A stretch of 64,000 nucleotides of DNA from Mesotaenium endlicherianum (taxonomy: Eukaryota). This document shows, one piece after another, positions 1 through 64,000 of this stretch. The notes beneath the pieces were generated by a model. That model ran no database searches and had not been told where the DNA came from. It saw only the letters and a list, made by a program, of their open reading frames with translations. The stretch is taken from assembly GCA_009602735.1 (NCBI GenBank), contig WELA01000805.1, positions 1 through 64,000 on the forward strand. The letters are read 5' to 3'. The position numbers were made by a program, and so were the translations under genes. Positions within the stretch are counted from its first letter, which is position 1; each line of letters begins with the position of its first letter.

Positions 1-865
1 GCTGTCAAAGAATGGGTCAGCAAGCTGACTTATATGGACTTCAGCTTGCTGCTTCCGGCTGAGTCATTAAACTGATATTTATGTAAAGTCCAGCAGACTG
101 ACTATTTAACTAAAGTTCAGCAGGCTGAACTTAATTATCTATTATATTTAAATGAATATTATATCCACTAATATACTGATTCATTACAGTGCTCCTGCCG
201 ATGCTGCCACTCCTTGCTGCTGTCCTGATGTCGATACTTATTCTATCTTGCTGCTATCGCAGATGCTCCTGTACCAGGTCCTCCCCGCGCATTTTACTTT
301 CCCTCTCTTTGTGCTCCTCTTCTGCCCCCTGCTTGAGCCTTGGTGGCCCGCTTCTCCATTTGGATAGCTAGAAGGTGCCACTTGTAGGAAAAAGACGCTT
401 TCGTGACGGGCTTTTGGTCTGTTTTGTTCTCGACTCAGCACGCTGCGCTCAAGTGCTTGGCTGGCACAAGCACAGCGGGTCGGGGAGAGCCCATTACATT
501 GCTATGTGGAAACCCAGTGTGAACACGCACAGCACACGCATGGACACGAACACCAACAGAGGCACTTGTGTCTATGGCATGCAGCTTCCTAACACGCGTG
601 ACGCACCTGCTACCTTATAGGGTGAAGAGCACAGGGTTCCCCACTTCCATTCCTATTAAGTGCACTGGGTCAAGGGCTCTCTTAGAGCTAGTCAATCCTT
701 TATGCCTGAGGGTGGAAGGCTGAAGCTAGGCTAGCACATCACACGGCTGCCAGACTCCAGACTCCATGCAGAGCGTGTCGTTCCCATACGGCTCTGGGAT
801 TGAGGATGTCTCTGAGAGAGGGGGAGGGAGGGAGAGGGGGGGGGGAGGAGGAGGGACATGAGGAC

Positions 866-1325
866 TGTTGGAATATGGTCCGTAGACCAACACTCCTAAT
901 TCTACTTTGTCGTGACTAGGCAAGTGGATGTCGCGTCGATATGTGACGCGCGCCAGGGTGTCGATAGCCTTGCTCGGTTTGTCGTTAGTTAATCCGGTTC
1001 CTAAGTTAGTCGTTTGTTGGTATTCGTTCGAGTAGGTTAGTACTATTAGTTGTCACTTTCACACAACAACGAAGATGTCGTGAACGTTTGTGAACGTTAG
1101 TTAGGGGGGGCAGAGGGGCAGAGGGGGCAGAGGGGGCGGAGTGGCGGAGTGGCGTAGTGAGTTACTTAAGACCAGAAATTGTAACCCAGAAAACTAACTC
1201 AGTAAAAGTGAAGAGTTGGGCACCTTGTGTATTTTTCGTGCTTACCATATATTTTGAGTCTGAGTTCATTCAAGTGTGTGAGTGATAGAGTGTGCCATGG
1301 ACGAAGATAGTAGTGAGTTTCAACA
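866..1325 (+). repeat. copia 5' LTR
   Basis: Direct repeat of 5650-6127 with TG...CA ends; the copies differ by scattered transitions and by the number of GCAGAGGGG units. Confidence 0.95.
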
Positions 1326-4300
1326 TGGTATCGGAGCAAGTTCAGGAGGATCTAAGGAGATCCCACAGTTCAATGGCACAGAGTATTTGGTATGGGCCGT
1401 AAGAGCTAAGAAGGCGCTGAAGCGTTATGACTTGATATCTATTGTCACTGGAAATGATACTATGCTCGTCTTACTCGTAGCGGGCGACGGAGGCACTGCT
1501 GCCCAAGTGACTGCAAACAAAAAGGCTCGTGATGCGTGGCAAAAGAGGGAGAATTTTTGTTACTCCTTGATCGTCAAGAGTTTGGAGAGAGAACCCCTAG
1601 TGAATGTTTCCCATCTTGAGACAAGTAAGGAGATGTGGGACGCACTCAAAGAGGACCATGTGAGTAAGAGCACCGCTAGTCAGCAAAACTTTACTGAGGA
1701 ATTTACAAGTTTCAAAATGAGAAGTGGTGAGAGCGTGTCTTCATATTTCACAAGGATGAACTTGTTGAGTCAGGAGTTAACAGCTATAGGTGTTCCAAAG
1801 ACCGCCTATGAGCAAGCTAAGCAGTTACTGATTGGACTTAGGCCTGAGTACAATATGACCAAGGAAGTTTTGCGTAACTTACCTAAGGAGCAGCTCACTT
1901 TGAGAAAGGCAAGGTTGAGTCTTCTTGATAGAGAAAAGGAGTATGAAAGAAAGGCTGGAGAAGGTGTGACTGGTATTGAGCAAGCGTTTTATGTGTTGGG
2001 AGAGAAGCACTACAAGATTCAAGAAGGACGACTGGTGGAGATGGTGGAGGAAGCAAACATTGCCAGCAGCAGCCAAAGAAGTGGAGGTCGAGGAGGCAAT
2101 CAGCCTCAAGGAGGTGGCAAGTCAGTGACGTGCAACAATTGTGGCAAGTCAGGACATATGGCAAGAACCTGCTGGGACATTACATGCTACAATTGCAACA
2201 AGAAGGGCCACATCTCCAGGAACTGCACTCAAAAGAGAGAAGGTACCACCTTCGTCTCCAACATGGAGAATGCTCATGCTATGACCATTGAAGAGGCATG
2301 CGTATGTGATGGGCACGATAGAGATGCTTGGTACATTGACTCAGGGGCATCCAGGCACTCTACGCCACGTAGGGATATCTTGCTCGAGTATAAGTCATAT
2401 GAGCCCATTCCTATCCGTGTAGGAGATGGCAATATTCTTTATGGAGTTGGTACAAGAAAGGTGGAGTTGGTAGTACAGGTTGGCAAGGAAGAGTTGCTTT
2501 TCACGCTAGAGGATGTCTTGCATACACCACAGCTTGTGAAGAATTTGTTCTCGGTGTCTAAAACTACGTCTTTGGGCAACAAGGTGATCTTTGAAGGGTC
2601 AGAGTGTAGAATACTCAACAACAAGGGAGATATAGCAGCTGTAGCTGTCAAGCCCGACAGTAGAGGAAGTCTATTTCTAGTGAAGGGCTAGGCTAAGCTT
2701 GTTCCTACTTGCCTGGCACAGGAAACAGAGGTTAGCCAAGTATATTTGGCCCAAGGAGATGCGAAGTTGAAGGGAGACATCAACTTTCGGCACCAAAGGT
2801 TAGCACATGCAAGTGAACAGAAGCTGAAGCAAATGAGCAAGGACAAGGAGAGGGGATTACCAGGTTTTAGAAGGCAAACACTTGAGTTTTGCAAAGGGTG
2901 TCAGATGGGTAAGCAGACAAGGATAGCATTTCCAAAGGAGGGAGCTACAAGAGCCACACAAGTGCTAGAGTTGGTACATTCGGATGTTTGGGGGCCAGCT
3001 AGTATACCAGCAAGGAAGACTTTGCATTCATATTATGTGACATTCACAAATGACTACTCTAGGAAGTCAGAGGTTTACTTCATGAGGACCAAAGATCAAG
3101 CATTCGAGAAGTTCAAGGAGTATAAGGCTATGGTAGAGAAGCAGTGTGGAAAGAGCATCAAGGCACTAAGGACAGACAATGGAAAAGAATATGTCAAAGG
3201 ACCCTTCATCAAGTTTTTGGCGGATCAAGGAATCAAACATCAACATACAGTGGCGTACTCACCCCAGCAGAATGGAGTGGCGGATAGATGGAACAGGACG
3301 TTGGTGAACTCGGCAAGGTCAATGATATTTGCTGCTGGTCTCCACCCTAGCTTGTGGGCGGAAGCTGTGAAGACAGCTACTTACGTGTGGGCTCGATTGC
3401 CCTCAAGTGCTCTTGATGGGGGGGTTCCAGAGGAGCTATGGAGTGGCAAGAAGGTGTCTGTTGATCAACTGAGGGTGTTTGGCACAGAGACTTGGGCGCA
3501 CATCCCAAAGGAGAAGCGACACAAGCTGCAACCGAAGGCAGAAAGGTGTGTTTTCTTGGGCTATGACACTGACAGCAAGGGGTATAGGTTGCTGAGGCCA
3601 GACACAGGATAAGTATTAGTGAGCAGAGATGTTGTCTTCAATGAGCGCATTATGGATCCGGGTAGCTCACAAGTGTACGATGAGTTTGCATCGGAGGATG
3701 ATCTTGAGGAAAGAATTCAGCAATTACCATTACCTCTCACATCACTTGGGGAGCATGTCACATCATTTGGGGAGCAAGCACCTTCAGTCATTCAGCAGCC
3801 TGCAGCAAGGGTAGAGGTAGAGCAAAGGTAGGGAAACGAGGAAGCACAAGAGTCTACTCTAAGAGGGGAGTCCACAGTTGAAGAAAGAGTTACAAGAGGG
3901 GCTTTGTCACGAGCAGGGGGAGAGGTCTCTACTAGTGGTTTGGATCCTCCTCCACGTAAGAGCTCTACAAAGAGGTTTGAGGACTTCATAACCTTGGCCG
4001 AGGATGTAGCTTTGGATGAAGCAGGAGATTTTGAAGTAGCATACATGTTAGATGCTAGCGAGCCTAAGACCTATGCGGCAGCCATGGAGACTAACTCAGC
4101 GGAGAAGTGGAAACAAGCCTCAATTGAGGAAATGGATTCTTGAAGGGCTAATCATACTTGGGACTTTGAGGATCTACCACAAGGGAAGAAGGTGGTAGGG
4201 GGGAGATGGGTCTACAGGGTAAAGAGAAAAGCCGATGGAACGGTGGATAGGTACAAAGCTAGATTTGTTGCTAAGGGTTACTCACAAACAGAGGGAGAGG

Positions 4301-5630
4301 ATTATCACGAGACGTTCGCACCGGTAGCTAAGATAGCCACAATCAGAGCAGTGTTGGAGGTTGCGGCTATAGAGGACTTTCAGATTCACCAGATGGACGT
4401 GAGACGGCATTTTATGATGGGGATTTAGAGGAGGAAGTGTATATGGAGCAGCCAGAGGGATTTGTGGATGAGAAGTACCCCAAAAAGGTTTGCAGGTTAA
4501 GGAAGTCCTTGTATGGGCTAAAGCAATCACCGAGGATGTGGAACCAAAAGATAGATAGCTTTCTACAACATCATGGGTTCATCAAGTCGGACGCCGATAG
4601 CAGCCTTTATGTTAGAGAGAAGGGAGATAGCAAGCTGATGTTGGTACTCTATGTGGACAATCTCTTACTAGTAGGGAAGAGTATGAGTGAGATTCAGAAG
4701 ATGAAGGATCTTTTGTCAGCTACCTACGATATGAAGGACTTGGGGGAAGTTGAGTTTGTTTTGGGCATTTAAGTTAAGAGGGATAGGGACAACAGGATTA
4801 TCATGCTTGGGCAGCCAGCGTATCTGCAGACGGTGCTAGAGGGGTTCGACATGCAAGACTCTAAGCCCATGAGTCTACCTCTAGATCCTAATCACAAGTT
4901 GAGTGCGGGCATGTGTGCACAAAGTGAGCAAGAGTGGGAGACGATGTCCCAGGTGCCTTATAAGAAGTTAGTGGGTAGTATAATGTATCTCATGGTGTGC
5001 ACCCGTCCTGATATAGCAAATGCAGTAGGAGTCATCAGTCAGTACATGCAAAATCCAGGACCAGCACATTAAGAAGCAGCTAAGAGGATTTTGAGGTATC
5101 TTAAGGGAACACAAGATTTGTGGTTACACTTGGGAGAAACTGACAGTGTGAAGCTGGAGGGCAGCAGTGATTCAGATTAAGGCGGTGACCTTGACACTAG
5201 GAGGTCAACAACAGGGTATGTCTTTACAATGGGCAAGGGAGCGGTGACATGGAAAAGCAAGAGGCAAAAGATAGTGGCATTGTCTTCCATGGAGGCTGAG
5301 TACATGGCAGCGTCACAAGCAGTGAGGGAAGCACTTTGGTTGAGAAGGCTACTTGAAAACTTGGGTTACAAGCAAGAGTGGGCTACCACAATCTTTAGTG
5401 ATAGCCAGGGGTGCATTGCTTTGGGAAAGAATCTAGTGGAGCATAGTAGGAGTAAGCACATAGACATTCAATATCATAAAAGTAGAGAGTGTGTACAAGA
5501 CGGTAGTGTTGAGTTTCGCTATGTGAGAACTGACAGAATGATTGCCGATTCTTTAACAAAGGTTGTACCTAGGACAAAGCATCAGTGGTGTGCTTCTATG
5601 TTTGGTTTGAGAAATTTTATTTCAAAGTAG
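1297..5630 (+). pseudogene. copia gag-pol polyprotein with premature stops and a frameshift
   Basis: FNGTEYLVW gag start, two CCHC knuckles, WYIDSGAS protease, HxRLAH/CxxC and VHSDVWGP/RTDNG integrase, YKARFVAKGY and SLYGLKQSPR RT, WKSKRQ/EAEY RNase H; stops ending at 2691, 3612, 3831, 4143, 4772, 5072, 5180; frameshift near 4400. Confidence 0.95.
1326..1337 (+). promoter_or_regulatory. primer-binding site (initiator tRNA-Met type)
   Basis: TGGTATCGGAGC immediately after the 5' LTR, one mismatch to canonical TGGTATCAGAGC. Confidence 0.9.
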
Positions 5631-5649
5631 AATAGGAGATGAGAGGGAG
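5631..5649 (+). promoter_or_regulatory. polypurine tract
   Basis: AATAGGAGATGAGAGGGAG directly before the 3' LTR. Confidence 0.85.
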
Positions 5650-6127
5650 TGTTGGAATATGGTCTGTAGATCGACACTCCTAATTCTACTTTGTCGTGAC
5701 TAGGCAAGTGGATGTTGCGTCGATACGTGACGCGCGCCAGGGTGTCGATAGCCTTGCTTGGTTTGTCGTTAGTTAATCCGGTTCGTAAGTTAGTCGTTTG
5801 TTGGTATTCGTTCGAGTAGGTTAGTACTTATTAGTTGTCACTTTCACACGACAACAAAGATGTCGTGAACGTTTGTGAACACTAGTTAAGGGGGGCAGAG
5901 GAGCAGAGGGGGCAGAGGGGGTAGAGGGGGCAGAGGGGGCAGAGTGGCGGAGTGGCGTAGTGAGTTACTTAAGACCAGAAATTGTAACCCAAAAAACTAA
6001 CTCAGTAAAAGTGAAGAGTTGGGCACCTTGTGTATTTTTCGTGCAACCATATATTTTGAGTCTGAGTTCATTCAAGTGTGTGAGTGATAGAGTGTGCCAT
6101 GGACGAAGATAGTAGTGAGTTTCAACA
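5650..6127 (+). repeat. copia 3' LTR
   Basis: Direct repeat of 866-1325, followed by TSD AGGAC. Confidence 0.95.
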
Positions 6128-7923
6128 AGGACAAAATATGACTTTCATGACATGCGTGTTTGAGGGGGAGCGCGGGGGGCGGTGGGGAAGGGTCCTTCAA
6201 GTGGCAGAAGCCAGGGCGGTAGAAAGTTGCATAACTTTCAGAAGTAGGCTGGGATGTATGTGGCGCGCACAAACTAGCAGTGACGAAGTAAAAGGGAATG
6301 TTACCAGGGAAACTCGGAATTGGGGTCAGATGTGAGGGTGAAGTGGGATGCAGATATGTAAGTGAATATTAGGACCTGTACTATGAGGTGTGCAAATTAG
6401 GACCACATGCAATGACGTGTTAGGACGAGTGATGCTGTCTTAGAGGAAAATAGTATTATTTAGACTAATGATTGTTCCAAAATGTTATGAAGATTCACTA
6501 TTTTCATCGAGCTAGTATTGAAAATTGACACCAAGAGAAGATGGATCAACAATCAATCACTGCATAGAGAGTTTCGCAAGTTCGAAGATTCTTTCTTGGA
6601 GAAATACTACCTCAATCTGCCTACAGCTATAATATTTTTCAAGAAAATCAGGTATGGAAACCTGTGTGTGCGTGCACTGTGTCACACAGATCTCTGTGGG
6701 GATGATGCACTGTGCAACCTGTGGACGAGCAGTGGTGCCTATTAAACTTTACTAGCTATTTGATTCACACTATTCGCACCCAGGCGGATGTCAAATAATA
6801 CAATGAAGCGAAGTGCTTCACACAAGTGTATGTAGATAAGCACCAATTTCAAATTACAAATAGCTTATAAATAAAATTTAAGATGTCCATTGATACTTCA
6901 GTGAAATGAATCTTGCTTATTTAACATTAATATATTTCAATTAAATATAAAAGATCAGAGATAGGTGGAAGCGTGTGAAATCAGGGAGCGATCTTCGCCC
7001 TTATAATGAATTCCGTTTACTCATCTATAACCCTTGACTCACTTATCGTAGTGTGCCATAGTTGCACACGAACACGAGGCACAAGAAAGAGGCGAGCTTG
7101 AGGACTAGAGCTTCTCCTTTAGAAACTCATGACCTCTTGCCAACCAGGCATACAAGCATGTGTAAGCACATACACAACATCAGGGGACTGAATAGCAAAG
7201 GCGCTCTCATTCAGATGACCATAAAGTAGCTCAAACACATCCCACTGACTTAGGTGCAAAACCATAGAATATGTCCGCTGTGTGACCCCGAAATGTCAGA
7301 GGGCATTACTCTGTTAATACTACTCCAAATTGAGCACACTTAACGGCAACGGATGCATCTTGACGAGACCTTTTCGAAAAGTTCTAGTTCGCTCCATTTG
7401 GAGCGCAGACGAAGCAGCCATGTTAATTTCCGTAAAGGCTGGTCATTAGAACGAACACAGAAAGTGCACACATGACTTGCAAGCAGAAATCCGACTGTAA
7501 AGCCTACTGTCCAGAATGAGGGACCACGAGATCCCAGCCTGCTATGTACCTAGTGACCACCTGGTTGACCACGGCGCAAGGTGAGCCGTTTCGTGGGAAA
7601 CCCGTTAAGTTGGGACCCACGGATCTAGGTATAACGACCATATTAATTGGTCGGTTGACTGAAGTCCTAATTGTTCAGTTGACTGATGACGGCTCCGCCC
7701 ACCCAGGAGTTAACCACACTGGTAGGACATCGGTTTACCAAATCTTAGTCGACCTTCCGACTTTCAGTATACTACGGTCACATGTGCCAATCTACAAATA
7801 ATAATCTAAATGAATGTATCTATCCTCAGCGTACTGAAGCTAAGTATACTGACTAATATGAGGAGAGCTTACTATATGTCAACCTACTGATATTACATCC
7901 TATATATAACTGATATACAAATC

Positions 7924-8037
7924 TCAGCAAACTATATTATGATACAAAAGTCATCCTGCTGACCTTCTCAACAAGTCAGCAAACTACACTGTGATACAAA
8001 AGTCATCCTGTTGACATTTTTGACAAAGTAAGTAAAC
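7924..8037. repeat. degenerate ~52-bp tandem duplication
   Basis: TCAGCAAACTA...TGATACAAAAGTCATCCTG(C/T)TGAC occurs twice, followed by a partial third start. Confidence 0.65.
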
Positions 8038-8173
8038 TCGCATTACATCGACATACATTCATTTAGATGAACTCGCACATGTGAGTATATTGACATAATA
8101 CTTATTTAGTGTTATATTTATATATGCAATTAATTAATTAAATAATGAACTGATTCATTACATTCGGTGCCAT

Positions 8174-10389
8174 CTAATGCACGTTTCCAGCTACAGAATG
8201 TGCTTCGATCCTGCAAACGCTCGAAGATGAAGAGGAAATCGAAATGCATGCAAGCCATAAGGTTGCAAACACAACATAACTTATATACAAGTGGCCGGCA
8301 TCTGGCTAGCCAATCTGGCCTGCAAGCCCCCCAGGGCCCACAGATCAATTAATGGTTTCAGAAAGCTCCAACAGCTATGATATGGCATGCGCTCGCGCAC
8401 TCTAGCCAGTATGCGATCACTCTTTCATAAACTTTACACACAAAAGACACATTCACAGTTGCTTTCCTTGCAAAGAAGAGGTTGTGGGGGGCAGAGATCA
8501 GTGTGTTGATGGAAATACTTCTTGGCCGTTGAGTGTAGCAGCATGACTTGGGCAGACCCAACAAGGCCCCTGGAGCCTGCCATGTGTCGTAATGCCAAAA
8601 CTGGACTGGAGGAGAGCTTAGCCCCCGCTCACTTGCGGGACTCTAATACCCAGAGCAGATGCGCGAGCCTTGCACATGCCAGCAGCCCATGCAGGTGTGA
8701 ATCTAGAATGTCAGTGTATGCGGCAACATCCAACTACATTCACATTGCAGAGTGCATGCTGGGAATGTTTACAGCCTCCAGCTAGTCACAAGTAAATCTG
8801 CACCTCCTGGTATTGCAAGCCCTTACCTTGTTAGAACCATATGGCCTCTGACGTCAGCGCGGTGCCAAGTGTCGCATCCAGAGCGCGTCCGTCGGGCTGC
8901 AACTGCTGCTACACGAGGGCTACGAGCAACCCCTGGCGGGCGGCGAGCGAAAGGCATCCGTCGATGGAGAGGGCTCGACACCTCAGCAGACACTGAGGTT
9001 GGTGGCACCGTCAGCATCTGCCTCTTGGCGGGGCGATCCTCTCTGGGATCTTCCCACGTGGTGCAGCTATGCTCATCAGAGAGCGAGCGGCCCATCCAAC
9101 GAGCAGCAGCTGCTGCAGCGAGAGGAAGATAGGAAGAGCCCAGTTTTTCCTCCTCCTTTGGAAGCAAGGGAGGCAAATGAAGGCGCCTGACAGGAGTACC
9201 CCGCCCTCCCTTCCATTCCTCTTGATCTCTCTCCCCAGCTTCCTTCTTTGCTTCTTGCTCCTGCCCCTTTAAGAACGCTTGCAGCGCATCAACCATGGGC
9301 TTCAGCTTGCGCATGAGCTCCTGCTTCTCGTCCTTGGCGCTTACCAGCTGTTGAGCAGCGGGGAGGTCCTCTGCAGCCTGCGTCAAGTGAGGCGGTAAGT
9401 CAACCTCAGAGTCTTCTGCCATTTCAGAGTCCCCAGGCAACTCTTGTAGTAGAAGAGAATCAAGCAAGGCTGGACATCAGGAAAGTGCCCAATGCTGGCA
9501 GGAGGACATAGAAAGGGAGGGCAGATCGAGCTGCAGCAGATTAAGGTGGGCCTGGAAAGCCTGGTCTGGGGATAAGCTGTAGTGGGTTGATTGTCAAGTG
9601 CGCAAAAGAACGAGCATATTTTGAGTAAACTGCAATAGAGGAAACAGGCTCAGCTTGAACATATTCTGCGGGTTGAAGCTCAAGTCAAGATCTTGTGTAT
9701 ATGTCATGAAGGCTGACCCAAGCAGGTTGGCAGGTAAGCTAAGAGAAGAATGTCATCTTTATGGAAATTGTGGACTGGAGGCCAAGGAACACTTCACAGT
9801 TTGCAGGAAGCAGCATTTAAAGGACCGACAAGCTCATTGAGACGCATAAACAAGGGATTCACAGATTTGAATTGCCTGTATGCTGGGCTGTGAAAGTACA
9901 GAAGCTGGTCAAGTTTGTACCAGTTGGGCACTAGCAGGCAACAGACTGGGTGTTGGTGATGGCGGATTAGCCAGCCATCACCCGCTAGGAATGCCTAATG
10001 CTTCTGCTACAGGGGTTGCATGTTGATCCCCTTCAAGCTCCTCCTTAGGGCATGGCATGCCCAGCACCTCACGGGTGGGGAAGCCCAGCACATGACAGGT
10101 GCATGGTGAAAGAGAACCAAAAAAAAATCATTTGACCACTTCACTACGAATCCCAGCCTTGTGTTAGAGGTAATCCGCACATTTTCTTCCTCCCTTTGCA
10201 TTTATGTGAGAATCACTCTTGCCACATTGAAACACTCCTTTTGTCTACTAGCTCCAAGCTCTCATCTGCATTACGAGGCGATAAAACCAACTGAGCTGAC
10301 TGTTTGACAAGCTGCAGCCATGGCGTACATATATATACCTGGTCCTTTGCCGCCAGCTCTGCTTGGGTCTCATAGTATGTGTCGCCCAT
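8174..10389 (-). CDS. hypothetical spliced gene, possibly a pseudogene, no recognisable domain
   Basis: Candidate exons 10389-10339 (MGDTYYETQAELAAKDQ, GT donor), ~9443-8827 (long open frame, AG|GTAAGG donor) and 8210-8174 (TTTGCAG acceptor, phase-compatible, TAG). The acceptor of the middle exon is non-canonical (CTACAA). Confidence 0.35.
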
Positions 10390-12098
10390 TCTCCTGTCTT
10401 GTGCAGCTGAGACTCTGGAGGGACACCTGCAGAAGGGCGGTATATGAAATGGAGTATATGCGAGATCTTGTAGTACTTTCAAGAAAGTGACTTCTCGTGT
10501 ACTCTGCTTTAGATGATTACAGAAAGCAGAGGGTGAGAGTAAGGACGAGGTAAGAGTTCTCGACTTGACGAAGTGGCAGGGAATAGGGAAGGCTTTGTGT
10601 ATTTCTGAGGATGGATAAACTAGGACGGCCAGGACTGTGATGATTGTCACCTTCCGGTAGAAACAGTGCAAAGAGGGGCATCGGGCCGCTGAATCCGTCT
10701 ACCAGGACTAGTGAATACAATTTCGACGGCTATAAAATCAGGTGACCTTGAGAAGCCACGAGTGAAGCGACGCTGAAAAAGAACCGGAGCGGGGCCGCGA
10801 GCCTGCGCGAGTCAATATTACAATTTCGATGTGGTCCCGAAAAGCAAAAATGACCTACAATTCAAGACATTTGAAGGAGCACGGGTTGCGAAAAGAACCA
10901 CATTGGGCGTCGATCGGCCTACATAGAGCTGCTCTCGGGAATCCTGAAGTTGGGTCACGGGCAGGTCACGGGTGCTGTTGGGTGCTCTTGGAAATTGGGA
11001 ACATGTTGACTGGTTTTGTGCCACGTCGAAAATGGCTGCTGGGACGGGAGGAAACCGGACCATAATCTGAACGCCGTTTGCTGGCATGTGGTTGGGAGTT
11101 CACGTGCCCAACATTGATTCAATCGCGAAGTGTCGAGCAAGAATTGAGAAAATGAAACAGTCGGTGCTGTTCAAGATTCTGTCCAGACTTAGAGTGGGTC
11201 CAAGGGACTCGCGTAGACCGTAACAGTTGTGACATGATATATCATAAACATTTGTGAATTAAAAATGGGGCTCAGAATAAGGTCGTTACAGTCGTTGCAC
11301 ACCAGCGTTGGCATCTTGGTGGTCACATTGTCAGTACAATCTCCACGAGAGATTGTAACTGCAAAAAAAAAATATTAGCTGTGTCTCTATAAAACCATGT
11401 TAAGTTTGTACCAGAGGCTGCATTGGAGTTTGCTTTCGCTACACCTTCAAGCAAGGTGTACATTGCCCCTTTCAACAATCTTTTTATACACCCTCAAACG
11501 CGTTCATTGGCGCGCAGCCAAAATGGCGCGACATCTCCCACCCCATCAGTAGCACACGCGTAGGAAATGCTGTGGGACTAGTTCCTATATGGAGAGATAT
11601 ATATAATTTTTTATCTATATGGGCAATACTAATTTGACAATACATGAGTCAATACGTTGCGTGAAGGTGAGTGCAAAGGAACCGCTATTATATGCATGTG
11701 GGTAACTAAATTGTAAGCGTGATCTTAAGCTAAAAACAACCAACGACTCAGGAAAGTTAAGATGATCAAATTGTTACCGTCAAAATTAAACTCATGGTCA
11801 TTGTTGTGTTTGCGCTCAAATCTAATTGGTGTAGAGAATCAAACGGTTGTAAAAGTTGTCGCAGAGGACATAAGTTGGCGTCATGCAACTACTGGTTTCC
11901 GCATATGTGCAACATATATGGTATGAATGAAGATAGACAAGGAGGGACAAATATTAACACCGAGATTGCCTATATCCTTACCATGTGAATAAGCAGCTGA
12001 ACGGCAACACTTGCCAAGCATAATAAGCAAGACGCATTTATACCTTCGAGTGACATATACTACGCACGAGCTCGTGAGCCGTGACTCTGTACCCTAAG

Positions 12099-15080
12099 CT
12101 AGACAGCTTGCAAGCCCGCTGACACAGACGCTTTGAGCTTTTTGATGAGCTCCTTGGCCGCCTCGAGACCCTCTTCTGGAGACGAAGACTCTCCCAACAG
12201 GCGCACCAACGCACTCCCCACGATGACTCCGTCCGCACCCCACTCCACGATCTGATCAAGGCACCACCCACCGACGTCACCAAGTTCAAAACCAGGTCTC
12301 TATTTCGAGAACGACGCTTGTAGAACGTTAGTCCATCATAGCCAGAGTGCTGCTCAAGGGTCATCGAAAGGTGTAGCCTTTCTTTCAGGACTATCAGCTC
12401 GTCCAGCGGGCAGCACCAGTAATAGTACCAAAGAGTCAGTGACTCAGAGGGGACGCTTCGCACGTGTCACTTGCAAACAGGTATAGCAATCAAATCTACG
12501 GCCTGCACTGCAAACTCCGAGCAGCGCACGAACAAGTCGTCAGCAGACTCCAGCTTTGGAAAGACAGTGACTTTGGACCTCCCTGCTGTCGGAACTTCCT
12601 GCAAAGGCAGATGAGGTGTAGCAGCACCCTAGAACTGCAACCTCTGCTTCCAGTGATCACGCTTGGCAAGAGCCTCGTGACATGGGGCGAAATTGCAGGC
12701 CCGTGCGCATGCTGCCCGACCCACTCTAGCACGTACGAGGGGGGCGTTTGCAAGCAGCAAACTGCGTGCATTACTAGTCACTCAATACCTCCCCCCCTCC
12801 CCCCCTCGCCCTTCCCCCCCCCCCACTTCCGTGCCTCCAACGCCGATGGTCCCTACCTCCCCACCTCCCTCTTCCTTTGCAGGTGCGTGGACATGTGCAC
12901 GCGTGCGTTAGCATCGCACATGCGCACGTCTGGGTAGCACGCAGTCGGTAGACTATGCGTATTTGTCTACATGCATGCCCGGTCGTCTGTTCACATTGAT
13001 TGAGTATCAAATATTCAACTATTCTCCTCCCGTCTGTTCTTGTTGCCTTCCCTGCCCCTGACCCATTTGCTCCGCAGGCAACAGCAAGGTGCGCGGCGTG
13101 TGCAGCAGCGGCGTGATTGTGGGCGGCCGCCAAGTGTGCGAGGACTGCCGCACGCTTGCAAACCAGCGGCTGGCGTGCCCCGGCAACCTGCCGTACTGCT
13201 GCGCCGATGGCAAATGCGCAGCCAGTGCCAGCAAGTGCCCGTGCACGTACAACCCGTCGTGCGCCGGCGGCATCTGCTGCGCGGGTATTGCTTCAACTGC
13301 CTCTGCATCTCGCTGCCTGTCTGCCTGCCTGCCTGCGTGTCTCCCTACCTGCTTGTCTGTTTGTCTTCCTGTCTGCCTCTCTGCCGGCTGTGTCTCTGTC
13401 CAGTCTGTCTGTCTGCCTGCTTGTTTCTATAGCTCTGCAGAAAGTGCGCCATTGAGGTGCAGTCTGTCTGTCTGCCTGCTTGTTTCTATAGCTCTGCAGA
13501 AAGTGCGCCATTGAGGTGCAGCCCTACTTGGCAGTGAGAGGAGACAGGTGGCATAACCAAGTTCGTTTGCTAAGCAAAGCAATCTTGGTAATCAAAAAAC
13601 GATTGCCAGGCTGTGCTGCGCCTAGTCTTGTGGCCCTGACCGCCAGGTGGACGTGCCAGCCGGAGCCGCTGCCACTTGGCATTTGGGAACACCTGACACG
13701 TCCAGCTGGCGGTACCGCACCCATTCACGGAGGTTTGCAGGCTCCCGTTTGTCGCACACTGCGCCCGCCTGGCCAGGTGGCGCCTTCTCTGTTGGCGCCT
13801 GTCTGCTGTCGTCTGCTGTCTCCTGCTGCCAGCTTGGCACCGCTACTGCCAGGATTTTGCTAGCAAGGCTGCACACCTGTTGCGAGTGTGCTGCTGGCTC
13901 TGCACGTATGAGCGTTGTCTGGATTGCAAGAGCACGCGCGCGCGTGCGCATGTGCGATCGTAATGCACGCCTGCGTGGACCTTCGCCGTGCTCTGGGTGG
14001 GGATGATGGGTGGACGCCCCAGATCGCGCACCGCCGCCGCCGCACCGTCCCCCGCCGCCCCCCTTTGGTAGGCAGCCCACACAGCCCCTTACCCACGTGC
14101 GGTGCAAGGGGCTCGCTCCGCTAGCCGCCGGGCGCTTGACACGTGTGGAAACCCCAGACCCCAAAGTCTCTCTGGAGCCTGCGCACGCGTCTGCGGCCCT
14201 TAAAGTCCTTGTCAGCGAGCGCCGCATCACTTGTGGCCGCGCAGAGCCTCCCCCCTCGATCCATAGATCTGTCTCCGATGCGCAAGTGGAAATTGCGGAG
14301 ATGAAGTTCAACTGCTGGGTTGCGGGGGCTCGCGCTGCACTTCTGCACCTCAGATGGTCTCAGGTAGTCTCAGGTAGTCTCAGGTGGTTTCAGATAGTCT
14401 CAGGTAGAATCAGATAGTGTCGGAGCAGGACGCTACGTGAGAATGGCGTCCCTGTCCCTGCCAGCTGGTGCTTGCTCGCGTCAACGTTATCTGCGTGACT
14501 GCGTGCATGTGCCCATGCGCATGCGCGCGCACGCGCACGCGCGTGCATGTGACAAATTACGCGGAAACAGCGTGCCTCTCGCCTGCAACGCTCACGCGCT
14601 TGCCCGATGCAACTGCATGCACGCATGCAGGAGCGGCAGAGGTCGCAAGAACGGGCTATGAGGGTTTTGGAAGAGATGTGGAGAGAGGCTGCTGGACTGC
14701 GCTCGGCGGATCGTTGAGAAAAATGCGACTGCAGGATTCACAAGCAGCCCCCCGCAAGAGAGTAACGGAGTAATTTTTTGGACTGTGGTTGGAGGGCCCG
14801 GGGACCCCGGGGCGAGCCTCACAAATCTGGATTCTACCAGTCTTGGACACCCACAACCATAACAAGCTGTTTGATCGCGGTTGCTTGAACTATGGCAAGC
14901 TTCGTCCCAAGTGCTGACGTGAGGTGAACGTTGATGCTCCACCTCTGGATCTAGAGATGGGAACTTCTCTCCTGCAATTGCGTGAGCATCTGTGGGTCTT
15001 TCTGAGTCTTTCTGGTTCCAGCTCTGGCCTTGATAAAGGGATGTAAGAAACAACGGAGATAATAATACATATTATAAAAC

Positions 15081-15132
<52 letters not shown>

Positions 15133-16476
15133 CNNNNNNNNNNNNNNNNNNNNNNNNNNNNNNNNNNNNNNNNNNNNNNNNNNNNNNNNNNNNNNNNNNN
15201 NNNNNNNNNNNNNNNNNNNNNNNNNNNNNNNNNNNNNNNNNNNNNNNNNNNNNNNNNNNNNNNNNNNNNNNNNNNNNNNNNNNNNNNNNNNNNNNNNNNN
15301 NNNNNNNNNNNNNNNNNNNNNNNNNNNNNNNNNNNNNNNNNNNNNNNNNNNNNNNNNNNNNNNNNNCCCCCCCCAAACACACACATGCACTCTTGATTGA
15401 CAGAGGCAAAGTAATACTAGAGCTGCACATAATTGAATTGCTCCGGACACAACTCCGGAATTGGAACAAGTCAGCCATGCTATACTGCTCCCACTCGACT
15501 CCGACGACAACGATGACTCTGCCCTTGCCTACGCTTTCCTCCACAAGTCTCCAACTCTCCCTTGATTCAAGTTCCTTTTCTGGCCCTGGCGTTTGCGGGG
15601 CAGACAGACACAAGCGCGCACTTGTGGAATACGGGAGAAGGCAGGGGTGACGACAGTATGCAAAAGTACCTGAGTGGCATGCTCCGGTCGCGAGATGCCA
15701 AAGCCCACAGCCACCGGCTTGTCCGTCGTCTGCAGGCGCGTTCGGAACATTTGGCGCGTGCGGCAAGTAGGGACACCCGGCAAAGAACAAAGAACAGCCA
15801 CCAGCCCCAGCCACGGAGGAAGTGTCAGTCGGAGTGCAAGAGAAGGGGGAAGAAGCCCCCCTTAGCTTCCAGCAGCCTTTCGCTACCAAGGGCCCTCAGG
15901 AGTCACGCGGAGGCTACGACAGGGCAGAAATGTCAAACCTTGACAGCTGTAATGCTCGGCTCATACCAGGAATCAAACCCTCAACCTATGGCGAAGACAT
16001 GATACCCTCCCTAGACCTAAAAGTCCCGTCCCCCAGGAAAGGAAAGCTGCCGAGGACCCAAAACCCCTGCACCATACCCTACGTCAGCATGATGTGAGGT
16101 TGATGTGACCTAAACCCAAAACCTGCACTTTACCTGCAAAACCTGACCCTAACCCGAATCTGGAACCTAATATGGATGGAAAGTGAGTGCCAAGGCGTTT
16201 TCAGGAGGAGCTCCTGCGACGAGCTCCGTGGCTTCGATGCCCCCACCTATAGCAGGGGCCTGCAAGGCCTTTGTTGTCTACACTCTTTTTGGACGTACAG
16301 AAGGGGGCTTCTGGACCACTTCACCTCCTCGCACACACATACACACCCGACAGCTGAGGGGCGATTTGGGGCTGCATCCAAGAGGCCAAACAAGCCCAGC
16401 GCAAATCACAAGCAGCCAAAGGCAGGACTAGTAGCAGAGGCATCCTCTCTATGTGTGTCGCTGTGTGCGTGTGTAA

Positions 16477-16509
<33 letters not shown>

Positions 16510-19500
16510 GGGGGGGGGAGGGGGGGGGGGGCGTCAGGCTGCGTTGGGAGAGAAGACGTGACGTACGTCCTTGATGGCTTTAAGCAGCTGCTGCACGCGG
16601 CCCTGCACGGCCTCTCTGGCGCCCGTCACACCAGTCAAGCTCACCTGGCACCCTTTCCCTCCCCCCCCAGCACGAGCAACAGATCAGTGCCTCAAGATGG
16701 CCAATGTGCATCAAACGGTGCATGTAAGCTTGTGTCATTGAAACATGGTTCAGCCCCGGAGTTCAAAAGTGGTGCTGATGAGCCTGTGCTCGTAGTCTTA
16801 TGTGACCACAAGAGCTTGTGAGATCTACACAGGCCGTACGAATACAGGCACTCAAGCCTACACAAACGTGCACACCCATGCACACGCACGCACACACACA
16901 CACACTCAAAAACGGATGCGCGCACGCGCACAGCCCAAACAGGTGAGCAAGAAGGTGCAAACCATATGCGCATGCACATGTCATGCAGAGATGCGGCAGA
17001 GAAGCCCACGAGTTCTATCCGGAGGGTGCCAAGGGAAGCCTGCTGGCCCCCGTGGCCCTGAGGCAGCAGCAATGACAGCAAGATAACATAAGCACAACTA
17101 GAAATTGAAAGGGAGGGAGGAAGGAAGGGAGGTTGGGTCGGAGGGAGGAAGGGAGGGAGGGAGCGAAGTAGAATGAGCAAAGTGGAGAGCAAGAGAGAGA
17201 GCATGGGAGGACGAGGGGGCGTGCGCGCACCAGGTACACAAAGCCCTGCGAGGCCTCGGCGATGGCCGCCATGCGGTTATCGGGCGTCGTGGGCGTCGTC
17301 AGGAGCACCTGCACGCGTCCAAGCAGTCGAGCAGTCAAGGGGCCAACCAGCAACTGATAGCTCTGGGCTGACCATGAGAGGCTTGCCAGGCCCCGACGAG
17401 AGACTGTCGGCCAAGTGTCTGACGGAGTTCCTGACTGCTATGGCCCCCTAAAACCCCCATGCCACCCCCCCCTGGTGCCGAGACTGCTGTCCGCAGGGCA
17501 AGACAGCATCAAGCGGCAGGTGTGTAAACTCCATCTAGTGCCAGATGCGCCCATCGTCTCCTCCCCTTCCTCTCCCGACCCGTCCCCGATCCTATCTTGG
17601 GGCTCAGTTGCTGCCTCCTGGGCTAGCATCATGCTCCCAAGTGTTACACCACAACAAGTTGGAGACGATGGCCTGGCTGCTTCGCCATGCTCAAATAGCT
17701 AGCCTGCACAAGCGTGGGGCATGCTCTACGTTCATAGGATGTCATGAGTTACTACTCCGCAGGAGCTGCACTAGTAAGCCCGCAATGGAGTGTATGTACC
17801 GGGATACATCAGGGTCTGTCACACAACCCTCTCTGCATGCACCACCACACCCTTGCTCTATGCCAGGGGCGGGGCCAGAGCGCGCTCAAGTTAGACGATC
17901 AACAAAACTTCCCAGAAAGGGTTTAAGACAAGGACTCTAGCAAGTTGCCCTGGCTCGGATGTGCTGCTGGCACCATGTGAGCACGCGCTCGTGCATGCAT
18001 GGGGCTAAACGTGTTTCAGGCGGCAGCTGCGTTTTTGAAACAGCTCAAAGAAAGATTGGCCAGGGACAGCTGGCAGCAGCTACGGGCGTGCTCCGCAATA
18101 AATGATGCAGTATGATGTTGCAAGAATGCGAGTGGCACCTCGACGCTCAGCGAGAGGCTCCCTCGCCCACCCCTTTCTGCAGCAGGATTGGAGCCCACCG
18201 CTCCCCCACCGTCCTCAACCCCAGCTATCTCCACCCCCACCCCCCCTTTTTCTCCCCCTTCTTTCTCTCTACCAAAGCTGGCCTCCTTTCTCTCTACAAG
18301 CAGGCAGGCCAAGCCACGCATGCCCTACCGATATCTATCCCACTCTGTAATGCGTGTTCCTGACGTGCAACGCTTCCCCCCCGCCCACAGCCTGTCTTTC
18401 TGAGTCCCGACCAGCAAAGAGGAGCCAAGAGGAGGAAAGAGCTTGCAGGGGAGATGACAGGAACACCGGTTGCGATGGGGCTGCATGCATGCTCTAGCCC
18501 TAGCACTTGCACACAGGCGGCAGATAGGCACAAGGAAGTTGAGGTTCTGACAAGGCCCCTCTACACATCTAACCTCTTTCTCTTGGCGGCCCCCTGTATG
18601 ATGCTGTCTACAAGCTGTTTCTCTAGAGCAGACCTGCAACTGCAGATCATGCCGATCCTAGGGTCCCGGAAACGGCAACGTACCAGATCGTGTTGATCTG
18701 ACGACCCCTTCAGAGCCCGGCACGGCAATCACTCGACAGAGGCAGGAGGATTGCCAGCCACAATCTCCTCATCCTACTCTGGGTGGTGAAGGCACAAGGC
18801 GAGCAAGAACATTTCGAGGCCGGCGTGGGGCGCATATCTCTTATGCATGCAAGTGTGCGTACCAGCTCCAGGCCGTGGGCAGTCGCCACTTGGCGCAGCG
18901 GCGGGGTCTCCTCCAACGGGATGTCAGGTATCACGAGACCTGGCGAAAAGCACAGCACGCGAGCATGCCCCGTTCACACTCGCCCCCTACGAGCCAGCCA
19001 GTTGGATAGGGTGCATCACCCCAAGGGGGTCACAGGCAACACGGGCTCACTGGCAGAGCCTAAAGACTCCAACCACCACTAGGCTATCACCCCAGGCAGG
19101 GCAGTACACTGAGCCCTCTGCAGGCAGGTGGTCTCACACAGCTTGTAGCCAAGCAACCTCCTCCCTCTTCTATGCGCCTTGTTAGCGCGCCGGGCAGAGA
19201 GCTCCGTGCGCGGCGGGGGAGCTGCCCCAGCTCTTCCGTATGCTCCAGCCAATGCATCGACTCCCCACAAGACATGCTGTGTACTCGCGGCTCACCATCT
19301 GCTCCACGAGCCTGTGACTGATCCATGCCTTTCCCTATCAATCATTCCGCCTTCCCATCTCTTCTTCTTTGTTCTGCTCCGCAGATGCCCGAGGAGAGAC
19401 CCTGCACTATGCTGTACCCCAGCACGCGCATGCACACCATGCCATCACTTCTATCCCCTTCTTCTCCCCTCCTTGCCCTCCCCCCCCCCCNNNNNNNNNN

Positions 19501-22366
19501 NNNNNNNNNNNNNNNNNNNNNNNNNNNNNNNNNNNNNNNNNNNNNNNNNNNNNNNNNNNNNNNNNNNNNNNNNNNNNNNNNNNNNNNNNNNNNNNNNNNN
19601 NNNNNNNNNNNNNNNNNNNNNNNNNNNNNNNNNNNNNNNNNNNNNNNNNNNNNNNNNNNNNNNNNNNNNNNNNNNNNNNNNNNNNNNNNNNNNNNNNNNN
19701 NNNNNNNNNNNNNNNNNNNNNNNNNNNNNNNNNNNNNNNNNNNNNNNNNNNNNNNNNNNNNNNNNNNNNNNNNNNNNNNNNNNNNNNNNNNNNNNNNNNN
19801 NNNNNNNNNNNNNNNNNNNNNNNNNNNNNNNNNNNNNNNNNNNNNNNNNNNNNNNNNNNNNNNNNNNNNNNNNNNNCCCCCCCCCCCCCTTTTCCCCTTG
19901 TCCTCGGGGGGGCCCAAAGAATAAACTTCCTACCCCAGGAAAATGCTTTCATAGGCCTACGTTGGAGATGCAGTCTTCTAGGTACCCCCCTTTCCAAAAC
20001 ATAGAAGCACGTCAGGGGGACACGACACAGAGTGGAGCTGAAAGCATGCTCGGAGCCCTGGCTGGGGCCAAAAATGGCGCCTGGTGGAGCCTAGGTGGAG
20101 CCACGGGGACGGATGGGGCGTACCTGAAGCGCCTGCAGCTTTCGCCTCGCGCATGAAGTGCTCCGCGCCCTTCTTCATGATGGGGTTGTAGTACGTGAAC
20201 AGCACAATGGGGGCCGACAGCCTCGGGGACACCTGCACGTCAGCGAGCATTTGCGCAGCCGCAAGCAGCACCTCTGCTTTGAGTGCCTACACATGTGTGT
20301 GCCTGCAAGTGCTTTGCATGTGCGTATGTAGCCTCGGACGTGCTGCATACAGTGCTTAGTCCAACTATTACAGTGGCCCAGGCTTGGGCTAACACGCGAC
20401 TTTAGCTTAGAGAATTTGGTGCTTTGGTCACCAGTCATTTCATCAGTCTCTACATGTGTAACATGCATTCAAGCTGCCAGCACGAAGTATGGGGACAAGG
20501 AAGAAATACGGGCGAGAGAGAAGGGAGGCGTTGAGAATCCAGAGAGAGTGTGGAGCAGAAGCTATGGTGACTCCCTAAATGGACCCACACGTATGTACAT
20601 CCAGTCGACCGACATGCTATCCGCTCTTACTTTCTGACCACCATGATACACAAGAGAGCAACAAGTGAGGTCCCTGGGGTTGAGGGCATGCATTGCACAA
20701 GCAACATGCACTGCAGCTTTGTTATGCATGTGCATGCCCCCCAGGACATGCAGAGGAGGCATGGGCAGGGGAGCAAGGGCAAGGCACAGTAAAGCCCTAT
20801 ACCTTGGACAGCATCCGAAGAACCGCTGCCAAATCAGTGCCCTTGGCAAGAGCCCTCGTGGCTGCCGCCTGTAGCAACCACAAAATGAGCCCCCATCACA
20901 CGCAAACATCACACCCCAACCCCAAGCCTTCAGACATGGACGCAAGCTTCCTGCTGCCTGCTTGCTTCGGTTGATCTCCATGAAGAATCTTTCACACGAT
21001 GATGGCATGCTATGCCTGCCTGAAGGAGCTATTCTCTGGTTGACAATTCTCGAAAATGACAACTCTCAGCAGCAACAGCTGCCTAAGCACCACCAGCATT
21101 TCCTAGTAGCACCTGACTTGACATTCTCTAGTATACCTGAGGTTCAGGCTGGCTGATAGTGGTCGTAAGGGTAGTACCTATTGGATGGAATTAAGCTTTA
21201 CCCATAATTTCCTGTAGCCTCTTAAGAGGCTACTTAAGTCTGTGTATGCAGATTTTTCAATAACCCTTCGTATGGTGGCAGCCAAGCAGCCACTTCGGGC
21301 TGGTCCTGTCCTTACGCATCCAGGAATGGATCATGACGTCTCTGTAAGTTGTACCTCCTGTGTGTACTTAATCCATGTATGTCATATAGTCGACCCATTC
21401 TTTGCCTCCTCATCAAGGGTGTTGAACTCGCCAACTATGACACGGCTCTGATGCAGTGGCTGGCAAGTAGGGGATGGACCCCGCCTTTGCTCAGCAGCGG
21501 CACTACCCCCCGCCCTCTTTCTCAGCTCTCTTCCAGATGCAGTAGAAGCATGTGGAGGAGGAGAACAGGCAAACTTTTGGAGGATCAATACTCAAAACTG
21601 AAACTTTGTTCAACAGAGACACGCCCTTGTTTTAGTACTAACAGTATGACGTGCAGCATTTCAAATTTGAGATCTTGCAGCTTAAGCAGTGACTGACCTG
21701 GATGACGGGGCCATCAGCCAAAGGGTCAGAGTACGGAACGCCCAGCTCTATAATATCTGCTCCGCAGCTGTCAAGTGCCAGGAGGGCCTCCTTTGTCGTC
21801 TCAAGGTCAGGGTCTCCAGCAACTATGAAAGGGATCAGAGCTACCTGGCAGTCAGATTTGGAAAGACATAAGCTTCTATACACATTGCTTAGGACTTCCC
21901 ACAATCCATAGCTACAATCAGATATATAATTCCTCGTGAAGTGAAGATGTCTAATGTCCGCAATTTTATTTCATCTTGATGCCAATGCAGGTGCTGAGAA
22001 CAGAAATGGAGTTCTTGAAGAGCCGAAAGTCAACCAAAGTAGTAGTATGATATGCCTTCTTATTACCTCTCCCTTCTTCTTCAGCTCTGCAAAGGTATCT
22101 GCTATGCTTCGGCTACTAGCAGAAATAGCAGGAGCAGCAGCAGCTCTGGTTGAGCCTCCCCTTCGTGTAGAAAGTGTTTGACCTTCTTGCATTTTGTGAC
22201 TTGCATAAGACGACGAGTGGCAGCTCTGAAGCTTACATTTCCGTCTTTTTGTTAAAAATGACGCAACTTGGGCATGAGACTGTTCGGCCCTTCCACTAAC
22301 GAGCAAGTCGGGAGACAAATTCTGCTTCAGGAGCAGCTGAGTGTGCCCACTTATCATGGCAGCCAT
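12099..22366 (-). CDS. TSA1: tryptophan synthase alpha subunit with an N-terminal plastid transit-peptide-like extension, 9 exons, 355 aa
   Basis: Phase-consistent GT-AG exons: 22366-22067, 21844-21698 ([28 protein letters not shown]), 20868-20803 (AAATRAL), 20232-20124 (LFTYYNPI), 18939-18863 (IPDIPLEE), 17308-17231 (PTTP, GFVYL), 16644-16567 ([10 protein letters not shown]), 15729-15670 (PVAVGFGIS), 12251-12099 ([14 protein letters not shown]). Confidence 0.96.
13078..13284 (+). other. isolated cysteine-rich exon, antisense within TSA intron 8
   Basis: CTGAC branch point, pyrimidine tract and GCAG acceptor; GT donor at 13285; 207 nt, phase 1-1; GC-rich third positions; 12 Cys in 69 codons. 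Confidence 0.6.
13401..13521. repeat. 59-bp tandem duplication following a (CTGT/CTGC)n-like tract
   Basis: CAGTCTGTCTGTCTGCCTGCTTGTTTCTATAGCTCTGCAGAAAGTGCGCCATTGAGGTG x2. Confidence 0.9.
14357..14417. repeat. 10-bp tandem array (GTCTCAGGTA)n, about 6 degenerate units
   Basis: Visible directly in the sequence. Confidence 0.85.
15084..15129. repeat. (AC)n microsatellite next to an assembly gap
   Basis: Pure AC run followed by Ns at 15134-15366. Confidence 0.95.
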
Positions 22367-23768
22367 TGCTGCAATGAGGTGAACACCACTGAAGACGACC
22401 CAGCACGCGTGCACTACAAAAAGTGCGTTACGGGTTTGGTTCGTGTCTTAACTGCTGCAAAAGAGTGCTGATATAAGTGCAGAATCAGCCTGCAAAAGCT
22501 CCTGCTAGGGGGCACTAAATGACACAGGATCTATTCTCTCTCACGACCGCCTCGAGTGATCGACGCGAAAAGACGCGCAACTTTAGGAAGGTATTATGGT
22601 TACGTCGAGAACCTGAGCTCGTACGGCAGAGAGCTCTTTTCTACAAATCAATCAGTGTTATTTTCAAATCATTTACAATGAGCAAATATTGCACACATTT
22701 ACAAAAGAACACATTTATGCCTCGTGAGGAGCCCTAGTTTCTGCAATGGCGCTGCCCGCAGGCTGTGGGTCCAAGCTCGGAGCCAGCTATATATAGCGCG
22801 CACGCCAGAGAGCACGCGCGAGAAACGACGACCAGGATAGGGGCGCGGTGAAAGTTTTGATGCTGTCGAATTTGGGAGTTCGACCTCCTGCGGCTGCTGC
22901 TAATATGGCAGCTAGTGCAATATAGCCTTCACATAGCAGTAGCAACAGCAGGTTTCTTGAATCTGGTTGGGCGATCACGAAAAAATTATGTTGCCGCTGA
23001 TTTTAGAACTGTGGGTTTGGCACAAAATGAATAGAAATCTTTAGGAGCCGATTGGAAGTTAGGCGAAAACAAATATTATGGATCAATGCTGCGCCGGTAA
23101 TAGCTCCCCATGATGTGATGAGTATAGGAAGTGAGGGATTTAACAGGGCAGTCGATTGCGAACATGCGCATTGCGTAGCGAGCTGGAGTGAGCAACGTCT
23201 GGTGCCTGGCAGTGCCTGGTGTAGAGTATGCCAGGCTGCGACCAGCTAGCTGCAACTGAGGTATCTGCCGATCAAAGTCGCCAAAATCAATCGCCCATAA
23301 ATTTGACAGTGAAAATTTGCTTCGTATAGCCTACCTTACATGCTTTGGACGAGTCGTACTGTCATGAACTGCGCAGTGTCGCATGCGCCACTACGCATGC
23401 GACTGAAGTTTAGGCATTGACTGCATGCCACTTGCTGCATTGGATCACTATCTGCATGGCTACTGTCGCCTGTAAAGCTGACCAGACGAGATGATGCCAG
23501 TCCTGATTCTGACGCCAGTCTCACTTTCTCCTTACGAGGTTATGGTGTACTCCTGAGGTTTTTTTGATGTTCCATGTCTTCAATATATGCATCCTGATGC
23601 AAAACTTTGACCCTACTGCGATGATTGCATGTAAGCATCTACATGAACTTTTTAACTCTCAACTCAACGTGTTGCTACAGTTCCATTGACCGGTAATGTA
23701 AGGAGCAAATGTTCTTAACCTTATCCTCTCCTGCTAACTGACAGCTAAATAATTCATAATCTACAAGA

Positions 23769-26564
23769 ATGTCGATTATTTCTAGCCCTACTAGGCAAGT
23801 CAATATGTCCGACAAAGAAAACTACAGCCCTTCGCCAGAAGAGTCGCCTAGTGATGAGAGTTCTGAGGCTGAGTTCTGGTCATCAAAGAAGAAAGTTAAA
23901 TTACTGACTGCCAGTACCGATGGAAGGTCTCCAGAAATGCGTACGCCACTACAGGCTGTTGTAGATACTAATGAGAACGTGATAAAGAAGCCGCGGTCTA
24001 GGCGAAACTTTCGCTCGATTGCCTCTGCAAACAAGGATGCTGAGGAGTACCTCAGCAACAAGGAGATTACCAGACTGTTCCAATCTGTGGTCAAACCGGA
24101 AAGGAGAAAAATGGGGGGATGTTCTCAGAGAAATGACCAGCTGATGGTGCTTCCAAAGGCCACTAATCGGTAAGCTGTATTAATACTGGATAGTTAAGCA
24201 CGCATACAAATGTGGGCAGGAGAGCAGAATGACTGGATTACTTCAGGTAGACCTATTTTGAGATCTTATATGTCCAGTTGCACAAAACTTATACATGAAC
24301 CCAATGGCACTCGAGCTATTTGTCTGTGGCACTTGTTGACAGCGGAGACGTGTACATCATTGACAGTTGACCTGGCACATTTTTGACACATGATTTGTCC
24401 TGTTTGAGTGGTATGGGCTGGGTGGTGTAACCAATATTATTTCCAGCCTAGCTGCTCTGGCCAGCATTGAGGCTGGTAAGCCCGGCACACCACAACAACT
24501 CTTAAAGCCCCAGTGACCACTGATTGAGCTTTTTCTCATGGCATATTGGTTATTCTAAGGCATAAACTCGTACCGAGCATTCTGACAGATCTTCATTGTT
24601 ATTCAGCGATGTCAGTGACACACCTGTATAAGATGAACACTATGTTGGGGGAGTGCAGGGACTTGGCGAAAGAGATGTGAGCAAGAGCAGCTTGAGGTCA
24701 GAGGACTATGCACAACTTTTAGATTGTTTTGCTGCATTCTGTCTGGTGTTTAAGCTGCCAGTGCCTGGTCTAATCTTGTCCACTGACGCTTGGTGCTGAT
24801 GACAGCTAATCAAGAAGGAGGACCCCAAAAAAGCCTCGCGTATTCTTGCAAACAGGAGGGTATGTTGTCTACAAGCATCTGCTATTAAACCTTTGCACCT
24901 GCCCTAGTTCAAGTCAATTATATATAACAATCTCTGCTTCTAAGATGCGAGGTCAATGGAGACAGGACGACTACTAACTGATGAACTAGTGAATGCAGTC
25001 TGCCCAACGATCCCGCAATAGACGTCTGGAGCAAATTGCAGCCCTAGAGGTTGAGGTACGACTCCACTTCTACAAAAGTGGATGTTACAGTTCTTGTTGA
25101 TTATTTTTAGTAGTAACACAGGTACAGATATGAAATAGCAGGCATATGTACGATCATACTTCAGGAGGAGATGTGGTCTGTCCCATGACCCCTTCCTCGC
25201 TACATCATTTAACACGTGGTCTTGAACAGGTTGCAGAGCTGAAGGAAGAACTAGGCACTCTACGCAAGCAGTTCAAAAAAGTCAATGTAAGCACGAAACC
25301 CCCCTCCCTGTCCTGCCAAAAATTGTATTGTTTCATCCATACGTTGGACCTTAGTCCAGAGGCTGATCATGAAGGCTAGGTGCATATAGGCAATGGATTA
25401 ACCGGAAAAAGAGAGCGTATCAAGACCGGAACCATATTCACCTACACGACCCCTTCCCATCTTAAGTAATCGTAATATAATAAAGCAACATTATCATCTG
25501 ATTTCACCAGTATGAAGTCCTCGACTACTGCGGTGCTTGCAGAGGGACTTGATGAAAGAGGAAGATAAGTGCCAACGTCAAGATCAGGAGCTGGATGCTG
25601 CCTATCATGAGCTGCAATTGAAGGAAAAGCTCATAGCAGTAAGCTACTTGCCACATTGACCTACTTGTACGTGGCTCATGGTAGCCGCTAAAATGGTCTC
25701 AAGCTGCACGCTTCAGAAATCACAAAAGAGATTCCAGCGCAATGACGTTCAAGTAGAGACTCCTTTATCTTTTTCGCAGGAAAAAACCCCCTAAATTTGG
25801 TGCTTCCAACCTCAGCATTCATGTCCTTCACACCTTATTTGATATGTAGTAAGCATCAAATTTACCATTTTGCCCCCCCATACGGATTTGGAAGAGAACT
25901 AGTCATCGTTCATGATTATGACAACACTTTCAAAAACGACCGTGCTTAGTGTGCTCTTTACACTAGCTGATAGAGGTCAGAAACAAGGGACAGTGAGGTG
26001 AATAAGCACCAAGTGCTTCTTTGACCTCAGTCAATGCTTGCAAGTGAGGAGATGGCACTGTGCTGTTCGTTTGCTCCTGACAGTTTTCGGTAAGTGCTTT
26101 CATGTCTGGTCGTACAGATGCTCCAGGCTGCCATGTCTGAGATGGGGGGGGGCGCTGCACAAGATGATACACCTACGAAAAGCACGCACAACCTGCTAGC
26201 AATAGAGGGTCCTCCTGGACATGCTGAGCCCGAAGAAAGCCGTGGAGAAGGGCAGATTGTACCTGTCTCAGCTTGCACCACCCCGACTCTACGTGCTCCA
26301 TATGTGGTCCCAGCGAGCGCAGATCGTAACCACACTCCTTGCCACAACTTCTTTGGCCCCCTGAAGACTTCACCTGGCCTAGAGCTCCCCAGCCCTTTTG
26401 GTTCGACGTCCCTTACTCTGGGCAGTATTCCTTATCGAGGCCACATGGAGGGTGACAATGATATGGAAGACCACAACGCCGGCATCACAACGGACACGGT
26501 AGACGTCATGGCTGCCTTTGCAACACCCGTGCGCCACAGAGGACATCTAGCACTCTCGGAGTAG
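23769..26564 (+). CDS. bZIP transcription factor (basic region resembles plant group E/I)
   Basis: Exons 23769-24169, a short exon from 24607, 24806-24859, 24999-25055, 25230-25286, 25543-25638, 26118-26564 splice to DPKKASRILANRR-SAQRSRNRRLEQIAALEVE-VAELKEELGTL, i.e. N-x7-R-x9-L plus a heptad zipper. Confidence 0.8.
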
Positions 26565-27964
26565 GTACAGGTGAAAATGACCACCTTAAGTCTCCTGATC
26601 GGGTGAAGAAGGAATTAATAGACGTACCTCGAACGGACCTATGCTTGCAGCTGAGTCCCAGGTATCGTGAGGAAATAAGTACAAACATTTTAGCCCAGAG
26701 TGAATATTTTCTTGCAGAAATTGTATATCCCAACAATCTGTCTACCTTTGCGAGCGGCACTATTTGAGAATTTACTCTCATAAATGTTTATTAGAAGGCA
26801 ATGTATGAATTAGAGGTGATAGTGCACAGGGCTTGCAACAAGATGTAGCTGGTGTACCACTACAGGTGCGATATTATACGAACAGTTGAGCAACGCTTGA
26901 AGGCAGGAAGTGGATGTAGATTATCTCTACTCTGTTACCATAAAGCCGCAGAAGCAAGTATCCCAAGATGAATCATTGAATGTTGAGCAGCAAGACGAGA
27001 CTGGAAGAAAAGGAATAGCAGATGCAGGTACTTAAAAGAACCAGAAAATGCCCCCTCTCGAAGGCTGGTTGTTGGTTGCTTCTCTGAGATTTCCTTTCAA
27101 TGGTGTCATTAGGAACCACATAATTCACCACCCATTGGTTCCAAGTAATCTATTGCCCGAACAATATATTGCCCAAATGAACAAATGCCTCACTGCACAA
27201 TGCCGGAACACTATTCAGAAGCTTAGCATCTAGCTTTACTACAAGCCATACTCTCGCCAGCTGCATATTGGTGGGTGGGCGATGGGGGACAAATGGGTCC
27301 GGACTAAACGTTCACCTGGCCGGTCCCCGAGGCTTGGACAAACCCACTTGGAAACTCATTGGTGGGATTCGATCTTCAAATGCATGATCGTAGGCGCCAT
27401 CTTAAACGACAGGGCTGATGCGTTTGGCGGTCACAGTCGTCGACGACGTTGTATGCGGCTTTTTTCGACGCCGATGCGCTTGTACACGGACACAGAGCTG
27501 GCGTTTGATGCTGGGCATGCTGTCGTTCGACCGCGACGTCCGATTGACCATTTCAAGCAATTTTAGGAAATCCACATTTACGGCTGCAATTACATGAATG
27601 TACATGGAGTATCACATGCGGAACTTTGCTAGCGATTCTAGTGGGGTTCGTTGACCGCCATTTGACCGTGAAGTAATCAAACTGGCCATCCTTTTCCGAC
27701 CCCGACTGTCATAAGACACTCCTTTCATGAGCAACTTCAAGGGAAGAACTCGTTAACACGTAGTGGAAAGCCGAACATGTAGACAAGATCCTAATTATGC
27801 CTGCTTAAGAGTCTACTAGACATTCTTTCCCGCGGAATATCTTTTCATCATTAGAAACACCGGATGATGTGCATACAGCAGCAAGCTTAGTTGCAATTTT
27901 AAAGAGAACTTCTCTTTGCAGACTGCCTGTGTTTTGTGCGTAGTCAATACAAGATTGGATAGTT

Positions 27965-30900
27965 ATGATGGAGTCTGAGGTAGATGTAGATATACTTCCT
28001 GCAGTCTTTAATGCTGTTTCAGCGTTGGCTCCTCGTATGACTGTTGGGGACGTTATGCTTCGAGATCCCTCTGCAGTGCCTGATCCTTCAGCCCTGCGTC
28101 AGCAACTCGTTGCCATTGCCCATGCCACAGGTGGCCATCTCGAAACAGCTCAAGGAGAGGTGAGCTGTAATTTTTATATTATTGGGTGTCCACCTGTGTT
28201 CTACTTTTTCAGGCCTGAGAATAGTCGTCGCTTTACGGTGTCAAGATGCTTTTCGCATCTAATCGCTTGGTACTACTGTTCTTGCTCCCGATCTTTCATC
28301 ACGTCTCTATCCCTTACGAGCCCGTCACTTTCATGCCCCATGTTAGCAGGTTGTGTATGTCTACCCAAGGTCGCCCCAGATGGCATTCAGGCACAGCTCC
28401 AGGAGAGCGAGACGAAGGGCTCTATTGCGAAGAGTCTGGCATTTCACGGGCATCACAGTCCGGATTGCCTTCGGTGTGTTCCTGTTTGGCTCTATACTCC
28501 TGGCAATCGCAGCTATAACTGTCATCGTCATTCTCGCCCTCTCACAGGTATGCTGACAAGTCCTGTCACTTTCACTGTGACGGAAATTTAACTCTTCATG
28601 TCCTTATTCTTCTATAATTTCAGTGCCTGCCATGGCTTCTGCCTGCACTTATCCGACTGAAAGTGCGACGAACATGCTTGACGCTTTCTTGCTGAAAAGT
28701 ATATTTTATGACTGACCCTGCTTGACTTCCTGATTACTTCCACGAGACCTCCTTGGGCAATCCTACATTAAAGTCGTCTTCAGCAATCTCACGGCAGCTC
28801 ATGACTGAGTTGATAAATATCCTTTCACAGCAACGCAATGCTCTCTCTTTCTTACTAATTTAAAGACAGTTGAGCCAATCGATCAAGCTTCCCGGTTGGC
28901 AGGGGTCGAGGTTGTGCCTGCTTTGTTGACGAAATAGCTCTGCATGACATGATGAACTACTCAGCTGAAAATTATCCATTGCCTTTTTCTTCCCTTTATT
29001 TGGAGCATTACCAAGGGGCCTCCGCAGAATGGCAACAACCCTCACTTTCACTTTCAGAGCAAAAATGCTTTCACTTTACTTTGCTGGCCTCTATGCCATT
29101 GTGCCACATGTCATAACTGAGGGGGCTCCTAACGGTGAGCAGCGGCGAGGAGGGCATGGAGGAGGTGGACCTCTGCTCCCCATACACACTGGTGGGGGTG
29201 GGGGTGGGGGCGGAGGAGGTGGAGGAGGTGGCCCAGGGTTCCACCCACAGTATCTCTATGGCGCCAACTCATGTGCGTCATTCCCCTGTGCCTAGTAGTT
29301 GCTCACCTCACTGGCTTCAATGTCCTGCAGAGAGAAGCATTAACAACCTCGTATTCCTCTCCTCAATGACAGCAGACATGTTGCTACTTGTGGCCTGTGG
29401 GTTTGTAAGCTGGCTTCTTGCGTAGTTTGGCTGAGGTGCGCAGAGGCCTTGGTTGCCTGCAGGCATAGAGAGAGAGGGACGAGCTCTGGGGAGCATTAGC
29501 ACCATAACTAAGTAGCCCACCATTTTGTCAGCAAGTTGCATGAGTGGTGACGACAGCGTGCGGACTTTTTCACTTACCGGATTCATTCCCGTGAATTGAT
29601 TTCCACGGACTCCATGGAGATGCATCACTTTTTTTTTCTCTCATGGCTGCTGCTTCTGATATCGAGCTCATGTATGGAGCTCCAGTAAGGGTCTCAGGGC
29701 TCTTAGAGAGTGTTTAGGAGACTGTTGGCAAGCATGGTGTACGAGAGGCGAGGTGAGGCACCTGATAAGTTGTAGGAGAAGAGGGTGGATGGTGCAGGGA
29801 GGGACATGTGGCTGCTGATGTACATGATGGAGAACCACGAGCTCCGGCGGAGGAACCGCTTTATGGAAGACCAAGGTGCGCCCCCTTGCATGGCATGGCG
29901 TTTGGTGCTTTTATAGCATCTGCATGACATCTCAAAAATCTCTCTCGCCAAAGCGGCACCTGCCTGTCACTCCGCTTGGTGTCTCAGATGCGACATGCTG
30001 GTGCTGGTGGTCTGAGTGGTTGTCCTGCTCACACCAGCTGCACGTCGGCATCAACGTGCCAGTTGGGTGTGGCCGTACATGAGCCGCTTGTTTGAGCCGT
30101 TCCTGCTGGCATCATCTCGCGTCCTGAGCAGTCCCTGCGGACTGGCATGCTCAACACGCAACAAGTATATACCTGGCGCATATCCTGTGACGGCATGCGT
30201 CGGTGTCATACAAGCAGTAGAGAAATACTGGAACTTGTTGTAGGCTCGTCTTATTTACCATTGGCCCATTGGCCCAGGACTGTCATCGTCGCCAGCTAGC
30301 GTCTCAGCTCACTGGCTCATGCTATGGTCCTCCATGTGCTGCAGATCCCTACCACATACCTGAGCCAGTGAAGCCACAGGGAGGCCCAGGAGGGGGAGGG
30401 GGTGGGGGAGGGGGGCCTCCTGGCGGTGACGGTGGAGGACCGGGGCACGGCCCTTCTCCAGGAATGAGAGTTGCTGACGTCAACAGCAGCATGGATGACC
30501 CGGCAGCCCCCGAGGAGGACCTGAGCTTGATAGGTGTGTGGGAGCCCCTGCGCTCTCCATGGTTGTCCGTTCCCTCTTTCTGCTCCTCGTTACTCTTCGG
30601 CTTTGTCCTGGGGGGTTCTAGTTTCTCCCTGACTGTCAGGTTCTGGGCATGTCCTTGGCGTGCTCAGTGATGCAGTCGGCCTCCTCCTTGAAGACAAGGA
30701 GACAAGGCCAGGGCTTGGGGTTTCGTGGTCTTGAGAGGGTGATCACGCCTCAGGCTTGTTTTGCGAGCTACAGACAGTCAGCGGAGGGTTGAGGAACAGG
30801 GCTCAGCCTGAGCGGCAGTGTGCGGCGTTCTTGGCCTGTTCTTTCTTAGCGCTTTTCCAGGAGCCCATAAGCAAAAGGAGAAGGGCAGCAGTCCGTGACC

Positions 30901-33900
30901 AGTAGCAGTCTGGGGAGGAGTTGGGTCTTTGTTCAGCGCCCCAGCAAGCCCGACCTCAGTCCAGTCAGCATCGCAGTCAGACTTGACAGCTGTGCACTTT
31001 GGGTCTGGCTCTTCTGCATGTGCTGATGGTGAGAGGCTCGCGTGGCTTGGCGGGCAGAAGAGCGTCAGAGATACGGAGCAGGCAGGCTTGTGTAGAATTC
31101 AACTCGGCGCATGTCGCGTGCTGACTGTGCTGTCCTCTGCTCTGCTGTGCTGTGTTTTCTATCGTGTGACTTTTTATCTTTTTTTGTGTCATCTGCTTGG
31201 CGAGTAGAGGCCGTGTTTGCCTTTGTGTTTGGACGCGGTGACGCCAACGCTGACCTCGACAAGCGGCGCTGGCGTGCAATTGGTCAGCCCCCCTCCCCCA
31301 TCCCGTCGCCCTTTCTCTGCCACCTGCTTTGGACGCGTCCGCTTGCATTCTGGCGAGCTGCCACCCTGCAATGAAGTATATGTACATGGTGGAAGGCTTG
31401 GCTTTGCACGTGCTGCATGAGGGGACGCTTTTGATATTTCTTGATCTTGAGCTCCTTCTCACGCCCTCCTCCCAAACGACAGTCTGGTTTGCTGGTTGTC
31501 TAACGGCTCAAAACCGTTGCTCTCGTCGGCTAAGTGCGGCAGTGTGCTGCTGGGCTGGTCACGTTGATCATTGTCTGCTGCTAATCTCAAGCAGAGTTGA
31601 AGTCTATACCGGGAGTAGCAGGGGGAAGAGGTGGATTTTGCAGTTTCTGCTCCTACTGGGTAGCCTGAGCAAGTGAAGGCGGTAGGGTCCCGTGACTGTG
31701 CTCTCAGATGCTGACCAGGTGCACCATTGCCACTTGTACGCCTTCACGTGTGCGGCGGGGGTGCCAGGGCTGCTGCTGCGACAAAACAAGGGCGCTGTGT
31801 ATGCGGAGCAAGTGGCGCCGTTTTTGGACACCTGGCTGCTGCAGGGGGAGGAGCAGCAAAGCAGCAGCAGCTCCTGGTGGGACCGTTTGTGGCCAATCAA
31901 TAGGCGCCAGCAGGACCAACCCCACGACCCCTCCCGCATGCACGAAGGGTGCGTGCTGCTTCCCCGTCTGCCACACGTCGCTTATTGCTCACCTGTTGGC
32001 CTGGTCTCTTTGAGGCCTTCTGTATTTTAGGAGGGTCAGTGGAGCATTTCAACGCGTCCTTGGACCAGACTAACCCGTGACTTTTGACGGCCAACTCTTG
32101 CTGTGCCTCGGGGGATGTGGCTACAAGCGGGAAAATATTATGTGCTACTTTTGAACAGGAAGGGGAGATGGGAGGATAGCCCTCATGTCCCCTCGTCCAC
32201 CACACACTGTCTTAATCTCTTACGCGTGGTGGTCTCTTCCTTTTGAAATCCTCCTGGTTTTGTGCCCTGCCTTCATCTGGCTCACCACTATAGTCAACCA
32301 CTTTAAGCCTTTCATGCATATGCTTACATCGTTATCTTCTTTGTCCTATTCTACCGGATGTGCCAGGCACACAAGTGCTTGGCATAATATTTGCAAGCAG
32401 TGCTACTGTGTTGTAAGCCAGAACCGATTACAACGGGCTTAGAGCTGCATGAGGATGCGATCAACCGCCTCGGCCAGCACTGGGACAGTGGTGGGCGTGG
32501 CAGCTGCCCCGTCTGTGGACAATGCGTCTTACACTGGGCGGGGGGCGCGCGTGTGGCACCTGACAGGTACATGCTGGCTGTGCTGAAGCGATTTGGGGGC
32601 CACGCGGAGTCGAACAACGAGGGGCGGCTGGTGTATGTGTTCCCCCACCTGCAGGTCACGGCCGCCGCCGCCGTGGCATCGCCCGGGGAGGCCAGCAGCT
32701 CCACCGCTGCTAGCACCTCGAGGTAAGCTGCCGCACAGCGCGCTCCTGCGCCGCTGCGCTCTTGCTACCAAGCCAATGCACTGGCTTCCCTTCCACCAGG
32801 TGCATAGCTGAGCGAGCCAGGCAGCCAGCCAGACCGGCAGTCAGCCTGCCTATCCAGGGCAGGCGTACTTTCTCGTCTACTTCTGGAGTGTACGCATGCT
32901 GATAGGTGCTTGTGCACAGCGCGTACACGTGCAGCTGAAGCAACTACTCTGACTGAGTGCGGGACGCTTTTAATCTCTGTCTCTCACGCGCAAAGTTTGG
33001 AGCACGTGGACGTCTTACGGGTTTGGGTGGAGGTTGTTAAAATTATGTACCCACGAGCGCCTGTTGTGGCATCGGGCGTGAGCGCTGTTGTGTTGTTTTG
33101 TGTATCTGTCACTGAGTATCAGCCAAAGGTGATGTACGCTTTGTGTTTGTGCGTGCCCCATGCCGCAGGGATGCGCTAGAGCCGGATGTCACGGCGCCAC
33201 CACCTGTCCCCCCGCCCATATACGAGAGGCTGCAGCCGCTCAGTGACGGCGGCAACAAGCAAGCGCACGTCATCGGGCTGGGCATGGCCAACGGTGTGGG
33301 CGCTTTCCTCCTCCCTGAACATTGCCTGCTGCTGGCCTGGGGCGTCCTCCTTCTTCTGCCTTACTTAAAACTTGAGACCTCACTCCTCAACCTCGGAACA
33401 AGCCTGTCTGCCTACCTGTGCCTCTTGCCGTCTTGAATCTTGTGCATGTTACTGCTTCTCCAGAGAGTTCGTCGTCCTTATCTTTGCCCTCGTCGCGCTC
33501 TTTGCCCTCCTTGCCACCCTCGCTTTTTCCTGCTCCTCCTCATCCCACCTCAGCCCAACTTCGCGTTCACCCGGGCCTGCAGTAGTTTCCTGCCTCTCTA
33601 GTCGTAACATGTAGTTTTGAGGCATGCAGGGTAAAGGATACACCCTACAGGCTGCGAGAATGCTTTAAGTAAGTGCAGGCGTGTTGCTCATGGATTCCAT
33701 TTCTTTTGGATCGTGTACGTGGTTGGATAAAGAGGTCTAAAAAGGGTCTCACTCACATATGCATATTACTGTCTGCGAAGGGCCCACTCCGCGTTGCGCC
33801 CTACCTCTGGCTTTGAGCGCCACCTTCACGCTCGCGCCTCAGTCCCCAGAGCTGCACCTTTCGCCTCCTCCATCAGCTCCCACCCTACCCTGGCGGCCTT

Positions 33901-34759
33901 TCGCAGCACACTCAGCCAGCTCCCGCTTGCGGCCCCTGCGTGCGCCACGCGCGGGCGTGGTGGTGCTGGTGCTGACGCCGGTGCCGGTGCTCGTGGTGGC
34001 GGTGCAGTGATCCTGCTGCTCCTATTCCGGCGCATCGGAGGCCTCAAGTATGGCCAGGGCCTCACGGCGCAGCAGATCCTGGAGAGCGACCGCGAGATTG
34101 GCGTGCTGCTGCTGCTGCTCTCCTACGTGCCCGCTCTGCTGGCGTGGCTCTTCAAGCCCCTGCTCTTCTACGCCGTCACCTTCTTCGCTGTGAGCCGGCC
34201 TCCCCCCCCCCGCTTGCCGCCCGCACGCAAGCGCGTGCACGCACGCCTTGCTCTTGCAGCTTGAGTGCTGCTCCCAATGCCCTGGTGGTCCTTTTATCTC
34301 GTCTTTTATCTTGCGAGCATGCAATGTCTGTTTCTTACACCTCATTTCTCTGAGACCCTCCATGGGGGTTCCGCCAGTGGTTGATTGTCTGCACCTTATT
34401 AGTTGATATAGTTCTAGCTGGCTTCGTGGAGGAGGCGCGGATGTGTGCCCAAGCTCAAGAGCTGCCCTTTGTCCACAACAGGCCACGTAGTGATCTTGAA
34501 GTGCAGCCTTGAGCCAGCGGTGAAGCAGGGCTCTATTGTTATGATTTTTCCTCAAGGAATATGCGTCGTTGCTATGATTGTGCAGGTGCCAGCTGCACGA
34601 TATGTGATCAACATGCAGCGTAATAGAGTGATCACGAGACGCAATAGCGTGCGAAGCGCGCGTGCCACAGAAGCCGCCATTGCTGCACAAGCTGCTGCTG
34701 AATCTAAAGCTGAACAAGCCCGTGCCCACCAGCAGTTTTCAGTCATTGTGGAGGCTTGA
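27965..34759 (+). CDS. At5g03900-like uncharacterised membrane protein (plant/cyanobacterial family)
   Basis: Exons 27965-28159, 28350-28547, ~29122-29272, 29798-29875, 30345-30533, 31208-31282, 31768-31948, 32567-32722, 33169-33293, 34008-34189, 34586-34759; motifs RMTVGDV, GGHLE..GEVVYVYP, RIAFG..L..SI, EAVFAFVFG.GD.N...RW..IG, APFLD, YML.VL.RF.G....EG.LVYVFP.LQ.TA, VIGLG.AN. Family recognised from memory, not by search. Confidence 0.8.
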
Positions 34760-35793
34760 TCAAGAGACGGAAGTACACAGAGGCATATAATGTAACTGAT
34801 TGATGTACAGAAGATGATGTGCTATGTGTTATGTTTGGGACTTCTGCATAACATGGGAGGTGTTTTCATGTTCATCTTGTGGCTGTCGATATGCTTGTAC
34901 ATTCTTTGCTCCTTTGATTGCCTTCTTGTTGAGATTGAACTTTTTTCCTGTAGGTAATCTACAAGTTACTACACAGATTTCTTGCATGCTTGCACTTGTT
35001 TTCGTAATATTTATACTATTGCCCAGTTTTAATAATGACAGCCTGGAGAATGTTTTTAACATCCGAAGGACATTCACTAGCTGATTTGATGTGATGATCA
35101 AATCGGGTTGGTGGAAGGAGACTCACAAGCTAAGTGTCAACCTTGTCTTTCATCTCATCGTTGTAAAGCCAACTTATAACAAGCCTAATATGTCCAAGTT
35201 AGCGAGGGGATTGTGCACAGTCAAAACTCCATTCACATTACATGTCAAAGTTTCTTCAAACATTTGTTTGTCTAGACTGGTAAAACTAGACTGCCACTTT
35301 TTTTTGCAGTGCACGATATAACATTAATAAGTCAATTAATCGTCTGCGGTCATGTTCCAGATTGTCAAAGATACCTTGTAGGGCGGGTGAAACAATATCT
35401 GGAGCCAAAGAATTGAGCCTAAACCTTGATATTTTAAGATGTTTTTGGCCTTTGGTTTTTTTCCAAAGGATCTTACTCCTTCTCTGATTGCTTTGTAGCT
35501 GCATATTTGCTCGCTCAGTTCAGAATCATTGTAGGTGAAATTCACACGAGTTCTTGTTACTGTAGAGCAATTTCATCTATTTACACATTGAAGACATCGC
35601 TTGGGGATACGACGTGCCTTCCTCAAGAGTCAAGCTTGTATGTGTGCCGTGCCTTCCTCAAGAGTCAAGCTTCTATGTGTATCGCATTATACTATGAAAA
35701 GAGACATTCAATTAATGTCTAACGGTGTTATATTTTGTTAGATTGTGCACCTCCACAAGCGTGTGCAAGTTCAATTTCTACTGTTCAAACCCA

Positions 35794-36930
35794 TGTCGTG
35801 CGTTACGAGGTCGAGTGCGCACCATAGGCATAAGCAACACATCATAGGCAAGCAGGCTTTGCTGCAATGGAGTCTATAATACATGTGGCGTTATAGCCAA
35901 AAAGGGAGTCAAGTCGAAAATGTTTTAATTAAGGAATGTGTACTCTCCAGAGTGAGCACCTCAAGACTGTAATCTGGTAGGAAAACAACTAATGAAGTAT
36001 GGCCCAAAAGATCACTGGAAGCACATCATGATCTTCAGAGTAGTCCTATGGCAAGGGCTTAAGCTGTGACTTTGCTCACCACTTGTGAAGTTCTTCAAGT
36101 GACTGGAAGCCTGGAGGGCTTGCTCTTCACAAGAGAGTAACTAAGTGGTCCTGAAAACACAAGAGATAAAAGTGTAAGCTTTACTGATAATCTCTGTTAC
36201 TTACACCTGGCATAATGGACTTCTAAAAGATGTCTCTTCTAGGGACATCTCTAGTACTTATACTCCTGGAAATCCGGCGGGGTGTGCGGCGGATCCAATG
36301 CATGTAGTCACTCTAGGAGGCTCTCCTATGTCCACTAATGTGTACAAGGCATGTACTAGCACTCTTATAGGCTAAGCATAACTCAAACCAATCAAAGCAA
36401 GGTGCGTAGGATATGCAACGTGGTCCTTATTGGCCGAGCTTACCTTGGGTGATTCTACCTAGATAGCGCCTCAAAAGTGGATCTGGAAATTGAGGAAGCT
36501 TCCTCTAGGAGTAGGTGATGCAGTCACCAAGTTATAGCCTCAATGATGCACATATACTATGGAAATGCAAAGCTTATGTAGGCTAAGGGGCTCGCGGATT
36601 TGTGCGCACAAAGCTTGGGGTCACGAAGAGCCAACAATGTCACCGTTGGGGACATTGAGTCACAAATTAGGCCTTGGGAAAGTTCCGCTAGGGACCGGTA
36701 GGTGACGCGGACTAGATCGCACCTATCTTGCTCGATACTTGACCAAATGACGCGAAATTGGTGTCATTCGGAAGATGCTTCGACGCGCTACACGTTGGTG
36801 ACTTGGAAATCTAGAAAAGGTCAACATACGGATGCGTAAAGTCAATGCAAAGTCGGCCTTCCTAGGTTGATGTTCTGCGCATGGGGAGCTTGGTTTTTAT
36901 ACGACAACCTCGACTCAATAAACCATGACA
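35794..36930 (-). repeat. 3' terminal repeat unit B2+A2 (1137 bp)
   Basis: 35931-36930 matches 45400-46399; 35794-35930 matches 36933-37069; the whole unit matches solo copy 62212-63357 in reverse. Confidence 0.95.
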
Positions 36931-36932
36931 GC

Positions 36933-37069
36933 TGTCGTGCGTTACGAGGTCGAGTGCGCACCATAGGCATAAGCAACACATCATAGGCAAGCAGGCTTTG
37001 CTGCAATGGAGTCTATATTACATGTGGCGTTGTAACCAAAAAGGGAGTCAAGTCGAAAATGTTTTAATT
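36933..37069 (-). repeat. repeat A1 (137 bp), preceded in sense by a G8 tract
   Basis: 3 mismatches versus 35794-35930; C8 run at 37070-37077 on the + strand. Confidence 0.95.
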
Positions 37070-37089
37070 CCCCCCCCAGCTCTCAGCCT

Positions 37090-37652
37090 CTAGCTGATGG
37101 GCTGTTGTACGCTGCCTAAGGCTAGCGCAGTGCAGTCTCCGCAGAACCAGTCTCCAGCTGGCACGCGGGCCAGCGGCAGGTCGAGGCAGCCGATGTGGAA
37201 GCCGAGGTTGCAGCTGTCGCAGAGCAGCATCTTGGCCTCCTGGCCAGTGCTGTGACAGATCTGGCACGCCCAGTCCTTGGGCGGCCGCACGTCGCGGGGA
37301 CGGACCTGCAAGTCAAGGTTAGGAAGGTGGCACGGCCCACAGTTCTTCATGTGGTCCTTGTGAAGACGGCCATCTGCGCCTTCCAGCTCCAGGACTCCTG
37401 ACGCCAAGGCACGCTTGACGCGCAGGATGACCGGCGAGCTGCTGGTGTCGAGGGTGTTCTTCGTCTGGCGTCGCAGGTACACNNNNNNNNNNNNNNNNNN
37501 NGGTGTTCTTCGTCTGGCGTCGCAGGTACACAAAGTCACCTGCGGAAAACTGCAACACCCGCGAATGATAGGCTCCTCCACGAGTCATGGCGTACCTCAG
37601 TGTGTCGCGATGCTGTGCGATGCTGAGGTTATCCATGGCCATGGGCATCAGA
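37090..37652 (-). pseudogene. integrase C-terminal region plus PHD finger
   Basis: NLSIAQHRDTLRYA...FSAGDFVYL (gypsy post-integrase tail) followed by C4HC3 CQIC...LLCDSC..GFHIGCL...P.GDWFCGDC. Confidence 0.85.
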
Positions 37653-39248
37653 GAGATAGTGCCTGAAGTGCACGATCGCCCAGACCGCTGCCAGGCACTC
37701 CCCTTCGTAGGAGCCGTAGTTGCCTTCCGCGCCGTTGTTGCTGCGGCTGGCGTAGGCCACCACATGCTCAAAGCCGTCATGCTCCTGCACCAGCACAGCG
37801 CCCAGCCCTGCCTGCGACCAGTCGGTGTGGAGGATGAAGGGCTTTGCGTAGTCAGGACGCCGAAGCACAGGAGCGCTCACCAGCAGCTCCTTGAGCTTAT
37901 CGAATGCCGCCGGCTGCTGTGGTCCCCACACGTAGGCAACGCCCTTGCGGAGCAAGTCGTTGAGCGGCTTGGCTAGCTCGCTGAACCCTGGCACGAAGCG
38001 GCGGTAGTAGTTGGCGATGCCGAGGAAGGCCCGCAGCTGCGAGAGATCTGTAGGAGGTGGGATGCCTGTGATGGCCGAGATCTTCGCCAGCTGGGGTGCC
38101 AAGCCGCTGGAGGAGAGCAGGTGGCCAAGGTACTGCACCTTGCGGGTCCCAAAAGTGCACTTGCCTGGATGGCACTTGAGCCCAGCAGCCTCCAAGCGGT
38201 CTAGGACAGCAGTGATGTGCGCCACGTGCTCCTCAAACGTCTGACTGAAGACGAGCACGTCATCGATGTAGCATCGGGCAAAGGACAGCCCGGCCAGCTC
38301 CTTATCCATCACCCTCTGAAAGGTAGCTGGCGCGTTCTTCAACCCAAACGGCATCACCACCCACTTGTAGAGCCGCTGTGCTCCCCAGAATGCCGTCTTA
38401 TGCTGGTCCTCCTTGGCGATGGGAATCTGGTTGAAGCCCTGACGCAGATCCAGCACTGAGAACCAAGTGCACGTGCCAATGTCGTCAAAGATCTCGTCAG
38501 GCGTCGGCATAGGATATCTGTCCTGCTCGGTGACCTCATTCAGCCTACGATAGTCACCGCACATCCTCTTCTCGGACCAGTTGCCCGAGGCATCCTTCTT
38601 GGCTGGCATGACCGTGGGTGCGGCATAGCGAGAGGAGGACTCCCGAATGAGCCGGCTGTCCTCCAGCTTGCCTGTCTGCGCGCTGATCAAGCCATCCTCG
38701 AAGTGGCTGTAGCGATAACGCTTCAGGAAAATGGGCTCCTGCGACGTGAGAGTAATCCGCATGGGGTCCCCCCTGTAGCGCCCGAGATCGTGCATGCCGC
38801 TGGCAAAGCTGGTGCTGCGCCTCCCGTCCAGCAGTGCCGTCAACTGTGCAGCCTGCGCCTTGGTGAGTGTCCCCCCCAGCTTCCATGTCGGTGGAGCTGG
38901 TGGCGTCGCCTGGCCTGCAGCTGGAGTCTCTTGTCTTGCCGCTGGGGTAGATTGTGGTGCTGCAGGTGTCACCTGCCCTGCAGCGGTTGGCGCTCGGCCT
39001 GCCGCGGGTACCTGCACTGTGGCAGCTGCGGCCAGCTGCCTGGCACCGTCTGCCTGCGAGCGACCGTTTGCCTGCGAGCGAGGAAAAAGAAAAGGTGACC
39101 GGGACTCCCTGGGGAAAGGTGACCGAGACTCCCTGGGTCGCTGTGAGGACTCCTCTCTCCGCCGGCCCCCCCCCAGCGAACCAGAGTCCTCACTGCGCGG
39201 TGGGGGGCGCGCGCCTGCGGTGCAGGCCCTGCGCGCTGAGGATGCCAC
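37653..39248 (-). CDS. Ty3/gypsy reverse transcriptase and truncated RNase H
   Basis: RMCGDYRRLN, LDLRQGFNQI, MPFGLKNAPATFQR, YIDD (38259-38270), LHTDWS, YASR; RNase H breaks off after HFRHYL. Confidence 0.95.
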
Positions 39249-41752
39249 GTCGTGCCGGGCGGGGCCTGATGGTCATCGTCGGTGGAGTCATCGTCCATAT
39301 CATCGGCAGGCGGAGGCAGCTCGGGATGCCGGGCTGCGGCGTAGAGAGGCGCCAAGGCCTGCGTCTGCAGCAGGATCCACGTGAGGACGTTGGCGTCGAT
39401 TGCCTGCCCCAAGAGGCAAATGCGGTTCACCTCAGTGAGACCGTCCACCTGTGTGAGATGCGGCGGGAAGCCCATGGCACGCTCCATCTCTGCAGGGCGC
39501 GGCCTGTCAAACATGCCAGTCTCCAGGTCGATGACCATCCCGCGCTGATCTCCGACGAAGGCGTCGCTGTCGTAGCGGCTGACAAAAGTCGGCAGCGCGC
39601 GAGTGACGTCATGCAGGACCTCACACTGCGCCACGGAGGGATGTGGTAGTGCAGTCACGCGCTGGGCCAGACGAGGGGCATCGAGGATGGAGTCGACGGT
39701 GCGTGGGTGACGTGGATGAGAGGCGGCCAACGCCTCGAGAGTACCTGGCATTGCCAGGTTGGTGAAGTAGGCGCGGACGCGGTGCGCGAAGGAAACAATC
39801 TGGGCAGCGTTGATGAGGGCCTCGCGGCCGACATAGCTGCTGCAAAGAGCGAAGTCGGCGCTAACATCGGGTCGGTGATCGTGGTGCGCGGCCACGTTCT
39901 CCAGGACCCACGCGAGTGTGTGCGGCGGCTGGCGATCCTCAACAATGTTGAGGACGCGGAGCAAGTGCCAGAAGAGGGCCGTGCGGGGATCGCTGAGCGC
40001 CCTGCCACGTCTGGCTCTGGAGAGCCCTTGGCACTCCCAATCGACGATGACGAGGTCAATGGGCCCAAGTTGGGTGACATGCTCGACGGTGATGTCGCGG
40101 ATGTCCATGGGCCAGTCTGTCTGAGCGCGGCGAAATGCGTGCGCGGGAAGGAGGTCAGGGAATCGCTCGTGGCCCAACGCCATCTGCCGACGGGCCACCT
40201 GCTGAGCCTCAGGATCGGGATCGACGTAGACGTAGCGGCGCACTGGGATGCCGGCTTGTAAGGTCGCGAGCAACCCGGTGGCGATGCCGGCGAAGAGCTT
40301 GACGAGGACGATGCCGCCGGGCCGCTTGTCTAGAGCGTCTGCGCAGATAGGAGTCGGAAGTGGGCGACACCCCATTGCGAGGGTGCCGGGCTGAGCGGGC
40401 GGCGGGAAGGTGCGCGCGGCGCTGTGCTGATGGGGCGCCATGCGGAGGGCGGCCACAGCATGGTCTGCGTAGTCACGCGTAAGGCTGGGGATGCAGTCAG
40501 TGAGCGGCTGCGGACGCTCCTCCCGTGCGTGGTCCTGGTAGGTGCGCCACCGCAGGCGCGCATCCTGCAGGGCTGTTGGAGAGACAGCGCGGGCCTGACG
40601 TCGGGCCGAGGCCACGCACAGCTGCTGCCACCTGTCGCGCTGGGCAAGGTCAGTCTGGTGCAAGGCCGCGTGTGCCAGTTGGTCGAGAACGGGACGCTGA
40701 GTCAAGTAGGGGTGCGGGCCGAAGTAGGCCCGCTGGCGTGCGCGCATGTCGGCAGAGGGGACTGTGCAAACGGAGCGCTCGGAGCTGTCGACCTCCTGCG
40801 GGGACCAAACTAACCGGCGAGGGGCTAGCTGGACTGGCGGCTGGGGCTGCCTTCGTGGGACGGGCGCGTCTCGGGGCTGCCGGAGACTAGACATGAGCCG
40901 TGTGCGTGCGGCGGCCGTAAATGGGTGGCGACTGGGCGGCCTGCTGTCGGTGCGGGCTACCTTGGGAGGAGGTGACCCGGAGGGACCGTCGTCAGCGATG
41001 TGGCTACGAGGGATGCTGGCGCGCGGAGCGATAGGGGCCAGCATCACAAAATGCGCCTCGGAAGAAGACTGAGCGTCGTCGCCAGCGGAGAGGGGCCGAA
41101 AGGGCGGAGTGCGGCGTCGGTCTCGAGTGTCGTTGTATGGCGGTGTGTCCCCGCGGGCCCGCGTGTCGTCGTAAGGAGGCGTGCGCTCCCTGTCGTCGTA
41201 GGGCGGCGTGATGGAGCGGGCTCGCATCTTGCGGAGGGGAGTCACCTCTCGCGTCTCGCAAAGGGGTGTGAGCGATCGGGAGCGGCTCGTCTCGCGGAGA
41301 GGAGTGGTCTCTTGAGCGGACCCAATGGTCGGCCTAGTGCGGCGTGCGTAGGTCAGATGGGCGCAGATAGACGGGGTCGTGCGGGGTGGCTTGCGGACGC
41401 TGAGCCTGGGCGCTGGCTGCTGTATGGAGTGTGTGCCAGCGCTAGAGGAGGCCGCGGCAGCCCGGCTCGTCGCAAATAAATGTGCGATGCGGCGACACTC
41501 GTGGCTCGTCGAGCAGTCGTGTGACACTGGACAGCTGGGTCCAGCGGCGTTGGTGCGAGCCCTGCTGGGCCAGTCGTGTGTCATGGGCTGGCTGGGTGCG
41601 CTGAAGCCGGGCGGACCAAAAGGTGCGCGCTGCCTGCGTGCCGTAGGCGCAGCTGGCGGGGGCTCCTCTGGTGGCGCCGCGCTGAGTACCTCGTCGGATG
41701 CCTCTGGCAGTCGCTCCCACTGTGTCTCCTCCTCACTCCGGAGAGTACACAT
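38969..41752 (-). CDS. ORF with a low-complexity N-terminus and a C5 cytosine methyltransferase domain (~39360-40315)
   Basis: Motif I LFAGIA, II YVYVD, III DIRDI, IV DLVIVDWECQGLS (Cys codon 40031-40033), VI VLENV, VIII AHRVRAYFTNL, IX EMERAMGFP, X LLGQAIDAN, in canonical order. Confidence 0.9.
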   Translation of the reverse strand: MCTLRSEEETQWERLPEASDEVLSAAPPEEPPPAAPTARRQRAPFGPPGFSAPSQPMTHDWPSRARTNAAGPSCPVSHDCSTSHECRRIAHLFATSRAAAASSSAGTHSIQQPAPRLSVRKPPRTTPSICAHLTYARRTRPTIGSAQETTPLRETSRSRSLTPLCETREVTPLRKMRARSITPPYDDRERTPPYDDTRARGDTPPYNDTRDRRRTPPFRPLSAGDDAQSSSEAHFVMLAPIAPRASIPRSHIADDGPSGSPPPKVARTDSRPPSRHPFTAAARTRLMSSLRQPRDAPVPRRQPQPPVQLAPRRLVWSPQEVDSSERSVCTVPSADMRARQRAYFGPHPYLTQRPVLDQLAHAALHQTDLAQRDRWQQLCVASARRQARAVSPTALQDARLRWRTYQDHAREERPQPLTDCIPSLTRDYADHAVAALRMAPHQHSAARTFPPPAQPGTLAMGCRPLPTPICADALDKRPGGIVLVKLFAGIATGLLATLQAGIPVRRYVYVDPDPEAQQVARRQMALGHERFPDLLPAHAFRRAQTDWPMDIRDITVEHVTQLGPIDLVIVDWECQGLSRARRGRALSDPRTALFWHLLRVLNIVEDRQPPHTLAWVLENVAAHHDHRPDVSADFALCSSYVGREALINAAQIVSFAHRVRAYFTNLAMPGTLEALAASHPRHPRTVDSILDAPRLAQRVTALPHPSVAQCEVLHDVTRALPTFVSRYDSDAFVGDQRGMVIDLETGMFDRPRPAEMERAMGFPPHLTQVDGLTEVNRICLLGQAIDANVLTWILLQTQALAPLYAAARHPELPPPADDMDDDSTDDDHQAPPGTTWHPQRAGPAPQARAPHRAVRTLVRWGGAGGERSPHSDPGSLGHLSPGSPGHLFFFLARRQTVARRQTVPGSWPQLPQCRYPRQAERQPLQGR

Positions 41753-41760
41753 TCCTTACT
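41732..41760 (-). promoter_or_regulatory. 29-nt internal region complementary to the B1/internal junction (45397-45425)
   Basis: 28/29 inverted match; the single difference is a G-U pair in the sense RNA. Confidence 0.85.
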
Positions 41761-41898
41761 CTTGAGGGACTGGTCGTCGGATCTGCCAGGATAAGCTGCC
41801 TGCTGCATGGCCTCGTCCTCGGATGTTGTGGTGCGAGGCCAAGTCTCGCCGGTCTGATGCGAGGCGTCGTGAGGGGGCGGCTGAGAGTCCATACAGTA

Positions 41899-43101
41899 CT
41901 AAATGGCCACGCCAACAGGCACGTCGTGGCGAACGCGGACGTCGATCCTCGCGGACGGCCTGCCGCGAGAGGCCGAGACCCCCTGATGTGCCGTAGGCGC
42001 TGCGGCCGCACCGCGAGCAAGGGCGGCGGCAGCGATGGCTGTGCTGGCCGTGGCGAGGGCCTCAATGGCATCGTCCGCCATCTGCCGCATCATCGCGCTG
42101 TGGGCAGTGCAGATGCGGATCTGCTCCCTGGCCTGGGCTGCCAGGACATCCGCCTGCTGCTGTGGCGTGAGGTGGAGCTCGGCACTAGGTAGGTCCGGCT
42201 CCTCGTCCTGTGGCTCGAGCAGGTACACCCCCACCGAGATCTCCTCGTCCTCGGGCCCGTCCTTATTGGTCTTGACCACTGGCCGGCCATCGCCCAGCCC
42301 CACGAAGCCATAAAGAGTGGACACTGCTGGGCGGCGATCGACAATGTCAAGGGGCAAGGATGCGGTGCGCGTCCCCCCTGTCCTCCAGTCGGGACGATAG
42401 AAGACGCGCTCCGCCCAGTTGTCGACCGCGGCGCTAATGGGAAAGAGCACGTCCTGCCCTAGGAGCACATCAAAGGACTCGGAAGGAGTGACGAGTGCGT
42501 GCCGATGGATGGTTGTCTCATCTGCCGTGCCTGGGCGCAGAGTGAATAGTAGCGCCAACCTCGTGCGGCCGGCGACGGTCTCGGACGTGCCGGCGGCGGT
42601 GTTCATGCGCGTCGGAGAGTCCTCCAAGTCGGCGGAAGAGAGTCCCAACTGACGGAAGTAGCGGAGGCTGATGAGAACCGGCTGCGCGCCTGTGTCGAAC
42701 ATGATGCGCTGCAGCGCCTGGGTGTTGACGAGCACGATCCCCTGCAAATTATCCAAAAATGCGGCGTTTGGAGTGCTGATCATCCTGCGCTCATGCGCAG
42801 GACGCGCGGGCGTGGATCGCACCGCAGTGGCGGCATCAGCCGTCGGCCTCAGCGCCCTCCCCCCAATGCGTGGGTTAACCGGCCCCCCGGCAGCCTGCGT
42901 TGGGCTGCTGCCGGGGTTTTGTGCGCAGCCAGGATTTAGGCCCTGGCTGTGCGCAGCCGTGCGCGGGCCGTCGGCACCGCGATCGGACAACCGGCCGCGT
43001 GGCGCAATTGGGATAGCCCCCTCCTGATTGAGGGTGGCTGCTCCGACCGCAAAATCTGTGCTGGCTGAGCCGGGCCATGCGCGCATGCCAAGTGGCGGCA
43101 C
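41899..43101 (-). CDS. retroviral-type aspartic protease region
   Basis: RIMFDTGAQPVLIS active site and DVLLGQDVL C-terminal motif. Confidence 0.85.
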   Translation of the reverse strand: MPPLGMRAWPGSASTDFAVGAATLNQEGAIPIAPRGRLSDRGADGPRTAAHSQGLNPGCAQNPGSSPTQAAGGPVNPRIGGRALRPTADAATAVRSTPARPAHERRMISTPNAAFLDNLQGIVLVNTQALQRIMFDTGAQPVLISLRYFRQLGLSSADLEDSPTRMNTAAGTSETVAGRTRLALLFTLRPGTADETTIHRHALVTPSESFDVLLGQDVLFPISAAVDNWAERVFYRPDWRTGGTRTASLPLDIVDRRPAVSTLYGFVGLGDGRPVVKTNKDGPEDEEISVGVYLLEPQDEEPDLPSAELHLTPQQQADVLAAQAREQIRICTAHSAMMRQMADDAIEALATASTAIAAAALARGAAAAPTAHQGVSASRGRPSARIDVRVRHDVPVGVAI

Positions 43102-43345
43102 GTGCGCGGCAGGGGCTGAGCCCTGGATGTGCGCAGCTGCGGGTGCGCTGTCGGCGCTTTTGCCGACGATCCGGCCGCACAGCGCAGTCAGGACCCCCCC
43201 CAGCTAACCGAGGGTGGCGGCCGCTGCGGCCGTCGCTGCGCTGGCCGTGCGGGATTGCGCGCACGCGCCACTTGGCANNNNNNNNNNNNNNNNNNNNNNN
43301 NNNNNNNNNNNNNNNNNNNNNNNNNNNNNNNNNNNNNNNNNNNNN

Positions 43346-45350
43346 CTGGCAGCGCAGTGCGCTGGGCGCGCGTGTGAGCCAGCGTGCGTGCGTGCATGCT
43401 GCTGTCGGCAGAGGCGGCCCCGCCTGCCGTGCACGTGCCACGTGGCGGATTCTGCTGGAGCCTGCTGTCTGCAGCAGCCAGCGGGGACCGGCTGTCCCTG
43501 CCTGTGCGCAGAGCTGCGCATGAGCGTGCCGCACGGACGGAGAGGGAGGCTGCGGCCGGACCAGCTTTAGCCGTGCACGCCGCCAGGTGCCCCCGTCCCA
43601 ACCTGCCAGCTGTCGCTACGCGGGCTGACAGGAGGCCTGCTGGTGCGAGCACGAAAGCGCAAGCCAGGGGCTTTGTCGGGGCCTCGGCTGGCGTGCGGGC
43701 TAGCCCGCGTGCGCGCGAGCTTGCGCCGAGAGATGGCGCAACCGCGCAGTCGTGCAACCTGCCATCCGGCAATCTGTCGGGCCTCCGGTTGTTGCTGCTG
43801 ACAGTGGTTAAAGCGGTGCGCACAGGGCTAGCAGAGCTGCCGGTGCGGGCGCCGGCAGCTCTGGCAGCGGGCACTACGTCGTAACGCGGACGTGCGCGGG
43901 GCTGCGGCGCTGCCGCTGAGCCTGATGTGTGCGCTGAAGCTGTGCGTGCGCCAGCTGTCAGTGTCGTGGCATAGGACGGTGGAGCGGACGCGAGGAGTGC
44001 TCCGCTCGCGTCATAGTTATCGACGTCGACGAGGCCACGGAGTCTAGCGATCTCCGCGTTGGCCTCCACGAGGGCGTCGCTGACGTCGTCGAAGCTGCAG
44101 TACTTGGCTCCATGCATCCATGCGGCGTCCGTCGTGGCCGTAGCTGCTGTCATTGCGGGGCGGCCACCCGTACAAGGGTTGCGTGCGCCTCGCTGTCTTG
44201 CTGAAGGCGTAGGGCCGTCGCGAGCGCGTCCGTTCTTGACGTCGCGCTTCTTCTGCAGACAGACAATCTGCAGGTGGCCGGCCTTGCCACAATAGGTGCA
44301 GTCGCCGGGCTTGCCATTCTGCGCGAGAGTGCAGTTCTGGCGTGAGTGGCCCGTCTTCCCGCAGGACCAGCAGGGATCGCTCGTAGTGGCAGCCATGAAA
44401 ATGCGGCCACGCGTAGCTTCGCGCTGCTGCGTCTGCTGGGGCAGCTGAGAGCGCTGAGGCTGCTGCTGCTGCGACTGGGGCTGGCGGGCAGGCGTCGTGC
44501 GCGTCGTAGAAGACGGCAGCACTGAGGCCTCCTGGCGCACGCCCGTGGATGCTAAGCCCACACGATCGCTAATATTGCTCCGTGCGGCGGCCAAGCTCTG
44601 CTTCTCAACGGAGAGGTAGGCCTGCTCCAGAGAATACTCTGAATCGTGGCGGTCGATGAGGGGGACTACGGCCCTCTCCCTCAGACGCGGCTCTACGGCG
44701 CGCAAGAAGATCTCCGCGGCCTCCCGGTCAGTGACAGCGCCGACATCGCGGCGGAGGTGCACCAAGCGGCGGTACATCATGCGGATAGTCTCGTTCTTGC
44801 GTCGGAAGAAATGGTGCAGCTCGTACACCTTCTCTTCAGTTGCAACCTGGAACTTTGTCTTCAGGATATTCCAGAAGGCTTGCACTGGATCAGCTAGCAG
44901 GGTCGCCACTGGTGGGTCACCCACAAGCTCAGTGCGGGTCCGGAGCTCGGCCTCCTTCTCACGGAAGGTGTCGCGGGNACGGGCCTCGTGCGAGAGGTCG
45001 CGCATAAGCGTGTCGAAGGCGTCGCGCTTAGTCAGCGTGGGTGTCTTGAGCTTTGCAGCCGCGAAGTCAACCTGAAACTCCGAGATGGTATCTTCCAGAT
45101 CACAGGTGCCTGGCCTACCGCTAAAGCGGTAGGAAGACGTGTCAGTCTTGACCTCGTGGTCACCTGCCATGGGATACCAGAAATCGTAGTGAGCCCACTG
45201 GGGAGATGGCTCAGAAGCAACTGCTGTGTGCTGGAGAGCAGGTTGCTCTTCTTCGGCGGGTTCAGTGATAGTGCTGAGATCTGAGTCTGAGTTTTTTCCA
45301 CTAACCCCTTCGTAGTATGGCTGATAGGAAAGCCCACTACGGGTAGGCAT
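43346..45350 (-). CDS. Gag with two CCHC zinc knuckles
   Basis: Starts MPTRSG; helical capsid-like region; CWSCGKTGHSRQNC and CTYCGKAGHLQIVC; the frame beyond gap 43278-43345 is unknown. Confidence 0.85.
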
Positions 45351-45399
45351 ACGCTGAAGGTTCTAATTGCTTGCAGGCAAAGAGAGATCTTTTAGAAGT

Positions 45400-46399
45400 A
45401 AGGAATGTGTACTCTCCAGAGTGAGCACCTCAAGATTGTAATCTGGTAGGAAAACAACTAATGAAGTTTGGCTCAAAAGATCACTGGAAGCACATCATGA
45501 TCTTCAGAGTAGTCCTATGGCAAGGGCTTAAGCTGTGACTTTGCTCACCACTTGTGAAGTTCTTCAAGTGACTGGAAGCCTGGAGGGCTTGCTCTTCACA
45601 AGAGAGTAACTAAGTGGTCTTGAAAACACAAGAGATAAAAGTGTAAGCTTTACTGATAATCTCTCTTACTTACACCTGGCATAATGGACTTCTAAAAGAT
45701 GTCTCTTCTAGGGACATCTCTAGTACTTATACTCCTGGAATTCCGGCGGGGTGTGCGGCGGATCCAATGCATGTAGTCACTCTAGGAGGCTCTCCTATGT
45801 CCACTAATGTGTACAAGGCATGTACTAGCACTCCTATAGGCTAAGCATAACTCAAACCAATCAAAGCAAGGTGCGTAGGATATGCTACGTGGTCCTCATT
45901 GGCCGAGCTTACCTTGGGTGATTCTACCTAGATAGCGCCTCAAAAGTGGATCTGGAAATTGAGGAAGCTTCCTCTAGGAGTAGGTGATGCAGTCACCAAG
46001 TTATAGCCTCAATGATGCACATATACTATGGAAATGCAAAGCTTATGTAGGCTAAGGGGCTCGCGGATTTGTGCGCACAAAGCTTGGGGTCACGAAGAGC
46101 CAACAATGTCACCGTTGGGGACATTGAGTCACAAATTAGGCCTTGGGAAAGTTCCGCTAGGGACCGGTAGGTGACGCGGACTAGATCGCACCTATCTTGC
46201 TCGATACTTGACCAAATGACGCGAAATTGGTGTCATTCGGAAGATGCTTCGACGCGCTACACGTTGGTGACTTGGACATCTAGAAAAGGTCAACATACGG
46301 ATGCGTAAAGTCAATGCAAAGTTGGCCTTCCTAGGTTGATGTTCTGCACATGGGGAGCTTGATTTTGATACGACAACCTCGACTCAATAAATCATGACA
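45400..46399 (-). repeat. 5' terminal repeat B1 (1000 bp)
   Basis: About 15 substitutions (by-eye count) versus 35931-36930; lacks the A segment and is not followed by a TGG-type PBS. Confidence 0.95.
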
Positions 46400-49300
46400 C
46401 CCATTATTGGCGCAATCGACGCAACCACCGCCCACCCTCTCTCCACCATGCCTTCTCCCTCTTCACCCTCTCTTTCTCTCTAACACCTTAACAAGCAGAC
46501 GGCCATGGCCGCCTGCAACGACAAGCGGCCATGGGTGCCCACCATCGTGCCCCTCCAAGCTTTCGACCCCACAAAGCCATCTAATGAGAGATAGCGCTCT
46601 GTCCCACGACCCCATGACAAGCTTACTAGCGGCCCAGGCTAGGCTTTGCCTTGCTTTTCCTTGCCATGGCCATTCCAAAAAAGGTCCTTAAGGGTGCAGT
46701 GTCTAAGCGAAGAAGAGGAGTAAGTTATGGCAAAGCCCTAATGTATGGCGGGCACGAAAGAGCGGCCCGCGAAGAAAAGGCGTTACCACAACGAACGCTT
46801 GCAACGTGCACGGGCCAGCGCTCACATGAGCGAGGACCCTTACTGATTTCCCCCTCACAAAACTTACGTGAGCGGTGCCTTATTGACGACAAACAAACAA
46901 CCGCACATTATACATGATGTCGGCATGATGTGTACATTTCTGAACATCAGGTCACAAAGTAAGGTGTAAAGTCAACGGCAGTTGACTTGAGTGGAGCCTT
47001 TGTTGCACATTGTTGCACATCAACCACGCTACGACCAAGCTACGACCATCTACGTCGCATATTGAACGGCAGCGCCGTGACCATAAGCTTTCGGTGAACA
47101 TATCGATCGTCACGATTGAAAGTTAACTAGTCTACTCGAGTTGCTGACGGAAAAGATAAGCTTTGCGTGTAGTTCTCCGCCGCCCCACACTTCACTCCGA
47201 GTTTTTCGCGCTCAAGGGATGTTTGCTTCCAGACGACTCGAGCAATGAGAACGCCCTCAACCATGGTCGACTGCAGCTCTCGAACAACTCTCAAACTGCT
47301 TGTTGCTTCAGCAATCCCCAGCGCTTATCCTGGGCTGGTCCTTGGTGCCGCCCCTGCGATGGGCAGAAGTTTCCACGGGCCAACGAGAGTCGTCAAAAAC
47401 CATGAGTCACATAACATCAACGTCACAAATACTCTTTTTATCAGCTGGTACCATGCTGGCGCCTGTTGGTGCCCATGTGAGGAAGGTTCTTACTACCATA
47501 TCATGTCAACATGTGGCCAGATATCCATTGGCAAGTAAGCCAGAAGTAAGCATATAGTCTGGGGTCCTGGATGGTCCTCGGAGTCTATGGGAGTCTGCTG
47601 GGAGTGGCAACTTTCATTGCTATGCGGGGAAAAGTGAAGGATACGGGAGAAAAGATGGCCGCGTCAGGAACACGGCAGAAAATTGTAAATTCTGTATGAA
47701 ATTTAACGCCAAAAAAATGGATAGCACCTATTTAGCCAGATTTAACGAAAATTATACGAAAACCTTGAAAATACGACGAGTTATTCTCCCACGCATATCC
47801 TTATTCGGGTGCCCTGCCCAGGCCTGCCTTCGAGTTTCACACCCCTGATCACCGTGCATGCTCTGAAGCTGCTCCAAAAAATTCTGAGGGGACGAGGACG
47901 AGGACGTCTGCTCCGGCCTCGATATATGTATGTATTCCTGGTCCCTGCATTTCTTCGTTGCTTTTAGGATACGGAAGCTTGCTCCTTACTTTGTGGCAAT
48001 ACCAAAGTTCTGCATGTAAAAGAAGCGTACGATTATTTTTACTATTTAATGGCTCCGTGCAGCTTTTGAAAAGGCTATATATCGGAAGCGACTAATATGG
48101 ATGAAGGGAAGGGGGAAGTTCCTGAGCTGGCGCCAAACGCTCACCATGAGCGCATCATTGAGGTGGGCCAAGTGTGCTTGATTACTTCTCTTGTGCGTTT
48201 CAAGTGTTTGTTTATCGAACATCACGCACTTTGGTGTTCATATCTATATACCCGATCGAGGTACAAAGCAAGTACGTCTTATACACAGATGTGTTGAAAT
48301 GATAAATGCTGTCTATGAAGAGCGTGTCTCCTGCGAGTGCGTTCGAAGCTCTTCTTTGCCAGAAACTTAAAAGTGAAAAAATGTGAAGAGTTGCAGAAGG
48401 TGAGTGTGAATATTGGAAAAATAGATGTGTGATAATGAGGCTCTTTAAGTGCGTTGCATTGCACTATTTTTGCAATGATCTGTATGACCCAGCCATTGGT
48501 AAGCTTGCTAGATTTGCAAGCTTAGGCTGTGTGCCAAGTAAGGTACGTGCCATCAGTGAGTAGTACTGTTATGATGTCAGAAGCAATCTTCAAAAAGACA
48601 AAGTTTCTGAGTGCCTTCTTATTGCTGTGACACAGCACCAGTGTACTTCAGTTCAAGTCTTGAAATCTCTGGCTGGCGAGTGAAGCTTATTATGTGAAAC
48701 TTAATGCTATTCTTCAGAAGTCCTCGGAATTGCTTCATGGCTTTCTTATACTAACCGTGACGGGCAATATAACGTGCATGTCTTTTGAGTTTCCCATACT
48801 TGCTTCACACCGTATACTACACCTCAACTTATATGTTGCACATATTCTTATGGTGAAAACACTTCATGAGCTGTAGATTTTCACCTAGTTTGTGATTGCT
48901 TGCTTGAAGGCTGATAGAAGAGGAAACTTTGGGGGACTTGTGAGTCGGGAAGGTGGTTGAAGGTTTGTAATTGATGTGTTCTGATAAATGATTTTGGTGA
49001 CTCCTCTCCATTGTGGTATGAGCACTTTGCAGGACTTTTCAAGCTAGCTCCTTCGTCAGCAGATGTCGGAGTTGCTGGCTGCCAGCGTGCAGGTGAACAT
49101 GCAGCAGCAGCAGCTCACGGAAACCCTGCATAGAACTTTTGGCAGCATAGGATCTGCCTTTTCTTGGGGGATTGACCTCCAGGACATGGAGGTAAAAACT
49201 GCAATAAACTTCTCCTTCTTGCACATGGACAGGAGTTGCGTTTGAGATAGTTTTTTTACTGAACATTCTAATAAGTATGATTATGGCTGCAATGTCTGCT

Positions 49301-49491
49301 TTGAAAATAAGAAAAATGCAGATATTTTAATGCTGCGTTAATTCACTTAAGCAAACTAAAGTCACATGATATTGTCTCTCACAGTTATGACAAGCTCACT
49401 CATTGCATATTTCCATACTGCCGGGCTTGATTGCCAAGCATTTGCTCAAGCTAACAAAGGACTCTCCTGAATCTTCAAACATAATTTGCAG

Positions 49492-50583
49492 GGCATGTCA
49501 ACATTCTATGCAGGGGCAAGCAACGTGGCAGCCCCTGCTCGTGAGCCACAGCAGCAGCTGGAGAATGGTGCCCTTTGCAAGAACAGCTGTCCAGTGGGGT
49601 GGCGCTCCCTTCATCTGCCTACTACTGTGAAGCTGGAGCCCGTCATGGTGGCTCCTGCTCCTCCTCCTCCTACGCTCTTTGTTGAGCCACATTTGGTAGC
49701 TACTCCTGGCCAAAGGTTCATTTTCCGGGCTGTAAATGTGGAAAAGGAGGAGAGGAAGGAAGAGCATGAGGAGGAGGACTGGGAGTGGGAGAGGCAAGTT
49801 GAGAAAGGAGGGGAGGAGTTGGACTACGAGACAGAAATGGAGAAGCAGGGAGAGGAAGAAAAGATGAATGGGGAGATGGGGGGACAGGGGGAGGAGGAAC
49901 CTGTGGAGCTGAAGGCTGCCGTTTTCGAGCAGGGTGGGTCAATGCTCAGGAGGAGCCAGAAGCTAAGAGAGCATGAATGGCAGCAAACGTTACATGAGGA
50001 AGGGCAGTGGCAGCCACAGGCGGATTGGGATGCAATCAACATCCTGACCACCTTCTCAATGGAAACCAAGCTGCAGGCTCTTGGCCCCCCTCTTTTTAAG
50101 ATGAACCCCAAATCCTTCGCCGGCTTTGACCAGTCGGACAACGCTCTTCGCCTCGTACCTGCCCAAAAACGTGGCAGCAGCTCATGTGGCGCTAACCAGG
50201 AAGAGGGACCGCTGGCAAAGAGGCCGCGCACGGTCGCAGCTTCATCATCACCAGCCAAGGAGCAAGCAGTCACCGAGCGGCAGCACCACCAGCAGCAGTG
50301 GCAGCAGTAGTAGGTGCTGCAGAGGGAGGAGTATCGAGGACAAGCAGCAGGGCTTGGGTAATGGGAGCAGGAGCACAGGCAAACGCTGATTCTGCCGTCG
50401 GAGAAGGAAGAGCCATCTGGACGCAATGTTCCTTGCCACAGTCTCCAGGCGCACTTTGAGCGTGTTGCTGACGATTCCCGTGATGAGCCCTATGTTACCA
50501 TTGATGTGGATGAGGAGGAGTTTGCCACTAGGCCCGATCAAGGACACAGGTGCAGCAGCACAATGGCGACTGGAGATGGTTCT
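49492..50583 (+). pseudogene. Glu/Gln-rich orphan gene, 5' part, interrupted by the chromovirus insertion
   Basis: TTTGCAG acceptor, long frame with three stops (TAG TAG TAA, consistent with C>T in Gln codons), ending on a codon boundary at the TSD; candidate upstream exons at 48097-48162 and ~49034-49191. Confidence 0.5.
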
Positions 50584-51313
50584 TGAAAGGTGCAGAGTGC
50601 CCTAGTGGAAGCGTAGTGACTCACGAGGAAAAGAACTAGTTGCAATCATACTAAAGAGTGCAGCGGTATATCACTAAGAAAGCTTAGGAAAATTACTCAA
50701 CATTTTGAGTAGCAAGAAACTGCCCCCAAATGGTGTAAGATGAAAGGCCTTGTCATTACAAACCCGTAGAAATTTACAAAAGTGAAAACTGATGAGAAAC
50801 AAAGAAGTTATGCCTATTTATAATTTTTTGCCTAAGCGCTCCTCTCTAGCAGGAAGCTACGGATTTTCCTAAGTGTTCGTCAAATCGTCCCTTCCAGAAT
50901 ATTCGTGAGTAAGCCAGATCAGTCTAATCTGACGTGTCGGGTCAAATTGACGTCCACATACATGCATTGACATTACTAGAATATTCTATCTTAGACGCGC
51001 TAGGCTAAACCGAAACTTCTAGGTAAATCGACCTAGTGGGCACTCCGCGTCAGCCGAACTTACGTGAAGGTTCGAGTTCATTCTAACGAGCCAGATCGCT
51101 CGACGCTGTCGGTCGATCTGACGGTCGCGCTCACAGTCATCAACCGACCTCAAAACTAATTAAACTTCAGAATTCCGTAACTCTCTCAATACTTGACCAA
51201 ATTTGATGAACTTTATATCAAAATGACCACAAACATGCACTCTATACTACTATACAATCAAAACATACCTTCATGAAACTCAAAAATGCACTTTATAAAT
51301 CTATGACCTTACA
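50584..51313 (-). repeat. chromovirus 3' LTR
   Basis: Inverted copy of 56890-57625; TGTAAGG...CCTTTCA in sense. Confidence 0.93.
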
Positions 51314-54125
51314 TCATCCCCCTCCCCAAGATGCGACGTCCTCGACTCATTCTGCAAATAACGTCTCAACTGACTCTTACAATGAGTCAAGTTGGCCTCT
51401 GGCTCCCAAGTGTTGTCGTCCGCATGGTAGCCTTTCCACTTGAGCAGATACTCTTGGACAAATCGTTGACCTCGCTTGACTCGTCGATCGCCGACAATCG
51501 CCTCCACTTCATACTCCAATACATCATCGATCTCGACCGGTGGTGGCGGTGTAGGTAGTCGTCCTGGATGTCCTTCATTCGGGTCAACGTATGGCCGAAA
51601 ACAACTGACATGGAACACATCATGGATACGCCAGCCTGAAGAAAGCTCCAACTTGTAGGTCACTAGATTAACCTGCTTGAGCACCACAAAGGGACCTGTG
51701 AACCGTGCCCCCAGTTTCCTTTTGTCCGTGAAAGGTAGATTCTTTGTGGACAAGAGTACTTTGTCGCCCACATGGAATGTCACTTCCCTCCTGTGCTTGT
51801 TAGCATGCTTGAGCTGCTCTTCTTGTGCCTTTCGAATACACGTCTTCGCCATATCCCAAGTCTTGGCCATCTGCTCCATAAAAGCTTGTGTAGTAGGAAC
51901 CTGAGTCTCCTTGGCCTTCTCCAACAAGATGTTCCCTGGATGATATACTTCTCGCCCATAAACCATAGCAAATGGTGATTGCTTGGTCAATCCCTGCATG
52001 CTGTTGTTGTAGGCAAACTCCAATCCAGGCAACTTCTTGTCCCACTCTGAAGGGTCTTCCATAGTGAAACTCCTGAGCACCTCTTGCAGAGTTCTGTTGA
52101 GCCTCTCACTCTGCTCGTCTGTCTGAGGATGATAGAAAGTGCTCATACTCAGCTTGGTCCCCATCAATGTAAACAATGACCGCCAAAAGTTGCTAGTAAA
52201 CCTTGGATCCCGATCTGAAACAATCACCTTCGGCAACCCATGTAGCCTGAAAATATTATCAAAGAATAGCCGTGCCACATCCTCTGCCGTAGAAGTCTAC
52301 TTCATGGGAATGAAGTGAGCCATCTTGCTGAGTCTGTCAGACACAACCCATATTGCATCGTGCCCTTGACCACTCACTGGTAACGATGTCATGAAGTCCA
52401 TAGCAATCTGCTCCCAAGGATACTCTGGAATAGGCAGGGGATGCAATGTACCTCCCTTCTTTTGATTTGGTGTCTTGTTTCTCTGGCACGCATCGCAACT
52501 CCTGATCCACTCCTCGATGTTCTTGTCCATATTTCTCCAATAGTACTCCCGCTTCAGCACGCTTGCCGTCTTCTCGCTTCTAAAGTGTCCAGCATATAAG
52601 CAGTCACGATGCTCCGCAAGTAGTAAGTCTCGTAGCTCCTTGATGTCAGGTACCACCACTCCGTTGGAATCACCATAATATCATATGCCGTCCTTCTTTT
52701 GCGTACTCGCGATGGACTCAGCTGCTCCACCATCAGCAAACTCTGGGTCCTCCTCATAACCTCTTTGAAGCTTCTCCTTGAAGTCCATACTCTCCTTGAT
52801 GACTGAGACAGCTGCAAGGTCACACCTCCTGGATAAAGCGTCTGCAGGGTTGATCTTCCCAGGTAAGTACTCAATCTTGTGGTCGAACTGTTGCAGAAAC
52901 TCCATCCACCTTGCCTGTCTTGGTGTCAACGTTGGCTGCGTCATAAACTTCTCCAAGCTCTTGTGGTCGGTCTTGATGAACACCTTCCGTCCGTTCACAT
53001 AACATCGCCAAATCTTCAAAGCCTGGATAATAGCCAACATCTCCTGCTCGTGTGCTGCATAGTTCTGCTCCGCAGGATTCAACTTCCTGCTCTCGTATGC
53101 CACAGGCTGCAATCCCTTGCCCTGGTCCTGGAGAAGAATGGCTCCCACTGCAAAGTTTGATGCGTCCGTGATGATGGTGAAAGGAAGCTCTGGACTAGCA
53201 ATTGCCAACACAGGTGCCTGTGTCAACAGCTCCTTAATCTTCTCAAAAGCTTGCTGCTCCTTGTCACCCCATAGCCACTTCTCTTGCTTCTTCAACATGT
53301 CCGTGAGCGGTGCACACACCTTGGCAAATCCTTCAATGAATCGTTGAGAATTTTTTGCCATGCCGAGGAAACTCCTGAGTTAATGAATATCAGCAGGCAC
53401 CGGCCAATCTCTGACTGCTTGCACCTTCTTCTGCTCCACCTTGACTCCTTCAGCTCCCACTATGTGCCCAAGAAACTCGACCTCCTTGAGACCAAAGTTG
53501 CACTTGCTCATCTTCCCATATAAATTCTGATCTCTCAAGACCTCCAACACCTTCCTCAGATGCTCCACATGCTCTTCCAAGGTCTTCGAATAGATCAAGA
53601 TGTCGTCCAAAGTACCACCACAAACTGGTCCAAGTAGGGTTTGAAGATCCCATTCATGAGTCCCATGAATGTAGCAGGTGCATTAGTCAATCCAAAAGGC
53701 ATGACTGTGAACTCAAATAAACCATAGCGAGTCCTGAAAGCAGTCTTCTGAACGTCTCCTTCCGCAATTCGTACCTGGTGATAGCCACTCCTCAAATCGA
53801 TCTTCGAGAAATACTTTGCCCCGACAAGCCTGTCAATCAACTCGTCCACTCGTGGAAGTGGGTACCTGTTCTTGATGGTGACCTTGTTGAGTGCCCGATA
53901 GTCGACACACATCCTCATAGTCCCATCCTTCTTCTTTACAAACAAGACTGGCGCTGCAAATGGAGACTCGCTGGGTCGGATGAATCCCTTCTCCAACAAC
54001 CTTGTCAGCTGCTTCTTCAACTCGTCCAACTCCGCAAACGATTGACAATAGGCGGGTCTCACTGGTGGCTAGCTCCCTGGTTCCAACTCGATCTTGTGCT
54101 CCATAGCTCTCTGTGGAGGTAATCC
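50584..54125 (-). mobile_element. chromovirus (Ty3/gypsy) 3' half: RT-RH-INT-chromodomain plus 3' LTR, decayed
   Basis: [52 protein letters not shown]...YLLKWKGY...TWEPEANL; PPT GGGGAGGGGGATGA; LTR 50584-51313; multiple stops and frameshifts. Confidence 0.95.
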
Positions 54126-56299
54126 TCCACAGAGAGGAGGATTACCTCCTCCCCCCCCCCNNNNNNNNNNNNNNNNNNNNNNNNNCCCCCCCCCCCCCCC
54201 CCCCTCATCTCTCTCTCAGCCTCCCCTTTCGTGGTCTTGCCTTAATTTGCTTCCAATTGACTTGCAGTTTGTTTGTCCGTCGCCTCTCATCCTGTCTCTC
54301 TTGCACTTCTGAGGTTGGGGCTGCCATGTGCGCTCGCTTTCCTGGTGCGCTGTCAACTAGCTCGATGCTTGGTCTGCCCCTGTTCTCTTCTGGATCAGAG
54401 TTAGCTGCCACCCTGAGCTGGCAAGTCCAGTGCGTGGCTGTTGCGACTTACGAGGAGGAGCGGTAGACAGCGGCGGCGCTCAAGCTGGTGCCGCCTGCGG
54501 CATGTAGCTTGCCCTCCCTGCCGCCCACATGTTGCCGCCAGGCGCTCATTCTCGCTCCCAGGCGTGTTGGGCGCATCGCTGCCCCCGCTCATGTCTAAGT
54601 CGTTTTTTGCATGTTGGACACCTAGGCGCGCAGGCCGAACGAGCACGTGGGTGCTTGTGGTAAGGAGTGGGCTTTGTGCGGCAGGGTCGCACGTGGGATC
54701 GCTCTCACAGCGCCGCGAAGTTGCTCCTGCTCGTGGGCGGGAGGGGTCTGGTGTCAGTCCTCGGGGCTTATAGCTGGGAGCCGTGCGGGCGCTGTAGGGC
54801 ATTGAATGCGCTCTTTCTGTGGCTGCCAGCTGGCCTGCAACCGTGCTGCAGCCTGCCCTTCTCGTCGCCCAAGTCCTTCAGTCTTCAGGTGTGTTTGTGC
54901 GAGCGTATGTATGCGTGTTAAACGTGAATTTGCAGGAAATGCAATGCCCCTTAGTCTTCCAGTGCTCATGCCTCAGATCTTCTGCTGAGTGCTTATTGAC
55001 AGGCATATGCCTGAGCATTTCCTGTTGGTGCCCTTGCAAGTCAGTGGCAGTACAGACTGAGTTCTTGCAACAAAGAAGCTGCCAGCTAACTCGCTCCTCT
55101 TGAGGTCGAGCTGCGCAGCGCGCCATGCAGGATTTTTCTCTCTTTCACTCGGAAAGGGGGATATCAACGTCGCGAAAAAGAAGGCTGTAGGCACAATCGT
55201 TGCCCATTCTCGGAGCGCAGGAGGCGGACACATGCGTGCGAAGCGGCAATTGAGTGGAGGATGCTAGTTCAAACAGGCTGGCGTCCAGATCCAACCTGGG
55301 CGGTAGCAGAAAATTATTCGTGTACATTTTAGCTAAAGGACAACAAAGTAGGATGTGTTTTAGATGAGGGGTATTTCCCTCTAAGTGTTTATTTCTAGCA
55401 ATACGCTTTCCTTCTTCTTCATCCCTTCTTTTTAAAGTAAAGTTGATGAAAGTTGAAGCGTGAATGCTAGTGTTTGAGCAGAAGATTGTATATTTGAGCA
55501 GGAAGGCGAGATCAGTAACACTAAGCGAGAAAGAAACGCATTTCGAAGTAATTTTTAGAGATAGCACAGACGACATATGCAATTACTCCTCTTTGCATCT
55601 TCACAATTTTTTGGAATAAGTTACAACTTTATTGATAAGACCGCGTGTTACAGCACTATATAGGACTCTTATTTTTTATTCTTGCTAAAGCAATGGATAG
55701 TGCGCGCCCCTCATATCTTATTGGTGTGCTATCAGCCGCTAAAGTTGTAGCACTTATTTGCTTCTTTCAGGCCTGAGGGGCAAGTCTGCACGCCCTTGTG
55801 GTACCTGTGCATCAATGTTCTAGTGCATGCGAGGTCTAGCTGCACACCTGTCAACGTACCATCAAACTTGACAGTAGGGGCACCAATTGATCGAGCCGTC
55901 GGAGAAGCTCGGCTTGCGCCCCTGGTAAATACTTGTTCGTCGTTCCCATCAAAACCTCTCAACTGATTTTCGCCTCTAAACAACTATACAACACCTTCCA
56001 GCTAGGCAAGGCCGGCATCCACAGCATGCAAGGTGTCGCATCAAGGCTAGGCTGGGGTAGGGCTCACCCCTTACATTGCCTCCTTATTACCTACAAAGAA
56101 CCCTGAAGACTCCTTGCTGTCAAAGCTAGGGCTTCTAGACCTCCAACTGCGCCAATTTCGCACCTTACCCTCTTTTCCTCCCTTACTCCTCCCCCTTGAT
56201 CCTCATCCTCCCTTTCTCCTTCACCACCCTCGCTGGCAAGGACTCGCCCATCAAAGGGCATATTTCTTGGAGCTCCATGTCCTCCACCAGCCACCCCCC

Positions 56300-56884
56300 T
56301 TAGAGCTTGTGCACCACCTTCAGCTCACAGCTAGGCCGGTACCGAAAGTGGTACAGATCCATTGCCATGTGTCTGCGCTGCTGTAGCCGCCAAGAACCAG
56401 CAGGGACTTCCTCCTCCTCCTCTACCTCCTCCTCCTCCTCCACCATCTCCTGGTCCTCCTGGTCCTCCTGGTCGACATCCTCCTTCTCCACGTAGTTGTC
56501 CTCCTCCTCCACCTCCTCCTCCTCCTCCTCCTCCTCCTCGTTCTCCTCGTCGTTGTCCTCCTCCTCCTCGTTGTCCTCCAGCACCACCACCTCCACTTCC
56601 ATTACATCCACCAACCCCCCTAAGCGCCTGTGAACAATCACACCCTCGTCTGCGTTAGCAATAATCTCAACCTCCGCAAAAGACGGTGCCGCTGGCGCTG
56701 CGCACGGCCTCCTTGCCTGTGCACCCTCTTGGGCTTCGTCATCAGAGGAGTCGGAGAGAAGGTAAACTATAGGAGGCACCTCCTCCTCCTCCTCCTCCTC
56801 CTCCCCCTCCCCCTCCTCCTCCTCCTCCTCCTGCTCCTCCTCCTCCTCTTCCACCTCCTCCTCCTCCTCCGCCTGGGCAGCTCC
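56300..56884 (-). pseudogene. Glu-rich (GAG)n continuation of the 49492-50583 pseudogene
   Basis: Joining 50583 to 56884(-) across one TSD copy reads in frame as MATGDGS-GAAQAEEEEEVEEE. Confidence 0.55.
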
Positions 56885-56889
56885 AGAAC

Positions 56890-58608
56890 TGTAAGGTCAT
56901 AGATTTATGAAGTGCATTTTTGCGTTTCATGAAAGTATGTTTTGATTGTATAGTAGTATAGAATGCATTTTTGTGGTCATTTTGGTATAAATTTCATCAA
57001 ATTTGGTCAAGTATTGTGAGAGTTACGGATTTCTGAAGTTTAATTAGTTTTGAGGTCGGTTGACGACTCTCCTTAATTCGCGGTGAGCGCGACCGTCGGA
57101 TTGACCGACAGCGTCGAGCAATCTGGCCCGTTAGAATGAACTCGAACCTTCACGTAAGTTCGGCTGACGCGGAGTGCCGATTAGGTCGATTTACCTAGAA
57201 GTTTTGATTTAGCCTAGCGCGAGAATATTCTAGTAATGTCGATGCATGTATGTGGACGTCAATTCGGCCCGACACGTCAGATTAGACTGATCTGGCTTGC
57301 TCACGAATATTCTGGAAGGGACGATTTGACGAACACTTAGGAAAATCCGTAGCTTCCTCCTAGAGAGGAGCGCTTAGGCAGAAAATTATAAATAGGCATA
57401 ACTTCTTTGTTTCTCATCAATTTTCACTTCTGTAAATTTCTACGGGATTGTAATGACAAGGCCTTTCATCCTACACCATTTGGGGGCAGTTTCTTGCTAC
57501 TCAAAATGTTGAGTAATTTTCCTAAGCTTTCTTAGTGATATACCGCTGCACTCTTTAACATGATTGCAACTAGTTCTTTTCCTCGTGAGTCACTACGCTT
57601 CCACTAGGGCACTCTGCCCCTTTCATCTGGTATCAAAGCACAGCTACTTTGCATATAATATCATGGAGTCGCAGCCGGCAGCTGGAGGAGGCGAACATGT
57701 CGAGCATATTGAGCGCGTGGAGCAGACGGCACCACCTTTGTCAAGGGAGCAAGAAGAGATGCAGGCGATGTTGAGGCAGATGGCAAACGCAATTGGAGAA
57801 GAAGTCTACACACAATTTCAACAAAATATGCGCCAGGAGGTGGAGAGAATGGTGCAAGTTGTTATGGGGAACGCCGCTTCAACGAGTTCGACACCTACAC
57901 CTGTTGTACCACCAATTCATGTTAACCCAGTGGTGCAACCAGTTATTCCACCCGCATCAGGTGTGCGTGCGCCTAAGCCTGAAATTTATACTGGAGAGCG
58001 TGGATCGCCGCCTTTTCATCAATGGATTTTTGGAGTGAAGAAGTTTATGGAGTATTCTGCGCTCACGCCCGACAGGCAAGTCGCCTTTGTCATAACTTTG
58101 CTGTAGAAGAGTCCTGGAGCTTGGTATGAACGAGAAGAGCAGCTGTCTGGAGCACCTGCTACTGTTGATCAGCTATTTGAAGGCTTGAAGAGGCAATTTC
58201 AACCTATTGCACCCGAGGCTACTGCTCGAGATCTATTGGTGCCCCTTCGTCAACGAGGAAGCGTTCAAGAGTATGTATCGCGCTTCAACGAGCTGGTGCT
58301 TCAATGTCCATCCATGCACGAATCGGAGATGATGGACAAGTTCAAGAGGGGACTCAAGCCAACTGTGGCCAAGGAAGTGGCGCTCAAGGACCCTAGCAGT
58401 CTTCGAGAAATGATGGCATTGGCAACAAGGGTCGACGCTGTGGAGTATAGTCAGAGGCAGTGGGGCAGCCACAACTTTGGAGGATATTGACACTTTGGAT
58501 CTCAAGCGCCAAGCACGAGTGGACAAGGCCCAGTACCTATGGAGTTGGGACTTGTGCAGTACCAGCGCAGGCAGCAGAATTTCAAGCCAAGAGGACCCTG
58601 CTATAATG
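56890..58608 (+). mobile_element. chromovirus 5' half: 5' LTR (56890-57625), PBS (57628-57639) and truncated gag
   Basis: TG...CA LTR, TGGTATCAAAGC, gag from ATG 57663 with KPEIYTG, LRQRGSVQEY, FKRGLK, GPVPMELG, breaking off at the start of the zinc knuckle (CYN); preceded by AGAAC. Confidence 0.93.
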
Positions 58609-61600
58609 GCTAGCGCGTGGTGCAGCAACAGGGAGGCTGAAGGACACAGGGCGCGGAACTACGCACCAGGAGAGTCCTCGGGCTGCTTCAGCAGGGACGC
58701 GCGAGAGAGAAGCTAGCCTGTTTGATCGTACGTTCTTGACCCTTTTTGGCATTCCTGCTTGCAAGCTTCCTCACAATCAGAGAGGAGAGATGGAGATAGA
58801 GAGAGAGGGGGGGGGAGTTTTGCACGTACACTTGCGTGCATACTTGAAAGCGCAGATGCACCTGCTTGGAAGTGACGAGGATGGAGGTGCCGTGGAATTC
58901 GATGCGCCAGGTAGCCATCATGTGCTCTGCCACCGACTCTCTCTGCTCCACCCTTCCCTCGCGCCCCAGAGACAACAAAAAATCCCATGCGCGGCATGAG
59001 TGCTCAGCATCAGTGAGACATTTAGGGTCCAAGTCTCAAGAGGCACTGGTAGTGTGTGTCCGTGTGTGTGCGCGCACGTGTGTGAGCGCGTGTACGTACG
59101 TCTTTTTGGGAGCGCGTAGACGCGTGTGGGTGGGTGTGCTCACCCAGCAGCAGGCGGCCGAGGTCGTCGAGGCCTGGCAACGCGCACAGCAGCGCCGCGT
59201 TTTGCTCCCTCTTTGCCCTCGCCCCCCCCGCCCCCCACCCACTTCTTTCCCCACAGTTGCCACGGCCCCATCTTAAGAGCTGCTCCTCCTCCCTGCCTGT
59301 CCTGTCCCCTGCGAGCTACCACAGTTGGCTCCCAGAGTCGAGCAAAAGCACACCAAGTGTCGATAACGCGAGTGAGCACGCGGGCATAATTTGCTGCGCC
59401 AGCTGAGCAGCTTTGAGGACTCCATTCAGCCCACGAGGGGCAAGGTCTCCAAGTGGCGCCTTGCCCTCCCCTTTCCATCTCTTGACAACTCAGGGGCTGC
59501 CACCTGTCATGTGAGTGCAGGCCGTTAACGTAGGATGGAGGGAACAGGTAGACAGAGTGACCAGGTTGCCTGAAGGTTGAGTGGGAGGCAGACGTTGTCT
59601 GCCTGGATGCGGCTAGATTGACAGGTGGCTGCATCAAGTGAACAAGGCTTCAGCTTTGAGGTGGAGGACTAGGCTCTATATCACGTCAACACATCAACAT
59701 GGCAAAGGAGGGACTGTGTGATGAGCCTGGGACTAAAAGGGGGCCGGGAAGGAGGGAGGAGGGGGAAGTAGGAGGAGGAGGAGATGGAGAAGGAGGAGCC
59801 TAGAGGGGGCTACGGGGGGCTGCAGGGGGTTGGCGAATGCTTCGGGGAGGGGCTGGGTAGATGCTTCTGGGCTGGGGGGCGTGGCCCTTGGGGCAGGATC
59901 TTGACGGGGCTCCAGCAGGCAAGAGCCCTGAGGGACCTTCTGGGGGCTGAAGGTGCACAGCCAAGGAGGTTTGTAAACACGCGGTAGAATCCTCATTACT
60001 TCCGTATGTGTTCTTGTGAACGGGGTGCTGGTCTCCAGGTGCAGTACTAATGTGCGTATGGGGGCAGCGAGTTGAGCTGTACCAAAGTGGACGGAGGGAC
60101 AGTGCTGGCTGCTGCAACTAGCCTAAGGTTTAAGATGCAGCATACTCCAAGCCTTGGCTTGAGCAGGTGTGGGGCTGAGAGAGCTTACCGGCTTGGGCCG
60201 TGGCTGTGTGGGGGAGGGGCAGGTCGGCGGGTAGGTGGGCGGGCACGGGTGTGCAGGACATACTGGGGCACCAAGCAGAGAGCCGAGAGGTGCTGAGAAT
60301 CTCTGTGCCGCGCAGCGCCTGCGCGTCCAGCTGGACGTCCAAGATCCTCGAGCGCAGAGCCCTGTCAGACCGCGTCCTGTCGCGTGGCAGGGCTGAATCA
60401 CAAGCAGCAGCTCTCCTTTTGACGAGCGTTTAGAGCATGCCAGGCATAAACGCACGCTCAAGATGGAAGTGGGCCTCAAAGAACTTAGTTGAGGGGCGGC
60501 ATTGTAGAGCGCCCGCAGCCAATGGGCAGCCGGCGGCGCGCCCCCACCCATCTGGAGTCATGCAACAACTGACGTGCGCGCTGCATGAGAGGGACCCCTG
60601 GAGGCTGCGATTGTACAGAAGCAGCCAGCTTCCCCAGCTAGCTCAGATCACGCCCCCTCTTCTCACCTGCGCCCGCACACGCACACCGGCAAGCGCGCAC
60701 GTACGGACGCAGCTTGCACATCTGCACGTACGCCTGCTCGCCTCCACATACACACGCATGCTCAGCACAAAGCCCAAACCCTGAACAATGGCAGGTCTTC
60801 TTGAACCACCACACTGGGGTGTGCGCGAAGGTAGGCAGACGAGGGATGGGGGAAGCTCTCTTTGGGCTTTTTCAGAATTGAATACAATAAAGCAAATCTC
60901 TTGCAGGCTATGAGTATCTGATCAAAAGACTTCAGCAGTGCACTCAACGACCAGATGCTAGCACGGCCTCGACAGCAGGCCAAGGCCAAGTCCCCCCCCG
61001 GCCCCCATCTCCCTCCCCCCTCTGGCGCCCATTTGGGAGGTCATTGCCGGGGCTCGTGCGTGCTTCCAGGAAGGTGCATGGGATATGTTGGGAAGACGAA
61101 TCAACGAGTAGGAGGAGAAAGCGCAGCAGAAGCAAACTGCAGAAACGTCTGGCAGCAGTCGCAGATGCCTGTCCACCTCGACCCACGCACGCGCCCGCAA
61201 TCTGAACTCCGGGAATGGCATCAAACCCTGAACCCTCAACCCTTCGTAGGGAAAGGCTGCCCCGCTTAGCAGGCCTCTTGGCGGAGGACTCGCGCATGCG
61301 TGGGCCCATGTGTCGCGGGTTCCCGGGGATTAGAGCGCGTGGCGCACTCGCTGAGTGCACGTGGCCGTCTTCCACTCTGCGCATCAGGTGCCATGCCCCG
61401 CCATGCTTCTCTTTCCTGCTCTTTTTCATGGTCGCTCACTTTTTGCTTATCCTTAATTGCCTGCTGCTTTTACAATTTCTCTGTTTTGCTGCGCCTGTTT
61501 TGCCACAGTTGCCCTGTTTGTATTCGCAATTGCTAGTTTACATTCTCAACAGTCGCCAACTTCGTGCTCTCTTGTGTGCCCCCTCACATGTTGTTTGCTT

Positions 61601-62211
61601 GCAAGTCTTGTGCCTTTGCTATTTGTTGAGTTTGCAACTTGTTTTCAACGCTGTTTGATCTTGTGTGAGGCAGGCTCGTGAAAGAGCTGCGTCCGCAGAT
61701 TTGGCAGCCCTTGCGCCTATGAAGTGAGACTTTTCTTCAAGCACTTGCATGAGGTACCATGTCCTTTCATCCTCCCTCTTTCCATGTTGTGCTTGTTAGC
61801 GAGCACTTGCTGCTGCTCCTCTTTTGGCGTGTGTGTTGTCGACAAGTATTTGTGACTGCTGCTGTATTGTGCTCCCATGTTTTGTCTGTAGCGCACCTTT
61901 CAAGGTTGTATGTTAGTGCTAGCTTCCTTGGCTGGCGTGTGTGTGTCCTTCAGGAGCACTTGCTGCTTGTCTTTTGTCGTTTACTGTTATTATGCGCTAC
62001 CATTTGTGATCTGCTGCTCTGGCTTTCCGCCAGCGGCTACCTTCCACTTTGCCCGCCCTCTTGTGTATTTGCCTGCTACCAGCTGCTTCAATCACAGCTT
62101 TGCGCCTGTTTTGTATCATGTGCGTCAGTGTCCAAGCCGGGGGAACGTTGGCAGACTTGCCATCCCGCTTGCTCATCAACGTGGATCCTCTTTCCTCACG
62201 CTTTTCAGGTG

Positions 62212-63357
62212 TGCCATGATTTATTGAGTCGAGGTTGACGTACAAAACCGAGCTCCACTTGTGTGAACCGTCGACCTAGGAAGACTGACTTTGCATTGAC
62301 CTTACGCATCTATATGTTGACCTTTTCTAGATTTCCAACTCACCAAAGTGTATCGCGTCAAAGCATCTTCCGAATGGCACCGGTTTCGCGTCATTTGGTC
62401 AAGTATCGAGCGAGATATTTGCGATCTAGTCCGCGTCACCTACCGGCCTCTAGCGGAACTTTCCCAAGGGCCAACTTGTGACTCAATGTCCCCGAAGGTG
62501 ACATTGTTGGCTCTTCGTGATCCCAAGGACCCCTAGCTTTGTACTCACAAATCCGCGAGCCCCTTAGACTACATAAGTCTTGCATTTCCATAGTATAAGT
62601 GCATCATTGAGGCTATAACTTGGTGCCTGCATCACCTACTCCTAGAGGAAGCTTCCTCAAGTTCCAGATTCACTTTTGAGGCACTATCTATGTAGAATCA
62701 CCCAAGGTTAGCTCCACCAATGAGAGACACATAGCATATTCTACGTGCTTTGCTTTGATTGGTTTGAGTTTTGCTTAGCCTATAGGAGCGCTAGTACATG
62801 CCTTGTACACATTAGTGGACGCTGGAGAGCCTTCTAGAGTGACTAGATGCATTGGATCCGCCGCATACCACGCCGGATTTCCATGAGTATAAGTACAAGA
62901 GATGTCTTTAGAGAAACATCTTTTTAGAAGTCCCATTATGCCAGGTGTAAGTAGCAGAGATTATCAGTAAAGCTTACACTTTTATCTCTTGAGTTTTCAA
63001 GACCACTTAGTTACTCTCTTATGAAGAGCAAGCCCTCCTAGCTTCCAGTCACTTGATGAACTTCACAAGTGGTGAGCAAAGTCACAGCTTATACCCTTGC
63101 AGAGGACTACTCTTGAAGATCATGATGTGCTTCCAGTGATCTTTTGGGCCATACTTCATTAGTTGTATTCCTACCAGTTTAAAATTTTGAGGTGCTCACT
63201 CTGGAGAGTACACACTCCTTAATTAAAACATCTGAGACTTGACTCCCTTTTTGGCTATAAAGCCACATGTATTATAGACTTCATTGCAGCAAAGCCTGCT
63301 TGCTTATGATGTGTTGCTTATGCCTATGTTGCGCACTCGACCTCGTAACGCACGACA
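62212..63357 (+). mobile_element. solo B+A terminal unit of the DNMT-gypsy family
   Basis: Collinear with the reverse complement of 35794-36930 but more diverged; TG...CA ends; 4-bp TSD GGTG (62208-62211, 63358-63361). Confidence 0.93.
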
Positions 63358-64000
63358 GGTGCCATGTCCTTGCCTCCCGTGCACATTGTATTCTCATGCC
63401 ACTTTTCTCCCACGTGGTAGCGTTGTATTTGTTTGTCCTCAGGCCCTGCTGGCCTATAGTTTATCTTGTGGATGGCCTGCTGTGTTTGCTTTGGCTGCGC
63501 TCCTGCTGGTAGTCTATTCTTGGCGTGCCTGCGTTCCGTCAAGCCGCCTGCTCCTTATTTTTACATGTCATTATTGTTTTTTAACTTTTGTGAAGCAGGA
63601 CTAGTTGCAAAAGAGCGAGTCGGCAGCTGCACAACAGCCCACCTCCGACACGTGCTTTAGGTGCCTTCCCTCCCCCCCTCCAAATTCACTCTTTCTTGCA
63701 CCAGCTTGTATTGTTTGATGGCCTGTTGCCTCTCCCTTTGTTCTTTTGTTGCTGTGGCAGCCTGGCCACACTGCCCGCATGTGCCCTCGACTTCTTGTTG
63801 GGGGGGGTCTTGTTTTTGTTATCGTCCCATTGCCTGCTGCCTGCTGCCTGCTGTCATCTGCGTGAGTGTGTCTATTTTGCGCGCCTTGCTTGTTTTGGTT
63901 GGGCACGGGTGGCTGCAGCATGGCTGCAGCTGCTAGCCCCTGTTTTGCTTTAGTCGGGGCTGCCTTGCTTGCCCCTGTTGTGCTTTACTCTGGGCTGGCT

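Follow-up and report, generated by a model that had tools for sequence, protein, structure and literature searches.

A Gypsy-type retrotransposon with split direct repeats and a putative integrase site inside the repeat in Mesotaenium endlicherianum

Layout and coding content of the element

The window, that is, the whole stretch of 64,000 nt of Mesotaenium endlicherianum DNA analysed here, carries a Gypsy-type retrotransposon copy that is dead and has suffered an internal deletion; its coding region lies on the minus strand. Read in that sense, the order is B1, open reading frames, a G8 tract, A1, the dinucleotide GC, B2 and A2, with TG..CA at the ends and CCCA duplicated at both flanks; the layout, the ends and the 4-bp duplication had all been put forward in the original prediction, and every coordinate held when recomputed. 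In particular, the target-site duplication CCCA (35790-35793, plus strand, with its partner at 46400-46403) is followed by A2 (35794-35930, minus strand, 137 bp), which holds the CA at the sense 3′ end of the element and differs from A1 at 3 of 137 bases without gaps. A2 is fused directly, at 35930/35931, to B2 (35931-36930, minus strand, 1000 bp), a fusion that would represent the joint of two reverse-transcribed ends. Between B2 and A1 (36933-37069, minus strand, 137 bp), with which the repeat defined by reverse transcription would start, lies the dinucleotide GC (36931-36932), so placed that a near-palindrome, sense CACGACA-GC-TGTCATG (36924-36939, minus strand), has CA and TG separated by 2 bases and forms the putative uncut internal att. 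The G8 purine tract (37070-37077, minus strand; C8 on the plus strand) adjoins A1 and is the predicted plus-strand primer.

At the opposite end, B1 (45400-46399, minus strand, 1000 bp) starts with TG, differs from B2 at 15 of 1000 bases, again ungapped, and carries the predicted promoter, R and U5. These comprise, at 45688-45731 on the minus strand, the motif TATAAG (45731-45726) and, 31 nt from the TATAAG start, the 13 nt predicted to open the RNA and to act as its self-primer (45700-45688). Directly after B1 comes the predicted primer-binding site (45387-45399, minus strand), a perfect 13-nt complement of 45688-45700. Moreover, a solo B+A unit, bounded by TG..CA and flanked by a 4-bp GGTG duplication, was found at 62212-63357 (plus strand), being 90% identical and an independent insertion; its B|A joint and ends are identical to those of the main element, so that both window insertions have TG..CA ends with a 4-bp duplication (2/2) and both joints are precise (n=2). 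An inverted 29-nt stretch that repeats the B end and three bases of the priming site (41732-41760, plus strand) was considered as a DIRS-like internal complementary region and dropped, as 8 of 8 other elements had no equivalent (best 9-11 nt).

Methyltransferase (DNMT), reverse transcriptase (RT), RNase H, protease, zinc knuckle and PHD domains were present in the Pfam profile search of the coding region, DNA_methylase and zf-CCHC falling below the cut-off. All on the minus strand, a Gag-like frame with CCHC knuckles (43346-45350; zf-CCHC E 0.0015, under the cut-off) is followed by an aspartyl protease frame (41899-43203; E 1.8e-8), a frame with a C5 cytosine methyltransferase domain (38969-41755, the domain at about 39371-40315; E 4e-4, under the cut-off), the RT with a partial RNase H (37653-38954; RVT_1 E 6.8e-32) and the C-terminal tail of an integrase with a PHD finger (37093-37648; PHD E 2.6e-12), inside which lies an N gap (37483-37501). 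The DNMT region matched that of the relative L001 at 39% (tblastn, E 5e-48). Between the RT and the tail is a deletion point (37648-37653) at which about 440 codons are gone, including the end of RNase H, the integrase zinc finger and the DDE core, since in tblastn the open frame of L001 aligned over residues 3-441 and then 880-928. As the integrase core is deleted here, the designation as DDE type rests on relatives. The order PR-RT-RH-IN and the Gypsy-type RT are those of Ty3/Gypsy, the nearest relatives outside the clade are Gypsy elements, and no tyrosine recombinase Pfam family was found in the six frames of the window. However, the two full terminal LTRs bounded by a primer site and a purine tract that define Ty3/Gypsy elements are lacking, the window repeats being split: the element uses Gypsy enzymes, yet is non-canonical as an LTR element.

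The repeat made by reverse transcription and the recurrence of the layout

Because the predicted self-priming site adjoins B1 and the purine tract adjoins A1, the repeat defined by RT appears to be A-GC-B, with the integrase ends internal to it, a reading that the sequence supports. The same repeat had been proposed earlier from the purine tract next to A, and the predicted self-priming site next to B, which had gone unseen, now strengthens it. The 13-nt primer complement is one of only two sites of at least 11 nt among 8,125 internal positions. Furthermore, exact primer complements of 10-17 nt were present in 13 of 24 left ends of relatives, with a further one of 16 nt in L001, and 11 of the 24, in copies about 10% diverged, had no exact complement of at least 10 nt. 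Within the element's own family, the priming site was joined to B in six contigs, and the junction of A and the tract was bridged by contigs from runs X6, X5 and X9. RNA reads piled up at 36202, which is 29 nt inside the predicted start (36231). These reads (X23, n=83; X24, n=309) came from copies mostly 90-95% alike, and they covered B and barely touched gag, so expression of full elements is not demonstrated by X23 and X24.

Relatives were collected from short-read assemblies, in which no single read covers an element. Three further repeat families from metagenome loci, whose repeats were found with separate references, had a CA-2nt-TG site that is likewise internal and lies downstream of the tract, in a total of 25 distinct insertions; since the att motif scan admits substitutions only, the spacer length was read from the alignments. 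In the own family, insertion ends fell at 36930 in 10 contigs and at 36933 in 10, the flanks being unlike (agreement 0.43-0.45), and none of the eight listed joints had the purine tract joined straight to the TG end. All 12 whole elements that could be resolved had the 4-bp duplication, exact in 7 cases and with a single change in 5, and they had TG..CA ends, save for one ending in TA. Nine elements had both ends in the observed layout. Right ends, scored for 39 insertions (34/39 from one repeat family), carried a single A, the B-internal-A form, in 14/34. In none of the 23 left ends did A precede B, which a full A-GC-B repeat would require. The layout is therefore repeated across independent insertions whose 4-bp duplications differ, as had been anticipated, and two of the three outcomes named as refuting the original prediction were looked for and not encountered: none of the 23 left ends was conventional, and the relatives encode a DDE integrase in place of a tyrosine recombinase. 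In particular, the D, D-35-E residues were invariant in 34 of 34 integrase rows, the rve domain was detected in L001 and L070, and no tyrosine recombinase family was found among 120 listed relative proteins or in the 30 scanned of 49 listed frames.

Of the 80 loci, 24 matched neither the A nor the B references, among them L001, which is a separate family in itself. When 26 unexplained loci were checked against the PHD end, 24 showed no match, one stopped 166 nt past it and one ran into unrelated DNA. The viral contig scan gave no matches. One X12 contig (324 nt, depth 9) reads B-end, A, GC and B-start, and it was left uncounted as a mirror form, circle or tandem, since a collapsed assembly gives the same order.

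The B|A joint and the routes to the inserted form

Of 20 insertions, 10 had an altered B|A joint, compared with 18 indels across 5,796 columns of the repeats; joint classes were assigned by eye, and for three 1-base gains the B ends had to be deduced from sister loci. The excess corresponds to P of about 1e-10 (20-nt window), or 1e-6 if only 7 are counted, and suggests that the joint is made afresh in every cycle. The altered joints were scattered over the tree (4 of 17 branches well supported) and included single added bases (C, A, T) and 2-base microhomology losses, although the best-sampled family has ATAT at its joint, where slippage at a later time could account for the three 2-base losses. 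Larger changes were an 18-nt filler in L010, a loss of about 150 nt in L065 and, in L041, a joint that lies upstream of the purine tract at a distance of about 135 nt. At three joints, what first looked like filler turned out to be mostly a longer B end, which sister loci also carry at B1; these three were scored as 1-base gains.

For the route to insertion, we give about even odds to a cDNA whose ends are joined into a circle, which the integrase then opens at the internal att as it inserts. The RNA would start in B1, about 31 nt past the TATA box, and its first 13 nt would prime the minus strand beside B1 in a Tf1-like manner, as their complementarity suggests. As the purine tract adjoins A, standard LTR reverse transcription would yield a linear A-GC-B/internal/A-GC-B product, whose ends would not be TG..CA; this anatomy argues against a linear end-processed cDNA as the integration substrate. 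The right end (B) would then be joined to the left end (A), anew in each cycle and often imprecisely, and the DDE integrase would nick behind CA on both strands of CA-GC-TG. Given the 2-base spacer, each of the two resulting ends would finish in CA-3′ and carry a 2-nt 5′ overhang, just as retroviral ends do once processed. What is observed in the chromosome is B-internal-A-GC-B-A, flanked by a 4-bp duplication and retaining one uncut att. The common B-internal-A form would come from one-repeat circles or from later A-to-A recombination.

A circle with two identical att sites should also give the mirror layout B-A-GC-B-internal-A, which was found in 0 of 23 left ends, and this counts against a freely cut two-repeat circle. 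An extra assumption, a preference among att sites, is thus needed: speculatively, the upstream att alone might be used, perhaps because its repeat turns double-stranded first. Of the original prediction, the sequence supports the A-GC-B repeat, and a free two-repeat circle would be a candidate substrate.

Two alternatives we rate as unlikely. According to the first, which keeps the internal att but has no circle, the linear cDNA would be cleaved by the integrase at its upstream att and both resulting pieces inserted; the free B and A ends would then be linked in the chromosome by host repair, through end joining in the case of B-int-A-GC-B-A and through annealing of the two A copies in the case of B-int-A. 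The layout, the variable joints (10/20) and the single-A right ends (14/34) would all be accounted for, at the price of a chromosome break for each insertion in a high-copy family and of the same preference for the upstream att; genomic sequence does not separate this route from the circle. According to the second, improbable to a similar degree, the RT itself makes the B|A joint by jumping end to end, from B, once this is completed, to A, producing a nicked circle in the particle with no host ligase. Reverse transcriptases carry out untemplated base addition and clamping; the added single bases and the 2-base microhomology losses fit such a jump, and its being confined to one strand could help to explain why a single layout is seen, whereas the filler of L010, the joint of L041 and the loss of L065 resemble repair products more.

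A far less probable proposal is that the joint is inherited as in PAT/Ngaro, through copying of a read-through RNA or a tyrosine recombinase acting in trans, the split layout having arisen once. The layout is indeed formally A1-B1-A2-B2 (PMC4157794), and 12 RNA reads of run X24 span a B|A joint. However, priming after B1 cannot copy A2, the joint variants do not track the tree, and the 4-bp duplications and TG..CA ends (one TA) of 12/12 whole elements, together with the conserved DDE triad and the lack of any recombinase match in the sets searched, leave this proposal largely refuted. Finally, the probability is negligible that the layout reflects a misassembly or a unique rearrangement in an ordinary (B+A)-LTR element, since, even with short-read data only and N gaps inside the element on the scaffold (one with a 30-bp overlap), the same architecture with matching duplications recurs in three other repeat families from other assemblies, the A-tract and primer-B junctions appear in independent runs and an ordinary LTR element elsewhere in the window was assembled normally.

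Comparison with known systems

We consider it rather probable that a widespread green-lineage clade with a DDE integrase has uncoupled the ends made by RT from those used by the integrase, that a CA-2nt-TG att is inherited inside its LTR, that an end-joined circle is its normal route, and that it has converged on the layout of tyrosine-recombinase elements and on IS3-type circle chemistry. With Ty3/Gypsy (Metaviridae) and the self-priming Tf1/sushi elements, as described in PMC7175516 and PMC12440569, the element shares gag-PR-RT-RH-IN, D,D-35-E (in relatives), TG..CA ends, the 4-bp duplication, the purine tract and a predicted primer from the RNA 5′ end. The differences are that the RT-made and integrase-used ends would lie 137 and 1000 bp apart here and that the repeats of the inserted copy are split, with one att left uncut. 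PAT, TOC, Ngaro and VIPER have comparable split direct repeats, A1-ORFs-B1-A2-B2, according to the element descriptions of PMC4157794 and PMC12440569, but use a tyrosine recombinase, while none was found here in the frames and proteins scanned, and Gypsy-type RT and 4-bp duplications are present instead.

For LTR elements and retroviruses, linear end-trimmed DNA is taken to be the integrated form, and two-LTR circles to be dead ends or at most a reserve, in the account of PMC4372172. In 2-LTR circles of HIV-1 and foamy virus, a DDE integrase likewise cuts the palindromic junction of abutted ends (PMC4372172, PMC1180852, PMC1905944); there the enzyme cuts at the very joint of the circle, in a side path restoring normal ends, whereas in the window clade the att would be encoded within the repeat, away from the joint, and its use appears to be the normal route. 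The copy-out/paste-in elements IS3, IS30, IS21 and IS256 also resemble the proposed route, as a DDE enzyme opens short-spaced abutted ends in a circle and inserts them (PMC3299598). In contrast, they are bacterial DNA transposons whose transposase builds the junction in every cycle, and the att here would be inherited via RNA.

If the proposal is true, a retroviral-type integrase would be able to run a whole life cycle on internal cleavage, and the 16-bp att would offer a substrate for a direct biochemical test. Moreover, a high-copy family in algal and bryophyte-type genomes would then be missed, or given wrong boundaries, by search tools relying on paired LTRs.

The layout was believed to be undescribed in the original prediction, but it had been stated in 2018 for KnitGypsy-Dnmt3 of Klebsormidium nitens, with DIRS-type repeats and Gypsy domains, in that paper's terms A-coding-B-A-B (de Mendoza et al. 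2018, PMC5890265, legend of Fig. 4c). In the part of PMC5890265 that presents this element, neither its ends, its duplications, its priming signals and an att site nor a mechanism are described, and we found no published mechanism for a split-repeat Gypsy layout; the internal-att reading would explain what has stood unexplained in that figure legend since 2018. The two elements are alike in joining Gypsy domains to a methyltransferase (Dnmt3-like there, a cytosine methyltransferase domain here) and in the DIRS-type repeat layout, for which the comparison is with the legend of Fig. 4c. Furthermore, two K. nitens proteins, not labelled KnitGypsy-Dnmt3, fall with the element in an RT clade of 65 rows (SH-aLRT 99) in a quick tree.

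Split-repeat layout in the window and in related elements

The Gypsy-type retrotransposon (35794-46399, all parts on the minus strand) starts with TG in a 1000-bp copy of repeat B (B1, 46399-45400), followed by the coding region, the G8 purine tract (37077-37070), a 137-bp copy of repeat A (A1, 37069-36933) and GC, after which come B2 (36930-35931, 1000 bp) and A2 (35930-35794, 137 bp), the latter ending with CA. Repeat order, TG..CA ends and the CCCA duplication at either side were re-read in the window sequence, and the originally described anatomy was borne out exactly. The two A copies differed at 3 of 137 bases, and the two B copies at 15 of 1000. Moreover, a solo B+A unit (62212-63357, 90% identical) had its own GGTG duplication and the same B-to-A joint. 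Pfam matched a zinc knuckle, a protease, a cytosine methyltransferase, RT, RNase H and a PHD finger, the zinc knuckle and methyltransferase matches falling below curated cut-offs. This copy is dead, since a deletion at 37648/37653 has removed about 440 codons, the integrase core among them. A 30-bp sequence on either side of a 19-N gap (37453-37531) is probably a scaffolding overlap, and a 35-bp tandem duplication (35613-35680) lies in the flanking DNA, 110 bp away from the element.

Among metagenome loci with related elements, the best 80 of 569 were used, 56 of which matched the A or B references of two repeat families (f1 and f2), while L001 represented a third. Repeats of the same insertion were left out (L011, L012, L029, L036, L047 and L059), and L006 and L048 were counted once. 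Within these best 80 loci, right ends reading purine tract, A, CA-2nt-TG and B were found in 25 insertions (20 of f1, 4 of f2 and L001; L010 being degenerate), and a single A lay 3′ of the coding region in 14 f1 insertions, 12 of them with a clean end. All 23 left ends began with TG at B, and none had an A end before B. With both ends resolved, eight whole elements read B-int-A-GC-B-A and four B-int-A (int, internal coding region), and a 4-bp duplication flanked all 12 (7 exact, 5 with one change); L025, with unresolved ends, stands outside these 12. One-repeat circles, use of both internal sites, later recombination and assembly collapse would each account for the B-int-A form, which does not discriminate between them. 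The internal CA-2nt-TG site (att) was conserved across families, although every family required a separate repeat reference. The expectation that independent copies with different duplications share the layout was supported, and the split-repeat feature is real and family-wide.

An ordinary LTR element in the window (866-6127) had two full repeats of ~460-480 bp, TG..CA ends, a 5-bp AGGAC duplication, a primer site starting TGGTATC 3′ of the first repeat, which we take to be of tRNA-Met type, and a purine tract before the second. As it was assembled normally, the assembly resolves normal LTR pairs.

Predicted priming signals and the probable internal integration site

The 13 bases directly 3′ of B1 were not a tRNA primer site; they perfectly complement a stretch that lies 301 nt before the B end and begins 31 nt downstream of where TATAAG starts. 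Such complementarity of at least 11 nt occurred at only two of 8,125 internal positions, the primer site and 41732-41760. At the latter, the B end together with the primer site's first 3 bases recurs as a 29-nt inverted copy, with no counterpart in the 8 other elements compared. This copy overlaps the first ATG of the methyltransferase frame and could pair with U5 in RNA. In the other families, an exact 10-17 nt primer complement lay within B, 3′ of a TATA-like box, for 13 of 24 left ends, the remainder having 7-8 nt (5/24) or none (6/24); L001 had 16 nt. Since the primer site adjoins B and the purine tract adjoins A, standard LTR reverse transcription would produce linear DNA with A-GC-B at both ends, in agreement with the predicted RT-defined repeat. 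The TG and CA of the insertion ends sit within this repeat, in the near-palindrome CACGACA-GC-TGTCATG.

Among sequencing runs that cover the family of the window element, X1 gave contigs spanning all 30 bins of a one-unit stretch with high summed depth, at least six of them containing the primer site-B junction, and contigs of X5, X9 and X6 bridged the A-purine tract junction. Over the 441-nt stretch around att, 10 contigs passed from the element into flanking DNA at 36930 and another 10 at 36933, the flanks being unlike, which places the family's insertion ends at att; the purine tract was joined straight to the TG end in none of the 8 joints listed there. Only one of the contigs listed, from X12, bridged att with at least 31 bases per side; it follows the mirror path and may reflect assembly collapse.

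Most of the best relatives (50-63% over RT-RNase H) carried rve and Integrase_H2C2, frequently together with PHD and DNA_methylase, and no tyrosine recombinase appeared among the 120 matches listed. Named relatives came from Closterium, Klebsormidium, Calypogeia and Marchantia, which makes a green-lineage host probable, and the window RT fell with them in a 65-row clade (SH-aLRT 99; quick tree of 117 rows). The integrase D, D and E were invariant, the last two 35 residues apart, in all 34 rows, which take in a few ordinary Gypsy outgroups. Furthermore, rve was found in two, and a recombinase in none, of 30 scanned open frames (of 49 listed in three related elements). As to whether intact copies use a DDE integrase or a tyrosine recombinase, the relatives therefore point to the former, the core of the window copy being deleted. 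Altogether, an A-GC-B repeat with an internal att used in DDE integration is very likely. If CA-GC-TG were nicked after the CA of each strand, the two resulting ends would carry 2-nt 5′ overhangs, matching the geometry of retroviral ends from which two bases have been removed. Passages on known systems offer precedents for this chemistry in IS3-type circle junctions (PMC3299598) and in HIV-1 two-LTR circles, cut by integrase as a reserve route (PMC4372172), while PAT and Ngaro, which have the layout in common, are there described as using a tyrosine recombinase (PMC4157794, PMC12440569).

The B-to-A joint and the order of events

Because priming at a site after B1 gives no copy of A2, the anatomy requires an end-to-end joining of B to A. 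Both such joints in the window were precise. For 20 f1 insertions, 10 joints were precise and 10 altered, classes being assigned by eye and three cases resting on B ends inferred from sister loci. Losses comprised 2 bases (three times), 1 base (once) and ~150 nt of A (once), and gains single bases (C, A and T) and one 18-nt filler. At L041 (10907-11042), B2 was fused to a point ~135 nt upstream of the tract, which places a second purine tract before A2 and suggests that the joint captured a cDNA end left by mis-priming or incomplete trimming. Against a background of 18 indels in 5,796 aligned columns (27 repeat pairs of the same repeats), 10 of 20 altered joints gave P ~1e-10 (20-nt window), and 7 of 20 gave P ~1e-6. 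Retroviral two-LTR circle junctions typically carry scars of this kind.

An end-joined circle formed before insertion has about an even chance of being the right order of events. Altered joints had precise sisters on the tree (L065 with L019, 96/89; L066 with L024, 93/91), and 2-base losses appeared at three places on it, only 4 of 17 branches being well supported; the f1 joint sequence is ATAT, and slippage after insertion may have contributed. Joining of B and A after insertion, with no prior circle, is unlikely, and reverse transcriptase jumping end to end is an equally doubtful source of the joint. As regards the end-joined circle, it would offer the same att twice and should also yield the mirror layout B-A-GC-B-int-A, which was seen at none of 23 left ends, versus nine elements in which both ends showed the observed arrangement. 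This absence is the main result against a simple circle; as to the original inference, the evidence supports DDE integration at an att inside the repeat and speaks against a freely cut circle. Speculatively, integrase might load early on the repeat first made double-stranded, yielding the one-sided layout.

Earlier descriptions, transcripts and further observations

The Fig. 4c legend of de Mendoza et al. 2018 (PMC5890265) gives KnitGypsy-Dnmt3 a DIRS repeat structure with Gypsy domains. 'Target site' is absent from its main text, and 'KnitGypsy', 'TSD' and 'primer' from three supplements, these statements covering text and not figures; a literature word search returned 'KnitGypsy' from this paper alone. 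Passages of a 2026 preprint (10.64898/2026.05.21.726589) mention streptophyte Gypsy-DNMT3 and not its repeats, and no paper on the mechanism was found in literature outside subscription journals and Repbase. The window element probably belongs to the KnitGypsy-Dnmt3 type, whose layout has been published in one legend; within the reach of these searches, the internal att, the predicted self-priming, the apparently fresh joints and the one-sided layout have not been described before.

RNA reads covered B and hardly reached gag; 12 crossed a B-to-A joint, and read ends accumulated at 36202 (11 of depth 41), a position 29 nt inward of the start that was predicted. Poly(A) RNA reads of X23 and X24 from diverged copies covered the 3′ part of B (35931-36246), some running into A and not gag, which suggests that solo B-A units or right ends are transcribed.

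One in-frame TAG in L001 (5083-5085) splits gag-protease-DNMT (1369 aa) from RT-RNase H-integrase-PHD (1047 aa), whereas the methyltransferase and RT frames overlap in the window (38969-39272), and many relatives are called as ~1,000-1,150 aa proteins beginning at RT; together, this suggests recoding 3′ of the methyltransferase. Finally, inverted repeats of ~730 bp (94-97%) at 50584-57625 enclose another Gypsy-like pol (51928-54095, minus strand); the arrangement may represent a nested insertion or a pair of LTRs in inverted orientation.

Follow-up and report, generated by a model that had tools for sequence, protein, structure and literature searches.

A DNMT3-like cytosine methyltransferase and split terminal repeats in a decayed Ty3/Gypsy element of Mesotaenium endlicherianum

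Introduction

KnitGypsy-Dnmt3 from Klebsormidium nitens combines Gypsy domains with DIRS-like A...B-A-B repeats, and its pol region contains an intronless DNMT3-like domain that evolves under purifying selection (PMC5890265). The Klebsormidium domain did not methylate yeast DNA, a result that the authors call inconclusive (PMC5890265). SymbioDIRS-Dnmt3 from Symbiodinium does methylate CG in yeast (PMC5890265).

We analysed a 64,000-nt window of Mesotaenium endlicherianum DNA (GenBank assembly GCA_009602735.1, contig WELA01000805.1, positions 1 to 64,000) that contains a decayed element. The element is almost certainly a Ty3/Gypsy element of the KnitGypsy-Dnmt3 kind, with which it shares Gypsy domains, a pol-region DNMT3-like domain, DIRS-like repeats and purifying selection (PMC5890265). 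The original prediction for this locus had drawn a link to the retrotransposon DNMTs of de Mendoza et al. (2018), and this link is borne out. Because the element fits the KnitGypsy-Dnmt3 description, the DNMT capture is already known. The ends of the element are the less known part, and its split terminal repeats are more unusual than the capture. In the text passages considered, the description of KnitGypsy-Dnmt3 mentions neither a palindrome nor a target duplication, and it is silent on the mode of priming, on any PHD finger, read-through stop or EC motif, and on a second position for the DNMT (PMC5890265).

SymbioDIRS-Dnmt3 resembles the window element in its DNMT3-like domain in Pol, its A-coding-B-A-B arrangement, its two domain orders and its lack of significant CpG depletion (PMC5890265). 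It differs in having a tyrosine recombinase, a DIRS reverse transcriptase (RT) and demonstrated CG activity, whereas the window element is characterized by a DDE integrase, a protease and 4-bp target duplications (PMC5890265). Gypsy-7a_cRei from Chlamydomonas reinhardtii is likewise a green-algal Gypsy element with a PHD finger; it is active, and its LTRs are drawn in 'subparts' (PMC9940879). By its description, figure not included, it differs in having no DNMT among its listed domains (PMC9940879).

A DNMT3-like domain between protease and reverse transcriptase

We identified a DNMT3-like C5 cytosine methyltransferase domain at positions 39362-40330 (minus strand, as for all features below unless stated), supported by Pfam, motifs, alignment, PDB search and predicted structure and carrying several decay substitutions. 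It is housed in an open frame of 928 aa (38969-41755). As originally predicted, an aspartic protease lies upstream (Pfam accession PF13975, E = 1.8e-8) and an RT-RNase H region downstream (Pfam, 6.8e-32). This confirms that a Ty3/Gypsy element carries a DNMT3-like C5 methyltransferase, placed after its protease and before its RT.

The predicted match to PF00145 is present and exceeds the cut-off (E = 4.4e-5, 23.5 bits against 22). The first Atlas cluster for the domain is also a PF00145 cluster, most frequent in Streptophyta. The motifs follow the unpermuted order of ten-motif C5 methyltransferases: I (40303-40274), II (40228), III (40105), IV (40048-40025), VI (39910-39893), VIII (39784-39758), IX (39490) and X (39415). 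The catalytic cysteine (40031-40033), the glutamate of the motif VI ENV and both arginines of the motif VIII RxR are intact, and glutamate replaces proline before the cysteine.

DNMT3A, DNMT3B or DNMT3C chains account for the top 29 of 39 matches in a PDB sequence search (best E = 1.1e-14); scores are much lower for plant DRM-type and DNMT2 chains. An AlphaFold model built from a 45-row alignment (pLDDT 95.1, pTM 0.93) has DNMT3A as its best Foldseek match (E = 1.2e-21, TMq 0.73), in agreement with the structural match that had been anticipated. By sequence and fold, the nearest enzymes are therefore DNMT3 rather than DRM, DNMT2 or bacterial methyltransferases. The description 'DNMT3/bacterial-like' holds in its first half only, as both searches place the domain with eukaryotic DNMT3.

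Structure and decay of the window copy

The domain order of the element is gag, protease, DNMT, RT, RNase H, (integrase) and PHD. This includes the Gypsy set of gag, protease, RT, RNase H and DDE integrase, with the integrase core deleted in the window copy and kept in relatives. The gag-like ORF (43188-45362) encodes a CCHC zinc knuckle (zf-CCHC, E = 8.7e-4, under the curated cut-off) and contains an N and an N gap. The protease (about 42445-42729) is encoded by the ORF at 41899-43203. RT and RNase H (37653-38890) lie in an ORF (37629-39272) that is in another frame than the DNMT. The coding region also contains, at 41732-41760 on the plus strand, 29 nt that repeat the 3' end of terminal repeat A in inverted orientation (97% complementary).

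Alignments by tblastn and contigs from sequencing runs place a deletion breakpoint at 37648-37653, where about 430 codons have been lost, comprising the end of RNase H and the zinc and catalytic domains of integrase. The relative P0225, aligned to the window, jumps from residue 426 to residue 859 at this point, and in another sequencing run unrelated sequence continues at 37651. The C-terminal part of integrase and a PHD finger follow at 37090-37648 (tblastn of relatives; PHD about 37132-37266, E = 2.6e-12). An N gap in this region hides a 49-bp assembly duplication that is skipped in all four runs.

Protease, DNMT and RT occupy three different open frames in the window copy. Because of these frames, the deleted integrase core and the CG/CHG decay described below, the copy is dead and cannot move by itself. 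The frame change between DNMT and RT may be programmed or may be decay; no read-through stop was seen in the window's own DNMT-RT linker.

Over positions 39740-40320, the window copy has 18 private sites (11 non-synonymous and 7 synonymous). The original prediction had read the residues VKLF, IVDW, SRAR and INAA as G-to-A decay. All four differ from the other copies and fall among the private sites, in keeping with decay; the changes are, however, C-to-T on both strands rather than G-to-A only. Fourteen of the 18 sites are C-to-T changes when either strand is considered, and 13 of these 14 are at CG or CHG, against a background of 55% (p = 0.003). Pure G-to-A editing was rejected on this sequence context and because, read in the coding sense, G>A accounts for 11 of the 14 changes and C>T for the other 3. 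Methylation by the host at CG and CHG, known from streptophytes, would fit this private decay.

The element family is abundant in one run, from which 8972 contigs aligned. In a polyA run, about 6% of which was read, 83 reads fell on the element, none at 99% or above and none on the DNMT.

Split terminal repeats and target-site duplications

The element is laid out as A1, internal region, G8, B1, GC, A2 and B2, a DIRS-like A...B-A-B arrangement. Repeat A1 (45400-46399, 1000 nt) forms the 5' end and starts with TGTC; A2 (35931-36930) aligns to it with 15 mismatches. Repeat B1 (36933-37069, 137 nt) ends with CGACA and has 3 mismatches to B2 (35794-35930), which forms the 3' end and ends with GACA. 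Comparison of the flanks identified a 4-bp target-site duplication, TGGG (left copy 46400-46403, right copy 35790-35793).

The G8 polypurine tract (PPT; 37070-37077) abuts B1, and a primer-binding site (PBS; 45380-45399, supported by duplex energy) abuts A1. The PBS is complementary at 19 of 20 nt to a site within A (45688-45707), about 24 nt after a TATA-like TATAAGTA, which is the predicted transcript 5' end and self-primer. The B1-A2 junction (36927-36936) is a palindrome, GACA-GC-TGTC, and from its sequence and its presence in relatives is a predicted integrase cut site. This is not the canonical LTR layout: PPT abuts B, PBS abuts A, and TG and CA meet inside the element at the palindrome.

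A solo A+B at 62212-63357 on the plus strand is about 90% identical and belongs to the same family; alignment and flanks reveal a 4-bp duplication, GGTG. Locus L139, from a distant low-GC family, has the same A...B-A-B layout with the duplication AAGG. Each of the three two-ended insertions carries a 4-bp duplication, and insertions begin with TG at A and end with CA at B.

It is exceedingly improbable that tandem or nested LTRs, or the assembly, produced this layout artificially. N gaps are present in the assembly, and false repeat paths can result when metagenome contigs are collapsed. However, the differences between A1 and A2 and between B1 and B2 fall at scattered sites, L139 repeats the layout in a distant family with a duplication of its own, and the layout is published for Klebsormidium.

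The A...B-A-B order is also that of SymbioDIRS and other split-repeat elements (PMC5890265), as would be expected if the element were copied by a DIRS/PAT-type route, with a tyrosine recombinase supplied in trans integrating a circle and the DDE integrase a passenger. The TG...CA termini, the 4-bp duplications at each two-ended insertion and the presence of both PBS and PPT make this route very improbable. Pfam searches moreover found no tyrosine recombinase domain in the window ORFs or in 25 full or partial relatives, which as a rule have the zinc and core domains of a Gypsy integrase and often PHD.

The palindrome and predicted self-priming in relatives

We searched for the palindrome as the pattern G[AT]CAGCTG[AT]C, which was set after the window and the first matches had been seen. 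The locus set comprised 80 metagenome loci, 53 of them at least 6 kb long, and 38 of those had a PHD match. The pattern occurs at most 3.2 kb downstream of PHD in 16 of these 38 loci, against 0.63 expected from shuffles. Among 16 loci with a full 3.2-kb tail, 12 contain it and 4 do not, and one of these 4 has a palindrome further out. Only 2 matches were found in 236 kb of coding cores. The palindrome-positive sequences form 14 families at 80% nucleotide identity, the window included, and cover both positions of the DNMT described below. Of 18 junctions, 17 have a G-run located 72-219 nt upstream of the palindrome. A CpG stands beside the cut on the B side in 17 of 18 loci and on the A side in 4 of 18, counts that come from loci that are not independent.

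The predicted duplex between PBS and self-primer has an energy of -22.2 kcal/mol in the window, -25.6 in L139 and -21.3 in L073, against -14.4 to -16.0 kcal/mol for the best of 40 shuffles (-14.4 for the window). L073 and L139 belong to one family, and a self-complementary PBS is thus found in two families of unrelated sequence. No self-priming site could be placed in L095 or L090. By analogy, pairing of the PBS with a site inside A is the signature expected of Tf1-type self-priming. The self-priming Ty3/Gypsy elements Tf1/Sushi and Tcn1 similarly have a PBS complementary to the presumed transcript 5' end (PMC4600332, PMC6317226). They differ in having ordinary full LTRs at both ends and, in Tcn1, chromodomains, whereas the window element has PHD, DNMT and split repeats (PMC4600332, PMC6317226).

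A proposed route of integration

In LTR reverse transcription, the two boundaries of the cDNA repeat are set by the PPT on the left and by the PBS on the right. Because the PBS follows A1 and the PPT precedes B1, reverse transcription should yield B-GC-A repeats. Inserted copies run from A to B. Relative to the predicted cDNA, the inserted form would therefore be circularly permuted, with the opening at the palindrome and GC lost there.

We propose that the transcript would begin within A1 and prime itself as in Tf1. With a PBS after A and a PPT before B, the product would be a linear B-GC-A...B-GC-A whose ends lack TG and CA. The A end would then be joined to the B start, either through ligation, which would yield a circle with two repeats, or through an RT jump from end to end. 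At the PBS-side palindrome, integrase would cleave each strand after CA in a staggered fashion, dropping GC, and A...B-GC-A-B would be inserted. The resulting ends would be those required by a DDE integrase, with which the 4-bp duplications are also consistent.

Prototype foamy virus integrase cuts the LTR-LTR palindrome in this manner in vitro: each strand is cleaved after CA, which produces 5' overhangs of 2 nt (Delelis et al., 2005; PMC1180852). The foamy virus junction, whose role is disputed, is restricted to circles that have not integrated (PMC1180852), whereas the palindrome described here is permanent and genome-encoded in every full element. Our literature search, whose scope lay outside theses, Repbase and most subscription papers, found no account of the palindrome, the priming or the integration route.

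From these observations it is likely that the termini of the element are made by palindrome cutting. Obligate palindrome cutting throughout this green-lineage Gypsy clade, taken on its own, also seems fairly likely. A closed circle as the integration intermediate has about an even chance. Precise A|B joins are present in the window, L139 and L090. A symmetric circle with two identical palindromes would be expected to give mirror insertions (A-B-GC-A...B) about half the time, and none was found among 10 distinct 5' ends (8 from one family, the window and L095). Selection between the two palindromes is therefore one-sided, unless the intermediate is something other than a plain circle. The 3' end of L082 stops at B, which fits several routes. 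L089 was excluded from the counts, since its tandem B-GC-A units show 100% identity and could stem from the assembly path.

The ends could also arise without any closed circle, through an RT jump from A end to B start followed by one-sided cutting of the palindrome by integrase, acting next to the nick or flap that the jump leaves. The single A shared at the A|B joins of the window and L139 is what a one-base clamp by RT would leave; the lack of mirror insertions points the same way. One shared base suits blunt ligation as well, however, and no PBS was found in L090 against which to assess its join. We consider this route unlikely.

The methyltransferase family and its possible role

The original prediction described DNMT capture as rare. 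A search of representative proteins with the window DNMT instead returned 1325 at E <= 0.001. Motif IV, which had been read as WECQ in place of PCQ, does have this form, and in an alignment of 156 homologs glutamate before the catalytic cysteine is the majority state (85 of 153 rows, with proline in 57 of 153). Copy-specific decay of WEC was rejected, as no run departs from the window at the codons for W, E or C and glutamate is common in homologs. WEC is thus a family trait and not decay.

Family-level conservation of the catalytic residues and selection had been named as the check on the enzyme, and both are evident. The catalytic cysteine is present in 152 of 153 homolog rows, the motif VI glutamate in 153 of 154, and the two motif VIII arginines in 149 of 151 and 147 of 149. 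Variants segregating among the other copies (contig variants at a 20% threshold from four runs, two of which are one sample, with two sites added from a separate comparison) are 19 synonymous and 5 non-synonymous. Set against 141:435 sites (p = 6e-8), a rough selection measure and not a pairwise Ka/Ks, this ratio indicates purifying selection on the DNMT family.

The relatives span Mesostigma, Closterium, liverworts and chlorophytes. Among 172 DNMT-bearing proteins, the domain lies before RT in 24 and after RT/RNase H in 95, with 53 unplaced. Sources of the pre-RT form by name are Closterium, Mesostigma, Marchantia and Tetraselmis, and those of the post-RNase H form are Scenedesmus and Pleodorina. 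A 166-row RT tree places the DNMT elements in one clade of 104 (support 0.93), which includes two Calypogeia RTs and one from K. nitens (P0238, placed by its RT sequence). Post-RNase H forms are a single group nested among pre-RT forms in this tree (support 0.97). A quick DNMT tree, with viral and prokaryote-like outgroups only, recovers the post-RNase H group (SH-aLRT 99) and its nesting among pre-RT forms at only 83. One DNMT capture followed by one relocation would be the simplest reading. Viral contigs searched with the DNMT gave only distant phage-type methylases (68 loci, 23-38% identity).

DNMT and RT share one ORF in P0025, P0219 and P0220; in the window copy they are in different frames. 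About four related families have a conserved in-frame stop in a CAR-YYN read-through context between gag-protease-DNMT and RT. Such a stop would yield more DNMT than RT.

We propose that the DNMT would ride in the particle within the polyprotein and methylate cytosines of the cDNA, probably at CG. Since it is made within the polyprotein and its catalytic residues are kept, the cDNA would be its most likely target; we regard active methylation of the element's own cDNA as an evenly balanced possibility. Glutamate in place of proline beside the catalytic cysteine may count against it, as may the lack of yeast methylation by the Klebsormidium domain and the lack of DNMT reads in the sampled part of the polyA run. 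Observed/expected CpG is 0.94 in the element and 1.07 in the DNMT, compared with 0.57 and 0.39 in neighbouring Gypsy and Copia coding regions. Steady self-methylation might erode CpG, yet the element is undepleted, a comparison confounded by high GC.

The same glutamate, negative yeast result and undepleted CpG, together with the read-through-type stop before RT, could instead point to a DNMT kept as a DNA-binding or chromatin-reading module, or acting in trans on host chromatin. Binding alone would not, however, need the SAM-binding and catalytic residues that are near-invariant in very distant families, and human DNMT3B failed in the same yeast test (PMC5890265). We consider this alternative somewhat unlikely.

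If the DNMT does methylate cDNA, it could conceivably modify the near-invariant B-side CpG in the first duplex, so that hemimethylated copies, on opposite strands after strand displacement, would tell integrase which palindrome to cut. We regard this elaboration as a long shot.

Taken as a whole, the best explanation is a decayed element of the KnitGypsy-Dnmt3 kind whose DNMT would have methylated its own cDNA and whose integrase would have cut an internal palindrome on an end-joined intermediate. We favour this combination slightly.

Implications

The interest of the element rests on two features, its proposed integration through an internal palindrome and the possible job of its methylase. 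Split repeats imply that tools requiring paired LTRs would miss this clade, and REXdb is built on such predictions. The capture of a host silencing enzyme by a retrotransposon is published. For testing why such an enzyme is kept, this clade offers many natural, intact DNMT domains with two motif IV states and two DNMT positions. Whether joined LTR ends can serve as true integration precursors has been debated for retroviruses over decades (PMC1180852). If the proposed route is true, an inserted form that apparently arises only via a joined, internally cut intermediate would make the precursor question directly testable in algae.

Host range and classification of DNMT-bearing Gypsy elements

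We identified six DNMT-bearing relatives (P0265, P0293, P0288, P0283, P0054 and P0072) with source names Marchantia, Tetraselmis, Pleodorina, Scenedesmus and Mesostigma, organism labels being those given by the sequence sources. In the RT tree, their clade also takes in Calypogeia RTs. This range is broader than that in de Mendoza et al., 2018 (PMC5890265), where DNMT-bearing Gypsy elements are described from a single species. A 2025 paper (PMC12344493) labels streptophyte DNMT3 elements ‘LTR Copia’, at odds with both the Gypsy assignment in the 2018 text and the domain order found here, which is that of Gypsy.

Two further Gypsy-like Pol proteins, P0289 and P0311, are listed with the Dam adenine methylase family (Pfam accession PF05869). 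Both fall outside the DNMT clade and possibly represent a separate methylase capture.

Terminal repeats and neighbouring features

Within the protease–DNMT spacer of the window element, 29 nt (41732–41760) duplicate the 3′ end of terminal repeat A in inverted orientation; no such copy was seen in the related locus L139. In another relative, L082 (6935–7055), the element stops at B1 and is followed by unrelated DNA. Several routes fit this A...B form, including B1×B2 recombination, a one-repeat circle or mirror insertion.

The window also contains a chromodomain Gypsy region (50584–57625), with a chromodomain-bearing pol on the minus strand (51304–54068) and a 730-nt repeat (50584–51313) whose inverted second copy (56890–57625) lies ahead of a gag-like ORF. 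A Copia-like element (862–6130; LTRs 862–1328 and 5646–6130, 92% identical) is strongly CpG-depleted. An intron-rich host gene on the plus strand (about 30000–34800) may encode a product resembling a plant chloroplast protein.

A stop codon between DNMT and RT

An in-frame TAG/TAA followed by CAR-YYN lies between DNMT and RT, 300–321 nt upstream of the RT match, in 22 of the 23 loci with a DNMT before the RT. These 22 loci, among them L069, L070, L071, L076 and the L073/L139 family, represent about four families, as grouped by inspection. The tobacco mosaic virus read-through signal is given as CAR-YYA in PMC2194720. If read-through operates at the DNMT–RT stop, DNMT would be made in Gag-level amounts.
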